Positions 1-64,000 of a stretch of DNA of 64,000 nucleotides are shown piece after piece (within the stretch, counting starts at the first letter, position 1; each line of letters starts with the position of its first letter). This DNA comes from Deltaproteobacteria bacterium (GTDB taxonomy: Bacteria > CG2-30-53-67): assembly GCA_013151235.1 (NCBI GenBank), contig JAADIO010000005.1, forward strand, positions 1 through 64,000, given 5' to 3'. The notes below the pieces were generated by a model. The model saw nothing but the letters and a program-made list of their open reading frames with translations. It was not told the DNA's origin and did no database searches. Both the position numbers and the translations under genes were made by a program.

Positions 1-42
1 GAAAGACGGAAATGACACAATCATGGAAAGAGGTGCAACATC

Positions 43-1128
43 ATGAAATATTCATACCTTCATTTCGGGATCATGCTACTGGCATTCTGGATCATCTCGA
101 TCTCTTTCTCAAAGAGTACCAACGCCGTTCCGGACAGTGATCGTTTCCAGAGAGCAACCTTTGCGGGGGGCTGCTTCTGGTGCATGGAAAAACCTTTTGA
201 GGAATTGGAAGGGATCCTGTCCGTCACGTCCGGTTATACAGGCGGGTTCAGCAAACATCCAACGTACGAAACCTATGATACCGGAGGCCACCTGGAAGCT
301 GTACAAATCGTCTATGATCAAACGAAGATTTCCTACGAGAAACTTCTGGATGTCTTTTGGCGGCAGGTCGACCCGACCGATCCGGACGGTCAGTTCGTGG
401 ACAGGGGAAAGCAATATTCCACGGCCATCTTTTTTCATAACGAAAAGCAGAGAAAATCGGCGGAAGAATCGAGAAACAACCTGGGAAAAAAGAACCTCTA
501 TGAGAAACCGGTTGTAACACCCATTCTCCCGGCCGGCGCCTTTTATCCAGCTGAAGAGTATCATCAGGATTACTACAAGAAGAATCCGATCCGGTACAGA
601 TATTATCGATACAACTCAGGCAGAGACTCATTCCTGGAAAAGATCTGGGGACGAAAAAGGAAAGGAACAAATCGATCCATGACCGACTTAAAGAAGAAAC
701 TCACCCCCATGCAATACCGGGTCACCCAGCAGGACCGTACCGAACCGCCCTTTGTCAATGCCTATTGGGATAACAAAAAGGCGGGGATTTATGTGGATAT
801 CGTATCCGGCGAACCTCTCTTCAGCTCTCTGAACAAATATGATTCCGGTACAGGCTGGCCCAGTTTCACAAGGCCCCTCGTACCGGAGAACATCGTCGAG
901 CGCAACGACACCAAGCTGTTCCGGCTCCGCACGGAGGTCCGGAGCAGACATGCCGATTCACACCTCGGCCATCTCTTCAAGGACGGTCCACAACCGGCTG
1001 GCCTTCGTTACTGCATCAACTCAGCGGCACTTCGATTCATCCGGGTGGAAGAGCTGGAGAAAGAGGGCTACGGGAAATTCATGAAACTGTTCCAGCCGTT
1101 TTCGCACGGAATAGGGCCCACGGAATAG
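43..1128 (+). CDS. msrAB: Bifunctional peptide-methionine sulfoxide reductase MsrA/MsrB with N-terminal signal peptide
   Basis: MsrA GGCFWC and [12 protein letters not shown] motifs; Msr[16 protein letters not shown] and RYCINS motifs; hydrophobic N-terminus; AGAGGTG RBS upstream. Confidence 0.95.
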
Positions 1129-1288
1129 CAGACGGAATAGAGACGGAATAGGACCCGGAAGAGACGGAATAGGGCCAGGTCTTTAATCTTGATATTCCCA
1201 TTCGATGGGTCGAATAGAATATTGAAGGAACGATGAAGTAAATTCAAAATTAAAGACCTGGCCCTCAGGACCTGCTGAGGACCTGCTG
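1106..1288. repeat. REP-like palindrome with stuttered flanking direct repeats
   Basis: ACGGAATAG x5 (1106-1172); 22-bp inverted repeat AGGGCCAGGTCTTTAATCTTGA (1171-1192) / TCAAAATTAAAGACCTGGCCCT (1244-1265) with 1 mismatch; AGGACCTGCTG x2 (1267-1288). Confidence 0.75.
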
Positions 1289-1419
1289 TATAAAACAGGC
1301 TGGGTTGCGGTGGGGGTTGGTGGCCCATCATAAGCGCAGGTTTCCTTTGTGCTTGTGTTCCTGGTTGCACAAATATACCATGGCTCCTGACTTAATCAAA
1401 GAGGTTTGGGCAACAGCCC
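1287..1419 (-). mobile_element. Truncated IS1182/IS5-like element left end (terminal repeat, promoter, first 15 transposase codons)
   Basis: Minus strand begins GGGCTGTTGCCCAAACCTC (IS1182-type end), then TTGATT-16-TATATT, then ATG at 1331 encoding MMGHQPPPQPSLFYT, which resembles IS1182 transposase N-termini; breaks off at the REP-like repeat. Confidence 0.55.
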
Positions 1420-1579
1420 GTCAAGGCCCTTTGCTGCTCCTACGTAGAACTTCGTCTCATCTCCATCGATATCAGCAGATCCGGAAACCCCGCTGATCCT
1501 GTGAAAAAGAATGTAATCTCATTTGTCAGCATGAAAGATTTGCCCCCGAAGGATCCCTCTTTTTTGTTTTTATTCGTAT

Positions 1580-1684
1580 TTATTTCTTTTTTTCTTTTTT
1601 CTGTTTCCGTTTTTCTTTTTGGGTCAGCTTACTCTTTTTTTGTTCTTCCCGTTTGCCTTTATCTTTTTTCCCCTTGTCGCCCAT
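1580..1684 (-). CDS. Small lysine-rich protein, 34 aa (MGDKGKKDKGKREEQKKSKLTQKEKRKQKKEKKK)
   Basis: Manually translated, below the ORF-track cutoff; AAGGAGG RBS upstream of ATG 1684; TAA at 1580-1582; accounts for the T-rich tract on the + strand. Confidence 0.7.
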   Translation of the reverse strand: MGDKGKKDKGKREEQKKSKLTQKEKRKQKKEKKK

Positions 1685-1859
1685 GTCAACTCCTCCTTAC
1701 TCAAAAATGGTTCTTTTTGTTTTTCTGCTTTCAGTAACCTCATGGAAAGTGTGAAACCACAAAAGCAAATAGAGATAATGCATTTGTCAAGATTAAAGAC
1801 CCCCATGGGACCACTGTGATCTCAAACAGTTACCATGGTCCGACCCCGGACCCACAATC

Positions 1860-2014
1860 CCACAATAGTTGCTGACACTGGCTTTGCGCTATGTCGATGG
1901 GCTTCAGAAGGTAACGTTTCCATTGCCCCCTGCCATCCAAGCTACATGGCTCCGGCTTTTACCATGACGGGACTTGCACCCGTTAGTGTATGCTGCCCTT
2001 CGCTGGGTACGCAA
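1860..2014 (-). mobile_element. Probable group II intron 5' (domain I) remnant
   Basis: Minus strand starts TTGCGTACCCAGCGAAGGGCAGCA...GGGTGCAAGTCCCG...GTAGCTTGGATGGCAGG...CTGAAGCCCATCGACA, resembling bacterial group II intron 5' ends (GUGYG-like start); no RT ORF or domain V seen nearby; left boundary approximate. Confidence 0.5.
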
Positions 2015-2063
2015 GATTAAAGACCTGACCCCCAATCTTTCACATGACCCCCAATCTTTCACA
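2012..2063. repeat. REP-like motif CAAGATTAAAGACCTGACCCC with local duplication
   Basis: CAAGATTAAAGACC also at 1788-1801 and inverted at 1178-1191; TGACCCCCAATCTTTCACA duplicated in tandem at 2026-2063. Confidence 0.7.
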
Positions 2064-2074
2064 AAGAAATGAGA

Positions 2075-2923
2075 TCAGGCGTATCGGGAAAGGATTTGCC
2101 CCACGATCCCGGGGTCCGGCTTCCGGCCCACGAGGGGGCCGTCCTGAAGGACGGAGAGCCGGGCGGCATAGTCGGGACGGTCGTTTTTGTAGAGAACACC
2201 GACGGGGATCTTCTCCCCCCATTCCATGGCGGTCTTCATGGCGGACTCCCAGTCGGTGGGATCGTACTCTTCCAGTAGCTCGTAACAGCGTTTCTTGTAC
2301 CATCCGAAGGTGTTCACCTTGTTGAAGGAGACACAGGGCTGGAGGATGTCGATGAGGGAAAAACCCTTGTGGGCGATCCCGAGGCGGATCATCTCCGTCA
2401 TGTGATCGGGCATGCCGGAGAAACTGCGGGCCACAAAACCGCCGTGGAGAACCACCGCCGTCGCCAAGGGGTGGAAAGGCTCTTGGCACACCCCCTCGGG
2501 CTGGGCCTTGGTGACGAAGCCCTCGTCGGATGTGGGACTTGCCTGTCCCTTGGTGAGGCCGTAGATCTGGTTGTCATGGACGATCAGGGTGAGGTCAAGG
2601 TTCCGCCGGAGGGCGGCAAGAAAGTGGTTCCCCCCCTCACCGTAGGTACAACCGTCGCCGCTCTCGACGATCACCTTCAACTCCGGATTGGCGAGCTTCG
2701 CTCCGGTGGCAACGGGAATCGCGCGGCCGTGGAGGCCGTTGAAGAAGTTAACATTGAGGTAGTGAGGCGCCTTGGCTGCCTGCCCGATCCCGGAAACGAA
2801 GAGGACTTCATGCGGAGCGATCCCCGCCCCGGCCATGGCGGATTTGACTGCATCAAGGATCGGGAAGTTGCCGCACCCCGGGCACCAGGCCGTTTCATAT
2901 TCACCGTAGTCGCCGATTTCCAC
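2075..2923 (-). CDS. korB: 2-oxoacid:ferredoxin oxidoreductase beta subunit (TPP-binding)
   Basis: WCPGCGN, SGIG, HGRA, GDG...GGNH, DNQIYGLTKGQASPT motifs. Confidence 0.93.
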   Translation of the reverse strand: MEIGDYGEYETAWCPGCGNFPILDAVKSAMAGAGIAPHEVLFVSGIGQAAKAPHYLNVNFFNGLHGRAIPVATGAKLANPELKVIVESGDGCTYGEGGNHFLAALRRNLDLTLIVHDNQIYGLTKGQASPTSDEGFVTKAQPEGVCQEPFHPLATAVVLHGGFVARSFSGMPDHMTEMIRLGIAHKGFSLIDILQPCVSFNKVNTFGWYKKRCYELLEEYDPTDWESAMKTAMEWGEKIPVGVLYKNDRPDYAARLSVLQDGPLVGRKPDPGIVGQILSRYA

Positions 2924-2938
2924 CTCACGCTCCCTTCG

Positions 2939-4624
2939 TCACACCCTTTTCAGTACCTGCAGGAGATACTCCGGCGTGATCGGCAGTCCGTCATACCGCA
3001 GGATCTCCCGCTTGATCTCAAACCCTGTCTCACGATGCAGGAGTCGTCCGAACTGACCGGTGGCGTTCCCTTCTACGGAGACCACCTCTTGCGCTCCCTC
3101 TAACTTACCGAGAAACTGTCCCGGATCCAATGGCCGGAGTTGTGAAAAATGAAGAACGGCGGCATCCCTTCCTTCCTCCCGCAAACGCTCCGCCGCCTCG
3201 CATACGGCCCCCTTCGCGGAACCCCAGCAGACCAGCAGGAGATCCGGTGAATCGTTCCCCTCGTAGTACGGCGGGATCACCTCCCGGAGCAGTCCCTTCA
3301 TCTTCCGCAGCCTTTTTCCCACCATCCGCTTCCGGATCGAGAGGTCCTCCGTGATATGTCCGGCCTCGTCATGCTCGTCGCTGTCGGCCACAACAAGGTG
3401 GCTCGACCGCCCCGGCAGGAGACGAGGCGAAATCCCATTGGAAGTCATTGCGAAACGTTTATAGGGAAGTTCCAACCCGCCGGGGTCGGCACCCGGTTCA
3501 ACCCCGTCAAGCCCCGTGACATCGATGGGATCAACGGCCCGGTACGAGTCGGCCAGGAACTGATCGGTCAGGATGAAAACCGGCCCTTGGTATTTCTCCG
3601 CCGTTCCGAAGGCCCGCCGGGTCAGGTGGAAACACTCCTCCAAGTCCCCGGGGGCGAAGACGGCCCGGGGGAATTCACCATGTCCCGCATAGAGAATCAT
3701 CTCCAGGTCTCCCTGCTCCGTCCGGGTAGGAAGTCCCGTGGCCGGGCCGGGACGCTGGGCCACAACAATCACGACGGGTGTCTCCGTCATCCCGGCAAGG
3801 CTCACCCCCTCCGTCATGAGGGCGAATCCCCCGCCGGAAGTGGCCGTCATACTCGGCACCCCTGCGAAGGAGGCGCCGATCGCCATGTTGACGGCGGCGA
3901 TCTCATCCTCGGCCTGTTCGACGACAATCCCCGTTTCCGTTGCCGTGGCAATCAGGGTCATGGGGATCGAAGTGGCGGGGGTCATGGGATAGTAGGCGCA
4001 GAAGCGAAGGCCCGCCGAGACCGCGCCGTAAGCAATCGCCTCGTTGCCGTTCAGCATCCACCGGTTATGAATTCCCGCCACTGCCGGAAGTTCGAGGTGG
4101 TTCATCCCCTCTCCTTCAGCCCACCGGTAGGCGAGGTCGAGGACCTGCCGGTTCCGCTCCTTTATCTCCTCCGGTTTCTTTTTTGCGAAGAGTTCACCAA
4201 GAAGACCGCAAATCAATTCCCGGTCGAGACCGAGGAGGCACCCGGCAACTCCGAGCAAAGCGATGTTGAAAAAACGGGGCTCCGCCAGTTCCCTGAACGG
4301 AACCCGTATGCAACTGTCGCAGATCAGCTCCACCGATTCGTCGACGATGGTCACCCCCTTCACGGTCAGGCGCTTTCCATGAAGGCGGACGGCCTCTTCA
4401 TTCATGGCAATAAGAAGATCGACGGGCAACGCAGGCGCCCGGACTCTGCCCGGACCAACCCGGACGGCAAAGGTATTGTGCCCACCCCGAACCCGCGACT
4501 GGTAGGCCTGCGTCACAACAATCCGGTACCCGCTTCGCACGAGGGACCGGGCAAGCAACTGACCGAGCGTCACCAATCCCTGGCCCGCCTCACCCCCGAT
4601 AAGTATGTTGCAGGATTCCACCAT
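2939..4624 (-). CDS. korA: 2-oxoacid:ferredoxin oxidoreductase alpha subunit (fused gamma-alpha)
   Basis: GGEAGQG, SRVRGGHN, YPMTPAT, EQAEDEIAA, TSGGGF, QRPGPATGLPTRTEQ motifs; start set at ATG 4624. Confidence 0.93.
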   Translation of the reverse strand: MVESCNILIGGEAGQGLVTLGQLLARSLVRSGYRIVVTQAYQSRVRGGHNTFAVRVGPGRVRAPALPVDLLIAMNEEAVRLHGKRLTVKGVTIVDESVELICDSCIRVPFRELAEPRFFNIALLGVAGCLLGLDRELICGLLGELFAKKKPEEIKERNRQVLDLAYRWAEGEGMNHLELPAVAGIHNRWMLNGNEAIAYGAVSAGLRFCAYYPMTPATSIPMTLIATATETGIVVEQAEDEIAAVNMAIGASFAGVPSMTATSGGGFALMTEGVSLAGMTETPVVIVVAQRPGPATGLPTRTEQGDLEMILYAGHGEFPRAVFAPGDLEECFHLTRRAFGTAEKYQGPVFILTDQFLADSYRAVDPIDVTGLDGVEPGADPGGLELPYKRFAMTSNGISPRLLPGRSSHLVVADSDEHDEAGHITEDLSIRKRMVGKRLRKMKGLLREVIPPYYEGNDSPDLLLVCWGSAKGAVCEAAERLREEGRDAAVLHFSQLRPLDPGQFLGKLEGAQEVVSVEGNATGQFGRLLHRETGFEIKREILRYDGLPITPEYLLQVLKRV

Positions 4625-4697
4625 CCGGACCCACCGTAAAGAAAAAAGCGTCCCGCCTCCGCGCAAACCGGAAAAGACGGAACGCACCATTCAAATC

Positions 4698-4776
4698 ACA
4701 GACGAACTTTTATTGTACATCGCAGCAAACTCAAAACCTGACAAACACCGCTGACAGGCTTTTTGCAAAGCGATCA
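4698..4776. repeat. Partial copy of the MITE-like family abutting a stop codon
   Basis: ACTCAAAACCTGACAAAC...GGCTTTTTGCAAAGCGATCA resembles the right half of the copies at 31075, 35122 and 36505. Confidence 0.55.
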
Positions 4777-5211
4777 CGCATAAGGATAAATCCCGCTCTT
4801 AATCTTCCCGAGGTTCTCGAGGAGGCGGTTATGCTTCTCTTCATCCTCCATGAGATAGTCGAGCAGGTATTCCTGAACGAGCATCTTCTTCCCCTGAATG
4901 GCCGCAAGACTCTCCTTGACCAGGCCGACCATCCGTTTTTCGATCTGAAGGTGGTTCTCCACCATCTCGGAGATTGCGTTCAGCTCGTCGATGTTCAACG
5001 ACAACGACGCCTTCTCAAAGCTGTCTGCGATGAACTGCTGCACCCTGTAGTGCATCTTGGAATCGTTCTGGATGATCTCCATTACCGTCCGGATGATGGG
5101 ATTGTCCGTTTTCTCCATGATCGCACCGGTATTTGCCACGGAGGCATCCTCAATCTTCTGCCAGGTTTTCATGTTCTTCACGATCTTTTCCTGCAACTCT
5201 TTGGTCTTCAT
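4774..5211 (-). CDS. Ferritin-like (rubrerythrin-superfamily) di-iron protein
   Basis: Helical 145-aa protein with DSKMH and EDEEKH (D/ExxH) motifs; downstream of rubrerythrin. Confidence 0.7.
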   Translation of the reverse strand: MKTKELQEKIVKNMKTWQKIEDASVANTGAIMEKTDNPIIRTVMEIIQNDSKMHYRVQQFIADSFEKASLSLNIDELNAISEMVENHLQIEKRMVGLVKESLAAIQGKKMLVQEYLLDYLMEDEEKHNRLLENLGKIKSGIYPYA

Positions 5212-5296
5212 TCGCGACTCCTTTATCTTTAAACAGCTTCGAATCCGTCTGATTGGAAAGAAATGCTTCTATCAAGGGTCTAAAACGCTCTGACGG

Positions 5297-5869
5297 CTAC
5301 CAGTTTTCACCGAGAACTTCAAAGTGAGCTTGGGGATGATCACAGGCGGGACACTTGCCGGGAGCCTCTTCCCCTTCATGAAGATAGCCGCAGTTGCGGC
5401 AGCGCCAGACCACTTTTTTCTTCTTCCTGAAAACCTCACCCGCCTCGATATTGGCAAGAAGATCACGGTAGCGTTTCTCATGTTGTCTCTCCGCAACAGA
5501 GATCGCCTCGAAGGCGAGGGCGGCCGCTTCAAACCCCTCCTCCCGTGCAACCTTTGCAAAAGAGGGATACATCTCGGTCCACTCCCCATGTTCCCCGTCG
5601 GCTGCGGCCTTCAGGTTCTCCGCCGTCGTGCCGATCCTCCCGGCCGGGAAAGACGCCTGCACCTCGACCTCTCCCCCTTCGAGGAACTTGAAAAACCGCT
5701 TGGCATGCTCCCGTTCCTGGTTTGCCGTCTCATCGAAGATATCCGCAATCTGCACAAAACCTTCCTTCTTTGCCTGCCCGGCAAAATAGGTATAACGGTT
5801 CCGTGCCTGCGACTCACCGGCAAAGGCAGTGAGGAGATTCTTTTCCGTCTGCGTTCCCTTCAAACTCAT
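5297..5869 (-). CDS. rbr: Rubrerythrin
   Basis: AFAGESQARNRYTYFA, ETANQEREHAK and C-terminal rubredoxin-like WRCRNCGY...CPACDHP; GGAGGAG RBS before ATG 5869. Confidence 0.95.
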   Translation of the reverse strand: MSLKGTQTEKNLLTAFAGESQARNRYTYFAGQAKKEGFVQIADIFDETANQEREHAKRFFKFLEGGEVEVQASFPAGRIGTTAENLKAAADGEHGEWTEMYPSFAKVAREEGFEAAALAFEAISVAERQHEKRYRDLLANIEAGEVFRKKKKVVWRCRNCGYLHEGEEAPGKCPACDHPQAHFEVLGENW

Positions 5870-6017
5870 CCAACTCCTCCTTTCGCTCTCACACTCCACA
5901 TTTAATGCATAACATCAACAACAGACTGTATCTGATTGTTTATGAAAACATTTTAATAATCCAGGACGGGACAAGACCGCCTGTTGCATCCTACGCAACA
6001 CAACGACCATGATGAAA

Positions 6018-6046
6018 AAAGTACCAGCGCCGCGGGGAGCTGTCAA
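6018..6046 (-). promoter_or_regulatory. Sigma70 promoter for rbr, overlapping a hairpin downstream of hgcB
   Basis: TTGACA-17 nt-TACTTT on the minus strand; the 8-bp stem AGCGCCGC/GCGGCGCT (6026-6054) followed by a T-run could also terminate hgcAB. Confidence 0.55.
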
Positions 6047-6088
6047 GCGGCGCTTCGATCTTTCTTCCGGCTAGGGGAACGGTTTCCA

Positions 6089-6391
6089 TCAACAACAGCC
6101 GTTTCCATTCCCCTCCCCGTCACACCCGCAGCTCGGCTCCCCCCCGAAGAGGAGGCTGTTGATAATGGCCGAGGCGCAGCCGACGCCGGGGTTGACCAGG
6201 ATGGCTCCGAATTCACAGTTCTTCACGCAGGCGCCGCACTCCATGCAAAGGTCCCGGTCGGTGATCACGGCCCGTTTTTCCTTCATCTCAAAGACGCAGT
6301 GGGGACAGACCTCGACGCACCGGCCGCACCCTTTGCACTTTTCCGGATCGTATTTGAGCGTTGCGACATCCTTGAGATATTTCATGGTCAT
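6089..6391 (-). CDS. hgcB: Mercury methylation ferredoxin HgcB
   Basis: CxxCxxCxxxCP plus the diagnostic CMECGAC motif, GVGCA and C-terminal CC; ATGA overlap with the hgcA stop. Confidence 0.95.
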   Translation of the reverse strand: MTMKYLKDVATLKYDPEKCKGCGRCVEVCPHCVFEMKEKRAVITDRDLCMECGACVKNCEFGAILVNPGVGCASAIINSLLFGGEPSCGCDGEGNGNGCC

Positions 6392-7512
6392 CCCCATGTC
6401 CGCACCTTGTAGATGATCAGGAACAGAGCGGAAAGAACAAGCGCCGTAAAATAGAGCGGAAGGGCCCGCTTCAGTTCCTTCTCCACGCCGGACATGCCGG
6501 TGTAGGGGGTCGATCCGGTAAAGTTCAGGGCAAGATAGGAACTCGCTGCAGGAAAGAGAATCAACGCCACAAGGGAAAGCAGGACACTCCGTAACGGGAC
6601 GCCCCCGGCCAGAAAGGTCGCGCAGGTCGAGAGGAGCCCGGCGATCCACCCCTTGATCCCGAAGGAGGGGGTCGGAAGATAAGGAAGCAAAATCGGCATA
6701 AATACCGTCCCGGCGAGGACCGAGACCAGCCCCAGGATCACGAATGAAAGACCGCCGTCCCATGCCGGCCGGAAGAGAATCCCTTCCCGTTGCAGTCCGA
6801 ACAGGAGAAAGACCCCCACGAGGAAATATGGAAATTTTTTCATGGCCGGGTTCAGCTCCATCGGGGTCAGCACCAGCCGGTCCCACATCGAGAAGCGAAC
6901 CTTCCGCATCTCCCGCGTCGCCCGGTAACCCGCATCGATGAATGTGGGGATATCCTTTGCCGCCACGGGGCCGAAGAGAACCCGGAAGCCGGTCTCCTTC
7001 TTTACAACGTGGGCAGCGACACCGACGGCACCCAACTGGGGGACGATCACACGCCGGTGCTCAACCACCCGATCGAGCCCGACGGCACGGATCCTCCGGA
7101 TCAGTTCCTCCGTCCCGAAGGTCCCCTTCCCCGCCGCACACCAGACATTGATTCCCTTCGTGTCGAGAACCACGATCCAGGCATCCCGCCCCTTCAAGGC
7201 ACGGCGAAGATGATCGAAACTCAATTTGTAATTGGCGCTGACGAAGACATCGGAGGTCTTGTCCGGGCTCCCGACAGCGTAGAGACCGGGCTCCACCCGG
7301 TACTGCATGCGGAAGGCGCTGATTCTCGATCTGAATGCGCCCCAACGGTCCGCCCGGGACCAGCCGGTCCCGACATGCTGCACAGCCGGGGAAGGAACAC
7401 GAAGATCGCCCATCCGGACAAACCTGTCCGTCGTGGGGCCCTTTTCACCGCAACAGGGGGAAGGAGTGATCGTTTGCGAAGTACAGCAGGATTTTTCCGA
7501 TTGTTCGCTCAT
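6388..7512 (-). CDS. hgcA: Mercury methylation corrinoid protein HgcA
   Basis: Cap-helix motif GINVWCAAGKGTFG, ANYKLSFD, C-terminal transmembrane helices, NFTGSTPYT; adjacent to hgcB. Confidence 0.96.
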   Translation of the reverse strand: MSEQSEKSCCTSQTITPSPCCGEKGPTTDRFVRMGDLRVPSPAVQHVGTGWSRADRWGAFRSRISAFRMQYRVEPGLYAVGSPDKTSDVFVSANYKLSFDHLRRALKGRDAWIVVLDTKGINVWCAAGKGTFGTEELIRRIRAVGLDRVVEHRRVIVPQLGAVGVAAHVVKKETGFRVLFGPVAAKDIPTFIDAGYRATREMRKVRFSMWDRLVLTPMELNPAMKKFPYFLVGVFLLFGLQREGILFRPAWDGGLSFVILGLVSVLAGTVFMPILLPYLPTPSFGIKGWIAGLLSTCATFLAGGVPLRSVLLSLVALILFPAASSYLALNFTGSTPYTGMSGVEKELKRALPLYFTALVLSALFLIIYKVRTWG

Positions 7513-7523
7513 GATTGATCCTG

Positions 7524-7552
7524 AGAATAAACAGCAGAGCCGAAAAAGTCAA
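7524..7552 (-). promoter_or_regulatory. Sigma70 promoter of hgcAB
   Basis: TTGACT-17 nt-TATTCT, ending 11 nt upstream of the hgcA ATG. Confidence 0.6.
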
Positions 7553-7585
7553 GTTGATCAAATCATCCAACCGGTCAAGATGGGG

Positions 7586-7648
7586 AAAAGATTTCCCTTA
7601 TTGTGTAAAAGTTTTCCATTATTGGGTGAAAGTTTTCCTATTTCTTTT
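7586..7648. promoter_or_regulatory. Three 21-bp-period direct repeats, putative enhancer (bEBP) sites
   Basis: AAAAGATTTCCCTTATTGTGT / AAAAGTTTTCCATTATTGGGT / GAAAGTTTTCCTATTT, about 90-150 bp upstream of a sigma54 motif. Confidence 0.5.
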
Positions 7649-7738
7649 GCAAAGCTGCCACATCCAAATCATTAGCATAATCTTTCAACCGATTGTTATG
7701 TTACACGATTCACCATAAAATATCCTATACATGCTCAT

Positions 7739-7755
7739 CCGGCATATATATTGCT
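7739..7755 (+). promoter_or_regulatory. Sigma54 (-24/-12) promoter
   Basis: CCGGCATATATATTGCT = GG-N10-GC with TTGC, upstream of the PEP-CTERM gene. Confidence 0.6.
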
Positions 7756-7846
7756 TATCACTTTCATGCAGTATCGCTTTATAACGTTTTCATGATTCAC
7801 ACAAAATGGTCTCTGAAATTCTCGGAAATCGGAAAGGAATTTTACC

Positions 7847-8809
7847 ATGTCGAAAACCAGTTCTTCAACCCCCACCCGCGTCCGGAGTTGGGCCGTCCAG
7901 CTTGGCGCTCTCGTCTTCTTACTCTTTTCCGTCACCACACCGGCGGCGGCTTCACCCGTCTATGCGGAAGCACGGCTAGATGGCGTTGTCCGGCAGGACG
8001 GCACCGCTGGCATGCAGCAAACCCCCTTCGATGTCGGCGGCGTCAATGCGACCACGGCGCAGGTCAACGAGGCCCTCCCCGAGTCTCAGGCAACCGGCAC
8101 GATGGGTATCGCTGCCCGCCACGTTGCCATAAGCACCGGCGCTACCTCCAGCCACACGAGCCACACCTGGTACGATGCGTGGAACCAACCCTATAATGTG
8201 ATCGACAGCCAGGCCACAGGCATGACGAGCCTTACAGCTCAGTTCTCGAGCACCTACCAGATCGGCTCGGCAACGCTCGCCGCCGGCACACCGGTGACCG
8301 TGGACCTCCTGTGGAATCTGCTAGGCTCAGTGTCACAGAGCTACGGCTACGCGGGAATCCATGTCGACACCTCCGGCAAGACCGGGGCATTAGGGGGAGG
8401 GAGTCCCAACCTTTATTCCTTTAACCACCTCCAGGATTGGGCGGTGGGACAAACGCATGACGGAACAAACCGGATTTTCGGCGACCCCGCCGGCGGGTCG
8501 GCGACGATCGACGCTTCGTTTACCGGCAGCGAGTCCCTGAAGGTCGGCGACATCTTCACCATTGGTGCCAACTTCGATGAGTTGCTGTACAGTTCCATCC
8601 ACAGTGAGATTATCCCTCCGAGTACCACTTGGCGCACCTATACCGATGGTTGGGGAACGGCAAACCTCACGGCCGATCTCAACCTCTCGTCGGCCGACAA
8701 CGTCGTCTTCACTCCCCTCGCCGTCCCCGAGCCCGCCTCCCTCCTCCTGATCGGAACCGGTCTGATCGGGCTGGCCGGATTGAGACAAAGGAACAGCCGC
8801 ACTGAATGA
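7847..8809 (+). CDS. PEP-CTERM sorting-domain surface protein
   Basis: N-terminal signal peptide; Ser/Thr/Gly-rich body; C-terminal VPEP + transmembrane helix + basic tail (VPEPASLLLIGTGLIGLAGLRQR). Confidence 0.92.
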   Translation: MSKTSSSTPTRVRSWAVQLGALVFLLFSVTTPAAASPVYAEARLDGVVRQDGTAGMQQTPFDVGGVNATTAQVNEALPESQATGTMGIAARHVAISTGATSSHTSHTWYDAWNQPYNVIDSQATGMTSLTAQFSSTYQIGSATLAAGTPVTVDLLWNLLGSVSQSYGYAGIHVDTSGKTGALGGGSPNLYSFNHLQDWAVGQTHDGTNRIFGDPAGGSATIDASFTGSESLKVGDIFTIGANFDELLYSSIHSEIIPPSTTWRTYTDGWGTANLTADLNLSSADNVVFTPLAVPEPASLLLIGTGLIGLAGLRQRNSRTE

Positions 8810-8897
8810 CCCGAGTGGAAGCACGAAAGGTCGAGGAGTTGGGACGATGCCGCCCCGGGTAAACCGGGACGCTACAGGGTTTTTACCCGGCATCGGT

Positions 8898-9083
8898 TTT
8901 CTTCATGGCCTTCATGTGCTTCATGGTAAATTGCTTTTCCGGTTTTGCTTTTCCTTTGCGCCCTTTGCGTCCTCTGCGAGATGCCGCTTGCCGCTTTTGC
9001 CTTTGGTATTGTTTTGTCCCTCTGTGCCTTTGCCCCTCTGCCCCTTGCCTTTGTCTCCGTGTTCTCTGTGTACTCCGTGGTGA
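8898..9083. repeat. Stack of four short triplicated 8-9-nt repeats
   Basis: CTTCATGnn x3, CCTYTGCGn x3, CCTYTGYC x3-4 and CTCYGTGnn x3, all in the same orientation. Confidence 0.7.
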
Positions 9084-9123
9084 TATGCTTTTTGATTTCT
9101 CCGCGGTCAGGCGTTCCTGCGAC

Positions 9124-9151
9124 TTGACACCCTCCCTGAAGATGGTAGACT
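9124..9151 (+). promoter_or_regulatory. Sigma70 promoter for the glutaredoxin-epimerase pair
   Basis: TTGACA-16 nt-TAGACT with an extended TG. Confidence 0.5.
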
Positions 9152-9190
9152 TTAAATCATCCGTAGAAACCGTTGAGAAAGAAGTTCGAA

Positions 9191-9427
9191 ATGAGACTTG
9201 AACTCTTCCAGTTTCCGACCTGACCTTACTGCATGAAGGTCCGTCGGGCCATCCGCAGACTTGAGGTCGATATGGAGTACAGGAACATCCTCTGGCCGCC
9301 GAACATCCGGCGCCTTATCCGGGAGGGGGGACGCTATCAGATCCCCTGCCTCTTCATCGACGGGAAGGCGATGTACGAATCGGACGATATCATAGGTTTC
9401 CTGCGGGAACATTTCCCCGCCCGCTGA
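9191..9427 (+). CDS. Selenocysteine-containing glutaredoxin-like protein (UPYC active site), 78 aa
   Basis: ATG 9191 reads MRLELFQFPT-TGA-PYCMKVRRAI in frame with the 9233 ORF; cis-Pro motif QIPCL and YESDDII; stem-loop immediately 3' of the UGA. Confidence 0.85.
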
Positions 9428-9449
9428 ATTCCCGTCACCGGGAACGCTG

Positions 9450-10376
9450 ATGAAAGGAAAGAAGACAATGATCTTTGTTGCCGGGGGAACAGGCTTCGTC
9501 GGGCGCCGTCTCCTGAGAGGGTTGAAAGAGGAAGGACGGTCCATCCGGTGCCTCGTCCGGAACCGGGAAAAGGCGGAGTGGGTCGCAGGTCTCGGTTTCG
9601 AGGCCGCGGAAGGGGATATCTCCGATCCCGGATCCTTGAAGGGAGCGCTGGAGAGCATCGATACGGTGGTCCACCTCGTCGGAATCATCGAGGAAAAAGG
9701 CGGCGCCACCTTTGAGTCGGTCCACGTGAAGGGAACGGGACACCTCGTCAACGAAGCGGTTGCAGCCGGGGTGAAACACTTCTTCTACCAGTCGGCCCTC
9801 GGGGCGGATCCCGCCTCTCCCTTCGGCTACCTGAAAACAAAAGCCAAGGCGGAGGAGATCGTCACCTCTTCCGGAATCGATTATACGATCTTCCGCCCTT
9901 CCCTGATCGTAGGGGAGGGGGACGGCTTCACCGAACGGATGAAGCAGATCGTCTCCCTCGGCCCGGTCGTCCCCGTGCCGGGTGACGGGACGGCCCGCTT
10001 CCAGCCCTTTTCCGTAGACGACTGGTACCGTGCATTCCAAAAGGTGCTTGACGGCAAGGTGGAACGGAACCGAACCTACGAGATGGGGGGAGCCGAGCAG
10101 TTGACCTATAACGAGATCCTCCGGGAGATCCTGCTCGTCCTCCATCTGGACAAACTGATCGTTCATCTGCCGATGGGGCTTACACGGTTGATGCTTCCTT
10201 TCATGGGGCCGGCAAGATCGGTCGCCTCCCTCCTCGGGAAGGAGATCCCCGAGGTTACGGCCGACCTCCTCGCCCTTCTCAGCCGGGACAATATCTGTGC
10301 CATCGATTCCCTGGAGAAAGATTTCGGGATCGAACCGATCCCCTTCGCGGAGGCACTCCGATCCTTCCTGAAGTAA
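9450..10376 (+). CDS. NAD-dependent epimerase/dehydratase, complex I NDUFA9-like atypical SDR
   Basis: GGTGFVG Rossmann motif, VVHLVGII, SALGAD, YxxTK, IFRPSLI. Confidence 0.85.
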   Translation: MKGKKTMIFVAGGTGFVGRRLLRGLKEEGRSIRCLVRNREKAEWVAGLGFEAAEGDISDPGSLKGALESIDTVVHLVGIIEEKGGATFESVHVKGTGHLVNEAVAAGVKHFFYQSALGADPASPFGYLKTKAKAEEIVTSSGIDYTIFRPSLIVGEGDGFTERMKQIVSLGPVVPVPGDGTARFQPFSVDDWYRAFQKVLDGKVERNRTYEMGGAEQLTYNEILREILLVLHLDKLIVHLPMGLTRLMLPFMGPARSVASLLGKEIPEVTADLLALLSRDNICAIDSLEKDFGIEPIPFAEALRSFLK

Positions 10377-10412
10377 TCCCCTCTTCGGAGAGAGACGGCA
10401 ATTTCCATGGTT

Positions 10413-11459
10413 TCAATCTTCGGTCAACCGGAACCAGGCAGCCAGGATCCCCATGTACCAGGCAAAACTCAGAAGGGCCGTGACCGCATCAAAGAAAGCG
10501 AAATCGGTCAGTGGACGGAAGAAGCGGTCGTGAAAACAAAGGCAGGGGTTACGATCTCCACCGAACACGGGCCCCAGCAGGAGATCTATGAAGAAGAAGA
10601 GCTGCCAGGCATTACGGCGTATGTAACGCCCCAGCCGGAACCAGACACGGATGCTCCCCGTGAAACCGAGATCCTCCCTGAACATCCGCCGCAGGACCCG
10701 GAAATAGGGGGTCAACAAGAGCCGCCCCATCCCGCTTTGCACGGAATAGACATTCCGGGCACGCTCAAAGAAAATGAGAGTCCCCGTACTGTAAAGCCCC
10801 ATGATGATCCCCATCAGTATGTAACGCCGATGGAAGCCTTCCACTTCAAACCGCCGGGCGGAGGTTGCAAGCACTCCGGGCAGGGTGATCCAGGCCCCCT
10901 CTTCCCGGATCCGTTCCGCCATCTCCTGGTCTTCGAGGAACGGGAAGGTCTCATCGAACCCACCGAGGCGTTCAAAATATCCCTTCGACAGCAGGAAGCC
11001 CTGGTCGCCGCTGGTGGTATTGGTTCTATTGAGACGGCTCTTGGCTTCGAGGAACCGGTAGGCCAGGGAGTTCCGGCCGTCGGACCGCTGAAAACGGAGG
11101 GGGAAATGGCCCGCCACGCCGTCACCGCCCAATCGCGAGATCTCCTCCCGTAACCGGTCGAGTGCGTTTGCAAGAAGGCGCGGGTCTTCCAGCCCGGAGT
11201 CTGCGTGGAGAAAGAGGAGGAATTCTCCCCGTGCGGCCCGGGCTCCGGCGTTCATCTGCCGTCCCCTCCCCCGCTCCGTCCGTACGACAACGGCATGAAA
11301 TGATTCTGCGATCCGGCATGAATCGTCATGAGACCCTCCGTCGGCGATGATAATTTCCAGAGAGAGCCCTTGTTGATTCCGGAGAGAAGTGAGCAGGTCA
11401 GGCAGATGTTCCGCCTCATCCAGGACAGGAATGATCAGAGAAAGATAAGGTACAGACAT
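10413..11459 (-). CDS. Family 2 glycosyltransferase, TIGR04283-like (rSAM/selenodomain-associated transferase 2)
   Basis: SLIIPVLDE, DGGSHD, GRGRQMNAGA, LFLHAD, GDQG, LEDQ, TSARRF motifs. Confidence 0.8.
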   Translation of the reverse strand: MSVPYLSLIIPVLDEAEHLPDLLTSLRNQQGLSLEIIIADGGSHDDSCRIAESFHAVVVRTERGRGRQMNAGARAARGEFLLFLHADSGLEDPRLLANALDRLREEISRLGGDGVAGHFPLRFQRSDGRNSLAYRFLEAKSRLNRTNTTSGDQGFLLSKGYFERLGGFDETFPFLEDQEMAERIREEGAWITLPGVLATSARRFEVEGFHRRYILMGIIMGLYSTGTLIFFERARNVYSVQSGMGRLLLTPYFRVLRRMFREDLGFTGSIRVWFRLGRYIRRNAWQLFFFIDLLLGPVFGGDRNPCLCFHDRFFRPLTDFAFFDAVTALLSFAWYMGILAAWFRLTED

Positions 11460-11464
11460 TTTGT

Positions 11465-12667
11465 TCAGGAACGGTCCTGCTTCAGACGATCAAACTCACT
11501 GAAGGATCTTGAGACACAATCCTCGATGGCCACACCGCTGAAATAGTTTCCCGTCAGATAGAGTGACGTCTCCCGGAGTTTCTCATCGATCCGCCGGACC
11601 CACTCTTTGTGCCCGACACGAAGGGCGGGGAGGAGATTCTCCTTCTCCACGACATCGACCAGTTGATTCTCCGTAAGCCCGAGCAGTTCACAGGCACGCC
11701 GGACCTTTCCTTCCCGGTCGAGCCGGCCCGGCTTGAAGTGGAAGGTGAAGCCGCGGTATCGATGATGGGGAACCGTATCCCGGGAGACGATGGAATAGAA
11801 ACTGTCTTCGGCCGCCACGGCCCCTGCGAAGGGAGGTAGGGAAAGATCCTTCTTCTCGACAACAACCCCAAGCGATTCGATCCGTACCGTCTTGATACAA
11901 TGCAATTCACCGGCAAGATCGGGCAAGGTTTCATCCAGCAGTGAGGCCGCCGTCGAAGCGGGAACGGCCAATGCCACGGAGGGAGACCGAACTTCCCTCC
12001 CCTCCCTCAGGAGAACCCGGAAGTCCCGGCCCTCCTTCCGCAGAACGGAAACACCTTCTCCGAAACGGACCTCCAACCCCTTCTGAGAGGTGGCGGCACC
12101 GGCAAGACTCTGAAGACCCCGGCGAAAGGTGAAGCTCTTCAAGACATCCTTGCGACGGGAACGCTTTTTGAACAGCATGTCGGCCGGGAAATCGCCCGTT
12201 TCCTGGGAAAGAACGGAGTTGAAAAGGTGAGAAAAGAGGGTTTTGAAATTTTTTCTCCCGACGATGGGACCGTAGTAGGAGGCGACGCTTTGCCCTTCCT
12301 TCCTGAGCCGGAAAAGGCGGGGAACGGAGAGCAGCAGTTCCGAAAAATTGATGCACGAGGGAATCGATTTCAAGCGATCCTCCCGGATCATTTTAAAGGG
12401 GACCTTCGCCCGTGGCTGCAGTTGATCCTGAATCCCGCACCCCTCGATCATGGAGAGTAGATTCCCGTAGGAATTGTAACAGGTATGAGCGCCCAGCTCG
12501 AGCCAAAACCCCTCGCCGGAGCCATCATGGGTGTGGGAATGAAAAGCCCCGCCCGGACGGTCTTCCCTCTCGAGGATGACCGTCTTCATCCCCGCCCGGG
12601 CACAGCGGTATCCCAGGCTCATGCCGCTGATGCCCGCGCCGATAATGATGATGTCGCAGGTTTCCAA
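11465..12667 (-). CDS. FAD-dependent oxidoreductase, protoporphyrinogen oxidase (HemY)-like fold
   Basis: IIGAGISG dinucleotide-binding motif, ELGAHT, C-terminal GNYFSGVAIEDCV; TTG start. Confidence 0.75.
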   Translation of the reverse strand: METCDIIIIGAGISGMSLGYRCARAGMKTVILEREDRPGGAFHSHTHDGSGEGFWLELGAHTCYNSYGNLLSMIEGCGIQDQLQPRAKVPFKMIREDRLKSIPSCINFSELLLSVPRLFRLRKEGQSVASYYGPIVGRKNFKTLFSHLFNSVLSQETGDFPADMLFKKRSRRKDVLKSFTFRRGLQSLAGAATSQKGLEVRFGEGVSVLRKEGRDFRVLLREGREVRSPSVALAVPASTAASLLDETLPDLAGELHCIKTVRIESLGVVVEKKDLSLPPFAGAVAAEDSFYSIVSRDTVPHHRYRGFTFHFKPGRLDREGKVRRACELLGLTENQLVDVVEKENLLPALRVGHKEWVRRIDEKLRETSLYLTGNYFSGVAIEDCVSRSFSEFDRLKQDRS

Positions 12668-12679
12668 TCCCGTCCCCTT

Positions 12680-12874
12680 TCAGGATTGGAAGTCGCGGTC
12701 CATGACGGTCTTTCTGCGGTCGGACCGGGCTTTCTCAATCGCCTGATCGCACATCTTCCGGATCAGATCGGAAAGGGCCGACGCAACATTTCCCGCCGTG
12801 TTCATCCCCGAAGCGGACCGGATATAATTCTTCACCTTCGAAACAACGACGAGCACCTCGTTCTCACTGCTCAT
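12680..12874 (-). CDS. Bacterial histone (singlet histone-fold, Bd0055-like)
   Basis: 64 aa with EVLVVVSKVK...MNTA...ALS...A...RKTVMDRD; the RKTV..RD L2 motif of histone folds; AAGGAGG RBS. Confidence 0.88.
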   Translation of the reverse strand: MSSENEVLVVVSKVKNYIRSASGMNTAGNVASALSDLIRKMCDQAIEKARSDRRKTVMDRDFQS

Positions 12875-13067
12875 ATTCTTCCTCCTTTCAACGGAATACT
12901 GCTTTCAAAAAATCCCACCCTGCGGATTAATAGCAGATGAACCGGCAAATAACAAGGAAAATGATTCCCTTCGCCCTCGATGTTTTTGGTAGTCAATGCC
13001 GGGGAAACATGCTAAATTTATTTACAATTTGGACAATTCTCAACAGATCGACACCGAGAGAAGAACC

Positions 13068-14168
13068 ATGAAGCGATATCCACGGTGTATATATCTCCTT
13101 ATCCTCTACCTTTCTTTCTCTTGGCCCCTGTCCGGGTGCAAACAAAAAACGGCGGAGGAAGCCCCCTCCCCGGTGGAAGTGGAACTCCTTCGGGTCCACC
13201 CGCAGGATATTTCAGAACACTTTGCGGTCGGCGGCCTGCTGAAGGCAGGAGAAACCTCCATCATCACTGCGGAAATCAACGGGGCAATCCGGAAAGAATT
13301 TTACCGGGCGGGGGACCGGGTGGAAAAAGGCGATGTTCTCCTTGAATTCGATCCGGAGCCCTTTTCGCTGAACCTGGACGCCGCCGATGCAAACCTGGAA
13401 AAGGCCGAGGTCCGTTTTTCCAACCGCCGAAAGGAATACAACAGGCGACGTCAACTCCTGAAAGAGGGTTTCATCTCCACGGAGGAGGTGGACCAGGCGG
13501 AGCGGCTGTTTCAATCCGCAAAGGCCGACCTGGACGCGGCAAAGGCAAACCGGCAGCAGGCGGCAAGAGAAATGAGAAAGACCGAGGTCCGCTCTCCCCT
13601 CCCCGGAATCGTCGTTTCCCGTTATCGGGAGGTCGGGGAGCAGGTTCCGCCGGGAACTCCTCTTTTCAAGGTGGACGATATCCGACATCTCCGCATCATC
13701 GCCGGCGTTTCCGAAGAGCAGGTTTTGCAGATCAAAGAGAAACAACCCGTTACGGTGCGGATCGATCCTTTCGGCAAAAAAATCTTTTCAGGACGGGTGA
13801 CACGAATCTCCGTCCCTGCCTCTGAACAAGGAGGAACCTTTCCCGTGGAGGTCGATCTCGCGAACCCTCAGGGACTCCTGAAACCGGGCATGGTTGCACA
13901 GGTCCTCTTCCCCGGAAGAATGCACCGGGGGGTTTTCCTGATTCCCCGGAACGCCGTTGTGAAGGAACTGGGGCGCAGTCGGGTCTGGCGGGTTCACAAC
14001 GGCAGGGCCGCCGGTATCCCTGTTACACTCGGCGCCGACTTCGGTTTTGAAGTGGCCGTCACAAAAGGCCTTGCCCCCGGAGATCAGGTCGTCGTGATCG
14101 GGCAGGACAAATTGACGGAGGGTACGGCCGTTACCATCCGGAAGATCGACGAGGAGACGGACCGATGA
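13068..14168 (+). CDS. RND efflux periplasmic adaptor (membrane fusion) lipoprotein
   Basis: Lipobox LSGC, lipoyl halves (GDRVEKGDVL, VRSPLPG), alpha-hairpin, LKPGM, GLAPGDQVV. Confidence 0.9.
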   Translation: MKRYPRCIYLLILYLSFSWPLSGCKQKTAEEAPSPVEVELLRVHPQDISEHFAVGGLLKAGETSIITAEINGAIRKEFYRAGDRVEKGDVLLEFDPEPFSLNLDAADANLEKAEVRFSNRRKEYNRRRQLLKEGFISTEEVDQAERLFQSAKADLDAAKANRQQAAREMRKTEVRSPLPGIVVSRYREVGEQVPPGTPLFKVDDIRHLRIIAGVSEEQVLQIKEKQPVTVRIDPFGKKIFSGRVTRISVPASEQGGTFPVEVDLANPQGLLKPGMVAQVLFPGRMHRGVFLIPRNAVVKELGRSRVWRVHNGRAAGIPVTLGADFGFEVAVTKGLAPGDQVVVIGQDKLTEGTAVTIRKIDEETDR

Positions 14169-17100
14169 CGGTGGGGGCCTTTTCGGTCAAGAACCCTGTT
14201 TTCGTCAATCTCGTTCTCCTGTTGTTTGTGGTCCTCGGGATCACCTCTTTTCGAAGCATGCCCAGGGAAGTCTTTCCCTCGGTTCCCCTCGACATGGTGA
14301 CGGTCACAACCGTCTATCCCGGCGTCTCGCCCGAAGAGATTGAAAAGATCATCACCATCCCGGAAGAGAACGCACTCCAGGGGGTGGATGGAATCAATGA
14401 GATCGATTCCCAGTCACGAGAGGGAATGAGCCTCATTCTGGCAAAGGTGGATCAGGACCGGGATCTGAAGAAGGTCTCCCAGGACATGGAAAGCGCCCTG
14501 AACCGGATGGACCCGCTGCCGGATGACGCCAAAAGCCCGGTGGTGCAAGAGATCGAGACCCGCTACCCCGTGATCAACATCTCGGTCTACGGGAACACTT
14601 CAGAGGATGTACGCCGGGAAATATCAGACGAGTTGGAAGACAGGATACTGGAGATTCCGGGGGTAGGTGAAGTTCTGAAATCCGGATACCGCGACCGGGA
14701 AATCTGGGTCGAAGTCGATCCTCATCGTCTCGACGCCTATCATCTGCCGATTTCCGAAGTCGTCCTGGCACTGAAACGACGGAATCTAAATCTTCCTGCC
14801 GGCATTCTCAAGGGGATCCGGCAAGAGTTTCTCATTCGAACAGTGGGGGAATTCCGATCGACAAAAGAGATCCTTGATACGGTGATCCGGAAAGGAACCG
14901 ACGGCGGCATGGTCCGGATCCGGGACGTGGCGGATGTGAAGAATACCTTTGAAGAGGCCTCCCGGTTTGGACGTTCCAACGGCGCCAGAGCCATTACGCT
15001 GATCGTCACAAAACAGGCCCGGGGCGATACCATCAAGATTGCCGATGCCGTCAAAAAGCTGAAAAGCGACCTGGAATCCCATCTCCCGGCAGGCGCCCAT
15101 CTCTCCCTCTCCCAGGACAATTCCCAGTGGATCCGAAACCGGCTCCATACCCTCTACGTGAACGGATCGATCGGATTCATCCTGGTCTGCACCATCCTCT
15201 TCCTGACATTGAACTGGCGGATCGCACTCTTTACGGCACTGGGAATCCCCTTCTCCTTCCTGGGAGCCTTCACCTTCATGAAATTCTTCGGCATGACCAT
15301 CAACATGCTGACCCTCTTCTCCCTCATCGTCGTATTGGGGATCGTCGTCGACGATGCAATCATCATTGCGGAGAATGTCTTCCGTCACCTGGCCATGGGC
15401 AAGAGTCCGAGCCGTGCCGCCATTGAGGGAACCAACGAAGTCGTGACCCCCGTCTTTGCCGCTGTGAGTACCACCATTGCCGCCTTTCTTCCGATGTTGA
15501 TGATGACGGGAATCCTGGGAAAATTCATGCGGGTCATCCCGATCGTAGTGAACTTTGCTCTCATCGCCTCCCTGGTCGAGGCTCTTCTGACCCTCCCCTC
15601 CCATCTGGCCGATTTCGCCCCCTCCACTTCACGGACACGCCCCCTTTTCGGTTCGGGGAAGCGCTTCCGGAGTTACAAACGGCGCTTTGCTCGGGCTCTG
15701 GGCTGGCTGCTGCGCCGAAGATACAAGGTCCTTCTCTCTCTCTTGCTGGTCACCATCGTGACCGGTCTGATTGCCCGGTATGAGATTCCCTTTGTTCTTT
15801 TCGACACCAACGATATCCCCTCCTTCATCGTACAGATCGAAACGCCGGAAGGCTCTCCGCTCATCCGGACCGAGGCGGTCATCGCCAGAATCGAAAAGCG
15901 GCTGCTCCGGTTTCCGAAGAACGAGATCACCACCCTCTCCTCTCTGGTGGGAAGTCACTTCGATCCCTCTTCCGGACGGACGCAGACCGGCACGCAGCTC
16001 GGACAGGTCATGGTGGAACTGCCTCAGTTTAATGCCGAGAACCGGGTCAACGGTTATCAAGTCCTGGAGAAAGCCCGCCGTGCCCTCCGGGGAATCAGCG
16101 GCATAAAGAAAATGGAATTCGTGAAGATCCAGGCCGGCCCCCCGGTGGGAAAGGCGGTAGAGGTCCGGATCCGGGGAAAAGAACTTCCCGTTCTGCGCCG
16201 TCTCTCCGGCAAGATCCAGGCATACCTGAAAACACTCCCCGGCACCCGGGATATCCAGGATGATCTCGAAGGGGGAAAGAAGGAATTAATCGTCCGGGTC
16301 GATGAGAAAAAAGCAGCCCTCTTCGGCATCCACGTGGAAGATGTCGCCCTGGCGTTGAAAAGCTATTACGGTGGGATCAAGACGAGCGAGATCCATCGCA
16401 AGAAAGACCAGATCGATGTCATTGTCCGGATGGCCCCGAAATTCCGGAGCGATTATACTCTCATCAAAACCCTGAAGGTCGCCAACGCATCGGGAGAGTT
16501 GATCCCGCTTTCGATGGTTACGAAACGCTCCCTTCAGGAGGGTTCGGGCGTGATTCGCAGAAAGGACCAGCGCCGGACCATCACCGTCACCGCCGATGTC
16601 GATACCGGCATCACCACCTCTTCGGCCGTCAAAAAGAAGATTGAAAAACAGTTCGGCACCCTTGCCGGAACCTATCCCGGTTACAGCTTCGCCTTCGCAG
16701 GGGAACAGAAAGAACAGATGGAATCGGTGCAGTCACTCATCGACGCCTTTCTCATATCGATCATCACGATCTACATCATTTTGGGAACCCTCTTCCGCTC
16801 CTTCATCCAGCCCTTCGTGGTCATGATCGCCGTCCCTTTCGCCTTTATCGGCGTGATCATCGGACACCTCGTAATGGGGATCTCCTTCGGTCTTCTGTCA
16901 ATGATCGGGATGGTCGCCATGGTGGGGATCGTCGTCAACGACTCCCTCGTCCTGCTCGACTTCATCAACAAGAGCCGTTCCGCCGGCATGAGCCGATGGC
17001 GCTCCATCATCACCGCAACGGAGACACGGTTCCGGCCCATCATCCTCACATCGCTGACCACCATCGCCGGGGTTTCCACCCTCGCCTTTCAACGGACGGG

Positions 17101-17287
17101 CCAGGCGGCATTCCTCGCTCCCATGGCCCTCTCAATCTTCTGGGGCCTAACTTTTTCTACGATCCTGACCCTCGTCATCGTCCCCTGTTTTTTCGCCGTT
17201 GTGGAGGATGTGCAGATCTGGATCCGGAAAAAACTCGGGATAACAGTGGACTGGGCGGCGCGTGAGAAGGAACGGGCGAAGTTGTAG
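14165..17287 (+). CDS. RND efflux transporter permease (AcrB/AcrD/AcrF family)
   Basis: 1040 aa; GIVVDDAII, GIVVNDS and RFRPIILTSLTT motifs; ATGA overlap with the adaptor gene. Confidence 0.93.
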   Translation: MTVGAFSVKNPVFVNLVLLLFVVLGITSFRSMPREVFPSVPLDMVTVTTVYPGVSPEEIEKIITIPEENALQGVDGINEIDSQSREGMSLILAKVDQDRDLKKVSQDMESALNRMDPLPDDAKSPVVQEIETRYPVINISVYGNTSEDVRREISDELEDRILEIPGVGEVLKSGYRDREIWVEVDPHRLDAYHLPISEVVLALKRRNLNLPAGILKGIRQEFLIRTVGEFRSTKEILDTVIRKGTDGGMVRIRDVADVKNTFEEASRFGRSNGARAITLIVTKQARGDTIKIADAVKKLKSDLESHLPAGAHLSLSQDNSQWIRNRLHTLYVNGSIGFILVCTILFLTLNWRIALFTALGIPFSFLGAFTFMKFFGMTINMLTLFSLIVVLGIVVDDAIIIAENVFRHLAMGKSPSRAAIEGTNEVVTPVFAAVSTTIAAFLPMLMMTGILGKFMRVIPIVVNFALIASLVEALLTLPSHLADFAPSTSRTRPLFGSGKRFRSYKRRFARALGWLLRRRYKVLLSLLLVTIVTGLIARYEIPFVLFDTNDIPSFIVQIETPEGSPLIRTEAVIARIEKRLLRFPKNEITTLSSLVGSHFDPSSGRTQTGTQLGQVMVELPQFNAENRVNGYQVLEKARRALRGISGIKKMEFVKIQAGPPVGKAVEVRIRGKELPVLRRLSGKIQAYLKTLPGTRDIQDDLEGGKKELIVRVDEKKAALFGIHVEDVALALKSYYGGIKTSEIHRKKDQIDVIVRMAPKFRSDYTLIKTLKVANASGELIPLSMVTKRSLQEGSGVIRRKDQRRTITVTADVDTGITTSSAVKKKIEKQFGTLAGTYPGYSFAFAGEQKEQMESVQSLIDAFLISIITIYIILGTLFRSFIQPFVVMIAVPFAFIGVIIGHLVMGISFGLLSMIGMVAMVGIVVNDSLVLLDFINKSRSAGMSRWRSIITATETRFRPIILTSLTTIAGVSTLAFQRTGQAAFLAPMALSIFWGLTFSTILTLVIVPCFFAVVEDVQIWIRKKLGITVDWAAREKERAKL

Positions 17288-17317
17288 ATTAAGATAACGA
17301 AAGGAGAGTAGAAAAGA

Positions 17318-18799
17318 ATGAAGGACCTGCAAGATCTGAAAATCCTGATCCGCTCTCACTACCCGATCATCTGTATCGAAACAGTGGAAGAAGAACGGGC
17401 TGAAAATGTGGTCGCCCGGGTGGCCGAGGAACTCTATCTCCCCCTTTTCACCTGGAGTGCAACCCACGGTCTGAAACGGACGGGCGAGAAACAACCGGCC
17501 TACCAGACCCGGAATCCCATCGATGCCCTGAACTTCATCGAGGCTTCCAGCCTCGACGGGATCTATCTCTTCAAGGATCTCCATCACAATCTGACGGACC
17601 CCCTGATTACCCGCAAACTCCGGGATCTCTGCGAGGGATTCCGTACACGGGAACGCTCCATGATCCTTACGGCGCCTTCCTTCACCTTCCCGCCGGAACT
17701 CTCCCGTGAAATTGCACGGTACGATCTTGCCCTGCCGGGAAGAGAGGAACTCAAAAAACTGGTTCGGGAAGTCATCCGGAAGATCACCGCCCAGGAAAAA
17801 ATCACCGTCCACATCGAGGGGAAAGACGGCAGCACGCTGATCAACAACCTGACCGGACTGACACTTACAGAAGCCGAACGGGTCCTTTACCGTGTCATTC
17901 TGAGGGACGGAAAACTCGATGCCGAGGATCTACCGGCACTCCTCTCTGCAAAAAAAGAAAAGGTGGAACAGTCGGGTGTTCTGGAATTTTATCCCAAGGA
18001 ACCCTCTCTCAGTGACGTGGGGGGAATGAAAAACCTCAAACACTGGCTGGCCATCCGCAAGGGGGCCTTCGGCGAAAAGGCGACACAATTCGGCCTCACA
18101 CCGCCCAAAGGGATCCTTCTCCTCGGTGTTCAGGGGTGCGGAAAAAGCCTGATGGCCAAGGCGGTGGCCCGGGAGTGGCAGCTTCCCCTTCTAAAGCTCG
18201 ATGCGGCACGACTTTACAACAAATACATTGGGGAAACGGAGAAGAACCTGCAAAAGGCAATCCGGCTTGCCGAATCCATGGCGCCCACCGTACTCTGGAT
18301 TGATGAAATCGAAAAAGCCCTGTCCGGCTCCGGCACGAGTGACGGAGACGGCGGAGTCTCGACCCGGATCCTGGGAACGCTCCTTTCCTGGCTCCAGGAG
18401 AAAACAGCATCCGTTTTCGTTGTCGCCACTTCCAACGACATTACGAAGCTTCCGCCCGAACTCCTTCGCAAAGGCCGGCTCGATGAGATCTTCTTCGTCG
18501 ATCTGCCCAATACAGAGGAGCGGGAGGCCATTCTCCGTGTTCATTTAGAAAAGAAAGCCCGTGATCCTGCGGATTTTGATCTTCCGGCGCTGGTTGAGGC
18601 ATCGAAGGGGTTCAGCGGTGCGGAGATCGAGCAGGCGATTATTTCCGCGCTCTATGCCGCCTTTTCCGGCCGAGGGGTACTCACCACGCAGGAGATCCTG
18701 AAGGAAATAAAAAGCACCTATCCCCTCTCGGTCGTCATGAAAGAAAAGATTGAAGCTTTGCGGGAATGGGCACAGGGACGAACGGTCCCGGCAAATTAA
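17318..18799 (+). CDS. AAA+ ATPase, Ycf46-like
   Basis: Degenerate N-terminal AAA domain (FKDLH), Walker A GVQGCGKS, Walker B LWIDEIEK, LPPELLRKGRLDE, C-terminal LREWA. Confidence 0.88.
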   Translation: MKDLQDLKILIRSHYPIICIETVEEERAENVVARVAEELYLPLFTWSATHGLKRTGEKQPAYQTRNPIDALNFIEASSLDGIYLFKDLHHNLTDPLITRKLRDLCEGFRTRERSMILTAPSFTFPPELSREIARYDLALPGREELKKLVREVIRKITAQEKITVHIEGKDGSTLINNLTGLTLTEAERVLYRVILRDGKLDAEDLPALLSAKKEKVEQSGVLEFYPKEPSLSDVGGMKNLKHWLAIRKGAFGEKATQFGLTPPKGILLLGVQGCGKSLMAKAVAREWQLPLLKLDAARLYNKYIGETEKNLQKAIRLAESMAPTVLWIDEIEKALSGSGTSDGDGGVSTRILGTLLSWLQEKTASVFVVATSNDITKLPPELLRKGRLDEIFFVDLPNTEEREAILRVHLEKKARDPADFDLPALVEASKGFSGAEIEQAIISALYAAFSGRGVLTTQEILKEIKSTYPLSVVMKEKIEALREWAQGRTVPAN

Positions 18800-18868
18800 A
18801 GAATAGCTGTAACGACTCAGGCCGCCGTATTCACGGACAGGGTTACGAAGGAAGACCATCCGGACGGA

Positions 18869-20890
18869 TCAGGCGGTCGCCCGTTTCCGATCCAGCAGTT
18901 GAATCCCCTCGATGATATATTCACTCTCCGCTTTCCGCTTCTCGGCATTCTCAAAAAGCGTGGAGACCATTTCGGAAACCTGCTGCACCATATCGGAAAC
19001 CCGTTTAAATTCTTCGGACTGGCTGACCGTAGCCTGTGCGACTTCCTCCGTAATCTGACGAATGCTCTCGTTGGCCTCGGCCACCACCTTGCTGCCCCGG
19101 TTCTGCTCCTCAATACTCCGGGTCATCATCTGAATCATCTCGTTGACCCGATCCAACGCCTGCGAAACGTTTTCCGTACTTTTGACCTGCTCACGGGTGG
19201 CATGTTCAATCTGCCGGGTCATCCCGAGGGAGGTCACGGCACTCTCCAGGATCTTGTTCAGGGCGGCCCCGGACTTCCGGGAAAGCTTCACCCCGGTTTC
19301 CACCTGTTGAGGGATGGATTGAATCTTGGCGGTCGTTTCCCGGACCTCCTCCTGCAAGTCGAGGATCATCTCCTCAATCTCCCTGGATGAAGCCTTGGTC
19401 TTGTCGGAAAGGGCCCGAATCTCACTACTTACCACCCCGAACCCTTTTCCATGTTCCCCGGCCTGGTTGGAGATAATTGCAGCATTCAGCGCCAAGACAT
19501 TTGTCTTTTCGTTGATGCTGTTGATCACCTCCAGGACCTCACTGATTTTTTCCGTCTTCCGGCCGAATCGTTCCATGATATGGACCGATTCCAGGACAAT
19601 GTCCCGGATCTCACCGATACCGGAAATCGATTTCCGGACGAGGGAGACTCCTTCTTCCGCTTCCCCTTTCGCCTGTTCGGAAAGAACATTCGACTCCTTC
19701 GCATGAGACTCCACTTCCCGGATCGACATCCCCAGTTCCGTTGTGGAAGCAACGGTCTTCTCCGCTGCTTCCCGAAGGCCGCTCACTCCACCGGCCACCT
19801 CGTTTAAGGCACTGGACATTTCGTGAACGGAAGAAGCGGTTTCCGTCACGGCACCGGAGAGCCCCTCGGCATTGGCTGCGACTTGAAGCATATTGTTCCG
19901 GATCTCCTCGGCCCGGGCCGAAAGATCACCGACAATCTTTGCAAAGGCCTCTTTCTGGTTCAGGAGCCCCTCAAAATTCCGTTCCAGTTCCTGATCCAAC
20001 CGGTTGATCCCGTCAAAGAGAGAGATGTTTGTCAGGGCCGTCGATCCCTGATCCGCCAGAATCTGCAGCGGAGAAAGTTTTTCATCCCGGATCGGTCTCC
20101 GACCGACCTTGTTGTCCACGGCAATCAACCCGATCGGCTTCCCCCGTTCCCGGAGTGGGATACAGACAAAAGAACGGGAGCGAAGTTCCGGGATCCGGTC
20201 ATAGGGAGGTTGAAGACGCCAGTCTTTCGACATGACCGTGATATCCTCCACACGGATGGTTTCATTCTTCACAATTGTTCCGGCCAGAGCTCCTCCGACT
20301 TTGTCCAACGGAATCTTCAGGGTACGCCATCCCTCCCCCTTCTGTCCCCGTGTCGCACGGCAGAGAAGGTTTTTCCGTTCGTCATCCAGAAGGAAGAGGT
20401 TGATCCGGTCAAATTCCAGGACGGAATGGGCCCCTTCGGAGATCAGTTCCAGAACCTGATCCCTGTCTCGGGACTGCTGAATATCGGCGCCGATCTGATA
20501 GAGATTGGTCATGGCGGCACTGAGATGATGGAAACGGCTCTCAAACTTTTCTTTCTGCTCCTCGATCCGGTCGTGGGCCCTTTTCAATTGCTCCGCCTTC
20601 GCCTCGTCCCGGTCAAAGGCCGCGCCAACCAGATACCCCGTCACCCCCATCACCATGGAGGTCCCGAGGGTCATATAGACAAAAAGTGCAATCTGATGGA
20701 CGGAACCGGAAAGCTCCGAAACAAAATACGGGATCAGGGCAAGATGAGGGGGACGGAAGAAAAAAGCGGAAATGATCAGCCATCCCAGCGGAGCACCAAA
20801 CCCCATCAGAACTCCATTAATCGGATAGGAGACCCTTTTCAGAGGAGACCAGATGGAAAAGAGGTCGTAGATATCCTTTTTTTCTTTCAT
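18869..20890 (-). CDS. Methyl-accepting chemotaxis protein with GAF domain
   Basis: Two N-terminal TM helices, GAF (FVCIPL...IGLIAVDN), signalling hairpin TNVLALNAAI...GKGFGVV. Confidence 0.88.
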   Translation of the reverse strand: MKEKKDIYDLFSIWSPLKRVSYPINGVLMGFGAPLGWLIISAFFFRPPHLALIPYFVSELSGSVHQIALFVYMTLGTSMVMGVTGYLVGAAFDRDEAKAEQLKRAHDRIEEQKEKFESRFHHLSAAMTNLYQIGADIQQSRDRDQVLELISEGAHSVLEFDRINLFLLDDERKNLLCRATRGQKGEGWRTLKIPLDKVGGALAGTIVKNETIRVEDITVMSKDWRLQPPYDRIPELRSRSFVCIPLRERGKPIGLIAVDNKVGRRPIRDEKLSPLQILADQGSTALTNISLFDGINRLDQELERNFEGLLNQKEAFAKIVGDLSARAEEIRNNMLQVAANAEGLSGAVTETASSVHEMSSALNEVAGGVSGLREAAEKTVASTTELGMSIREVESHAKESNVLSEQAKGEAEEGVSLVRKSISGIGEIRDIVLESVHIMERFGRKTEKISEVLEVINSINEKTNVLALNAAIISNQAGEHGKGFGVVSSEIRALSDKTKASSREIEEMILDLQEEVRETTAKIQSIPQQVETGVKLSRKSGAALNKILESAVTSLGMTRQIEHATREQVKSTENVSQALDRVNEMIQMMTRSIEEQNRGSKVVAEANESIRQITEEVAQATVSQSEEFKRVSDMVQQVSEMVSTLFENAEKRKAESEYIIEGIQLLDRKRATA

Positions 20891-21028
20891 AAAAGAATCC
20901 CTCTCATGAACAAGAAACTGCATGCAGTAAAATCATTGCCGGAAATGTTCTCTGTAATTATTATAGTGCAGGTTCCCGGATTGGGAAACATTTTTTTCGC
21001 AATTCCGGAAAAGCGGCGGAAAGCGGAA

Positions 21029-21331
21029 TCACACCTGACCAGGGGCCAGCAGAATCCCGTGAAAGGTCTTCTTCGTTTGATGGATTTTCCGGAGACGTTC
21101 CCGGTAATGAGGTTTCAGATCATAACGGATCTTTGCCAGGACATCCACCTCGTTCGTTGTATAGGCTACCCCCTCCACCTTCGAGGCCAGCGTGGGATCG
21201 GAGATTAAAAAAATCTCCGTCTCCAAGAGGTCACTGTAAATTTTCACGGCAAGACGGGAGCAGCTAAACTGTTCCGTCGTCATCGACAGAAGTTTCTGCA
21301 GCTGGTCGGGATCGGGCTCATAAGTTTTCAT
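21029..21331 (-). CDS. Hypothetical protein, 100 aa
   Basis: ATG overlaps the lptE end; plausible composition; no confidently recognised family. Confidence 0.65.
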   Translation of the reverse strand: MKTYEPDPDQLQKLLSMTTEQFSCSRLAVKIYSDLLETEIFLISDPTLASKVEGVAYTTNEVDVLAKIRYDLKPHYRERLRKIHQTKKTFHGILLAPGQV

Positions 21332-21857
21332 TGCTCAGTCCTTCATTCACCTGATCCAGCAGATGACGGACCACATCTTCGGCAAAGTCGACGGCCCCGG
21401 ACTTGAGTGCCTTGGCCTCCGCCTGTTCGTTCTGCTCCAGGATGCTTGAGGCAAAGTATTCCTCACGAAGTTGAGCGGAAGGATGCCGGAAGAGAATTTT
21501 CCCCTCCCGGTTTTTCAGCGTGAGTTGAACGATCACGGAAAGGCGGTATTCACTGACGGTACTGGCAGCCGTTCGGGAAACGGACCCGTTGGAATATCCG
21601 ACGATCCGTCCCTCCAGGATCTTGTCCGCACGGGGTTTTTCGACGACCAACACTCCGGCCCGGTTGAATTCGCGGATCACGGCACGGGTGATCACGGTCT
21701 GAATGTTCGGTTCGGAAGATTCATTCACGAAGATCGGAACGGCCACCGTACCGAATGCCGTGGGGGAAAGCGGACCGGCACCGGGATGATAGCCACAATT
21801 TGAAAAAACCGTAACGCACAACAATATCAAAGCAATTCGCATCGAATGTAAAGACAT
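21318..21857 (-). CDS. lptE: LPS assembly lipoprotein LptE
   Basis: Lipobox-like FSNCGYH, VAVPIFVNES, position directly after leuS. Confidence 0.8.
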   Translation of the reverse strand: MSLHSMRIALILLCVTVFSNCGYHPGAGPLSPTAFGTVAVPIFVNESSEPNIQTVITRAVIREFNRAGVLVVEKPRADKILEGRIVGYSNGSVSRTAASTVSEYRLSVIVQLTLKNREGKILFRHPSAQLREEYFASSILEQNEQAEAKALKSGAVDFAEDVVRHLLDQVNEGLSNENL

Positions 21858-21890
21858 GGCTATCTCACAGACACGGAAGGAATGGTTTTT

Positions 21891-24371
21891 TCAGATGACA
21901 ATATTCACCAGCTTCCCCGGCACCACGATCACCTTCCGGATCTCCTTCCCCCCCGTCAATTCACGAATTCTGGGATCGCTCAGAGCGGCCTCTTGCAGGA
22001 CCTCCCGGGGAGAATCGGCCGGAACCCGGATCCGGCTTCTCAGCTTCCCCCGGATCTGAACAACCACGGTGATCTCCTCTTCTTTTGCAATCGTCTCATC
22101 GAAGTCCGGCCAACGGGCAACTCCAATCCCCCCGGCGTGCCCTAAGACCTCCCACATCTCTTCGGCGATATGGGGCGCAAAAGGAGAGAGAAGCAGCGTC
22201 AGAGACTCCAGCGATTCCCGCAAAACGGGGAGCATCGTATCCTCGATCTTTTCTTCCCGCAGGGGGTTCAAGAAATTCACAAATTCCATGATCGAGGCAA
22301 TCGCCGTATTAAAATGGAAGCGACCGTCCAGATCATGAGTCACCTTCCGAATCGTCTGATGGGTTTTGCGCCGAAGGATCGTCCAGGATTCCGGGAGAGA
22401 ATCCGGAATTGCACACTCCCGGCCGAGGTTGGAAAGTCGATCGGCAAAGTGTCCCACCAGCCGCCAGACGCGATGCAGAAAACGGTTGGCCCCTTCCACT
22501 CCCTGGTCGCTCCATTCGAGGTCTTTCTCCGGCGGTGCGGCAAAAAGGATAAAGAGCCGGGCCGTGTCGGCGCCGTACTTTCCAATCAGGAAGTCCGGAT
22601 CGACCACGTTCCCCTTCGACTTGCTCATCTTGGCGCCGTCCTTGATCACCATCCCCTGCGTCAGCAGGTTGATAAAAGGCTCATCCGCGGAGACGAGCCC
22701 GAGATCCCGCAACACTTTGACGAAGAAGCGGGAATAGAGGAGGTGCATCACGGCATGCTCGATCCCCCCGATGTACTGATCCACCGGCATCCAGTAACCG
22801 GCTTCCTCTTTATCGAAAGGAGCCCCCTCCCGCCGGCGTGAGGCATAACGGAGAAAATACCAGGAGGATTCCACAAAGGTATCCAGGGTATCGGTCTCCC
22901 GCCGGGCCGGTTGTCCGCATCGCGGGCAGGAGGCCCGGACGAAGCGATCATGGGAAACAAGAGGGGATCCCCCTTCCCCCGTCAATTTCACATCCTCGGG
23001 GAGGAGAACGGGAAGTTCCGCATCCGGAACCGGGACCTCGCCGCAGGCGTCACAATAGAGGATGGGAATCGGTGCTCCCCAGTAGCGCTGCCGTGAGATT
23101 CCCCAGTCCCGGAGACGGTAGTTGACCGTTCGGTCTCCGATCCCGAGCCGTTTCACTTCTTCGGCAATCCGCTCCTTCGCCTCTTCACTGGGAAGACCGG
23201 AAAATTTGCCGGAATCAACCAGCACCCCGGGCGCCGTATAGGCCTCGGTCATTTCTTCCACCGTCAGCGTCGTATCGGGAGGCTGAATGACCACCTTCAT
23301 GGAGATCTGATATTGCCGGGCAAACTCGAAGTCCCGCTGATCATGGGTCGGAACGGCCATAACCACGCCCGTGCCGTAATCCATGAGAACGAAATTCGCC
23401 AGGTAGATCGGGATCTTCTCACCCGTCATCGGGTGGATCGCGTAGGAGCCGGTAAAGACCCCTTCTTTCTCCAGGTCCTCCGAAGTCCTTTCCATACGGT
23501 CGACCTTTTTCATCCGCTCCACAAAGTCCTCAACGACCGCCTTCTGTTCCGGCATCACCAGGGAGGAAACCCTGGGGTGTTCCGGGGCCATACTCATGAA
23601 GGTCACACCAAAGAGGGTGTCGGGACGGGTCGTGAAAATACGGAGAGGTTCATCGGATCCCTCCACGCCGAATTCCACCTCTACGCCGTAGCTCTTGCCA
23701 ATCCAGTTCTTCTGCATCGTAAGGACCCGTTCCGGCCATCCCGGCAGATTGTCGCACCCTTCAAGCAATTCATCGGCATAGTCGGTGATCCGGAAAAACC
23801 ATTGAGGGAGTTTCTTCTGCACAACCTCTGAATCACAACGCCAGCAGCAATCATTCTCTACCTGTTCGTTGGCCAGCACGGTTTGACAGGATTCACACCA
23901 ATTGACGGAAGACTCCTTTCTGTAGACCAGTCCCTTTTCCCTCATCTTCAGAAAGAACCATTGTTCCCACCGGTAATAGTCGGGATCACAGGTGGCCACC
24001 TCCCGGCCCCAGTCATAGGAAAGACCGATCCGTTTCAGTTCGTTGCGCATATAGTCGATATTTTCATAGGTCCAACGGGCGGGATGAACCCCATGCTTGA
24101 TCGCCGCATTCTCCGCCGGCATGCCGAAGGCATCCCACCCCATGGGATGCAGGACGTTGTATCCCCGGAGCCTCCGGAAACGGGCAATAACATCCCCGAT
24201 GGAATAGTTCCGGACATGTCCCATATGAACCCTGCCGGAAGGGTAAGGAAACATCTCCAGGACATAACATTTCTCTTTTTCCGGGTCGGGATCAGCCCGG
24301 AAGCACCCTTCTTTCTCCCAGGTCCTCTGCCATTTTTTTTCCACTTCCGACGGTTGATAATCGAGTTTCAC
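21891..24371 (-). CDS. leuS: Leucine--tRNA ligase
   Basis: MFPYPSG..HMGH, KMSKS, GGIEHA, editing-domain FTTRPDT. Confidence 0.98.
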
Positions 24372-24570
24372 CGTAACTCCTCGTTTCCCGCGTATTGATT
24401 TACAGATAATCCCGTTGCAAGCCTTTGTAAAGATTTCTTAACATAGCCTCCTGACTTTTTCAAGGGAAAAGCCCTTCCCCTGCGTGCAGGGGATGTGCTA
24501 TGCTGAAAAGATAAAGGTTATCATAAGGTCTTACTCTCCAACAAAGAAATTTCCCCGCTGAGGTGTTGCA

Positions 24571-25605
24571 ATGAAAGCCATGATCCTGGCTGCCGGGATG
24601 GGAGAACGTCTCCGACCGCTGACGAATGAGATCCCGAAACCGTTGGTCCCCGTCCTGAACCGTCCCCTCATTGAGTACAACCTTTCCCTATTGCAACGGC
24701 ACGGCATCCGGGAGGTCGCCGTCAACCTCCACTATTTAGGGAAAATGATCCGTGACCACCTCGGGGACGGAAGCCGCTTCGGGTTAAAGATCCATTATTC
24801 CGAGGAACCGGATCTTCTCGGGACCGGAGGAGCCATCAAGAAGCTTCGTTCTTTTTTCGGGACCAAGCCATTCTTGGTAATCAACGCGGATATCCTCATC
24901 GACATCGACCTGAAGGACCTGGTCCTCTTTCATCGCTCACGGAAAGCCTTCGCCACGATGATCCTCCGACCCAATCCGGATGCCGTCCGGTATGGAACCA
25001 TCGAAACCGACAACACCGGCCGAATCCGGGAATTCTTGGGCAAGGTAAGGACTTCCGAGACCGGCCTGACTCCCTGGATGTTCACGGGGGTCCATCTCTT
25101 TCATCCTTCTGTTTTAGACACGATGCCGGAGAAAGAACGTTTTTGTATCAATCGGGATGTCTACGCCCACTGGATCCGAAGCAACAAAGCCTGTTACGGA
25201 TACGTCTACAAGGGATACTGGGAGGACCTGGGCACGATGGAAGACTACCTCCGGGCCAACCTGGCGATGGTACGACGTACAGGAGTATCGGAGATTGTCC
25301 GGTCGGAGGTACAGGCCGAGGAAGGAGTGATCCTGAATCCTCCCTGCCTGATCGGCGCGGGAACCATGATCGGGAAAGACGCCGTCGTCGGTCCGGATGT
25401 GGTCATCGGAAAGGATTGCCGGATCGGAGAAGGAGCGAAGATCACGGAATCGATCCTCTGGGATGGAGCGGCTCTCCCGGCCGGGGCAAAGATACACCAC
25501 AAGATCATTACACGTTTTCAGCAGGTTACCCTGCAAACCGATGAAGAAGCCAGCCCCCCGGATGATCCGGCGGTCAAAGCCCCCGCCATACACAAATCTC
25601 CATAA
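24571..25605 (+). CDS. NDP-sugar synthase / mannose-1-phosphate guanylyltransferase family
   Basis: MKAMILAAGMGERLRPLT..PKPL, LGTGG, C-terminal hexapeptide repeats. Confidence 0.88.
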   Translation: MKAMILAAGMGERLRPLTNEIPKPLVPVLNRPLIEYNLSLLQRHGIREVAVNLHYLGKMIRDHLGDGSRFGLKIHYSEEPDLLGTGGAIKKLRSFFGTKPFLVINADILIDIDLKDLVLFHRSRKAFATMILRPNPDAVRYGTIETDNTGRIREFLGKVRTSETGLTPWMFTGVHLFHPSVLDTMPEKERFCINRDVYAHWIRSNKACYGYVYKGYWEDLGTMEDYLRANLAMVRRTGVSEIVRSEVQAEEGVILNPPCLIGAGTMIGKDAVVGPDVVIGKDCRIGEGAKITESILWDGAALPAGAKIHHKIITRFQQVTLQTDEEASPPDDPAVKAPAIHKSP

Positions 25606-25614
25606 CGGAAGGCC

Positions 25615-26385
25615 CTATCCCTCCGGCTCAGGTGCATCATTTCCGAAAAGCCTTTCCCGGAGCCAGCGAAGACCGAACTGCAGGAGAGCGACATCATCTT
25701 CCCGCATCTTTTCCACCTCTTCCGGATCGACTTTGAATTTCTCCAGGAAAGAGCTGTCAAAGACAAAACGCCGGAAGCTGTCAATATCGTAACTGACCAT
25801 ATAGAAGAGTTGCAAAGAACGGTCCGTCGCCTGGGCGAGACCCAACGCTTTTTTGCGGAGAAGGATCTCCATCCACTCCCGGTTCATCCGGTCATAGAGC
25901 TCCGCCTCCTGATCTTCCCGCCAACTATTGACGGTCCATTTCGTATCTTCTTCAAATCCCCGGCAATGATCCTCCCGGATAAAAAAGTAAAAGTCTTCCT
26001 GATCCTTCACGGGGGCCCGTTTCATGGCGGCAAAACCGATGGGATAATAACGGCAGGTCGCGGGACGGTCGGTGTAAAGGGTGCAGCCGTCCGGAGAGAC
26101 GAAGGGACAGCTATGGATCTCATCTTCGTTCATCTTCAGAATCACAACCGGCAGGTCGGTCTTCTCCAGCTCCTGGGGAAAGGTGTAACGTTCCAGGAAC
26201 GCCTCCGAAGAAATTCCAAGCCGGTTCTTCATCCGGACGATGTCGTAGGGAGTGAGATAGATCCGGATCTCGCTACAGCATTTATTGAAGCAGGAGATCC
26301 CTTTGTGACAAAGGAATTGAAATGAGCTTTCACCGCTCAGTTTCAGGGGCTGAATGACTTTGTCTGAGGGAACCTTGTTTTTCAT
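25615..26385 (-). CDS. YkgJ family cysteine-cluster protein
   Basis: FLCHKGISCFNKCC, LTPYDI, CPF...CTLYTDRPATCRYYP; start ATG 26385 with AAGGAA upstream. Confidence 0.85.
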   Translation of the reverse strand: MKNKVPSDKVIQPLKLSGESSFQFLCHKGISCFNKCCSEIRIYLTPYDIVRMKNRLGISSEAFLERYTFPQELEKTDLPVVILKMNEDEIHSCPFVSPDGCTLYTDRPATCRYYPIGFAAMKRAPVKDQEDFYFFIREDHCRGFEEDTKWTVNSWREDQEAELYDRMNREWMEILLRKKALGLAQATDRSLQLFYMVSYDIDSFRRFVFDSSFLEKFKVDPEEVEKMREDDVALLQFGLRWLRERLFGNDAPEPEG

Positions 26386-26479
26386 AGAATCTTCCTTTTT
26401 GAATGGATGAAGCCGTGTTCCGGACAACTCCCGGGAATCCCGGAAAAGCGGACAATCCCAGGGAAACAGGCAAAAAGAA

Positions 26480-26773
26480 CTATTTTCCCACAGGCGGGAG
26501 AAAATCAGGGTTGATCTTATAAACCTTCCGAAAAGATTCCCGAGCCGCGGGGTAATCTCCCATCTCCTGCTCAAAATAGCCGAGATAATAGTAGAGGGCG
26601 GCATTGTCCGGTTCCTGCGGCGCCATCGACTTCAAAGCGGCCACGGCGCCGGCCCGGTCACCGCGGTAATACTGCCGGAGGACCTGCTGAAGACCGGACG
26701 CGTCGGCATGGAGGCTTACCTGTATCGCCGGCAGAATCAAGAGTATAGCCAGGCACAGAAGTATTTTTTTCAT
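26480..26773 (-). CDS. Small exported TPR protein
   Basis: Signal peptide; TPR-like segment YYYLG...A...F.KV..INP. Confidence 0.75.
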   Translation of the reverse strand: MKKILLCLAILLILPAIQVSLHADASGLQQVLRQYYRGDRAGAVAALKSMAPQEPDNAALYYYLGYFEQEMGDYPAARESFRKVYKINPDFLPPVGK

Positions 26774-26806
26774 CGTAACACCTCCCGGAAGTTCAAATCT
26801 CTTCGT

Positions 26807-27376
26807 TTATTTTCCTTCCAGCCCTTCTTTCTGCTTACGGAGAAGAGCGGCGATCCCTTCCTCTTTCCAGTGCTTCTCCAGACGGTCTTTCGTCTTGAAA
26901 AATTGTTTTTTCAACTCCCCGGGTGAAACCTCCGCAATCACCCCAACGGTAGAGAGAATATACGGAGTCAGCCTCGATTCCTGCAACACCCGGCTGCCCG
27001 GCATGAAACTCCCCATCAGAATAATGATCACGGAAACCAGGAGACTCCCCTTGAGAAAACCGAAGAGACCGCCGATCAGATGATTCATCCATCCGAGCAT
27101 CGCCTTCCTGGTCCACCGCTCCACATAGGTTCCCATGAGCCGTATGACGATCGAGGACCCGAGGAAGACGGCAACATACCCGAGGATCCTGGCCGCCGAA
27201 TCATGATGAATATAGCGCATCAGGAACTCCGCAAGGTAGCCGTAGGTCTGGTTGGCGATCACGAAACCGAGGATCAGGGAACCGAGTGAAAAGACCTCCT
27301 TCACGACCCCCCGGAAGAGACTCATAACGAAGGTCGCCCCGACAATGACGATAATGATTGTATCAAGGAGATTCAT
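26807..27376 (-). CDS. cvpA: CvpA family membrane protein
   Basis: MNLLD...RGVVKEVFSL, GGLFGFLKG, four TM helices. Confidence 0.88.
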   Translation of the reverse strand: MNLLDTIIIVIVGATFVMSLFRGVVKEVFSLGSLILGFVIANQTYGYLAEFLMRYIHHDSAARILGYVAVFLGSSIVIRLMGTYVERWTRKAMLGWMNHLIGGLFGFLKGSLLVSVIIILMGSFMPGSRVLQESRLTPYILSTVGVIAEVSPGELKKQFFKTKDRLEKHWKEEGIAALLRKQKEGLEGK

Positions 27377-28560
27377 GACAGGGTTGTTCCTTCCCGAACA
27401 TGCCGGAACTCCCGGACCATCTTCTCACGGACTTCCGGATCCCGCAGAATCATAAGCCCGGTGAGCGCCAGGGCACAGGCCGCCTTTTTCATGACCGTCT
27501 CGGCCGCTTCACTCCTCGCCGCTTCCGCAAAACCTGCGGTATGAGGCATCGACTCAAAATCACAGATCAAAAGTTCCGGATGAATGGCCGGCACCCTGCG
27601 GCTGAGATTGCCGATATCCGAAGAACCGATATAACGCAGTTCATCCTGATCGTCAATGGGGATCCCGAACGCTTCTATCTTCTCCTGAAAGACCGCAGCC
27701 ATCGTCCGGTTCGGCATCATTCCCTCGTAAACGGGCCCCGTGTTTTCAATCTCGAACGTACAGCCTGTCGCCCGCGCCGCCCCTTCGATACACCCCTTCA
27801 CACATTCTACAAGCTTTTCCATGACCGGCCTTTCCAGTGCCCGAACGGCAATCCGTGCCTCGGTAAAAGCGGGGATGATATTCGGGGCGTCCCCTCCCCG
27901 GGTAATGATGCCGTGAATCCGGCCGTCATCGGGAACCTGCTGCCGAAGCGCATTGATCCCGGAAAAAGCAAGGATCATCGCATCAAGGGCATTGATGCCG
28001 AGTTCCGGAGCAGCCGCTGCATGACTGCTCTTCCCGTAAAAGGCGATGCGGAGCTCCGTCATGGCCAGGGTCCGTTTTACCACAGCATTTCGCACCGACG
28101 GATGGAACATAAGCGCCGCATCGATCCCGTCGAAACACCCCTTCTCTATCAGGCGGATCTTCCCGCCGTGCATTTCCTCGGCCGGGGTTCCTACCACCTG
28201 GACAGCACCGGCACACGCAGGGAAAACCGATACCAGTGCGGCACCGGCCCCGACACCGGCCGCAGCAATCAGGTTATGACCGCAGGCATGCCCGAGGTTC
28301 GGCAGGGCATCGTACTCGGCAAGGAAGGCGATCGTCGGACCCGGATCGGAACTTCGGGAGGCCCGGAAGGCCGTTGAGACCCCGCCGATGCCCGGCTCCA
28401 CCTCAAACCCCTGTTGCTGCAGGAAGTCCGTGAGAAGTGCTGCGGCTTCCCATTCTTCATAACCTAATTCCGGCCGGTCGTGGATCGTACGGCTGATCCG
28501 AACCAGTTCCGGAAAAAGCGACTCAACCGTCTCAACAACTTTCTTCTCGAGAGAATCCAT
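27373..28560 (-). CDS. M20 family metallopeptidase/amidohydrolase
   Basis: PELGYEE, AEYDALP, HACGHNLIA, GTPAEE, GSSDIGN. Confidence 0.92.
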   Translation of the reverse strand: MDSLEKKVVETVESLFPELVRISRTIHDRPELGYEEWEAAALLTDFLQQQGFEVEPGIGGVSTAFRASRSSDPGPTIAFLAEYDALPNLGHACGHNLIAAAGVGAGAALVSVFPACAGAVQVVGTPAEEMHGGKIRLIEKGCFDGIDAALMFHPSVRNAVVKRTLAMTELRIAFYGKSSHAAAAPELGINALDAMILAFSGINALRQQVPDDGRIHGIITRGGDAPNIIPAFTEARIAVRALERPVMEKLVECVKGCIEGAARATGCTFEIENTGPVYEGMMPNRTMAAVFQEKIEAFGIPIDDQDELRYIGSSDIGNLSRRVPAIHPELLICDFESMPHTAGFAEAARSEAAETVMKKAACALALTGLMILRDPEVREKMVREFRHVREGTTLS

Positions 28561-28569
28561 CCCGCGACC

Positions 28570-29331
28570 CTACCTTCTGACCGGCCGATGCTTTTTTTGC
28601 AACAAAGAATCACCGGTCCCGCTCCCCTTTTTCCCCTTCAAATGCTCCAGCGCCTGACGAGCCGCCTGCTGCTGTGCTTCCTTTTTGCTCTTGCCGCTCC
28701 CTTGACCGAGAACTTCCCCCTTGACGGAAAGTTCCATGACAAAGATCCGGTCATGGTCGGGACCGGTCGCCCGGCAGAGGGTATATTCCGGCAATACACC
28801 GAACCGTTCCTGACAGGCCTCCTGAAAGGTCGTCTTGTAATCAAAGGGATGTTTCTGTTCCACAACCTTCGGGATCAAGGTCTCAAAATGTTTCAGGATC
28901 ACATCATAGGTCGCCCGGAATCCCTGATCCAGATAGATCCCGGCAATGACCGCTTCCAGGGCATCGGAGAGCAGAGAATCCTTCTCCCGGCCGCCGGTCT
29001 GCTCTTCCCCTTTGCCCAGGAAGAGAAAATCTCCGATCCCGATCTTCCGGGCGACCCCGGCCAGCGTGGTCTCATTGACCAGATTGGCCCGCGCCTTGGA
29101 AAGGGCACCTTCGTCCAGGTCCGGGTAGGCCCGATAGAGATAAATACTGATAATCAACCCCAGGACGGAGTCTCCCAGAAACTCCTGCCGTTCATTATCT
29201 TCCGGATGCAGGCCGGGGTTTTCATTACTGTGGGACTTGTGTGTCAGGGCCGTAATCAGGTAGGGAAGGTGGCGGAAAGAAACCCCAAGGTTTTTTTCCA
29301 ACCGGGATAATCCATTCAACTCTGGGTTCAT
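28570..29331 (-). CDS. rnc: Ribonuclease III
   Basis: ALTHKS, NERQEFLGDSVL signature, C-terminal dsRNA-binding domain. Confidence 0.97.
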   Translation of the reverse strand: MNPELNGLSRLEKNLGVSFRHLPYLITALTHKSHSNENPGLHPEDNERQEFLGDSVLGLIISIYLYRAYPDLDEGALSKARANLVNETTLAGVARKIGIGDFLFLGKGEEQTGGREKDSLLSDALEAVIAGIYLDQGFRATYDVILKHFETLIPKVVEQKHPFDYKTTFQEACQERFGVLPEYTLCRATGPDHDRIFVMELSVKGEVLGQGSGKSKKEAQQQAARQALEHLKGKKGSGTGDSLLQKKHRPVRR

Positions 29332-29349
29332 AGTGGACTCGAATAACCT

Positions 29350-29375
29350 GTGACGGTCCTCCGGCGGACCGTCAC
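29350..29375. other. Perfect 10-bp hairpin between fabF and rnc
   Basis: GTGACGGTCC-TCCGGC-GGACCGTCAC, directly after the fabF stop codon. Confidence 0.6.
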
Positions 29376-30620
29376 TCAGTCAACAGAACGGAACACCAGC
29401 GCACCGTTCGTTCCCCCAAACCCCATGGAGTTACTCAGGACGGTTCGCACCCGGGTACGACGCGCTTCGTTGGGTACGTAATCAAGATCGCATTCAGGAT
29501 CGGGGACCTCATAGTTAACCGTGGGAGGCAGGATCCCCTCTTTGATCGCCATGGCCGAGAAGACCGCTTCAATCCCACCGGCGGCACCAAGGAGATGGCC
29601 GGTCATCGATTTCGTCGAACTGACGGCAACCTTCCGGGCGTGATCACCGAAGACCTTCTTGATCGCCATGGTCTCAAACTGATCATTAAACTTCGTGGAT
29701 GTCCCATGGGCATTAATATAGTCGATCTCTTCCGGTGCGATTCCAGCGTCCTTGAGGGCCATGGTCATGCAACGGGCCGCCCCTTCCCCGTCGGGAGCGG
29801 GAGAGGTAATATGATACGCATCACCGCTCAAACCGTACCCTGCTACTTCCGCATAAATCGCGGCCCCCCGTTTTTTCGCCGACTCCATCTCTTCGAGGAC
29901 CACCACACCTGCTCCTTCCGCAATCACGAAGCCGTCCCGTTCCGCATCAAAGGGCCGGCTTGCCCGTTCCGGCTCATCATTCCGTGTGGAAAGGGCCTTC
30001 ATCGCGGAGAACCCTCCCACGGCGAGAGAACAGATCGTCGATTCCGTCCCGCCGGCGATCATGGCATCCGCCGCCCCGCGCTGGATCAACCGGAAGGCAT
30101 CCCCAATGGAGTGCGTCCCGGTGGCACAAGCCGTGACCGGCGCCGAATTGGGGCCCCGGGCACCAAAACGGATGGCCACCTGTCCTGAAGCGAGATTGAT
30201 AATCACCATGGGGATAAAGAAGGGGGTCACCCGACGCGGGCCGCGCTCCAGGAGGACCTTGTGATACTTCTCGATCGCGGGAAGCCCGCCGATCCCGGCG
30301 CCGACGATCACGCCGACTCGGTCGGCATTGCCCTCATCAATGACCAGGCCGGAATTTTCCATCGCCATCTGGCCGGCCGCAAGGGCATAATGGATGAAGG
30401 TATCCATTTTCTTCTGTTCTTTTTTCTCAATATAGCGATCGATTTCGAATCCCTTGACCTCGCCTGCAATCTGAGAAGGATATCCTTCCGGGTCAAACCG
30501 GGTAATCCGGTCGATCCCGGAACGGCCGTGAATCAACCCGTCCCAGGTCGTGGCAAGATCATTCCCCAGAGGGGTCACAACCCCCATCCCTGTGATCACA
30601 ACTTTACGCATCGTTTCCAT
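29376..30620 (-). CDS. fabF: Beta-ketoacyl-ACP synthase II
   Basis: [42 protein letters not shown]; start may be 30611. Confidence 0.96.
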
Positions 30621-30624
30621 CCGC

Positions 30625-30662
30625 AAAAAAAGGGGGCCGCCCTCCCAAGGATCGGTTCCCCC
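30625..30662 (-). terminator. Rho-independent terminator/attenuator after acpP
   Basis: Minus strand GGGGGAACCG...CGGCCCCC followed by TTTTTTT. Confidence 0.6.
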
Positions 30663-30684
30663 TCATACATTTCTCCGCAAGGAA

Positions 30685-30909
30685 TCAGGAGTGTGCCTTG
30701 ATATAATCCACTGCGTGCTGCACAGTCGTAATTTTCTCCGCCTCTTCATCGGGAATCTCGATCCCGAACTCTTCCTCGAGGGCCATGACCAGTTCGACCG
30801 TATCGAGAGAATCGGCGCCCAGGTCATCGACAAAGGACGCTTCCGGCTTTACGTTTGCTGCATCGACATCCAACTGCTCCGCAATAATCTTCTTGACCTT
30901 TTCTTCCAT
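30685..30909 (-). CDS. acpP: Acyl carrier protein
   Basis: [20 protein letters not shown]. Confidence 0.98.
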
Positions 30910-31027
30910 TGTTTTCTTGCCTCCTAAATAAAAAATAAAACCCTCTACATTTCTGATAATACACCAATCACCGGATGATTATGCCTAGTCCGTACCATTT
31001 ATCTTTTCCCTCTTTATTCTTTATGAG

Positions 31028-31192
31028 CACACGGACCTTTTTGCAAAGCCGTCACATTCAACCCATCCGCTTCCACGGCACAGCAGAAAGTTCCGGATGC
31101 AAGGCGCGAAGGTTTTGAGAAGTGAGGCGTACTGTTCCGTACGCCGCAACGCACTCAAAACCTGATAAACGCAGCAGATGGCGAAGCCGTCA
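31028..31192. mobile_element. MITE-like repeat (full copy plus an extra right end)
   Basis: TCCGGATGCAAGGCGCGAAGGTTTTG...GTGAGGCGTAC...GTACG...AAAACCTGATAAACGCAGCAGA shared with 35122 and 36505; ends GAAGCCGTCA, which includes the fabG TGA. Confidence 0.75.
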
Positions 31193-31930
31193 CATGTACA
31201 TGCCGCCATTGACATGAATCACCTGCCCCGTAATATAGGCCGCCTCATCGGAAGCCAGAAACCGTACGGCGGAGGCGACATCCTCGGGGGACCCTAACTT
31301 GCCCATCGGGATCTGTGCGTAGAGATTCTCCTTCACATCCCCCGCCAGAGACTGCGTCATGGCCGTATCGATAAAGCCGGGCGCAACCGCGTTACAGGTA
31401 ATTCCCCGGGAAGCGAGTTCGCGGGCCACGGTTTTTGTCAGGCCGATCACCCCCGCCTTGGAGGCCACGTAGTTGGCCTGTCCCGCATTCCCCATTGCTC
31501 CCACGATCGAGGCAATGTTGATGATCCGTCCGCTTCTCTGCTTCATCATCGGCCGGGCCACCGCCTTCGAACAGAGGAAGGAGCCTTTCAGATTAATGCT
31601 CAACACCAGGTCCCAGTCTTCTTCCTTCATCCGCATGAGAAGACCGTCTCTCGTGATCCCCGCATTGTTGACAAGAATGTCGATCTTTCCGAATTCGTCA
31701 ATCCCCTTTCTGATCATCTCCGAGACCTCTTCGGCGTCGGCGACGTTTGCCTGCAGGGCAATCGCCTTACGACCGACGGCACGGATCTCCTCCGCCGTTT
31801 TCTCCGCCATCTCCAGGTTCACATCAGAGATAATACAGTCGGCGCCGTCCCGGCTCAAGGCCTGAGCAATCGATTTACCGATCCCCTGGGCCGAGCCGGT
31901 AACCAGTGCAACTTTTCCTTGCAGTGACAT
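31190..31930 (-). CDS. fabG: 3-oxoacyl-ACP reductase
   Basis: TGSAQGIG, NNAGITRD, NYVASKAG, VNGGMYM. Confidence 0.96.
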   Translation of the reverse strand: MSLQGKVALVTGSAQGIGKSIAQALSRDGADCIISDVNLEMAEKTAEEIRAVGRKAIALQANVADAEEVSEMIRKGIDEFGKIDILVNNAGITRDGLLMRMKEEDWDLVLSINLKGSFLCSKAVARPMMKQRSGRIINIASIVGAMGNAGQANYVASKAGVIGLTKTVARELASRGITCNAVAPGFIDTAMTQSLAGDVKENLYAQIPMGKLGSPEDVASAVRFLASDEAAYITGQVIHVNGGMYM

Positions 31931-32874
31931 CAGACCTCCCTACCGGCCGGGATCTCTTTCAGAAGATTTTTCAGCCCCTCGGCATCGGCCGGATTAAAGA
32001 CCCGCACGTTGCGATCAATTCTTCGGATCAGGTTGGACAGAACCTTTCCCGGCCCCACTTCGACAAAGATCTCGATCCCGCGAGCGAGCATGGCCCGGAT
32101 GCTCTCCTCCCACCGCAGTGTCGACGTCAACTGTCGTACCAGGCCTTCTCTCACGGCCTCTGCAATACGGACTTCCTCAGCGGCAACATTGTTCATCAGC
32201 GGAACCGCCAGGTCCTCCATCGGCGTAACATCCAGGGCCTCCTGTAACTTTTTTGAGACCGGCTCCATCAGGGGCGAATGCGAAGGAACACTCACAGGCA
32301 GGACCAATGCACGCTTCGCTCCAGCCTCCTTCGCACGGTCGGAGGCAACCTGCACCGCTTCCCGCTCCCCGGAGATCACGATCTGCCCGGGGCAGTTCAG
32401 GTTGGCCGGGACAACCAAGCCATCGACATCTTCACAGATCTTCTGCAACAGTGCAAGTTCCATCCCGAGGATCGCCGCCATGGCCCCCTCTCCTTCGGGC
32501 ACGGCCTCCTGCATGAAAATTCCCCGTTTACGCACCAGGGAAACGGCATCAGCCAGGTCAAATCCCCCGGCCGCCGTGACAGCGCTGTATTCACCGAGGC
32601 TGTGCCCGGCCACGAAGGCCGGTTTCCATCCCGTTTCGGAATCAAGAACCCGGTACACCGCCATGCTCGTCGTCAGCAGCGCCGCCTGGGTCAGCTCCGT
32701 CCGGTTTAATTCCTTCGCCGGACCCTCCGTACAGAGACGGAGCAGATCAAGTTGAATGGTATCGGAGGCCTCTTCAAAGACACGGCGTGCCGCAATAAAA
32801 TTTTGGACCAGATCGGCTCCCATCCCGACCGACTGAGAACCCTGACCCGGAAAGACAAAAGCTGTATTTTCCAC
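31930..32874 (-). CDS. fabD: Malonyl-CoA:ACP transacylase
   Basis: FPGQGSQ, GHSLGEY, SVPSHS. Confidence 0.96.
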   Translation of the reverse strand: MENTAFVFPGQGSQSVGMGADLVQNFIAARRVFEEASDTIQLDLLRLCTEGPAKELNRTELTQAALLTTSMAVYRVLDSETGWKPAFVAGHSLGEYSAVTAAGGFDLADAVSLVRKRGIFMQEAVPEGEGAMAAILGMELALLQKICEDVDGLVVPANLNCPGQIVISGEREAVQVASDRAKEAGAKRALVLPVSVPSHSPLMEPVSKKLQEALDVTPMEDLAVPLMNNVAAEEVRIAEAVREGLVRQLTSTLRWEESIRAMLARGIEIFVEVGPGKVLSNLIRRIDRNVRVFNPADAEGLKNLLKEIPAGREV

Positions 32875-32913
32875 TGAGAAATCTCCAACCCGGCAGAGCC
32901 GGAGCCAAACAAC

Positions 32914-33067
32914 TTTTCACCGCAGAGGCGCAGAGGGCGCGAAGAAGAGCCTTTCCAGCAGGACACACCTCGCAATCTTCACTGCCTCTCTGCAGTGCAA
33001 TCAATTTGCCTTGTGTTTTAACTAACGTCCGGTTTTACTCTGCGTCCTTTGCGTTTCTGCGGTAAAA
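32914..33067. repeat. Imperfect inverted pair of 9-nt-period repeats
   Basis: TTTCACCGCAGAGGCGCAGAGGGCGCGAAG ... CTCTGCGTCCTTTGCGTTTCTGCGGTAAAA; same family as 8953-8980. Confidence 0.65.
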
Positions 33068-33088
33068 TTTTTATTTTCTGCAATCCGA

Positions 33089-34276
33089 TTATTTCCGGAA
33101 GGCCTTGGTCATCATCGGAACGATCTCGAAAAGGTCCCCCACGATCCCGTAGGTCGCCGCTTTAAAGATCGGAGCCTCGGGATCCTTGTTGATCGCAACA
33201 ATCACATCGGAAGATTGCATCCCCGCCAGATGCTGCACCGCACCGGAGATCCCGCAGGCAATATAGAGCTTGGGACAGACGGTCTTCCCGGTCTGGCCGA
33301 CCTGGTGAGAGTAGGCGATCCACTCCGCATCGACGACCGCTCTGGAGGCCCCGACGGCACCGCCTAAAACCCTGGCCAAGTCCTCGATGACGGAAAAATT
33401 CTCTTTACTCCCCACGCCTCGCCCCCCGCTGACGATGATGTCGGCCTCGGTAATGTTGACGGTATCTTCGATCTCTTCAACGGTCTGAATCACCTCCCGA
33501 TGAAGATCCGCTACGGTCCCGTTCATCATCACGGGAATCACCTCACCTTTACGGCCGGCTTCTTCCGGCGCCTGTTTGAAGACCTTGTGCCGGACCGTAG
33601 CCATCTGGGGCCGGTGATTGGGACAGAGGATCGTCGCCAGGATATTGCCGCCGAAGGCGGGGCGGGTCTGAAGAAGTTCCCGTTTCCCCGGATCGACATC
33701 CAGACCGGTGCAATCGGCGGTCAACCCCGTTCCGATCCGTGCCGCCACCCGGGGAATAAAGGAACGGCCGATGGCCGTCGCACCCGTGAGCACGATTTCC
33801 GGTTTCTCCTTTTCGATCAGGTCCGCCAGAACCGACGCATAGGCATCGCCGTTGAAGTCGGCCAACATGGGGTCATCGGCGAGATAGACCCGGTCGGCGC
33901 CGTGGGCGATCAACCATTCCGACTGTTGTGAGATCTCGTGACCGAGGAGAACGGCGCTCAGATGAGTATCGAGACGATCGGCCAGTTTTCGCCCTTCATT
34001 AAGCAGTTCCAGGACCACCGTAGAGATCTTTCCCTTCCGCTGCTCTGCAAAGACCCAGATCCCCCGGTAGGCCGAAAGATCCATCGAAGAGGCGGCGGAC
34101 TGTTCCTCTTCCATCGTAAGGGCGACAAACTCACAGACCTCAACGCAGGCGCCGCAGAGGGTACACTCCTCGCTGATCACCGCGGTGCCGTCAATGATCT
34201 CGATGGCGCCGAACGGACACTGATCGGCACAGATGCCGCAACCCGTACATTTTTCCTTGCAGACGATAATCGCCAT
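33089..34276 (-). CDS. etfA: Electron transfer flavoprotein alpha subunit with N-terminal 2x[4Fe-4S] ferredoxin domain
   Basis: CTGCGIC..CP and CTLCGAC..C; GLTADCT, TRPAFGGN, QVGQTGKTV, GISGAVQH, AINKD. Confidence 0.95.
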   Translation of the reverse strand: MAIIVCKEKCTGCGICADQCPFGAIEIIDGTAVISEECTLCGACVEVCEFVALTMEEEQSAASSMDLSAYRGIWVFAEQRKGKISTVVLELLNEGRKLADRLDTHLSAVLLGHEISQQSEWLIAHGADRVYLADDPMLADFNGDAYASVLADLIEKEKPEIVLTGATAIGRSFIPRVAARIGTGLTADCTGLDVDPGKRELLQTRPAFGGNILATILCPNHRPQMATVRHKVFKQAPEEAGRKGEVIPVMMNGTVADLHREVIQTVEEIEDTVNITEADIIVSGGRGVGSKENFSVIEDLARVLGGAVGASRAVVDAEWIAYSHQVGQTGKTVCPKLYIACGISGAVQHLAGMQSSDVIVAINKDPEAPIFKAATYGIVGDLFEIVPMMTKAFRK

Positions 34277-34286
34277 TCCCTGTTTC

Positions 34287-35072
34287 CTACACGATATTCA
34301 GCCGCTCAATCTCAGAGACCAGCCGCGCAACCTGCGCCTCCGGTTCCCCTTCGAGAATCTCTCCCTGACGGCGAAACTCCGGCATAAAGATCTTTGAAAC
34401 CTTGGTGGGAGACCCCGAAAGGCCGAGACGAGCCGGATTGGCGCCGATCTCTTCGGCGCTCCAGACCGGAATCTCTATTTTTTTTGCCTTCATCTTTCCT
34501 TTCAGTGAAGGAAGGCGGGGTTCATTGATCTCCTTGACCACGGTAATCACGGCAGGGAGTCGGGTCTGCAAAAGGTCATACCCATCATCCATGAGCCGTT
34601 CCAGCCGCATGGTCCCCTCTGCGACTTCTTCGATCTTCCGCACATAGGCGGCAAATCCCCAGTGGAGATTCTCGGCGATCCCCGGCCCAACCTGGGCGGT
34701 GTCGCCATCAATGGCCTGTTTGCCGCAAAGGACAAGATCGGGTTCACCCATCTTTCGGATCGCCATGGCCAGCGTATAGGCGGTCGCAAGGGTATCGGAA
34801 CCGGCGAAGGCACGGTCCGAAACGAGAACGGCCTCATCGGCCCCCAGAGAGATCCCTTCCCGCAGAGCGGCCTCCGCCTGGGGCGGCCCCATGGTCAGGA
34901 GTGTCACCTCCCCGCCGAACCGTTCCCTGAGCCGGAGCGCCTCTTCAAGGGCGTACATATCAAAGGGGTTCACAATGCTCGGCACCCCCTCACGGACGAG
35001 GGTGTTCGTCTCCGGATCGATCCGGACATCGGCCACATCAGGCACCTGTTTAATACAAACAACGATTCTCAT
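34287..35072 (-). CDS. etfB: Electron transfer flavoprotein beta subunit
   Basis: VCIKQVPD, NPFD, MGPPQA, DRAFAGSDTLATA, GKQAIDGDTAQVGP. Confidence 0.95.
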   Translation of the reverse strand: MRIVVCIKQVPDVADVRIDPETNTLVREGVPSIVNPFDMYALEEALRLRERFGGEVTLLTMGPPQAEAALREGISLGADEAVLVSDRAFAGSDTLATAYTLAMAIRKMGEPDLVLCGKQAIDGDTAQVGPGIAENLHWGFAAYVRKIEEVAEGTMRLERLMDDGYDLLQTRLPAVITVVKEINEPRLPSLKGKMKAKKIEIPVWSAEEIGANPARLGLSGSPTKVSKIFMPEFRRQGEILEGEPEAQVARLVSEIERLNIV

Positions 35073-35121
35073 CTTGAACTCTTCATTTTCATTCGATCAA
35101 CCGGAACTTCGTCCGAAATCT

Positions 35122-35250
35122 GTGACGGCAATGTAAAAAATCCGGATGCAAGGCGCGAAGGTTTTGTGGAGTGAGGCATACTTTTTCGTACGTTCCAACG
35201 AACACAAAACCTGATAAACGTAGCAGACGGTTTTTTTACATTGCCGTCAC
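35122..35250. mobile_element. MITE-like element with perfect 19-bp terminal inverted repeats
   Basis: GTGACGGCAATGTAAAAAA (35122-35140) / TTTTTTACATTGCCGTCAC (35232-35250); internal sequence shared with other copies; abuts the acyl-CoA dehydrogenase TGA. Confidence 0.8.
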
Positions 35251-36429
35251 TCACCCGACGGGGACCGCTTCTTTCTTCCCCGTATATTCCTTCACCAGTT
35301 CCAGGCCGATCACGTTACGCTGAATCTGGTTGGTCCCTTCGTAGATCTGAAGGATCTTGGCATCCCGCATCATCTTTTCCACCGGATACTCCCGCATGTA
35401 GCCGTACCCCCCCATGACCTGAACGGCATCCGTGGTCACGCGCATGGCCGTATCGGTAGCAAAGAGCTTCACCATCGCCGCTTCCTTGGAAAAGTTTTTC
35501 GGATTGCTGTCCATGAACTTACAGGTAGAATAAAGAAGCGACCGGGCCGCTTCGGTCTGGGTCGTCATATCGGCCAGCATATGCTGGATCGCCTGCTGGG
35601 CCACAATCGGCTTGCCGAACTGGACCCGGGTCTTGGCATAAACGACCGCCTCGTCGATCGCCCCCTGAGCCAGTCCCACTCCCTGGGCGGCAATGCCGGG
35701 ACGGGACTTGTCGAGGGTCTTCATGGCGACAATGAACCCCATCCCCTCCCGGGAAAGAAGATTCTTCGCCGGGACCCGGCAATCCTCAAAGATCAGCTCC
35801 CGAGTAGCGGAGGCCCGAATCCCCATCTTTTTTTCTTTCTTTCCGAACTTGAACCCCTCCATCCCCTTTTCAAGGATGAAGGCCGAGGCACCCCGGGCCC
35901 CGCGGGACCGGTCGGTCATGGCAATCACCGTATAGATATCCGCCTCCCCGCCGTTCGTAATCCACTGCTTGGTGCCATTCAGGATATAAGAATCTCCGTC
36001 TTTCACGGCCGTCGTCTGAATCCCGCCGGCATCGGACCCGGCGTTCGGCTCGGTCAGCCCGAAAGCCGCCAGGCTCTTACCCGACGCAATCCGGGGGAGA
36101 TAGGCTTCTTTCTGTTCTTCGTTTCCATAGAGGAGGATCGGATAGCAGCCGAGACCGCTCGCTGCAAAAGAGACCGAAACGGCAATACAGGCCCGGGAGA
36201 GCTGTTCGATGGCAATACAGTTTTCCAGTATCCCGCCTCCCATACCGCCGTATTCTTCAGGGATGTAGAGGCCGAACAGATCGGAATCAGCCAGGACATT
36301 TACGATTTCCCAGGGGAATTCCTCTTTTTCATCAAGTTTCGCCCGGACGGGGATCACCTTCTCTCGGGCGATCTGCGCGGCCAGGTCCCGGATCATCAAC
36401 TGTTCTTCCGTCAAAAAATAGTCCATCAC
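35251..36429 (-). CDS. Acyl-CoA dehydrogenase (short-chain/butyryl-CoA dehydrogenase-like)
   Basis: AFGLTEPNAGSDA, NGTKQWITNG, KMGIRAS, GGYGYMREYPVE, QIYEGTNQIQR. Confidence 0.93.
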   Translation of the reverse strand: MMDYFLTEEQLMIRDLAAQIAREKVIPVRAKLDEKEEFPWEIVNVLADSDLFGLYIPEEYGGMGGGILENCIAIEQLSRACIAVSVSFAASGLGCYPILLYGNEEQKEAYLPRIASGKSLAAFGLTEPNAGSDAGGIQTTAVKDGDSYILNGTKQWITNGGEADIYTVIAMTDRSRGARGASAFILEKGMEGFKFGKKEKKMGIRASATRELIFEDCRVPAKNLLSREGMGFIVAMKTLDKSRPGIAAQGVGLAQGAIDEAVVYAKTRVQFGKPIVAQQAIQHMLADMTTQTEAARSLLYSTCKFMDSNPKNFSKEAAMVKLFATDTAMRVTTDAVQVMGGYGYMREYPVEKMMRDAKILQIYEGTNQIQRNVIGLELVKEYTGKKEAVPVG

Positions 36430-36504
36430 TGTCTCCCCTGATCAACACCCGTTTTTTTGTGGCTGTTAGTAACATATTTTCATGTGTACAGTCAAACTTT
36501 TTAC

Positions 36505-36667
36505 GCAGCAGGCGGACTTTTTACGAGACCATCAAAGGTCCGGCAAAGGAAAAAGCTCCGAATGCAAGGCGCGAAGGTTTCGAGGAGTGAGGCATACTCG
36601 TTTGTACGTCACAGCAATCTCAGAACCCGACAAACGCAGCAGACGGACTTTTCTACAAAGCCGGCTA
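36505..36667. mobile_element. MITE-like repeat (extra right end plus full copy) abutting the fabH stop
   Basis: GCAGCAGGCGGACTTTTTACGAGACCATCA then ATGCAAGGCGCGAAGG...GTGAGGCATAC...AAACGCAGCAGACGGACTTTTCTACAAAGCCGG. Confidence 0.72.
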
Positions 36668-37648
36668 CCATCGAACCATGGCGGAAGCCCAGGTCAGCCC
36701 CCCGCCGAAGGCCTCGAAGAGAATATGGTCCCCCTCATGCATCCGGCCCGCTGCGACGGCTTCATCAAGAGCGATTGGGATAGATGCCGCGGACGTATTC
36801 CCATAACGGTCGAGGTTTACCACGACCTTCTCCATCGGGAGCCCTAATCGTTTGGCCGTGGCGGAGATGATCCTGATATTAGCCTGATGGGGGACAAGAA
36901 GATCGACATCCCCACAGGTAAGCCCGTTCGCCTCCACTGCCTCCAGTACCGCCTCTTCAAGGGTTTTTACGGCCACCTTGAAAAGCTCGCTCCCCCGCAT
37001 CATCAGGTACTCGGCCTCGGTCTGGATCAGCTCCTCGGTAATCGGGTTTCTGGATCCCTTCTTCGCCACCATGAGCATGTCGGCATAAGTCCCGTCGGCA
37101 TGGAGATGGGTCGAGAGGATCCCTGATTCCCCCTCTTCCCCTTGCAGAAGAACCGCCCCGGCGCCGTCTCCGAAGAGAACACAGGTTGTCCGGTCCCGCC
37201 AGTCAAGAATCTTGGAGAACTTCTCGGCACCGATGACAAGTGCCCGTTTCACCGAACCGGCCCGGATAAACTGGTCGGCAATACCGAGACCGTAGATAAA
37301 ACCGGAACAGGCGGCGGAGATATCGAAGGCCGCGACTCCGCTGATCCCTAAACGGTGCTGAACAATACAGGCGGAGGAGGGAAAGGACATATCGGGTGTG
37401 GCCGTTGCCAGAATGATCAGGTCGATCGACGAAGGCGCAATCCCGGTCTTTTCCACCACGGACCGGGCGGCATGAGCGGCCATATCCGAGGTCGTCTCCT
37501 CTGTGGCGGCAATCCGTCGCTCCCGGATCCCCGTCCGGGTTCGGATCCATTCATCAGTCGTATCCACCCGTTTTTCCAGGTCGGCATTTGTCAGAACACG
37601 ATCGGGGAGATAACGCCCGGTTCCGATGATACGGCTTCTCAGCATCAC
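36665..37648 (-). CDS. fabH: Beta-ketoacyl-ACP synthase III
   Basis: RTGIRERR, AACSGF, LFGDGAGA, PHQANIRI, YGNTSAAS, FGGGLTW. Confidence 0.97.
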   Translation of the reverse strand: MMLRSRIIGTGRYLPDRVLTNADLEKRVDTTDEWIRTRTGIRERRIAATEETTSDMAAHAARSVVEKTGIAPSSIDLIILATATPDMSFPSSACIVQHRLGISGVAAFDISAACSGFIYGLGIADQFIRAGSVKRALVIGAEKFSKILDWRDRTTCVLFGDGAGAVLLQGEEGESGILSTHLHADGTYADMLMVAKKGSRNPITEELIQTEAEYLMMRGSELFKVAVKTLEEAVLEAVEANGLTCGDVDLLVPHQANIRIISATAKRLGLPMEKVVVNLDRYGNTSAASIPIALDEAVAAGRMHEGDHILFEAFGGGLTWASAMVRW

Positions 37649-37672
37649 GTTCCTAAGTGGTTTACAAGGGGC

Positions 37673-38710
37673 TTATTGAAAGATCACAGCGCCGGAGGAT
37701 CGCATCTCCCGAATGACGCCGTCAAACTGCTGCATGCCGCCGGCGATCTTCTCCGGGATCCCGTGCCTCACACACTCGCCGGCACCCCGAATGCCATTCA
37801 TGAGGGCCTTGACAGACGATCCGCCGTGGCTGATTATGACATTTCCGTTGATCCCGAGCAAAGGCGCCCCCCCGTACTCCGAATAGTCGAAACGTTTCCT
37901 GAAACGGGCAAAGGCCGGAGCAAGCAACGAATAGCCGATCTTCCGCCAACCGCTCGCTTCAATTTCGTCCCGCAGAACGATCCCCATGGCGGATGCAACC
38001 CCCTCGCTGATCTTCAGAGCGATATTCCCGACAAAGCCGTCACAGACAATCACGTCCACGTTCCCGTTATAGACATCCCGTCCTTCCACATTCCCGATGA
38101 AGTGGATCGGTAACGATTTTAACGTCTTCAGCACCTCCCGGGTCAGTTCCGTCCCCTTCATTTCCTCGGAACCTATGTTCAAAAGACCTACCGACGGGTT
38201 CTCCTTGCCGAGGATATGCCGGGCGTAGAGTTCGCCCATAATCGCAAACTGAATCAGATGGTAAGGCCGGGAATCGACATTGGCGCCGACATCAAGAATC
38301 AGAGAGACCCCCTTCACGTTCGGCAGCACGGTAGCGATCGCCGGCCGGTCCACACCGGGGACCGTGCGCAGGACGAACTGTGAGGTTGCCATAACGGCGC
38401 CGGTGTTGCCTGCACTCAAAAGAGCATCGGCGGCACCTTCCTTGACCAAATTCACGGCAAGACGGATCGATGAATTCTTTTTTTTACGGAGGGCTTCAAC
38501 GGGAGACTCGTCCATCCGGACAACTTGTTCCGCATGATGGATGGTGATGCCCAGACCGGAGATGCGGTACTGTTCCAACTCCTCTCCGATCTTGGCCTCA
38601 TCACCCACCAGGATGATCTCGTGTCCGAACTTCCCGGCGGCAAGAACAGCGCCCTCTACCACCCGTTGCGGAGCATAATCTCCGCCCATGGCATCGACGG
38701 CAATTTTCAA
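37673..38710 (-). CDS. plsX: Phosphate acyltransferase PlsX
   Basis: IAVDAMGGDYAP, SAGNTGA, DRPAI, CDGFVGN, YGGAPLLG. Confidence 0.97.
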   Translation of the reverse strand: MKIAVDAMGGDYAPQRVVEGAVLAAGKFGHEIILVGDEAKIGEELEQYRISGLGITIHHAEQVVRMDESPVEALRKKKNSSIRLAVNLVKEGAADALLSAGNTGAVMATSQFVLRTVPGVDRPAIATVLPNVKGVSLILDVGANVDSRPYHLIQFAIMGELYARHILGKENPSVGLLNIGSEEMKGTELTREVLKTLKSLPIHFIGNVEGRDVYNGNVDVIVCDGFVGNIALKISEGVASAMGIVLRDEIEASGWRKIGYSLLAPAFARFRKRFDYSEYGGAPLLGINGNVIISHGGSSVKALMNGIRGAGECVRHGIPEKIAGGMQQFDGVIREMRSSGAVIFQ

Positions 38711-38772
38711 TGGTTCCCCAGAATATTATAAAACGTGAAGGCACAGACGGACTTCTTGCAAAACCGCAAGTG

Positions 38773-38955
38773 TTATACCTCTTCGACAGCGATGACCTCT
38801 CGTCCCTTGTAGTGTCCGCAATTCGGGCAGACATAATGGGGCAGTTTCGGCTCCCGGCATTTCGGGCAGAGCGACAGGGATGCCGTTTTTGCCTTGATAT
38901 GAGTCCTTCGCTGGTCACGACGCATCTTCGATTTTCTTCGTGTCGGTACGGCCAT
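38773..38955 (-). CDS. rpmF: 50S ribosomal protein L32 (zinc-binding type)
   Basis: MAVPTRRKSK..RDQRRTH, CPKC...HYVCPNCGHYKG. Confidence 0.96.
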   Translation of the reverse strand: MAVPTRRKSKMRRDQRRTHIKAKTASLSLCPKCREPKLPHYVCPNCGHYKGREVIAVEEV

Positions 38956-38960
38956 AATCT

Positions 38961-39512
38961 TTACCTCTCCTGATCCTTGTTGAGCAGTTCTTTTAATATT
39001 GCCAGACGGGGGTCCGTAACCGCCGGCGCACAACCGCACTCGCGGCGATTCCGGTTTTCACCGCATTGCGGGCAGATCCCGCGACAAGCCTCCCGGCACA
39101 GGGGCTGAGCAGGAAGAATCTCCGCCACCTGCCCCATGAGCAACTCATCGATATCGATCTCTCCGCCGCTGTAGTACAGGACATCCATCTCGTCGGCAAC
39201 AAGCTCCACCTCGCCCCGCTGCCGCACTTCGGAGGCCGGACGATATTCCACATCAAAGGCCGCATCTTCCGTAAAACCGAAGGGGGCAAGACAGCGGCCG
39301 CATTGCAGGGTCAGCTTCGTCCGGATCTTCCCCGAAACGTTCACCGATTCTTCCACCCGGCTGAAAACGAGATGGGCGCGAATCTTCTCTTCAAAATGCA
39401 GATCCGGATCATTGGCAAAGAGCCGGTTCCCGTCCTCTTCCACCTCAACCCGTAATCCCTCCGAAGAGATCTCTCCAATGCAAACCTTCATGTGGATCTT
39501 TCCCTTGGACAT
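38961..39512 (-). CDS. yceD: YceD/DUF177 family protein
   Basis: CGRCL, PLCREACRGICPQCG, DPRLAILKELL; upstream of rpmF. Confidence 0.92.
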   Translation of the reverse strand: MSKGKIHMKVCIGEISSEGLRVEVEEDGNRLFANDPDLHFEEKIRAHLVFSRVEESVNVSGKIRTKLTLQCGRCLAPFGFTEDAAFDVEYRPASEVRQRGEVELVADEMDVLYYSGGEIDIDELLMGQVAEILPAQPLCREACRGICPQCGENRNRRECGCAPAVTDPRLAILKELLNKDQER

Positions 39513-39613
39513 CAGGGAATATTCATGAAAACAGGGCCTTCGGAAGACGGACCGCCGCCCTCAATAATGTCGTGGCGCATCCCGAAAGACCCTGTCCACT
39601 GCTAAAGTTATTT

Positions 39614-39642
39614 AATATACTGAGTCACCGGAGGAATGTCAA
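39614..39642 (-). promoter_or_regulatory. Sigma70 promoter of the yceD-rpmF-plsX-fab operon
   Basis: TTGACA-17 nt-TATATT on the minus strand. Confidence 0.7.
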
Positions 39643-39739
39643 GGGGAAATTTCTCCCGAAAACCACGCCTAACCTCATGTAATCACAAAGAAATCATCAA
39701 TTTAAGATAAGGATACGGACTCCTTGAGAATGCAGGAAT

Positions 39740-40414
39740 CTATGTGGCGTCGGTATGACGAATGATCTTCCCTTCCACCATGTAGACGACCATCTCCGCT
39801 ATATTGGTGGCATGATCGGCGATCCGCTCAAGGTACTTGGCAACGAATATGGTATTCGTCGCCCTTGTAATACTCGCCGGATCTTCAATCATATAAGTCA
39901 GCAGCTCGCGAAGAATCTGCTTGTTCAACTCATCAATTGCGTCATCCCCGCCGCAGACGGCATAAGCGAGGCGGGTATCGTGATGCACGAACGCATCAAG
40001 GGCATCTTTCAACATACGCTGCGCCATCTCGGCCATCCGGGGAATATCGATATAGGGCTTCAACCGGGACTCCCGGTTCAGCTCCAGAGTCCGTTCGGCG
40101 ATATTAACCGCCTCATCGGCAATCCGCTCGATATCGGTGCTGATCTTCAGAGCCGTGGTCAGGAACCGGAGATCCCGTGCCGCCGGCTGCCGGAGTGCCA
40201 GGATCCGGATCGCCAGCTCGTCGATCTCCACCTCCAGACGATCACAGTCCGGGTCCCGGTCGATCACCTCCCCCGCAAGGCCCGAGTCCCTTTTCCGCAA
40301 CGCCCGGATCGAATCCCGGATCATTTCCTCAGCAAGCCCTCCCATGTAGAGCAGCTTTTCCTTGAGCTGCGACAGATCCTGGTTGAACTGCTGGGAGGTG
40401 TGCTGGATATCCAT
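39740..40414 (-). CDS. phoU: Phosphate signalling protein PhoU
   Basis: QPAARDLR, DIERIAD, LERIADHATNIAE. Confidence 0.96.
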   Translation of the reverse strand: MDIQHTSQQFNQDLSQLKEKLLYMGGLAEEMIRDSIRALRKRDSGLAGEVIDRDPDCDRLEVEIDELAIRILALRQPAARDLRFLTTALKISTDIERIADEAVNIAERTLELNRESRLKPYIDIPRMAEMAQRMLKDALDAFVHHDTRLAYAVCGGDDAIDELNKQILRELLTYMIEDPASITRATNTIFVAKYLERIADHATNIAEMVVYMVEGKIIRHTDAT

Positions 40415-40455
40415 GTAAACTCCTCTGAATTTTCAAGTTTCTCAAGAACGGTTCC

Positions 40456-41226
40456 CTACCCGAAACGGCCCGTGATATAGTCCTCCGTCCTCTTCTCCCC
40501 CGGCCGGGTGAAGATCACATCCGTTTCACCGAATTCTACCAGTTCTCCCATGTAAAAGAAACCGGTATAATCAGAGACGCGGGCCGCCTGCTGCATGTTA
40601 TGGGTCACAATCACGATTGTGTAGTTGACCTTCAGCTCGTCGATCAGCTCTTCGATCCGGATCGTCGCCACCGGATCGAGCGCGGAACAGGGCTCATCCA
40701 TCAGAATCACCTCCGGTTCCGTGGCCACCGCCCGGGCGATGCAAAGACGCTGCTGCTGCCCCCCGGAGAGCGCCGTCGCTGATTTCCCGAGCTGGTCTTT
40801 GACCTCCTCCCAGAGGGCCGACTGTTTCAGCGCCCGTTCCACCCGGCCATCGAGTTCTCCCCGGTTTCCGATCCCCTTCAGCTTCAGGCCGTAGGCGACG
40901 TTGTCATAGATCTTCATCGGAAAGGGGGTGGGCCGCTGAAAGACCATCCCCACCTTCATCCGAAGTTCGATGGGATCTACGGACGGGTCGAGGACATTGA
41001 CCCCGTCGATGAGGACCTCCCCCGTGGCCCGGTGTCCCCGGTAGAGTTCGAACATCCGGTTGTAGGTCCGGATGTGGGTCGACTTCCCGCACCCGGAGGG
41101 ACCGATGAAGGCGGTCACCCGGTTTTCGGCGATGTCGAGGGTGTTCCCCCTGAGTACGTGGTGATCCCCGTAGTAGAAATGAAGATCCCTCACGGAGATC
41201 TTGATCCTGTCATTCTTCGCGGACAA
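40456..41226 (-). CDS. pstB: Phosphate ABC transporter ATP-binding protein
   Basis: [41 protein letters not shown] start after GGAGG. Confidence 0.96.
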
Positions 41227-41227
41227 A

Positions 41228-42073
41228 TTACTTCCTCCTGCCAAGGATGAACCGTGCGCTTACCGTAAAAAGAAGCACGCCGAAAGTGATGAGAAGCGCA
41301 CCGCCCCATGCCATGGTCTGCCAGTCCTCGTACGGCGACATGGCATAGTTGAAAATCGTCACCGTGAGGTTCGCCATCGGTTCATTTAACGAATGGCTCC
41401 AGTACGGACTGTTCAGCGCCGTGAAGAGCAGCGGCGCCGTCTCGCCGGAGACCCGCGCCACGGCGAGCATCACGCCGGTGATGATCCCGGACCCGGCGCC
41501 CCGCAGGACTACATCGAAGGTCATCTTCCAGTAGGGAGCGCCCAGGGCCAGGGCCGCCTCCCGCAGATCATCCGGGACGAGCTTGAGCATCTCTTCGGTC
41601 GTCCGGGTCACCACGGGAAGCATGATGATCGCGAGCGCAAGGGCCCCGGAATAACCGGAAAAGGACCCCGTCCGGACGACCACAAGGGTGTAGACGAAGA
41701 TACCGATCACAATGGAGGGTGCACTCATCAAGATATCGGAACAGAAACGAACGGAGACCCCGAAGAGGTTCGTCCGCCCGAACTCCGCCAAGTAGATCCC
41801 GGCGAAAATGCCGACGGTAACACCGATCACCGTGGCCAGGGCCGTGATCATAAGCGTCCCGACAATGGCGTTGGCCAGTCCGCCGCCCGGGATCCCCGGC
41901 GGCGAGGGGAGTTCGGTGAAGAAGGACCCGTTGATGGCCGGAAGGCCGCGAAGCAGGATCACCGTCAGGATCCACACGAGGGCGACGAGCCCCGTCAGCC
42001 CCGCGAAGGCTGAAAAAAGAAATACCGCTCGATTGACCCACCGGCGCACACGGAGGGCATGTCGCAGACTCAT
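41228..42073 (-). CDS. pstA: Phosphate ABC transporter permease PstA
   Basis: [37 protein letters not shown]. Confidence 0.95.
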
Positions 42074-43110
42074 CGGCTCCCCTCCTTCCCGGTGATCCGC
42101 TTCAGCCAAAGCTGGGATGCCGCCAGAACCAGGAAAGTTATGAGGAAGAGGATCAGCCCTAATTCCACGAGGGAACTGAGATAGACCGGCCCCGATGCCT
42201 CGGTGAACTCGTTGGCCAGCGTGGAGGCAATGGTATTCCCTGCGGAGAAGAGTGACAGCGAAAGGGTATGGCTGTTTCCGATCACAAAGGTCACCGCCAT
42301 GGTCTCACCCAGCGCCCGGCCTAACCCCAAGAAGAGCGCCCCGACAAGCCCCCGCATCCCGTAGGGGATGACGATATCCCGGGTCACCTCCCAGGTGGTA
42401 CTCCCCATGCCGTAGGCCGACTCCTTCAAAAGATCGGGGACCATGAGAAATATGTCACGCGCAACCGAGGTCAGAAAGGGAAGGATCATCAAGGCCAGGA
42501 TGATGGCGGCGGTGAGCATCCCGATCCCCATCGGCGGACCTTTGAAAAAGGGGAGGAAACCCGCATGTCTCCCCAACCATGGCTCAACATGATCGGCCAT
42601 GATCGGGACGAAGATGAAGAGCCCCCACATCCCGTAGATAATGCTCGGAATCGCAGCAAGGAGTTCCACGGCAGTACCTATGACCTTCTGCAGAAAGGGG
42701 GGCGCCATCTCTACGAGAAAGAGGGCGATGCCGAGACTTAAGGGGAGAGCGATCATCATGGCAAGGAGAGTGGAAACCACGGTCCCGAAGATCGGCACAA
42801 GCGCCCCGAAATCCTGGGTCACCGGATTCCACGCATCGGAAACCAGAAAGTGCCAGCCGAACTTCTCCAGGGAAAGACGGGAGTTTTGCCAGAGTTCAAA
42901 GAGAATCCCGGCCATGAGAAGGAGAATCAGGGCGGCGAAGAAGGCCGTGAGAAAACGGAAGAGGGGATCGAGCCTCCCCGCCCGGACGGCCGGGATGGAT
43001 CCACGATCGACGGATGCGATAGAAGGTTCCGCAGAGAAGACCTCCCGCCGGGAGAGCCGATCACCCCAGGCTTCTACTTCTTTTTCTGCTCTCCGATCCA
43101 GACCGGCCAT
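42070..43110 (-). CDS. pstC: Phosphate ABC transporter permease PstC
   Basis: ELLAAIPSIIYGMWG, GRALGETMAVTFVIGN. Confidence 0.95.
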   Translation of the reverse strand: MAGLDRRAEKEVEAWGDRLSRREVFSAEPSIASVDRGSIPAVRAGRLDPLFRFLTAFFAALILLLMAGILFELWQNSRLSLEKFGWHFLVSDAWNPVTQDFGALVPIFGTVVSTLLAMMIALPLSLGIALFLVEMAPPFLQKVIGTAVELLAAIPSIIYGMWGLFIFVPIMADHVEPWLGRHAGFLPFFKGPPMGIGMLTAAIILALMILPFLTSVARDIFLMVPDLLKESAYGMGSTTWEVTRDIVIPYGMRGLVGALFLGLGRALGETMAVTFVIGNSHTLSLSLFSAGNTIASTLANEFTEASGPVYLSSLVELGLILFLITFLVLAASQLWLKRITGKEGSR

Positions 43111-43256
43111 AAGCGACCCTTCACTCCCTCACCTGAAATCTCTCTCCTGTGAGATCATCTGATGAAGAGTAAAAAATATCAGCAACGGGTTGTAGAGGGG
43201 ACATCTTAAGAAATGGCCCGCACCACTCGTTGAAATTCATATTATGCACTACTTAC

Positions 43257-43310
43257 AATCCCCTCTTTCCCCCTTCAAGAGGGGAAAACCCCGGAAGGGA
43301 GGGGGGATTT
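43257..43310. repeat. Purine/pyrimidine-tract palindrome between pstS and pstC (possible mRNA-stabilising hairpin)
   Basis: AATCCCCTCTTTCCCCCTTCAAGAGGGGAAA...GGGAGGGGGGATT imperfect inverted repeats. Confidence 0.45.
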
Positions 43311-43333
43311 CCGTACGGCAAAGGGGGCTGCAA

Positions 43334-44395
43334 CTACGGCCAGACACTCTCCCCCCCTGCGCGCAGGCGTTCGCCCCAGCTCTCCTCCATGAGGGATACG
43401 ACATTGTCCGGCATCGGGACATAGTAGAGTCCAAGCGCTGCATTCCTCCCCTTCCGGTAACACCAGTCGAAGAATTTCAGGAGCGCAACCGCTTTCTCTT
43501 TGTCCCGCTGTTCCCTGTGAAGCAGGATGAAGGAGGCGCCGGTAATCGGCCAGCTATCCATCCCCGGCTGGTCGGTCAGGACGAGATAGTACCCTTTCGC
43601 ACCCGCCCAGTCGGCGTTCGCGGCCGCGGCCCGGAAGCTCTTCCCGGTCGGCTCCACGAAACGACCGGCCCTGTTTTCAAGCGCAACGTGAGTCATCCGG
43701 TTCTGCAGGGCATAAGCATATTCCACGTAACCGATGGCGCCCGGGATTCTTTTTACGTACGCGGCCACCCCTTCATTGCCTTTACCGCCGATCCCGGCGG
43801 GCCACTGGAGCGCCTTGCCGAAGCCGATCCGCGCATGCCATTCCGGCGCCGTCTTATCAAGGTAGTTGGAAAAGATCCAGGTCGTGCCCGATCCGTCCGA
43901 ACGGTGAACCACGGTAATTCCCCTTGCCGGGAGATCAAGACCCGGGTTGATCTTCTTCAGGGCGGCATCGTTCCACTGCGTGATCTTTCCGAGGAAGATA
44001 TCGGCCAGAAGTCCGGGGGTCAGTTTCAGGGCGCCCGGGACGACACCGTCGAGATGCACGACAGGGACCACCCCGCCGACCACCATCGGGAACTGGATCA
44101 ATCCGGATGACTCGAGTTCCTCCGACTTCAGGGGGGCATCCGATGCGCCGAAATCTACGGAATTCGCCTTGATCTGGCGGATCCCGCCGCCGGAACCGAT
44201 CGACTGGTAATTAATCCGGACGCCGGTCTCTTTATGATAGAGGTAAGCCCATTTCGCATAGATGGGATAGGGAAAACTCGCCCCGGCGCCGTTTATGGTC
44301 TTTGTGCCTGCTGTAACGATTGTCGGCTGACAGAGCAAGACAACCATCAGCACAAGGACGATCACCCGCAACATTCTCATCAGAGTCTTTTGCAT
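43334..44395 (-). CDS. pstS: Phosphate ABC transporter substrate-binding protein
   Basis: GAGASFPYP, YQSIGSGGG, DFGASD, RSDGSGTT, GKGNEGV; GAGGAG RBS before ATG 44395. Confidence 0.96.
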   Translation of the reverse strand: MQKTLMRMLRVIVLVLMVVLLCQPTIVTAGTKTINGAGASFPYPIYAKWAYLYHKETGVRINYQSIGSGGGIRQIKANSVDFGASDAPLKSEELESSGLIQFPMVVGGVVPVVHLDGVVPGALKLTPGLLADIFLGKITQWNDAALKKINPGLDLPARGITVVHRSDGSGTTWIFSNYLDKTAPEWHARIGFGKALQWPAGIGGKGNEGVAAYVKRIPGAIGYVEYAYALQNRMTHVALENRAGRFVEPTGKSFRAAAANADWAGAKGYYLVLTDQPGMDSWPITGASFILLHREQRDKEKAVALLKFFDWCYRKGRNAALGLYYVPMPDNVVSLMEESWGERLRAGGESVWP

Positions 44396-44447
44396 CTTTT
44401 TTCTCCTCACAGTTTGCATTTTATTTCTCAATTGTTAGAGTTTTGTT

Positions 44448-44475
44448 AGCAGACGAACTTTTTGTAAAGCCGTCA
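44448..44475. repeat. Right-end fragment of the MITE-like family at the porin stop codon
   Basis: AGCAGACGAACTTTTTGTAAAGCCGTCA; the terminal TCA is the TGA stop of 44473..45738. Confidence 0.6.
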
Positions 44476-45738
44476 GTATTCGAGCTGATACACCACCTGC
44501 ACCCGCCTCTCATTCCCAAGGCGGGTCCCCGGCACAGGGACCTTCCCGCGTCCCGCGGCATCCTTTCCGTACTCCGTCGTTTCATAGGTCAGAAGGACCA
44601 TATTCCCTCTGTAAATATCGAAGGAAAGACCGGCATCGGTCAGGTCGTATCCACCCTTCGTGGAGATCACACCATCGCGGTCGGGATCCAAACGGTCGTA
44701 CCGGCCGAAGAGGGCAAGGCGCCGGTCGAAGACGGGAAGTTTTACCCGCCCGAAAATAGAATACCCGGCCGCATCGAGGCTTTGGTTATTTCTACCCACA
44801 AGGTCCCCGGCGGCGTTTCCCCTTGTCGTAAAATACTGGGCCGTCACGATCCCCAGTGGATGCTCGTAGCTGACCATCCCGAGACTGACCCGGTAATCGG
44901 GAACGTCCCCGCCCGTGGGCGCAACGTTCCCTTTACCATAAACCCCGAACCAGCTCAACTGCAGGCCGGGGAGTACCGAAGGGAGGGGCCGGAGCGTGAC
45001 CCGCCCTTCCAGGACCTTGTTGTTGTTCTTCTCACCGGCATGATAACCGCCACCGTCATAGAGACCGACATGCCAGCTCCCGAAACGGCCGTCATAATGG
45101 CGGTTGCCGGTTTTGGCCCCGGCATCCTCCAGTTTCCCGCCGAAATTCCCCCGGATGCCGACACCGAGATCGGCGGAATTGAATATCCCCGCCCGCTCGA
45201 CGGCCATGGTCCCCTGTGCCCGGTAGGGATTCACATGCTCCTCGAAATCGAGCCAGGGGATGTGTCCCAGGCCGAGTTCCGCCTTCATGTTCGTCAGCAT
45301 CCCGAATCCCCGGGGCTTCAGTTCGGCATAGAGATATTTCAGCCTGGTTTTCCAGTCGCCGTTGCTCTCCTGATGAATGTCCGTCGTCATCCGTGCACCG
45401 AGCCATGGAAGGATTTTTTTCTTGACCGTAAAGTACCCGCGAGTCAGGGTGAACTTGTTGAAGCTGTCCGACTTGTTACCGGCCGCAGCCGCCCGCCCCG
45501 CAGAGTAATCGAAATAGCCAAGCATTCCCACGGAAACGCCCTTGAGACCGGAAGGAAGTTTCACCGCCGCCTCCTTTTCCTCCTCTTTCAACTCCCTTTT
45601 GAGTCCTTTTGCTTCTTCGGAGGTGATCACCCCCTTCTTCTTCAGAAGGTCGAGCAGCTTTCCATCGGAATCGGCTCGGACAGGCAGGACTGCCGCAAGC
45701 AGAAAGATTGTGGAAATCAACAGGATGGTCTTTCTCAT
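44473..45738 (-). CDS. Outer-membrane porin-like protein (putative phosphate porin)
   Basis: Signal peptide, LLDLLKKKGVITSEEA coiled segment, beta-strand pattern, C-terminal aromatic residue; first gene of the pst operon. Confidence 0.72.
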   Translation of the reverse strand: MRKTILLISTIFLLAAVLPVRADSDGKLLDLLKKKGVITSEEAKGLKRELKEEEKEAAVKLPSGLKGVSVGMLGYFDYSAGRAAAAGNKSDSFNKFTLTRGYFTVKKKILPWLGARMTTDIHQESNGDWKTRLKYLYAELKPRGFGMLTNMKAELGLGHIPWLDFEEHVNPYRAQGTMAVERAGIFNSADLGVGIRGNFGGKLEDAGAKTGNRHYDGRFGSWHVGLYDGGGYHAGEKNNNKVLEGRVTLRPLPSVLPGLQLSWFGVYGKGNVAPTGGDVPDYRVSLGMVSYEHPLGIVTAQYFTTRGNAAGDLVGRNNQSLDAAGYSIFGRVKLPVFDRRLALFGRYDRLDPDRDGVISTKGGYDLTDAGLSFDIYRGNMVLLTYETTEYGKDAAGRGKVPVPGTRLGNERRVQVVYQLEY

Positions 45739-45804
45739 TTTTTTCTCCTTTCATCTCATTATTGTTTGCCATCCATAAACATGGCCGGAAGATAGCCGCC
45801 CGAT

Positions 45805-45843
45805 ATTAGGATTTGATTAAGAAAGGATTTGAAAAGGGTTAAA
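45805..45843 (-). promoter_or_regulatory. Putative Pho box array (four 11-bp-period half-sites)
   Basis: Minus strand TTTAAC, TCAAAT, CTTAAT, CCTAAT spaced exactly 11 bp (45838, 45827, 45816, 45805) upstream of porin-pst. Confidence 0.55.
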
Positions 45844-45893
45844 AAGGAGAAAGGATATAAATTAAGAGTAAAAGAAAAAACGGGGAAAGAGGA

Positions 45894-47658
45894 TCAGGCA
45901 AGGGGGAGGGAAATTGTGAAGGCACTCCCACGGCCGGGGGTACTCTCGACCGTAACCTCCCCGCCGTGGGCCAGGGCGATATGCTTGACGATGGCAAGCC
46001 CCAGCCCGGTGCCGCCCGGCTCCCGGCTCCGGTCCCGCTCGACACGGTAGAACCGTTCGAAGATCCGTGGGAGATCTTCCCGCGGGATCCCGGGACCTTC
46101 ATCGGTGACACAAAGACGGAGATGATCCCCTTCCATCCCCGCTTCAACCCGTACTTTCTTCCCCTCCGGGCTGAACTTGACGGCATTCTCCACAAGATTC
46201 CGAAGCGCCTGTTCCAGCAGGCGGCCGTTGATCCGCGCTGAGAGTTCAGGGGGCACCTCATGTTCCAGGATGACCCCCTTTTCCTGTGCGGTCTTGCCGC
46301 ATGATGCAAGCACCCGCTCCGCAAGGGGTGCAATATCCGTCTCCCCGAGCTTGACCCCCCCCCGCTCCGCCCCCTGTTCGATACGTGACAGCGCCAGCAG
46401 ATCCTCGATCATGGCAAGAAGCCGGTGACTCTGCCGATGAATCACATCGAGGAACCGTCCCGCATCCTCCGGACGGTCGAGTGCCCCCTCCCGCAGAGTC
46501 TCGACGTACCCGGTGATGGAGGTGAGCGGCGTGCGAAGCTCGTGGGAAACGTTGTCGAAAAAGTCCCGCCGGACCTGCTCCAGCCGCTTAATCCGGGTGA
46601 TATCGTTCAGGACGAAGCACACCATTCTTTGCACCGGAGGAGTCCCGCAGAATCGTGCCGTGCGCCTGGAGAAACTGTTCCCCTCCTGCAAAGATCACCA
46701 GTTCCTCCTCCACCGGTCCTCCGCAAGCAATGACCTTGCCGACGAATTCCTGCAGATCGAGGTCCCGGCTGACCTCGGCCAGCGCCTTCCCCCTCGCGAT
46801 TTCGGCATGTACGCCGAAGAGAGAGGCCGCGGCACGGTTCATGGAAAGGACCCGCCGTTCCATGTCGATGGCAATCACCCCTTCCACCATCGCCGAAAGG
46901 AGGGCCTCCTGTTCGTTCCGCTGACGGACGATTGTATCGATCCGTTCCGAAAGCTGTGCAGCCATACTGTTCATGGCCACGGCGAGACTCCCTATGTGCC
47001 CGGAATCCGGGACCGGAAGACGGTAGTCGAGTTTTCCTCTGGCAAACTGCTCGGCCCCTTCACGCATCGTCATCAGGGGACGGCTGAGACGGCGATGGAT
47101 CACGAGGCCCACCCCCGCGGAAAAGAGGGCGATCAGGACAATCCCGACGAATATCCGGTACTTCATGGAGGCGGCGAGATCCTCAAGGGTCGTGACGGGA
47201 ACGGACGTCCGGACAATCCCGACAATCCGTCCCCCTTTACGCACCGCTTCAGCCCGGTACATCATCCGCTTCCGAAGGGTCCGGCTGAACCGGACCGATT
47301 CCCCCGAACCGCGGTCGAACGCTGCCACGACCTCGGGACGCCCGGCATGGTTTTCCATCTTCGCAGGATTTTCATCGGAATCCCCCGCAACGGTTCCATC
47401 CGGAAGTATAATCGTGATCCGCGTATCGGTCTTCCTGCCGAGTTCTTTACAGGTCCGGTCCACGGCAACGGGATCCTCCCCCCACCTCCCCTGCATGAGC
47501 ACCTCGGTGAAACCGGCCCGGGCGGCGAGTTCCCCGGCCGTGCGGTCGAACAGAAAATCCTTCAGGGTGAACATGGCATACCACCCGAAGGCCCCCAGTG
47601 CAAGGACCAGGATCAGCAGATAGGCCGGATAAAGATGTCGGATCAGCCGCTTTTCCAT
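45894..47658 (-). pseudogene. phoR: Phosphate regulon sensor kinase PhoR, split by a frameshift near 46615 (or a sequencing error)
   Basis: N-part (46588..47658: TM, HAMP, PAS) and C-part (45894..46691 frame: VLNDITRIKRLEQVRRDF, HELRTPLT, ERFYRV, GGTGLGLAIVKH) are in different frames. Confidence 0.8.
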
Positions 47659-48350
47659 TATTCCACCGCCTTCAGACGATACCCTACTCCCCGGACGGTT
47701 TCGATCTCCTTCCCGACCGGGCCGAGCTTCTTCCGCAAACCGACAATCTGGACATCAACGGATCGGTCGGTGACCGGATAGTCTTCTCCCCGCACGGCAT
47801 CAACAATCTGGTAGCGGCTGTAAACCCAGCCGGGCCGCTTCGCCAAGAGATAAAGAATCCGGAACTCCGTCAGGGTCAGGTCAACCCTGCCTCCGTTGAC
47901 ACGAACCTCGTGCCGTCCCGGATCAATGGTCAACGCCCGGATCGCAAGGATCCGGCCCTCCGGAGAAGACTCAGACGGGACGCGGCGCAGTACCGCCCCG
48001 ATTCGGGACAGGAGCACCTTCGGGCTGAACGGCTTGGTCACATAATCATCAGCGCCAAGGTCAAGACCGTGTATGATCTCCTCTTCATTCCCCTTCGCCG
48101 TCAACATTACGATCGGGATAGAGGCGGTCTCAGGATCGGCCCGGAGGAGCCGGCAGACCTCCCGGCCGTCGAGGCCGGGAAGCATGAGGTCGAGGACAAC
48201 GAGGTCCGGACGGACCTCCCCGGCCCTGACGATCACCTCATCCCCCCGGTCAAGGGAGTCGACCCTGAAGCCCGCCCGTTCCAGGTGATAGCGGACCAGA
48301 TCACGGATGTCTTTTTCATCATCGACAACGAGAATCCTGCGCGGCTCCAT
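47658..48350 (-). CDS. phoB: OmpR-family response regulator PhoB
   Basis: ILVVDDE, DLMLPGLDG, GADDYVTKPF, IETVRGVGY; adjacent to phoR and pst. Confidence 0.88.
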   Translation of the reverse strand: MEPRRILVVDDEKDIRDLVRYHLERAGFRVDSLDRGDEVIVRAGEVRPDLVVLDLMLPGLDGREVCRLLRADPETASIPIVMLTAKGNEEEIIHGLDLGADDYVTKPFSPKVLLSRIGAVLRRVPSESSPEGRILAIRALTIDPGRHEVRVNGGRVDLTLTEFRILYLLAKRPGWVYSRYQIVDAVRGEDYPVTDRSVDVQIVGLRKKLGPVGKEIETVRGVGYRLKAVE

Positions 48351-49122
48351 CCTCTCCCTTTCCGCGCCTGCGCCGCAGGCCTTCGCCGTATTCCACCGAT
48401 TGCAGGAAAAGACCTCCGGGAGGCGCCGTCGGCCCGGCCTTCCTCCTGTCCCGCGCATCGAGGATCTCCTTCACTTTCTCCGGCGGGATCTTCCCCCGCC
48501 CCACTTCCACCAGGGTCCCTACGATATTCCTCACCATGTGCTGCAGGAAGGCATCGGCGGAGATGAAGAGCCGTATCCAATCATCTTCCCGGACGACATC
48601 CAGCCGATGTATCTCACGCACGGGGTGTTTCGCACAACAGTCGGAAGCCCGGAACGAAGAGAAATCGTGCCTCCCCACGAGACACCTGCCGGCCGTTTCC
48701 ATCGCCGCCGTATCCAGGGGCCGGTTAATCAGCCAGCAACGATTACGCTCGAAGACGGACGGAAAGGAACGGTTCAGGATCACGTATCGGTATGTCTTGC
48801 CGACGGCGCTGAATCGTGCATGAAACTCCAACGGGACCTCTTCGACCTCACGAACCACGATATCATCGGGGAGGAGGGCATTCAAGCCTTTTCGGAACTT
48901 GCCGCATGAGATGGGGCAGTCGGCATGGAAGTGTGCGACCTGCCCCTCGGCATGAACCCCGGCGTCGGTCCGTCCCGAAGCAATCACCTTCGGACGAACG
49001 CCTGTGAGACGTTCGAGGACGCACTCCACAACTTCCTGGATCGTGAACCCGTTCGGCTGAACCTGCCAGCCGTGGTAGGCTGTCCCCTCATATTCGAGAG
49101 TCAATTTCAGGTTACGTGGCAT
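48319..49122 (-). CDS. truA: tRNA pseudouridine(38-40) synthase TruA
   Basis: EYEGTAYHGWQVQ, SGRTDAGVHA, FHARFSA, FLQHMVRNIVG, TAPPGGLFL. Confidence 0.96.
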   Translation of the reverse strand: MPRNLKLTLEYEGTAYHGWQVQPNGFTIQEVVECVLERLTGVRPKVIASGRTDAGVHAEGQVAHFHADCPISCGKFRKGLNALLPDDIVVREVEEVPLEFHARFSAVGKTYRYVILNRSFPSVFERNRCWLINRPLDTAAMETAGRCLVGRHDFSSFRASDCCAKHPVREIHRLDVVREDDWIRLFISADAFLQHMVRNIVGTLVEVGRGKIPPEKVKEILDARDRRKAGPTAPPGGLFLQSVEYGEGLRRRRGKGEDGAAQDSRCR

Positions 49123-49225
49123 GGCACAAGCTTCCATAATCGAGGGGTAATAAAGATCAAAACATATTGGAGATTCACACAGGAAAGAATCAAACAACGT
49201 TCACTGAAAAAGATCCGGGATCTTT

Positions 49226-50968
49226 CTACTCCGGTTCAGCGGAATAGGCATACTCCGAGGAGTTGACATAGCGATTGATCCCGCGGAAAAGCCCCTGCGC
49301 TACCTGTTCCCGGTAGGAACCTCTCCGCAGGCGTTTCTCTTCGGTGGGATTGCTGATGAAGGAAATCTCACTCAAAACACTCGGCATGTGCGCCCCGACG
49401 AGGACCACGAATGGAGCGCCCTTGACACCCAGGTTCTTCACCCCCCGGTAATCCCGGCTGAGGTCGGTCACGAGAGCCCCCTGCAGGGTCTCTGCCAGGC
49501 GGCTCGACTCCTGGGTCTTGTTGTTGAGCAGAAGATCATTCAGGATCTTCTCCAGATCACTCATTCGGTTTGATGCATAGAAATTTTCCCGAGCGGCGAT
49601 CCTCTTGGCGCGCTTCGACGCGGCCAGATCGAGAAACCAGGTCTCAACGCCGCTGATGGATCGATTCCGGGCCGCATTGACATGAATCGATATAAAGAGG
49701 TCCGCCTTTGCCCTGTTGGCGATGGCCGTCCGTTCTTTCAAGGGAATATAGACATCCCGATCCCGGGTCATGACCACCTGCAGACCGAGCTTCTTCTCAA
49801 GCAGTTTCTTCAGACGCAGCCCGACATCAAGCGTGATATCCTTTTCCTTCAGACCGTCCCTGCTGATACAGCCGGGATCCTTCCCGCCGTGCCCCGGATC
49901 GATAATTACCTTGGCGATCTTCATCCCGAACTGTTCGGACAGCGAGGGAGAGCCTTCCACCGGATTGTGTGTTTCCTTCTTGAATTTGCTCAATCGTGTC
50001 AGAACGGAACCCTCGGCCGCGATATCGAGAACAACACGATCGGGAGAGGTCAGAGAGAAGACGGACACCTTTCGGGGGGTTGTAAAATCAAGGACGACAC
50101 GAGCCGTTTTCGAATTGTATTGGCCCACGCGTATTCCCTTGAGATTTTTGTCCTCCACGGCAATCGGATTCTTGTTCAGACCAGGGGCCAGGCGTGTATT
50201 GCGCAGACTCAGATAAACCCTTTCCGGCCCGGTAAGATGGTGTTGCACAAAATCAGCAGGGCCATCAAGGTCGAGGACCACCCGAACATAGTCTTTGCCG
50301 ATCCGGTGACGGACCCCGACAAGATGAACCGGCCCCCTATGCGGGGAAGGCGGTTTGACCGCCACCTTCGATTTGCCGGCCGGAGAAACCGGAGCGGAAA
50401 GACCGGAGCCCTTTCGGGGGAATCCGGCCGGCCGGGGCAGTTCTGCAAGACGGGCCTTCGCCTTCGACACCATGTCTCCCTTCGGGAACCAGGCCGGAAT
50501 CTTGGCATAGGCCCGATAGGCCCGTGTCGGGTCTTTCTTGATCTTCCGGTAGATCTCCCCTACAAAATACTGGGCATCATCGGCATAACGGCTCTTCGGA
50601 TAGTTCTCCGCAAGACGCCGGAAGATCCGCAGGGCCCGGTCCGAATCCCGGATGGCACGGGAACGTCTTCGCAGCTTCAACGTCACCACCCCGGCGTTGT
50701 AGAGGGCATCATCGGCACGACGGGAATCGGGATACCGGTCGGCCACGGATTCAAATTCCCGGATGACACGTTCCCACTGGTCCCGATACCTGATCTTTTT
50801 CCGGGAGTGAACCAGATGCCGGTAATCGCGTCGCGCTTTTCGGAAGGAATTCTCGGCGGCGCTTTTTGCAAGAACCCCGGCGGGATGGAGAGAGAGTAAA
50901 AAAAGGAAGAGGATACAAAAACAAAGATGTCTGCGCGATTTTTTGAAGAATCTGTTCATAATCGACAT
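49226..50968 (-). CDS. N-acetylmuramoyl-L-alanine amidase (TPR + AMIN + Amidase_3)
   Basis: Signal peptide, TPR-like repeats, RVVLD AMIN motifs, IDPGHGGKDPG, FISIHVNA, EISFISN. Confidence 0.92.
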   Translation of the reverse strand: MSIMNRFFKKSRRHLCFCILFLFLLSLHPAGVLAKSAAENSFRKARRDYRHLVHSRKKIRYRDQWERVIREFESVADRYPDSRRADDALYNAGVVTLKLRRRSRAIRDSDRALRIFRRLAENYPKSRYADDAQYFVGEIYRKIKKDPTRAYRAYAKIPAWFPKGDMVSKAKARLAELPRPAGFPRKGSGLSAPVSPAGKSKVAVKPPSPHRGPVHLVGVRHRIGKDYVRVVLDLDGPADFVQHHLTGPERVYLSLRNTRLAPGLNKNPIAVEDKNLKGIRVGQYNSKTARVVLDFTTPRKVSVFSLTSPDRVVLDIAAEGSVLTRLSKFKKETHNPVEGSPSLSEQFGMKIAKVIIDPGHGGKDPGCISRDGLKEKDITLDVGLRLKKLLEKKLGLQVVMTRDRDVYIPLKERTAIANRAKADLFISIHVNAARNRSISGVETWFLDLAASKRAKRIAARENFYASNRMSDLEKILNDLLLNNKTQESSRLAETLQGALVTDLSRDYRGVKNLGVKGAPFVVLVGAHMPSVLSEISFISNPTEEKRLRRGSYREQVAQGLFRGINRYVNSSEYAYSAEPE

Positions 50969-51077
50969 CTTATCAGATGATAGTTAAACTGAATTTTAAA
51001 GGAAAAATAACTAAATGTCAAGTTTTAATCAGGTTTTTTGTTGACGGGAAGGGGACGCCGGTGGAGAAACCGGAGAA

Positions 51078-51461
51078 TCAGGGCTGATCCATAATCGTTG
51101 CGATCACCCGTTTCAGCTCCTGAATCTTGACCGGTTTATTGATATATTCGTGGGCGCCCAGCTGCATCGACTTAAGATAGGTTTCGACATCGCCGAAGGC
51201 CGTCACCATGATCACCCGTATCCCGGGATTGACCTTCTGGATTTCATCTAAAAGCTGCATTCCGTCCATCTCGGGCATCTTGATATCGGTGATCATGAGA
51301 TCGAACTTCTTGTTTACCGAGAGGGAGAGTGCTTCCCTCCCGTCTCCGGCTGTTTCCACATAGAACCCCTCCTGCTGAAGGATCTCCGACAAGCCGTCAC
51401 GGACATGCACTTCATCATCCACAAGCAGGATCGATTTTTTCGTTTCGTGGGCAGGCTGCAT
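51078..51461 (-). CDS. Single-domain response regulator
   Basis: ILLVDDE, TDIKMPEMDG, VTAFG, YINKP. Confidence 0.9.
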   Translation of the reverse strand: MQPAHETKKSILLVDDEVHVRDGLSEILQQEGFYVETAGDGREALSLSVNKKFDLMITDIKMPEMDGMQLLDEIQKVNPGIRVIMVTAFGDVETYLKSMQLGAHEYINKPVKIQELKRVIATIMDQP

Positions 51462-51595
51462 GGTGTTTGGGACTTTCACCTGTAATGGATAATACTTGTT
51501 TTCTATCACAGAAGGCGGAGATCGTCAAGACAAACGAAATATCCGTGTCGTCACAGAGTGTACCTTCATTATGCTGCTGTGCTATAATGCCGATC

Positions 51596-52603
51596 ATGAA
51601 AGAAGCGATGCTCTATCGGAAGCTGGACCATTCCGTTGTCTTGTGTGATCTTTGCGGACACCGTTGCAGGATCAAGCCGGGCAAACGCGGAATCTGCGCT
51701 GTGCGGGAGAACCGGGATGGAATGCTCACGTCCATGGTCTACCGGAAGCTCATTGCGCGTTCCGTCGATCCGATCGAAAAGAAACCGCTCTTTCATTTCC
51801 TCCCCGGTTCCCTTTCCTATTCCATCGCCACGGTGGGATGCAATTTTCATTGCCGTCATTGCCAGAACGCGGAGATCGCCCAGATGCCTCACGATCGGAA
51901 CAGAATCTTCGGGGAGGAGATTCCCCCACAGGAGATCGTTCGCCAAGCCGGAGAGATGGGCTGTGCCACCATCGCCTACACCTATACGGAACCGACGATC
52001 TTCTTTGAAACCGCGTATGAAACGGCCCGTATGGCACGAAGACAGGGAATCCGGAATGTCTTCGTGAGCAACGGCTACATGACGGAAGAGGCCATCGATT
52101 TGATCGCTCCCTACCTGGACGCAGTCAACATCGACCTGAAAGGACGGGAGTCCTTCTACCGGAAAATCTGCGGCGCCCATTTCCAGCCGGTGGTTGACTC
52201 AATCCGCCGGATGTATGAACGGGGAATCTGGGTGGAGGTCACCACGCTGGTCATCCCCGGCCTGAACGACGGCGAAGACGAGTTGAGATACATCGCCGAT
52301 GTTATTGCCGCGATCGATCCCTCTATCCCCTGGCATCTCAGCGCCTTTCATCCGGCCTACCGATTAATGGATCGCCCCCCGACCTCAGCAGAGATCATCC
52401 GGAAAGCACGATCCATCGGCAGGAACCGGGGACTACAATATATCTTCGTAGGAAACCTTCCCGGAGAAGATGGGGAAGAAACACTGTGCCCCGGTTGCCG
52501 GAAGCAGGTGATCCGTCGTTCCGGCTACCGGATCCTTCAGAACAGCATCAAGAACGGGCTCTGTCCTGCCTGCGGGACAGGCATTGCCGGGGTCTGGAAG
52601 TAA
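51596..52603 (+). CDS. amrS: AmmeMemoRadiSam system radical SAM enzyme
   Basis: MKEAMLY, CDLCGHRC...GICAVR, DPIEKKPLFHFLPG, GCNFHCRHCQN, YTYTEPT, EVTTLVIPG. Confidence 0.93.
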   Translation: MKEAMLYRKLDHSVVLCDLCGHRCRIKPGKRGICAVRENRDGMLTSMVYRKLIARSVDPIEKKPLFHFLPGSLSYSIATVGCNFHCRHCQNAEIAQMPHDRNRIFGEEIPPQEIVRQAGEMGCATIAYTYTEPTIFFETAYETARMARRQGIRNVFVSNGYMTEEAIDLIAPYLDAVNIDLKGRESFYRKICGAHFQPVVDSIRRMYERGIWVEVTTLVIPGLNDGEDELRYIADVIAAIDPSIPWHLSAFHPAYRLMDRPPTSAEIIRKARSIGRNRGLQYIFVGNLPGEDGEETLCPGCRKQVIRRSGYRILQNSIKNGLCPACGTGIAGVWK

Positions 52604-53453
52604 CGCCGGAGCAGGAGAGGGCGGGAAGACGAAAGACCATGGCACAACCACCGAGGCTCCCCGTTTCTACACTGATCTCCCCACCGTGAAGTTCAACAAT
52701 CTCCCGGGCGATGGGAAGGCCCAGTCCGGTCCCCTCCTTCGTGACGGAGGATAACTGATAAAACTTCTCAAAAACACGATCCCGGGCCTCTTCCGGAATG
52801 CCCGGCCCACTGTCCTCGATCGACACGATCACCCACGGTTTTTCTTCCCGGCATCCTAACCTATTGCACGGATCCGTTTTCACCTCGGCCCGAATCTTTC
52901 CCCCTTCCGGAGTAAACTTTACGGCATTGCCGATCAGGTTCGACAACACCTGTCCCAGCCGTTGTTTATCGGCCGAGACATAAGGAAGATCGGGAGCATA
53001 GCTTTTCAGAACCTCGATTTTTTTCCGCACCATTGCACCACTGAAAACGGTCAGAAAATAATCGACGACTTCGACAGGATCGACGTCCTCCTTCCGGAGC
53101 TGAACAGACCGGCGGTTCTCCATCTTACTCAGATCGAGATAATCATTGATCAGGGCATTCATCCGCTCCGATTCGTCGGCAATCACCCGGAGGAACTCGA
53201 CCTGGATCTCCTCCTTCTCTTCCCGATAGAGAAGGAGAAGGTCGGTATAGGCCTTAATCGCAGTCAGGGGCGTACGCAGTTCATGGGAGAGGGTATCAAA
53301 GAACTCCGTCCGGATCCGTACCTGTTCCCGAAGTTCCCTGATCTCCTCTTCAGGAGAGACCGAAACATCCTTACGGAACGCTTCCGCGGTCCGCTCTCCA
53401 TCGCGGGAACGGACCTCCCGGCCCGGATCGTTTTTCAGACCTGACCTGTACAT
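52548..53453 (-). CDS. Cytoplasmic sensor histidine kinase (HisKA + HATPase)
   Basis: SHELRTPLT, NLIGNAVKFT, DSGPGIP, GTGLGLPI; no TM segment. Confidence 0.88.
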   Translation of the reverse strand: MYRSGLKNDPGREVRSRDGERTAEAFRKDVSVSPEEEIRELREQVRIRTEFFDTLSHELRTPLTAIKAYTDLLLLYREEKEEIQVEFLRVIADESERMNALINDYLDLSKMENRRSVQLRKEDVDPVEVVDYFLTVFSGAMVRKKIEVLKSYAPDLPYVSADKQRLGQVLSNLIGNAVKFTPEGGKIRAEVKTDPCNRLGCREEKPWVIVSIEDSGPGIPEEARDRVFEKFYQLSSVTKEGTGLGLPIAREIVELHGGEISVETGSLGGCAMVFRLPALSCSGVTSRPRQCLSRRQDRARS

Positions 53454-53793
53454 ACAGGACCCTTTTACAAGCTATATGATTTCGTTTCAACGTCAGGAGA
53501 TTAAAACAGTTCCTTTCCCCTTTTCGGCAGAAAAGGACTCCAACTTGAGCCGGGAGAAACAATCACCCTGTAACCTCCTGTATTTCTACAGATTCTTTGT
53601 TACGCTTAAAAAGAAATTCGAAGAATGTCCACAGTCGGGACCGGTCCCGTTTTCTGAAAGTTTCCCGTCACTGGCCGGATCTCTCATCTTCTGATATACT
53701 TTTCCCAGAAATACAGAAACTTCCCCAAGACGATGCGGATGAACCCGTGTCGCGAAAGGGAAACATTTTCCGGAGGGAAAGGAGGTATCGGTT

Positions 53794-54024
53794 ATGGTAA
53801 CAAAAATCTGTTCCGAACATACCCTCGACTGCAGGGAGATGGCATGCTCTGAGGTACTGGCAAAGCTGAAAGGCACGATGTCCGAGATGAAGCAGGGGGA
53901 GGTCGTGGAGGTATTCACCACCGATGTCTGTACCGAATATGATCTTCCGAACTGGGTACAGCGAAAGGGCAGCGAGCTGATTGCACAGGAACATGTGACG
54001 GTTTTTCACATTCGGAAGCAGTAA
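53794..54024 (+). CDS. TusA/SirA family sulfur carrier
   Basis: TLDCREMAC...GEVVEVFTTD...DLPNW pattern; AAGGAGG RBS. Confidence 0.75.
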   Translation: MVTKICSEHTLDCREMACSEVLAKLKGTMSEMKQGEVVEVFTTDVCTEYDLPNWVQRKGSELIAQEHVTVFHIRKQ

Positions 54025-54067
54025 GGGACGAAAAAGGGGCCGGATTCAGCAACACCGGGAAGGGAGC

Positions 54068-56038
54068 TCAGGCCTGCCCCTTGCAAGAAACGCGTTCGTC
54101 ATCATGCCGGGAGGCGGGAGGTTCGATAAAACGAAGAATCTCTTCGGCTTTCCGGGTGAGGGGCATCCGGGCCAGACTTTTCAGAAAATACTTCCCATAG
54201 GCCTTGGTATGGATTCTTCTGTCAAGAATGGAGAGGACGCCCCGGTCATTTCCGCTTCGGATCAACCGGCCGAACCCCTGTTTCAGGGCAATCGCCGCCT
54301 CGGGAAGCTGGTAGTCGTAAAAGGGGTTTCCGCCTCCTTTTCGCACGGCTTCGATCCGGGCCGCCACGACAGGATCCTGGGGCGCGGCAAAGGGAAGTTT
54401 GTCGACAATCACACAGGAGAGGGCCTCTCCCCGGACATCGATTCCCTGCCAGAAAGAACGGGTGGCAAAGAGAACCGACGCCGTGTCCTCCCGAAAATCA
54501 TGAAGCAGTTCTTCACGTGAAGCCTCCCCCTGTTTGAGCAGCCGGTATTTCATTTTCCCTTGCAAAAGTTGATAAACGGCATCGAGGTTCCGGTTGCTGG
54601 TAAAGAGGACAAAGGCGCGCCCCCGCGTCCGTTCAAGAATTTTTTCAATCTCCCCGGCCGCCTCCCGGTCGAAATCACTCCCCCGCGGCTCACATTTCAT
54701 CTGCGGAAGATAAAGAAGAGCCTGAGAGGCATAATCAAAGGGGGACGGCAGTGCAAGCTCCACCGCGTCACTCAAACCAAGCCGCCTTTTTATGTAGTCG
54801 AAACTCCCGCCCGCCGTCAAGGTGGCCGATGTGAGAACCGCACAGTCGGCGGGAGAGAAGATTTTCTCCTGCAGCTCCTTTGAAACATCAATAGGTGAGG
54901 CATGGAGGAAGACCCCTTTACCCCGGATCTCGCACCAGTAAACCTGCTGATAGTCCCGGCCATCGAGAATAAACTTCAACTCCTCATGGATCTCTTCACT
55001 TCTCCTGCGGCAGGAGGCAAGCTCTTCCTGTTTCTCCACAAAGGGGCGAAGCTCTTTCTGCAGTCCATGCAGACCGTGCAGGAGATCTTCTCCCCGGCCG
55101 GACTGCTTTTCCGTCCGTTTCTCCGGGACCATACGGAATCGATCCCCGCCGCTGAGAAAGGTGGAAAAGAATTCTTTTGCCAGAGCTTCCACCTTTTCGC
55201 AGAGCGCCTCCACCTTTTTCTTTCCCCGTGCACGTCCCATCCGTTTCAATCCCTGCCGGATGTCGCGGATCAGTTCTTCCAGACGGTAGTTGCTGACCTG
55301 AAGACCTAAATGATGGGTCGCCACCTCCTCGATCAGGTGAGCTTCATCAAAGATGACGCCCTCATAATCGGGGATCACCTCCCCGGCCCCCTTTTCCCGG
55401 ATTTTTAGATCGGCAAAAAAGAGATGATGGTTGACAATCACAAGATCGGCCCGGGCGGCCTGCCGCCGCATCACCGTGATAAAGCAACGGTCCAGATCGG
55501 GACATTGCCCTCCCTGACAGGCCTCCCGCTGTGAATTGACCTGTTTCCAGAGGGACGAGGTCTCCTGCATCCCGGACAATTCAGCGACATCACCGGTCGT
55601 CGTCTTGTCCACCCAGGACTTCAGCGCTGCAAATCGTTCCCGGTCTCCGGGATCAATCAAAAGAGGAAACGCCTTGAATTGATGATAACGATTCCAGCAA
55701 AGATAATTACTGCGCCCTTTCATATAGGCGGCCAGAAAGGGCTTCCCAAGCAGATCCCGGAGGAGAGGAAGATCCTTGTAGAAAAGCTGCTCCTGCAATG
55801 CCTTGGTGCCGGTGGAGATCACCACCTTCCGGCCGGAAAGGACAGCCGGGACCAGATAGGCAAGGGTCTTCCCCGTCCCGGTCCCCGCTTCGACGAGGAC
55901 ATGCCGTCCCTGTCGGAATCCCTCCATCACCGTTTCACTCATCTTCAACTGCTGGGAGCGAAACTCATACCCCGGCAACTTTCGTGACAGAACCCCGCCG
56001 GGGCCGAAAATTCCATCAGGATGTATCTCTTCGTTCAT
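54068..56038 (-). CDS. ATP-dependent DNA helicase, DinG/YoaA family
   Basis: EAGTGTGKT, KGRSNYLC, Fe-S cysteines, DEAH, SATL, QGFGRLIRS. Confidence 0.93.
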   Translation of the reverse strand: MNEEIHPDGIFGPGGVLSRKLPGYEFRSQQLKMSETVMEGFRQGRHVLVEAGTGTGKTLAYLVPAVLSGRKVVISTGTKALQEQLFYKDLPLLRDLLGKPFLAAYMKGRSNYLCWNRYHQFKAFPLLIDPGDRERFAALKSWVDKTTTGDVAELSGMQETSSLWKQVNSQREACQGGQCPDLDRCFITVMRRQAARADLVIVNHHLFFADLKIREKGAGEVIPDYEGVIFDEAHLIEEVATHHLGLQVSNYRLEELIRDIRQGLKRMGRARGKKKVEALCEKVEALAKEFFSTFLSGGDRFRMVPEKRTEKQSGRGEDLLHGLHGLQKELRPFVEKQEELASCRRRSEEIHEELKFILDGRDYQQVYWCEIRGKGVFLHASPIDVSKELQEKIFSPADCAVLTSATLTAGGSFDYIKRRLGLSDAVELALPSPFDYASQALLYLPQMKCEPRGSDFDREAAGEIEKILERTRGRAFVLFTSNRNLDAVYQLLQGKMKYRLLKQGEASREELLHDFREDTASVLFATRSFWQGIDVRGEALSCVIVDKLPFAAPQDPVVAARIEAVRKGGGNPFYDYQLPEAAIALKQGFGRLIRSGNDRGVLSILDRRIHTKAYGKYFLKSLARMPLTRKAEEILRFIEPPASRHDDERVSCKGQA

Positions 56039-56208
56039 TTTTCCTCCTGCAAACAGGCGCATCATAACACAGGGAGAGGAGGCGCTGCAAGAATGGAGAA
56101 TCGCTTGATATTCCAGACGTGATTCGTTACAGTACACTGCAAAAAAAGGGAGAATGCCTTGGCCGGAACGGCAGGCAAGGAGAACCGTAAGAGCTGAAGG
56201 AGGAAAAG

Positions 56209-56772
56209 ATGAACGGAAAAATTGGAGGAACTCTTTTTACATTGATCCTTTGCCTTTTGCTGGTCGGGAACGGCTGTAGCAAAAAGGGCTCGGAATCCGC
56301 TTCGGACACTCCAAAAGCAGCGTCGGAACGGCACGCATCCACCCTACCGACAGTGGGAGACCTTGAACAAGGCACGAAAGATGTTCAAAGCCTGATCCGG
56401 CAGGGAAACAGCGACATGGATGCCCACCGCTACCTGGATGCGGTCAATGCCTATACCCGGACGCTGGAGATCATCCCGGAAGATGTCGATGTCCGAATCG
56501 ACATGGGAACTTGCTACCGAAAGATGGGAAAACCGGAAAAGGCGGTGCAGGCCTACCGCAAAGCCCTGAGCTATCAGCCGGACCACCCCAACGGACTGGC
56601 CAATCTCGGGGTGGTCCTGGCCTACGATCTTAAAGATCCGGCCGGTGCCGTAAAAGTCTGGGAGAAATTTCTCTCTCTTTATCCGAATCACCCCATGGCC
56701 GCCTCGATCCGGCAGGAGGTCCGAAGGATCCGAAGGATCCGCATAGGCAAAAACACGAAGAACAAATCGTGA
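56209..56772 (+). CDS. TPR-repeat lipoprotein
   Basis: Lipobox-like VGNGC, three TPR-like repeats. Confidence 0.8.
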   Translation: MNGKIGGTLFTLILCLLLVGNGCSKKGSESASDTPKAASERHASTLPTVGDLEQGTKDVQSLIRQGNSDMDAHRYLDAVNAYTRTLEIIPEDVDVRIDMGTCYRKMGKPEKAVQAYRKALSYQPDHPNGLANLGVVLAYDLKDPAGAVKVWEKFLSLYPNHPMAASIRQEVRRIRRIRIGKNTKNKS

Positions 56773-56823
56773 GGAAACCGAATAAAAACCATTTAAAACC
56801 TCGTCAGAAGATGGGCGCTCCCC

Positions 56824-58161
56824 CTACCCCGCCTCTTCCGGCTCATCTTCAAGTTCGCCGAGCTGTTCCACCGTCTCCGCGGCCGGCAGCTCCTGCACGC
56901 GGTTGAGTTTCCGCCCGATATTCCGGGTCTTCCGTGCCGCCTCCTCGATCGTGTTGCTTGCCTCCTGCAATTTCTTCTGCGTCTTTTCGAGGATATAACC
57001 GAACTTGCCGAACTCCGTCTTCACGGCACCGAGAAGTACCCAAACCTCACTGGATCTTTTTTCGATCGCAAGGGTACGGAATCCCATCTGGAGACTGTTG
57101 ATCAGAGCCGACAAAGTCGTGGGACCGGTCACCGTGATCCGGTACTTCCGCTGGAGCGTATCAAAAAGACCGGGACGATTGAGTACCTCGGCATACAACC
57201 CCTCCGTGGGGAGAAACATGATTGCAAAATCGGTGGTATAGGGCGGATCAAGATATTTCTCCCGGATATCCCTGGCGCTCTTCTTGATCCGTATCTCCAA
57301 CTGTTTCGCCGCGTCCTCCACCCCGGCGGCATCGGCCCGCTCCCGAGCATCAAGGAGACGATCGTAATCCTCCCGCGGGAACTTCGCATCCAGAGGGAGC
57401 CAAACCTCATGGCCTGCGTCCTCCCCCTTTCCGGGAAGTTTGACGGCAAACTCCACCCGTTCCTTGCCTTTCTTCTTCGTGGCCACATTCCGTGCAAACT
57501 GATCCGGTGTCAGGAGTTCTTCGAGGATCGTCCCGAGTTGAATCTCTCCCCAGGTCCCCCGGGTCTTCACATGGGTCAGAACTCGTTTGAGATCCCCGAC
57601 ACCGGCGGCAAGGGTCTGCATCTCCCCCAGCCCCTGGTGAACCTTCTCCAGCCGTTCACTCACAAACTTAAAGGACTCCCCCAAACGTTTTTCGAGCGTC
57701 TCATGGAGTTTCTCATCCACCGTCGCCCGCATCTGTTCCAGCTTCAGACTGTTTTCTTCCTGCAGCCCCTGAAACTTCGTTTCCAGAGATTCCCGCAATC
57801 GTTCCAACTTCTGCTCACTGCTCTGTGTCAGATGAGCCAACTGGTTGGCAAAGGTATCGAGCTGGTTCTTCTGGAGTTGTGCAATCTCCGACATCCGGGT
57901 GAGGAGGGATTCGCCGGAGATACGAACGGAACGGCTCAATTCCTCCCGGCTTTGCTGTGCATGGATCCCCGTCTCTTCCCGGTTCCGGGAAATTTCCTCC
58001 TTGAAGGTCCGTTCAATCCGCTCCTGGTTCTTTTCCAGGTCGGCAAAGCGATGTTCCTGCAACGACCGTGCCCCGCGCCCCCGGAGGAAAACCAGGACCA
58101 GGATGACGCTATTCACCCCAACGAGCAGAAGGAGCAAAAGGAAAAAGAAATAATCAGGCAT
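56824..58161 (-). CDS. rmuC: DNA recombination protein RmuC
   Basis: KTRGTWGEIQL, LPLDAKFP, TTDFAIMFLPTEGLYAE, GPTTLSA, SLQMGFRTLAIEKRSSEVW. Confidence 0.95.
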   Translation of the reverse strand: MPDYFFFLLLLLLVGVNSVILVLVFLRGRGARSLQEHRFADLEKNQERIERTFKEEISRNREETGIHAQQSREELSRSVRISGESLLTRMSEIAQLQKNQLDTFANQLAHLTQSSEQKLERLRESLETKFQGLQEENSLKLEQMRATVDEKLHETLEKRLGESFKFVSERLEKVHQGLGEMQTLAAGVGDLKRVLTHVKTRGTWGEIQLGTILEELLTPDQFARNVATKKKGKERVEFAVKLPGKGEDAGHEVWLPLDAKFPREDYDRLLDARERADAAGVEDAAKQLEIRIKKSARDIREKYLDPPYTTDFAIMFLPTEGLYAEVLNRPGLFDTLQRKYRITVTGPTTLSALINSLQMGFRTLAIEKRSSEVWVLLGAVKTEFGKFGYILEKTQKKLQEASNTIEEAARKTRNIGRKLNRVQELPAAETVEQLGELEDEPEEAG

Positions 58162-59437
58162 TCGCACCCCCTGTAAGGAGGGCCTCAAGCCGTAACCTTG
58201 CCTCCTCCTGATCCTCGGGAATTTTCTCCTGCACCTGCTCCAGAATCTCCATCCCCTCCTGTTTCCACCCCTTCTTCAGATAGACCTCCCCGATTCGGAG
58301 GAGATAGGTCCACCGGTTTTCCGGGTCGAGATAGAGAGCGTTGTTCAACAGCCCCAAGGCGATCTCCGGATCGTGCCCCTCCGCCAGATGAAGATCGGCA
58401 AGCCGTTGCATATCCCGTGCATTGTTCCCGTATTCCACCGCCTCCGAAAAATGCTCAATCGCCTGTTTGCGGTCTCCGGCAGCCACAGCCCATTCTCCCA
58501 ACCGGCTGTGAATCTCGGGAAACTCGGGATCGACTTCCAGGACCGCCCGGTATCTCTCCAGGGAGCGTTCCATGTCGCCGGCCTTCAGGTGGATGTCGCC
58601 CATCATGAGAAAGGCGCCGATCTCATCAGGATGGGCCTCCAAGAGACGATCCAGAACGGAAAGGGCCTCTTCCCCCTGCTCCCTTTCGTGCAGGGCCGAC
58701 GCAAAAACATACCCCAGTTCCAGGTCTTTCGGGTCGGACTCCCAGGCCCGGCGGAGAGACGCAACAGCCCGTTCCGATTCCCCCAGAAAAAGGAGAGCCC
58801 GTCCCATTTCCTTGTGAAGGATCGGATGATCCGGATGTGCTTGCAGAGCCTTTTCATAGCAGGAAATTGCCTTCGAAAAATCTTCGAGATTGGTGTAGGC
58901 ATAGGCCAGGGCAAAATCCTCTCCCAGGGCACGGTAAGCCTCCGCCCGGTCCGGATCCAGAGTATGCACCAGGATCTCGAAATAATCCTTAGGATCCCCC
59001 TCGAAAACGGCCGCCTCATGATCGGAGGAACACTGCCCGCCCGGACAGTAGTTCTCATCCACGAAGAGGCGCTCCACCGACAAAGGAGGTGCGGAGTTCG
59101 GCGCCTCGCGGGAGAGCTTTTCTTCCACCCGTTCCCGGTCCGACTCCTCCTCGAAGAGGGAGAGCGCCAGATGATACCGTTCAACAGCTTCATCCGCCAT
59201 ACCGGAATCGTACAAGCGGTCCCCTTCCGCTTCATGACTTCGGGCCAGATGCGCCGTCACCTCGGCAAGTTTTCGTTCCACCTCCTCCAGAAGGGGGGCA
59301 TCTTTCTTCCCGATCTTTTTAAGAAGACGTCCAAGGAGGAGACGCGCATCACCCCATTGCCCGGCGGCAATATGCTCCTCCGCCCGGTTCAGATCTTTTT
59401 CGGGACTTCCACCAAAGATGGATCTCAGAAACGACAT
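58154..59437 (-). CDS. TPR-repeat protein
   Basis: Multiple TPR-like helical repeats; AAGGAG RBS. Confidence 0.8.
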   Translation of the reverse strand: MSFLRSIFGGSPEKDLNRAEEHIAAGQWGDARLLLGRLLKKIGKKDAPLLEEVERKLAEVTAHLARSHEAEGDRLYDSGMADEAVERYHLALSLFEEESDRERVEEKLSREAPNSAPPLSVERLFVDENYCPGGQCSSDHEAAVFEGDPKDYFEILVHTLDPDRAEAYRALGEDFALAYAYTNLEDFSKAISCYEKALQAHPDHPILHKEMGRALLFLGESERAVASLRRAWESDPKDLELGYVFASALHEREQGEEALSVLDRLLEAHPDEIGAFLMMGDIHLKAGDMERSLERYRAVLEVDPEFPEIHSRLGEWAVAAGDRKQAIEHFSEAVEYGNNARDMQRLADLHLAEGHDPEIALGLLNNALYLDPENRWTYLLRIGEVYLKKGWKQEGMEILEQVQEKIPEDQEEARLRLEALLTGGANA

Positions 59438-59730
59438 TCAGATTCTCTCCTTTCCCCCGGCCACTACGGCAGGCATCATACAGTAAATCAGGTATATCAA
59501 GGAGGTTTTCGAAAGTCAATGGAGACCCGGAGACATTTCGGCACCTGCTTCGAAAACGGCCGTTACCGTAGTGCCCAACGAGTATGTCATCCGGAACATT
59601 CCGGTCCGCATCAACCCTGTACATTTCGATCGCACCCGGCAACACGGGAACCAAACCTACACCGGGCAGGACGAAGGCCCGGCCATAGCCCCTACTACTT
59701 CCAAGTCTCACAGCAGAGAACAGGAACGAT

Positions 59731-60162
59731 CTACCCTTTCCGGGGGCGGGCCAGGTGGGCTTCCAGTTCATCCGGGGTTTCGATCAGGACGTCGTAGTAT
59801 TCGCCGTAGCGTTCACAGTCGGGGGGCTGGTGGTCCCGGCAGATCTCGGAGCGTTCTTCATAGATCGTGCAGAGATTTTCCGGGGAGAGATAGATACATC
59901 TTCCCCTGGTCAGGACATGCCATCGGTGGTTCCGGATGAAGACGCTGACCGTATCAAAATGGAGCTGCCATTTCAGGACATCAATCTCCTCCCGGGTCCT
60001 TGGTCTTGTAATCATGACGGCAAGGTCACGGCAGCAGGTCGCCTCACATTCCAGGCAGACGTTTTTTTGTTCCGGATTTTTTTTTCTCCTGCGGGATTTG
60101 CTCCGGATATTTTTTGTTTTGCAAGAAGACATCGTTCGTTTTTCTCTGCACAAATGTCTCAT
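59731..60162 (-). CDS. YkgJ family cysteine-cluster protein
   Basis: CLECEATCC, CIYL...LCTIYEERSEICR. Confidence 0.82.
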   Translation of the reverse strand: MRHLCREKRTMSSCKTKNIRSKSRRRKKNPEQKNVCLECEATCCRDLAVMITRPRTREEIDVLKWQLHFDTVSVFIRNHRWHVLTRGRCIYLSPENLCTIYEERSEICRDHQPPDCERYGEYYDVLIETPDELEAHLARPRKG

Positions 60163-60165
60163 GGG

Positions 60166-61101
60166 TTACTGAAAATATACATACCAGTAGAAATCGGCCA
60201 CCCGCAGGGGAAGGGGCGGTTCTTTCACTTTCATGAATTGAGATTTCGGTATCTGCTCGATCGCAAGGATTTTTGGCTGGACGGTAACATAGGAAACCGG
60301 CAGCCGGCGGAAGAGGCGCCGGGGAATCCCGAATCCGTAATCAACGTGGTTCTCCCCCGCCAGGATAATAAGGATCTTTGATCGGCCTTGCGCACTCTGC
60401 AGGTATGCCGCCGCCGTTTCCGCCATCGTCTCCTCCCAAAAGGCCTGGACAAGAAAAAAGCGGTCCAGCATGCCCCGCCCCTGCGGATGTCCCTTGAAAA
60501 CGGACGCGAGGTAACGTCTCTCATAAGGGTCGGACAAATCTATTTCAGGAAGGGAATCACGAAAAGTCTTCGGAAGATTTTCCAGTCCGTTTCGGGCGAT
60601 TTTCAGTACCGCCGATTTCGGAGCGTTAAGTCCCAGTATGGGAATTTTTTTCTGCTTCAGCACCTTGAGAACCGGACGGTAATAGTCAATCTTCTCCCCC
60701 CAGTAGGCTTTCCAGAGCTTCCGAAACTCCTTGTCCGATCGGTTATTCTCCCGGTACCACCGGTCAAGGGCCTTCTGCGCCGTATAAGGAAACATTTCCA
60801 TCCCGACGGAGACTCTCCCCGGAAAGCGTTCGGCCAATCCCCGGATGACCTCCGCCTGCATCCGGTGAACCCCCGGACTGTTATGAATTTCAGCAAGGTA
60901 GACAACCCGGGTACCACGGAGAAATTCGAAGAACTGCTCCGGATCAAGACGGTAACCGGTACGTACATGAACAATGGTATTCTCGCGGACCCCTCGGGAA
61001 GGATAAGGAAGATTTCGGTTTCCCTCCGGGAACCTGTGCAGGGCACACCCCACGAACGACCACAGCAGAATTCCGCAGAGCAAAACCTTTTTCAAAGACA
61101 A
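60166..61101 (-). CDS. ChaN family (heme/iron uptake-like) lipoprotein
   Basis: Lipobox FVGC, VVYLAEIH..H..Q, GMEMF, WEETMA, LAGENHV..GFGIP. Confidence 0.8.
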   Translation of the reverse strand: MSLKKVLLCGILLWSFVGCALHRFPEGNRNLPYPSRGVRENTIVHVRTGYRLDPEQFFEFLRGTRVVYLAEIHNSPGVHRMQAEVIRGLAERFPGRVSVGMEMFPYTAQKALDRWYRENNRSDKEFRKLWKAYWGEKIDYYRPVLKVLKQKKIPILGLNAPKSAVLKIARNGLENLPKTFRDSLPEIDLSDPYERRYLASVFKGHPQGRGMLDRFFLVQAFWEETMAETAAAYLQSAQGRSKILIILAGENHVDYGFGIPRRLFRRLPVSYVTVQPKILAIEQIPKSQFMKVKEPPLPLRVADFYWYVYFQ

Positions 61102-61239
61102 GGTCAGAGACTCCTTTCCGGGAGACCGTTTGCAGGGAAAGCCGAATTTTACGGAAACGTACCGAAAGGAAGGGCTCTTGTCAAGGTGAATGCATTATGT
61201 TACTCTTTTTCTCCGATCGCTCAATCTGATGGAGAGTTC

Positions 61240-64000
61240 ATGTCATCTTTGCACAGGGTCAGCCTCTTCCACGGTATTGGACAGCGGCTGCTGATCTGGT
61301 TCAGTCTCTTCTTCCTGATCCCCCTGGTAACGGTCGGTTATACCGGCTACCGGCAGAGTAAGGCCGCCATTCAGCATCAGGTCTTTGAGCACTTTGAATC
61401 ACTGCTGAATCTGCAACGAGATGCCCTCACGAACTACCTTCGCCAAAAAGAGATCCAGTTAAAAACAACGGTCACGGACAATGAGTTTCTGTTCATCGCC
61501 GCCGTGGTACTGCAGTCCACCACATTTTCCGACGAAAGCATACGGAATACCCGGGCCCGGCTGCAAAAGTACCTGAAAGAGAAGAACCACGAATTCGGGT
61601 CTAAGCTGCTTTGGATCACCGGCAAGGACGGCAGGGTCCTTGCTTCTTCCGATCCGGCCCTGATGGGGATGGACCGTAGTCAGGCCCCGGAGAGCGTTCA
61701 ATACAGAAACCATCCCGCACCGGTCTTCAGCACCTACATGGAAGGAAACCACCACCCGGAGATCGTCGTCTCCTCCCCTATCAAGAGTGGCAACGGAGGT
61801 TTTCTCGGTCTCTTCAATCTTGTGATTCCCATGGAAGCAATCAATCGTATCCTGAAGAACCGGACCGGTCTTGGCAGAACAGGAGAAACCTTTCTTGTCA
61901 ACAAAGCAGGATTCATTATTTCAAATTCCCGCTTTCAGAAGGAGGTCATCCTAAAAAAGAAGGTCAACCTGAAGGAGATGTACCAACGGGAAGGGTGGAT
62001 CCGCTCGCATGCCTATGTCCGCGACTACCGGGGGGCCCAAGTGATTCAGCATTTTCTTCCCTTTCCCCGCTTCGGATGGACCCTGGTGGCGGAGATGGAA
62101 ACCGCCGAGGCCTTCCGGGAAATTAATGTCCAACTACATCGGACCCTTCTCATCGGCTTGGGCCTTTTTTCCCTTCTGATCTTCGCCGCTTTACTTATTA
62201 CCCGGAACCTGACCCGCCCGATTCACGCCCTCGTCGATGCGGCGCGGCGTGTGGGGGGAGGGGATCTGAATTTCCAGGTTGCAGACACTTCCGATGACGA
62301 GCTGGCCGAGCTGGCCTATGAATTCAATCGGATGACGGATAACCTGAAAGCATCCAAGAAAAAGATGGAAGAATGGAATGCAAGCATCCAGGAGGAAGTT
62401 CATCACCGAACGCAGGAACTGATTAAGTCGGAAATGAAGTTTCACAAGCTGATCGAAAAGGCTAACGACGCCATCTTCATCTTTAATGCCGAGACCCGTC
62501 TGTGTACTCTGGCCAACCTCAAGGCGGAGACTCTGACGGGGTTCAGCCAGAAGGAACTCCGGGAAACAACCTACACGGACCTTTTTCTGGTCGAAGACCG
62601 GGAACGGGTCGAGGACAACTACACGGAAGCGCTGAAAGAGGGGGCATCGAACCTTTACAAAATCCCGTTGCGCAGAAAAGATGAACGATATGTCTTTGTC
62701 GACATCAGCAACAGTCTGTTCGATTTTCAGAACCAGAAATTCATCAACGCCATTTTCCATGATGTTACGGAACAGCGCAAGATCGACCGGGAGCGGGAGG
62801 TCGTCTTCGAGATCTCCGACACCATCGCCAAGTCTTCCGACCTGTCGCAGATTCTCAGCGGAGCACTGGAAAACATCCTCTACAACCTGGAGTTGGGAAT
62901 GGCGGCAATATTTCTTTACGAAGCGGAAACGGAAGAGCTTGTCCTTGCCCGTGCGGCAGGTTTTTCGGAAACTTTCCAAAAGGATTTTGCCCGTCTCTCT
63001 CTTCAGGCCCCGGACAGTATTGCCACCACGGCAGCCCGTGCCCGTTCAATCCAGATCATCGACCACCCTTACCGCGATGCTATGAGCCGATATGTCGGAT
63101 CCCGCACCAACCCGGACGATCTGCAATCCGACTTCTGTCTCCCCCTGATCGCAGAGGGAACCTTGACCGGCGTACTGGAGCTGGTAACCAACCGGAAGCG
63201 GGGATTTTCCGGTGAAGACCTGATCCTTCTGGAAGCCCTTGCCAATCAACTCGCCGCCGGGATCTTCCGCATCCGGCTCGAGGCAGGAAAACATCAGGAT
63301 GACCAGTTTCTGGCCGGGATTCTCACCGATTCCGTTGACGGAATCATCAGCATGGACGCCGAAGATCGAATTACCACCTGGAACAGCGGCGCCGAAAAGA
63401 TCTTCCATTTCAGCAAAGAGGAAGTCCTGGGAACCCCCTTCCCCGCCCTGTTCCGGGAGGCGGGTCAGGTCTATCCGGACCCGGTCCGCCAGGAACTCCG
63501 GGAGAAGGGATTTATCCGGGATTACGAGATTAACAATATCACCCGTGAGGGACGGGAGGTTACCCTCCATATTTCCTTGACGGCGATCCGGGATCAGCGC
63601 CGGCAGATGATCGGGAGTTCCGCCGTCATTCGGGATATCACCGAACAGAAACAGATCCAGGAACAGATTCAGCGTTCCGAAAAACTGTCCAGCATCGGCC
63701 AGCTTGCCGCCGGCATTGCTCATGAGATCGGCACTCCTCTGAACATTATCTCCGGCAATGCAGAATACCTGATGATGGACATGGACCCGGACAATCCCCT
63801 CACGGAAGAACTTTCGATCATTCTTCAGCAAACCGACCGGATCACGCAACTGATTCAACAGTTGATGGATTTTGCCCGAGACAATCGGCCCCGTTTCGAA
63901 CCGACCGATATTAATGCCCTGGTTCTCCAGACCCTGAACCTGACCCGGCATCAGATGGAAAAAAATGCCATCATCCTGCTGGAAGATCTGGACGAAGAAG
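61240..64000 (+). CDS. Multi-domain sensor histidine kinase (TM-Cache-HAMP-PAS-GAF-PAS-HisKA), truncated at the window end
   Basis: Open frame from ATG 61240 to the window end; TGLGRTGETFLVN, DELAELAYEFNRM, EKLSSIGQLAAGIAHEIGTPLN. Confidence 0.9.
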   Translation, partial: MSSLHRVSLFHGIGQRLLIWFSLFFLIPLVTVGYTGYRQSKAAIQHQVFEHFESLLNLQRDALTNYLRQKEIQLKTTVTDNEFLFIAAVVLQSTTFSDESIRNTRARLQKYLKEKNHEFGSKLLWITGKDGRVLASSDPALMGMDRSQAPESVQYRNHPAPVFSTYMEGNHHPEIVVSSPIKSGNGGFLGLFNLVIPMEAINRILKNRTGLGRTGETFLVNKAGFIISNSRFQKEVILKKKVNLKEMYQREGWIRSHAYVRDYRGAQVIQHFLPFPRFGWTLVAEMETAEAFREINVQLHRTLLIGLGLFSLLIFAALLITRNLTRPIHALVDAARRVGGGDLNFQVADTSDDELAELAYEFNRMTDNLKASKKKMEEWNASIQEEVHHRTQELIKSEMKFHKLIEKANDAIFIFNAETRLCTLANLKAETLTGFSQKELRETTYTDLFLVEDRERVEDNYTEALKEGASNLYKIPLRRKDERYVFVDISNSLFDFQNQKFINAIFHDVTEQRKIDREREVVFEISDTIAKSSDLSQILSGALENILYNLELGMAAIFLYEAETEELVLARAAGFSETFQKDFARLSLQAPDSIATTAARARSIQIIDHPYRDAMSRYVGSRTNPDDLQSDFCLPLIAEGTLTGVLELVTNRKRGFSGEDLILLEALANQLAAGIFRIRLEAGKHQDDQFLAGILTDSVDGIISMDAEDRITTWNSGAEKIFHFSKEEVLGTPFPALFREAGQVYPDPVRQELREKGFIRDYEINNITREGREVTLHISLTAIRDQRRQMIGSSAVIRDITEQKQIQEQIQRSEKLSSIGQLAAGIAHEIGTPLNIISGNAEYLMMDMDPDNPLTEELSIILQQTDRITQLIQQLMDFARDNRPRFEPTDINALVLQTLNLTRHQMEKNAIILLEDLDEE

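What the first reader, a model, noticed from the sequence alone, without database searches (positions are those of the whole stretch)
33089..36429. Acyl-CoA dehydrogenase/EtfB/ferredoxin-EtfA module inside the fatty-acid synthesis operon: candidate electron-bifurcating enoyl-ACP reductase
Seen: the minus-strand order is yceD-rpmF-plsX-fabH-[acyl-CoA dehydrogenase-etfB-etfA]-fabD-fabG-acpP-fabF-rnc, and no fabI/fabK/fabL/fabV lies in the window. EtfA carries an N-terminal 2x[4Fe-4S] domain; EtfB has DRAFAGSDTLAT and DGDTAQVGP. Established: in many Firmicutes fabK occupies the fabH-fabD slot. Bcd-EtfAB and CarCDE (whose CarE also has a ferredoxin domain) reduce enoyl-CoA with NADH while bifurcating electrons to ferredoxin. 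Inference: this complex may perform the enoyl-reduction step of FAS II on ACP-bound substrates, or supply acyl-CoA primers to FabH, coupling lipid synthesis to ferredoxin reduction.
Basis: partly seen in the sequence, partly recalled or inferred. Interest (0 to 1): 0.8.

Follow-up and report, generated by a model that had tools for sequence, protein, structure and literature searches.

The report
Candidate flavoprotein enoyl-ACP reductase in fab operon
An acyl-CoA-dehydrogenase-like enzyme and its two electron-transfer partners sit inside the fatty-acid synthesis operon of a bacterium that has no known enzyme for the last reduction step of that pathway, and the same pattern recurs in many anaerobic phyla, so this is probably an undescribed way of doing that step.

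Summary
On the minus strand the order is yceD-rpmF-plsX-fabH-[ACAD, EtfB, ferredoxin-EtfA]-fabD-fabG-acpP-fabF-rnc. The genome is 99.25% complete and shows no FabI, FabK, FabL or FabV. Its one FabK-like protein is a FabX orthologue.

The ACAD belongs to one well-supported clade that holds all 32 fab-linked relatives in the tree. In a sample of 201 genomes, 56 carry an orthologue, and all 56 have FabF. The ACAD lies within 10 kb of fabF in at least 34 of them. Only 5 of the 56 have a known enoyl-ACP reductase, against 80 of 125 FabF-positive genomes without the orthologue.

The sister family has FabI and lacks the 3.3-kb block in the same slot. In other genomes FabK sits in that slot.

In five genomes this ACAD was the only ACAD candidate. 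None of the five has a credible Hbd match and four of five have no crotonase, but all have FabZ.

Best reading (0.6): an NADH-driven enoyl-ACP reductase of the Bcd/CarCDE type, probably ferredoxin-reducing. The ACP substrate, the direction and bifurcation are inferred, not shown. Ten literature searches found no description.

The parts
35251..36429 (-). Acyl-CoA dehydrogenase family flavoprotein (P0001, 392 aa). Proposed catalytic subunit, i.e. the enoyl-thioester reductase.
   Evidence: It has the three Pfam ACAD domains. The best NCBIfam match is AcrC at 467.8 bits, below the 640-bit cut-off. The best solved relative is 5ol2_C, the Bcd of the C. difficile Bcd-EtfAB complex, at 437 bits. E364 in YEGT is invariant in 10 of 10 orthologues. 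It falls in the clade of 63 rows with SH-aLRT 100.
34287..35072 (-). EtfB (P0002, 261 aa), of the bifurcating type.
   Evidence: Pfam ETF scores 167.5 bits. The best solved relatives are all from bifurcating complexes (7koe_A 250.7, CarD 6fah_B 248.3, 4kpu_B 243.6, 5ol2_B 223.1 bits), whereas human ETF-beta scores about 107 bits. The motifs DRAFAGSDTLAT and DGDTAQVGP are present.
33089..34276 (-). EtfA with an N-terminal 2x[4Fe-4S] ferredoxin domain (P0003, 395 aa).
   Evidence: Pfam finds two Fer4 stretches plus ETF and ETF_alpha. The best solved relative is CarE 6fah_A at 434.3 bits, aligned over residues 1-391, with all eight cluster cysteines aligned.
36665..37648 (-). fabH
   Evidence: TIGR00747 scores 453.1 bits; cut-off 292.1.
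37673..38710 (-). plsX
   Evidence: TIGR00182 scores 369 bits; cut-off 243.4.
38773..39039 (-). rpmF. This is the ORF as listed; the L32 domain covers residues 30-84, so the true start is probably later.
   Evidence: Pfam Ribosomal_L32p scores 84 bits.
38961..39512 (-). yceD
   Evidence: Pfam YceD scores 94 bits.
31930..32874 (-). fabD
   Evidence: TIGR00128 scores 355 bits; cut-off 260.9.
31190..31930 (-). fabG
   Evidence: TIGR01830 scores 347 bits; cut-off 297.75.
30685..30909 (-). acpP. The proposed carrier of the substrate.
   Evidence: NF002149 scores 137.8 bits; cut-off 106.
29376..30626 (-). fabF
   Evidence: TIGR03150 scores 680.9 bits; cut-off 493.75.
28570..29331 (-). rnc (RNase III). 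In several other phyla the ACAD follows this gene directly.
   Evidence: TIGR02191 scores 248.4 bits. Synteny is shown.
39614..39642 (-). Best sigma-70-like promoter match, upstream of yceD.
   Evidence: TTGACA-17-TATATT matches 11 of 12 positions. This is a consensus match only; the total number of such sites does not exceed that in shuffled sequence.
35122..35250 (-). Dispersed hairpin repeat filling the ACAD-etfB spacer. Further copies lie at 36541-36663 and at 31081-31187 (31092-31181).
   Evidence: Three copies of 107 nt are 77-79% identical to the reference copy. 13 more places were found on other contigs of the genome. The RNA folds into one hairpin of -57.3 kcal/mol, z -8.2. There is no Rfam match.

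Best explanation
The three genes encode a Bcd-EtfAB/CarCDE-type flavoprotein complex that has taken over the enoyl-reduction step of type II fatty-acid synthesis.

Proposed mechanism:
- NADH reduces the FAD in EtfB.
- One electron passes through the FAD on the mobile EtfA domain to the FAD of the ACAD subunit. After two rounds, that FAD reduces trans-2-enoyl-ACP (made by FabZ) to acyl-ACP.
- The other, low-potential electron leaves through the two [4Fe-4S] clusters of the EtfA N-terminal domain to ferredoxin.
- Net reaction: 2 NADH + oxidised ferredoxin + enoyl-ACP gives 2 NAD+ + reduced ferredoxin + acyl-ACP.

Shown here: the gene identities, the bifurcating-type relatives, conserved linkage to fab genes, a single clade, and anti-correlation with known enoyl-ACP reductases.

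Inferred: that the substrate is ACP-bound, that the enzyme runs reductively, that it accepts all chain lengths, and that ferredoxin is reduced.
For: 1. No alternative in this lineage. No FabI, FabK, FabL or FabV was found in the genome (99.25% complete) or in any of the 8 other genomes of its family. FabH, D, G, F, ACP and one FabZ are present.

2. The only FabK-like protein (C35, 370 aa) is a FabX orthologue. It scores 434 bits to 7e1q against 66 bits to FabK 7l00, and keeps all four cluster cysteines and the SGGHQG histidine (FabX passages read in PMC8626469). FabX-like genes also occur in 5 of 5 sister-family genomes that have FabI, and are missing from 30 of 56 ACAD carriers.

3. In-place displacement. 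The sister family has FabI (294-305 bits, 5 of 5) and a fabH-to-fabF gap of 2.4-2.5 kb (G011, G012), against 6.0 kb here. In G020 and G014, FabK directly follows fabH.

4. Conserved linkage in varied orders.
- Orders seen include fabH-ACAD-etfBA-fabD..., plsX-ACAD-etfBA-fabG-fabF...fabF-rnc-ACAD(-etfBA), and fabF-etfBA with the ACAD elsewhere.
- Of 48 named loci at 59% identity or more, 22 are fab-linked. Of 32 loci below 59%, none is.
- All 32 fab-linked rows fall in one clade of 63 rows with SH-aLRT 100.

5. Sample of 201 genomes.
- 56 have an orthologue, and all 56 are FabF-positive. None of the 20 FabF-negative genomes has one.
- The ACAD lies within 10 kb of fabF in 34 of 56. 15 are not linked and for 7 the fabF position was not listed.
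- A known ENR is present in 5 of 56 carriers against 80 of 125 non-carriers, Fisher p 7e-13. Among the 41 carriers at 64% identity or more, none has one.

6. No CoA-level pathway in minimal carriers. In five genomes the first look found a single ACAD candidate. None of the five has a credible 3HCDH match (best 23.5 bits, Rossmann part only). Three have no crotonase match, one has only a 19.7-bit match, and one (G135) has real matches. All five have FabZ.

7. Module context where it is not fab-linked. The neighbours are housekeeping genes, not crt, hbd or thl.

8. This genome has a separate beta-oxidation cluster with its own EtfBA and two ACADs on C62.

9. The Etf subunits resemble bifurcating Etfs, and CarE over its full length.
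Against: - Six carriers also have a candidate ENR. G029 and G198 have FabL (358-360 bits) and a FabK-like gene (about 303-313 bits). G127 and G159 have FabL-like genes (319 and 266 bits). G072 has a FabI adjacent to the ACAD and divergently oriented. G086 has a FabK-like gene (178 bits) between acpP and fabF in the same cluster as ACAD-etfBA. G132 repeats that pattern with a 48%-identical ACAD. The module is therefore not always the sole reductase and could have another FAS-linked role.
- 45 FabF-positive genomes have neither a known ENR nor the orthologue. The ENR search is thus incomplete, or other unknown reductases exist.
- The ACAD looks like an ordinary short-chain Bcd. Only 2 positions are clade-specific and there is no clear basic patch. 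A fatty-acid synthesis reductase must accept C4 to C16-18, and pocket depth could not be examined.
- The score thresholds were chosen after seeing the score lists. The sampled genomes are not phylogenetically independent.
- There are no expression data.
- The two genomes of genus g3 in the same family show no ACAD, Etf or fabH. The G007 contig ends inside fabD, so this is unresolved.
Confidence: 0.6

Rival explanations
1. It is an ordinary CoA-level Bcd-EtfAB. It reduces crotonyl-CoA (or a branched enoyl-CoA) to make butyryl-type primers for FabH or to balance redox, and is merely co-regulated with the fab genes.
For: The closest solved relatives are butyryl-CoA dehydrogenases (5ol2_C 437 bits, 4l1f 404, 1buc 368). 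The best NCBIfam match is acryloyl-CoA reductase AcrC/AcrB/AcrA. In this family the module follows fabH. No ACP-specific sequence signature was found.
Against: - This reading leaves the enoyl-ACP step without an enzyme in 51 of 56 carriers.
- No crt, hbd or thl lies next to the module in any locus examined.
- Four of five single-ACAD carriers lack both crotonase and 3-hydroxyacyl-CoA dehydrogenase.
- In other phyla the ACAD follows fabF-rnc, not fabH.
- All three NCBIfam scores are below the equivalog cut-offs.
Confidence: 0.12
2. It is an acyl-ACP dehydrogenase working oxidatively. It would introduce a trans-2 double bond for unsaturated or modified fatty acids (a FabX-like task) or feed lipid-derived electrons to NAD+ through Etf. 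An unrecognised enzyme would then do the enoyl reduction.
For: - ACAD-family enzymes acting on carrier-bound acyl groups are known. NCBIfam has MbtN and PigA/RedW models, which score 86.6 and 241-247 bits here, and the prolyl-ACP dehydrogenase 4irn scores 219 bits.
- Some carriers keep FabL, FabK or FabI as well, and these sit in the basal part of the clade.
- G086 and G132 have a FabK-like gene in the same cluster.
Against: - This genome and 25 other carriers already have a FabX-like gene for that task.
- The Etf is of the NADH-linked bifurcating type rather than the quinone-linked type.
- An unknown reductase would have to be assumed in 51 genomes.
- The scores to the MbtN, PigA and RedW models are far below their cut-offs.
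Confidence: 0.12
3. The FabX-like [4Fe-4S] flavoprotein on contig C35 is the real enoyl-ACP reductase, running in reverse with a low-potential donor. The ACAD-Etf module would have an auxiliary role.
For: FabX and FabK share a fold and a catalytic histidine and catalyse opposite reactions (passages read in PMC8626469). The gene is present in 9 of 9 genomes of the family.
Against: It is also present in 5 of 5 sister-family genomes that have FabI, and in 12 further sampled genomes that have FabI or FabK. It is not found in 30 of 56 ACAD carriers, for example G024 (98% complete). It is not fab-linked here; its neighbour is a sigma-54 response regulator.
Confidence: 0.06

Closest known systems
Caffeyl-CoA reductase CarCDE of Acetobacterium woodii (PDB 6fah)
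   Same: It has the same three-subunit architecture, including the N-terminal 2x[4Fe-4S] domain on the large Etf subunit. CarE scores 434 bits over residues 1-391, CarD 248 bits and CarC 335 bits.
   Different: CarC is not the closest ACAD; Bcd is. The gene context is the fab operon, not a phenylacrylate-CoA pathway. The proposed substrate is ACP-bound.
Butyryl-CoA dehydrogenase/EtfAB of Clostridioides difficile and Acidaminococcus fermentans (PDB 5ol2, 4l1f/4kpu)
   Same: These include the closest solved ACAD (437 and 404 bits) and bifurcating-type Etf subunits. The catalytic Glu in YEGT is kept (the role of this residue is recalled, not tested).
   Different: Their EtfA has no ferredoxin domain. 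They sit in crt-bcd-etfBA-hbd clusters (recalled). Here no crt or hbd is adjacent, and such genes are absent from several carrier genomes altogether.
Known bacterial enoyl-ACP reductases: FabI, FabL, FabV (SDR) and FabK (FMN TIM barrel)
   Same: The proposed reaction is the same. FabK occupies the same operon slot in other genomes. Phyletic distribution is mutually exclusive for most genomes.
   Different: There is no sequence or fold relationship. This is a three-subunit FAD/Fe-S system with a predicted second electron acceptor.
ACAD-family dehydrogenases of carrier-bound acyl groups (MbtN, PigA/RedW, prolyl-ACP dehydrogenase 4irn)
   Same: They share the ACAD fold and act on a phosphopantetheine-tethered substrate.
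   Different: Those enzymes oxidise, belong to secondary-metabolite clusters and are distant in sequence (86.6, 241 and 247 bits; 219 bits to 4irn).

Membership tests
Acyl-CoA dehydrogenase superfamily | N-terminal, middle and C-terminal ACAD domains | tested here: met
   PF02771 127.6, PF02770 100.2 and PF00441 177.7 bits, all over their cut-offs.
Acyl-CoA dehydrogenase superfamily | Catalytic glutamate near the C-terminus (YEGT; the role of this residue is recalled) | tested here: met
   E364 is invariant in 10 of 10 orthologues.
Bifurcating ACAD-Etf complexes (Bcd-EtfAB, CarCDE) | Etf subunits of the NADH-binding, two-FAD type rather than the AMP-containing respiratory type | tested here: inconclusive
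   By similarity only. EtfB scores 223-251 bits to five bifurcating Etfs and about 107 bits to human ETF. EtfA scores 291-434 bits against about 172 bits. Cofactor content cannot be tested.
Bifurcating ACAD-Etf complexes (Bcd-EtfAB, CarCDE) | CarE-type N-terminal 2x[4Fe-4S] domain on EtfA | tested here: met
   Pfam finds two Fer4 stretches. Two CxxCxxCxxxC motifs are present. The alignment to CarE starts at residue 1.
Bifurcating ACAD-Etf complexes (Bcd-EtfAB, CarCDE) | NADH-dependent reduction of ferredoxin coupled to enoyl-thioester reduction | not testable with these tools
   Needs an enzyme assay.
Bifurcating ACAD-Etf complexes (Bcd-EtfAB, CarCDE) | Substrate is a CoA thioester supplied by neighbouring CoA-pathway genes | tested here: not met
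   The neighbours are fab genes or housekeeping genes. Four of five single-ACAD carriers lack both crotonase and Hbd. The substrate itself was not tested.
Acryloyl-CoA reductase AcrABC (NCBIfam equivalogs) | Score over the curated cut-off for each subunit | tested here: not met
   AcrC 467.8 against 640, AcrB 236.4 against 475, AcrA 384.4 against 600.
FabI / FabL / FabV / FabK enoyl-ACP reductases | Homology to one of the four families | tested here: not met
   The module has none of their domains. The claim is that it works like them, not that it is a member.
FabI / FabL / FabV / FabK enoyl-ACP reductases | Reduces trans-2-enoyl-ACP | not testable with these tools
   Inferred from context and phyletic pattern only.
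FabX (for the C35 protein, not the module) | NMO fold, catalytic His and four Cys of the [4Fe-4S] subdomain | tested here: met
   PF03060 scores 218 bits. The match to 7e1q/9lt5 is 434 bits over residues 3-358, with the Cys pattern and SGGHQG aligned. The residue roles come from passages of PMC8626469.

The most novel reading that the evidence does not exclude
This would be a further structural class of bacterial enoyl-ACP reductase. It is an ACAD plus a bifurcating, ferredoxin-domain Etf, and it is widespread in anaerobic lineages. Named metagenome-assembled genomes (MAGs) carrying it include Nitrospirota, Syntrophobacteraceae, Desulfobulbaceae, Omnitrophota, Planctomycetota, Verrucomicrobiota, Lentisphaerota, Elusimicrobiota and Dehalococcoidia. 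It would recover part of the free energy of every elongation cycle as reduced ferredoxin, so membrane-lipid synthesis would itself be coupled to energy conservation.
Probability: 0.4. Interest if true: 0.9.

Novelty: new variant of a known kind. Interest (0 to 1): 0.8.

Why it matters
The enoyl-ACP reductase is the pace-setting step of bacterial fatty-acid synthesis, and it is the step most often replaced by unrelated enzymes.

In the sample of 201 genomes, 51 FabF-positive genomes from dozens of families had this module and none of the four known reductases. A confirmed function would therefore fill a large annotation gap in anaerobic and uncultured phyla.

If the complex bifurcates as its relatives do, it would be the first case of flavin-based electron bifurcation built into a core anabolic pathway. 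About seven reduced ferredoxins would be returned per C16 chain. That is significant for organisms living near the thermodynamic limit.

The finding also gives a directly testable prediction with cloned genes and acyl-ACP substrates.

Tried and rejected
- Complex prediction of an ACAD dimer with ACP: no verdict (score 0.01 against a mark of 0.32; the controls were not run). It is not used as evidence either way.
- The look-up of sequencing runs for RNA: no RNA holder was listed, so co-transcription could not be examined, and read laying was not used.
- Clade-specific residue scan, 63 clade rows against 27 outgroup rows: only 2 discriminating positions (G83, K352) and a small net-charge difference (-2.7 against -5.9). 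There is no usable ACP-docking signature.
- Promoter and terminator scan: counts equal those in shuffled sequence. No terminator-like site lies in a spacer between the genes of the cluster, and the best promoter-like site is upstream of yceD. This says little about transcription.
- Rfam scan of 28000-40000: no match.
- Genus g3 of the same family as a natural knock-out: rejected, because the G007 contig ends inside fabD.
- Ten literature searches found no paper describing an ACAD/Etf enoyl-ACP reductase or this synteny. Only listings and abstract starts were seen, except for PMC8626469, where passages were read. Subscription journals and supplements were not searchable.
- Pocket-depth comparison with medium- and very-long-chain ACADs: not possible, because no residue-level alignment to those chains or model coordinates could be obtained.

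Full report
**1. What is in the window**

The minus strand between 28570 and 39512 carries, in order:
- yceD (38961-39512)
- rpmF (38773-39039)
- plsX (37673-38710)
- fabH (36665-37648)
- an acyl-CoA dehydrogenase family gene (ACAD, 35251-36429)
- etfB (34287-35072)
- an etfA with an N-terminal ferredoxin domain (33089-34276)
- fabD (31930-32874)
- fabG (31190-31930)
- acpP (30685-30909)
- fabF (29376-30626)
- rnc (28570-29331)

The ORFs come and the family assignments. The fab genes and rnc pass NCBIfam curated cut-offs. The three genes of the finding do not reach any equivalog cut-off. Their best matches are the three subunits of clostridial acryloyl-CoA reductase, all below threshold: 467.8 against 640, 236.4 against 475 and 384.4 against 600. 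EtfA has two CxxCxxCxxxC motifs in its first 49 residues.

**2. No known enoyl-ACP reductase in the genome**

The assembly has 2.62 Mb in 73 contigs and is 99.25% complete.
- FabK: the best match to TIGR03151 is 90.9 bits in the genome search, and 110 bits for the whole protein, against a cut-off of 453.
- FabV: no match to its Pfam domain. That search found nothing in the 14 control genomes, but later found FabV in 10 of 201 sampled genomes, which serves as a positive control.
- SDR-type reductases: the model PF13561 matched five places. These are FabG itself, a FabG-like SDR beside bioF, a DprE2-like SDR beside a DprE1-like gene, a domain in a 923-aa ORF, and a sub-threshold fragment. None scores as FabI or FabL.
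- The best FabK-like hit is a 370-aa NMO-family protein on contig C35. It scores 434 bits over its whole length to PDB 7e1q/9lt5 and only 66 bits to a solved FabK. According to passages read in PMC8626469, 7e1q is Helicobacter pylori FabX, the decanoyl-ACP dehydrogenase/isomerase of unsaturated fatty-acid synthesis. Its [4Fe-4S] cluster is held by four cysteines. The alignment keeps all four cysteines and the SGGHQG histidine.
- One FabZ is present.

The pathway is therefore complete except for the enoyl reduction.

**3. The module resembles bifurcating ACAD-Etf complexes**

The ACAD's closest solved relatives are the Bcd subunit of the C. difficile Bcd-EtfAB complex (5ol2_C, 437 bits) and A. 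fermentans Bcd (4l1f, 404 bits). CarC scores 335 bits.

EtfA is closest to CarE (6fah_A, 434 bits, residues 1-391, ferredoxin domain included). EtfB is closest to five Etf small subunits from bifurcating systems (218-251 bits), against about 107 bits for human ETF-beta.

The genome also has a second EtfBA pair on contig C62. It lies next to two other ACADs and a FadB-like gene, which is a conventional beta-oxidation cluster. The fab-linked set is therefore an additional, separate module.

**4. Conservation of the neighbourhood**

Within the same family, 6 of 8 other genomes have an 87-96% identical ACAD. Wherever the contig allows, it sits in the same place between fabH and fabD or fabG.

The two genomes of genus g3 show no ACAD, Etf or fabH. 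The G007 contig stops inside fabD, so this is an assembly break and not informative.

In unrelated families the orthologue (57-74% identity) is again fab-linked, but in different orders:
- plsX-fabH-fabD-fabG-acpP-fabF-rnc-ACAD-etfB-etfA in G027
- ...fabF-rnc-ACAD, with etfB-etfA elsewhere and no other dehydrogenase beside them, in G017; in G024 only the Fd-etfA was found elsewhere
- plsX-fabD-fabG-acpP-fabF-etfB-etfA, with the ACAD elsewhere, in G114

A scan of named public genomes with an alignment of ten orthologues returned the best 80 of 600 confirmed stretches. The tblastn maps and counts give:
- Of 48 loci at 59% identity or more, 22 hold core fab genes within 9 kb, 29 hold etf genes within 5 kb, and 35 hold one or the other.
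- Of 32 loci below 59%, none is fab-linked and 3 have etf genes.

The named carriers are MAGs of Nitrospirota, Syntrophobacteraceae, Desulfobulbaceae and Desulfocapsaceae, Omnitrophota, Planctomycetota (including Brocadiia), Verrucomicrobiota, Kiritimatiellota, Lentisphaerota, Elusimicrobiota, Spirochaetota, Dehalococcoidia and two Clostridia.

Where the module is not fab-linked, its neighbours are housekeeping genes: VanY, SpoIIR, a class I (MetG-type) tRNA synthetase, a pseudouridine synthase, RadC, SMC and a GlmU-like gene. None is a crotonase, hydroxybutyryl-CoA dehydrogenase or thiolase.

**5. One clade**

The tree has 91 rows: 79 of the 80 loci (one 316-aa fragment was dropped), the ten alignment members and two paralogues from this genome. 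It was built with IQ-TREE in quick mode under LG+G4. It places all 32 fab-linked rows in one clade of 63 rows with SH-aLRT 100. Bacillus-type and other ACADs at 52-56% identity fall outside. The G029-type and G015-type sequences are basal within the clade. A subclade of 54 rows (support 98) holds the window's protein.

**6. Phyletic pattern**

The same 201 genomes (own genome plus 200 relatives, 178 families) were searched for seven things:
- the ACAD
- FabI
- FabK
- FabV
- the Fd-EtfA
- FabF
- FabL

I copied the lists by hand into scripts. I set the thresholds after seeing the score distributions:

| Protein | Threshold |
|---|---|
| ACAD | 484 bits or more (a gap separates 484 from 444) |
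| FabI | 230 bits or more |
| FabK | 200 bits or more |
| FabL-like | 260 bits or more |
| FabV | 289 bits or more |

Results:
- 181 genomes have FabF.
- 56 have the ACAD orthologue, and all 56 are FabF-positive. None of the 20 FabF-negative genomes has it.
- 48 of the 56 have an EtfA match at E of 1e-90 or better, 43 of them covering the ferredoxin domain.
- The ACAD lies within 10 kb of fabF in 34 of 56. It is not linked in 15. In 7 the fabF position was not listed.
- A known reductase is present in 5 of the 56 carriers and in 80 of the 125 non-carriers (Fisher p 7e-13). Leaving out the window's own family gives 5 of 49 against 80 of 123 (p 2e-11).
- All five exceptions have ACADs of 57-63% identity. 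None of the 41 carriers at 64% or more has a known reductase. One of these, G086, has a weak FabK-like gene (178 bits).

The p values overstate the evidence, because related genomes are not independent.

**7. Displacement in place**

The sister family in the same class has FabI in 5 of 5 genomes (294-305 bits) and no ACAD orthologue. In G011 and G012 the distance from fabH to fabF is 2.48 and 2.44 kb, against 6.04 kb in the window. That difference is the size of the three-gene block.

In G020 and G014, FabK directly follows fabH. In seven further genomes it lies 2.2-2.4 kb upstream of fabF, which is the same slot.

**8. CoA or ACP?**

No tool could test the substrate directly. The closest indirect test used five carriers (G135, G157, G180, G150, G196; 95-100% complete). 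In each, the loose first look found a single ACAD candidate, within 10 kb of fabF.
- None has a credible 3-hydroxyacyl-CoA dehydrogenase. The best match is 23.5 bits over the Rossmann part only.
- Three have no crotonase match, one has only a 19.7-bit match, and one (G135) has real matches.
- All five have FabZ.

In four of the five, the only enoyl-thioester the gene content predicts is therefore enoyl-ACP.

**9. Results against the reading**

- Six carriers also hold a candidate reductase. G029 and G198 have FabL over its cut-off plus a FabK-like gene. G127 and G159 have FabL-like genes. G072 has a FabI adjacent to the ACAD and divergently oriented. G086 has a FabK-like gene between acpP and fabF in the same cluster. 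G132 repeats the G086 pattern with a 48%-identical ACAD and no adjacent etfB. Two reductases in one genome are common among bacteria (recalled). Even so, these cases show the module need not be the sole reductase, and they leave room for another fatty-acid-synthesis-linked role.
- 45 FabF-positive genomes have neither a known reductase nor the orthologue. Some hold more divergent ACAD-Etf modules, such as G050 and G132.
- The ACAD carries almost no clade-specific residues, and its nearest characterised relatives are short-chain enzymes.
- Expression could not be examined.

**10. Rivals**

- A CoA-level Bcd for primers or redox balance does not fill the missing step. It also lacks a substrate source in the minimal carriers.
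- An oxidative acyl-ACP dehydrogenase would duplicate FabX in 26 carriers, and it needs an unknown reductase.
- FabX running in reverse is unlikely. FabX-like genes coexist with FabI or FabK in 17 sampled genomes and are missing from 30 of 56 carriers.

**11. Verdict**

The most likely function is the enoyl-ACP reductase of type II fatty-acid synthesis, built as a Bcd/CarCDE-type complex (confidence about 0.6). Ferredoxin-reducing bifurcation is an additional inference from similarity.

I found no description of this in ten full-text searches. That library lacks most subscription journals, and supplements were closed.

Noticed in passing
window 36541-36663, 35122-35250 and 31081-31187; also 13 places on other contigs of the genome: A dispersed repeat of about 125-130 nt with terminal inverted arms fills three spacers of the fab operon. 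Its RNA folds into one long hairpin (-57.3 kcal/mol, z -8.2). There is no Rfam match. The spacers differ in close relatives, so it looks like a mobile MITE/REP-like element. Long double-stranded stems inside an operon that ends with rnc could be RNase III sites.
   Followed up: partly
window 32915-32951 / 33031-33067: The etfA-fabD spacer holds a different inverted repeat, with 37-nt arms that are 73% complementary and 79 nt apart.
   Followed up: no
G000:C35:3971-5080 (L014:1468-2580, minus strand): This is a FabX orthologue (434 bits to 7e1q) with all four [4Fe-4S] cysteines. It sits in a lineage whose other gene content looks anaerobic (an impression, not tested). H. pylori FabX needs oxygen as acceptor (PMC8626469, passages), so the acceptor here is unknown. 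FabX-like genes were found in 53 of 201 sampled genomes.
   Followed up: partly
G000:C18, about 70900-74700 (L002:532-3786+, open at the 3' end): A very large ORF (the open frame is 1849 aa) has a FabK/PfaD-like enoyl-reductase part followed by a PfaA-like ketosynthase (421 bits to TIGR02813, below its cut-off). This is a polyketide-type lipid synthase.
   Followed up: no
G000:C54:104819-105529 (L010:1486-2259, minus strand): A FabG-like SDR (218.5 bits, below the FabG cut-off) overlaps the end of bioF. It may be a biotin-pathway reductase.
   Followed up: no
G000:C22 (L011:1333-3368, minus strand): A DprE1-like FAD oxidase and a DprE2-like SDR lie side by side, which is an arabinose-epimerase-type pair.
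   Followed up: no
L114 (G086:C10) 10732-11748 and L118 (G132:C67) 6017-6919: A divergent FabK-like gene (178 bits) lies between acpP and fabF, in the same clusters that hold ACAD-Etf. In G132 there is no etfB next to the ACAD and the Fd-etfA.
   Followed up: partly
L119 (G114:C11) 2867-6198: etfB and Fd-etfA directly follow fabF, while the ACAD orthologue of that genome lies on another contig. The Etf genes are therefore fab-linked in their own right.
   Followed up: partly
L115 (G072:C112) 3200-5233: A genuine FabI (298.9 bits to NF005615, below its cut-off of 391) lies next to the ACAD orthologue and is divergently oriented. No fab genes are nearby.
   Followed up: partly
G000:C62:23515-30586: This is a separate beta-oxidation-type cluster. 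It holds a second EtfBA pair, two ACADs (one in a 602-aa frame) and a FadB-like 720-aa frame.
   Followed up: partly
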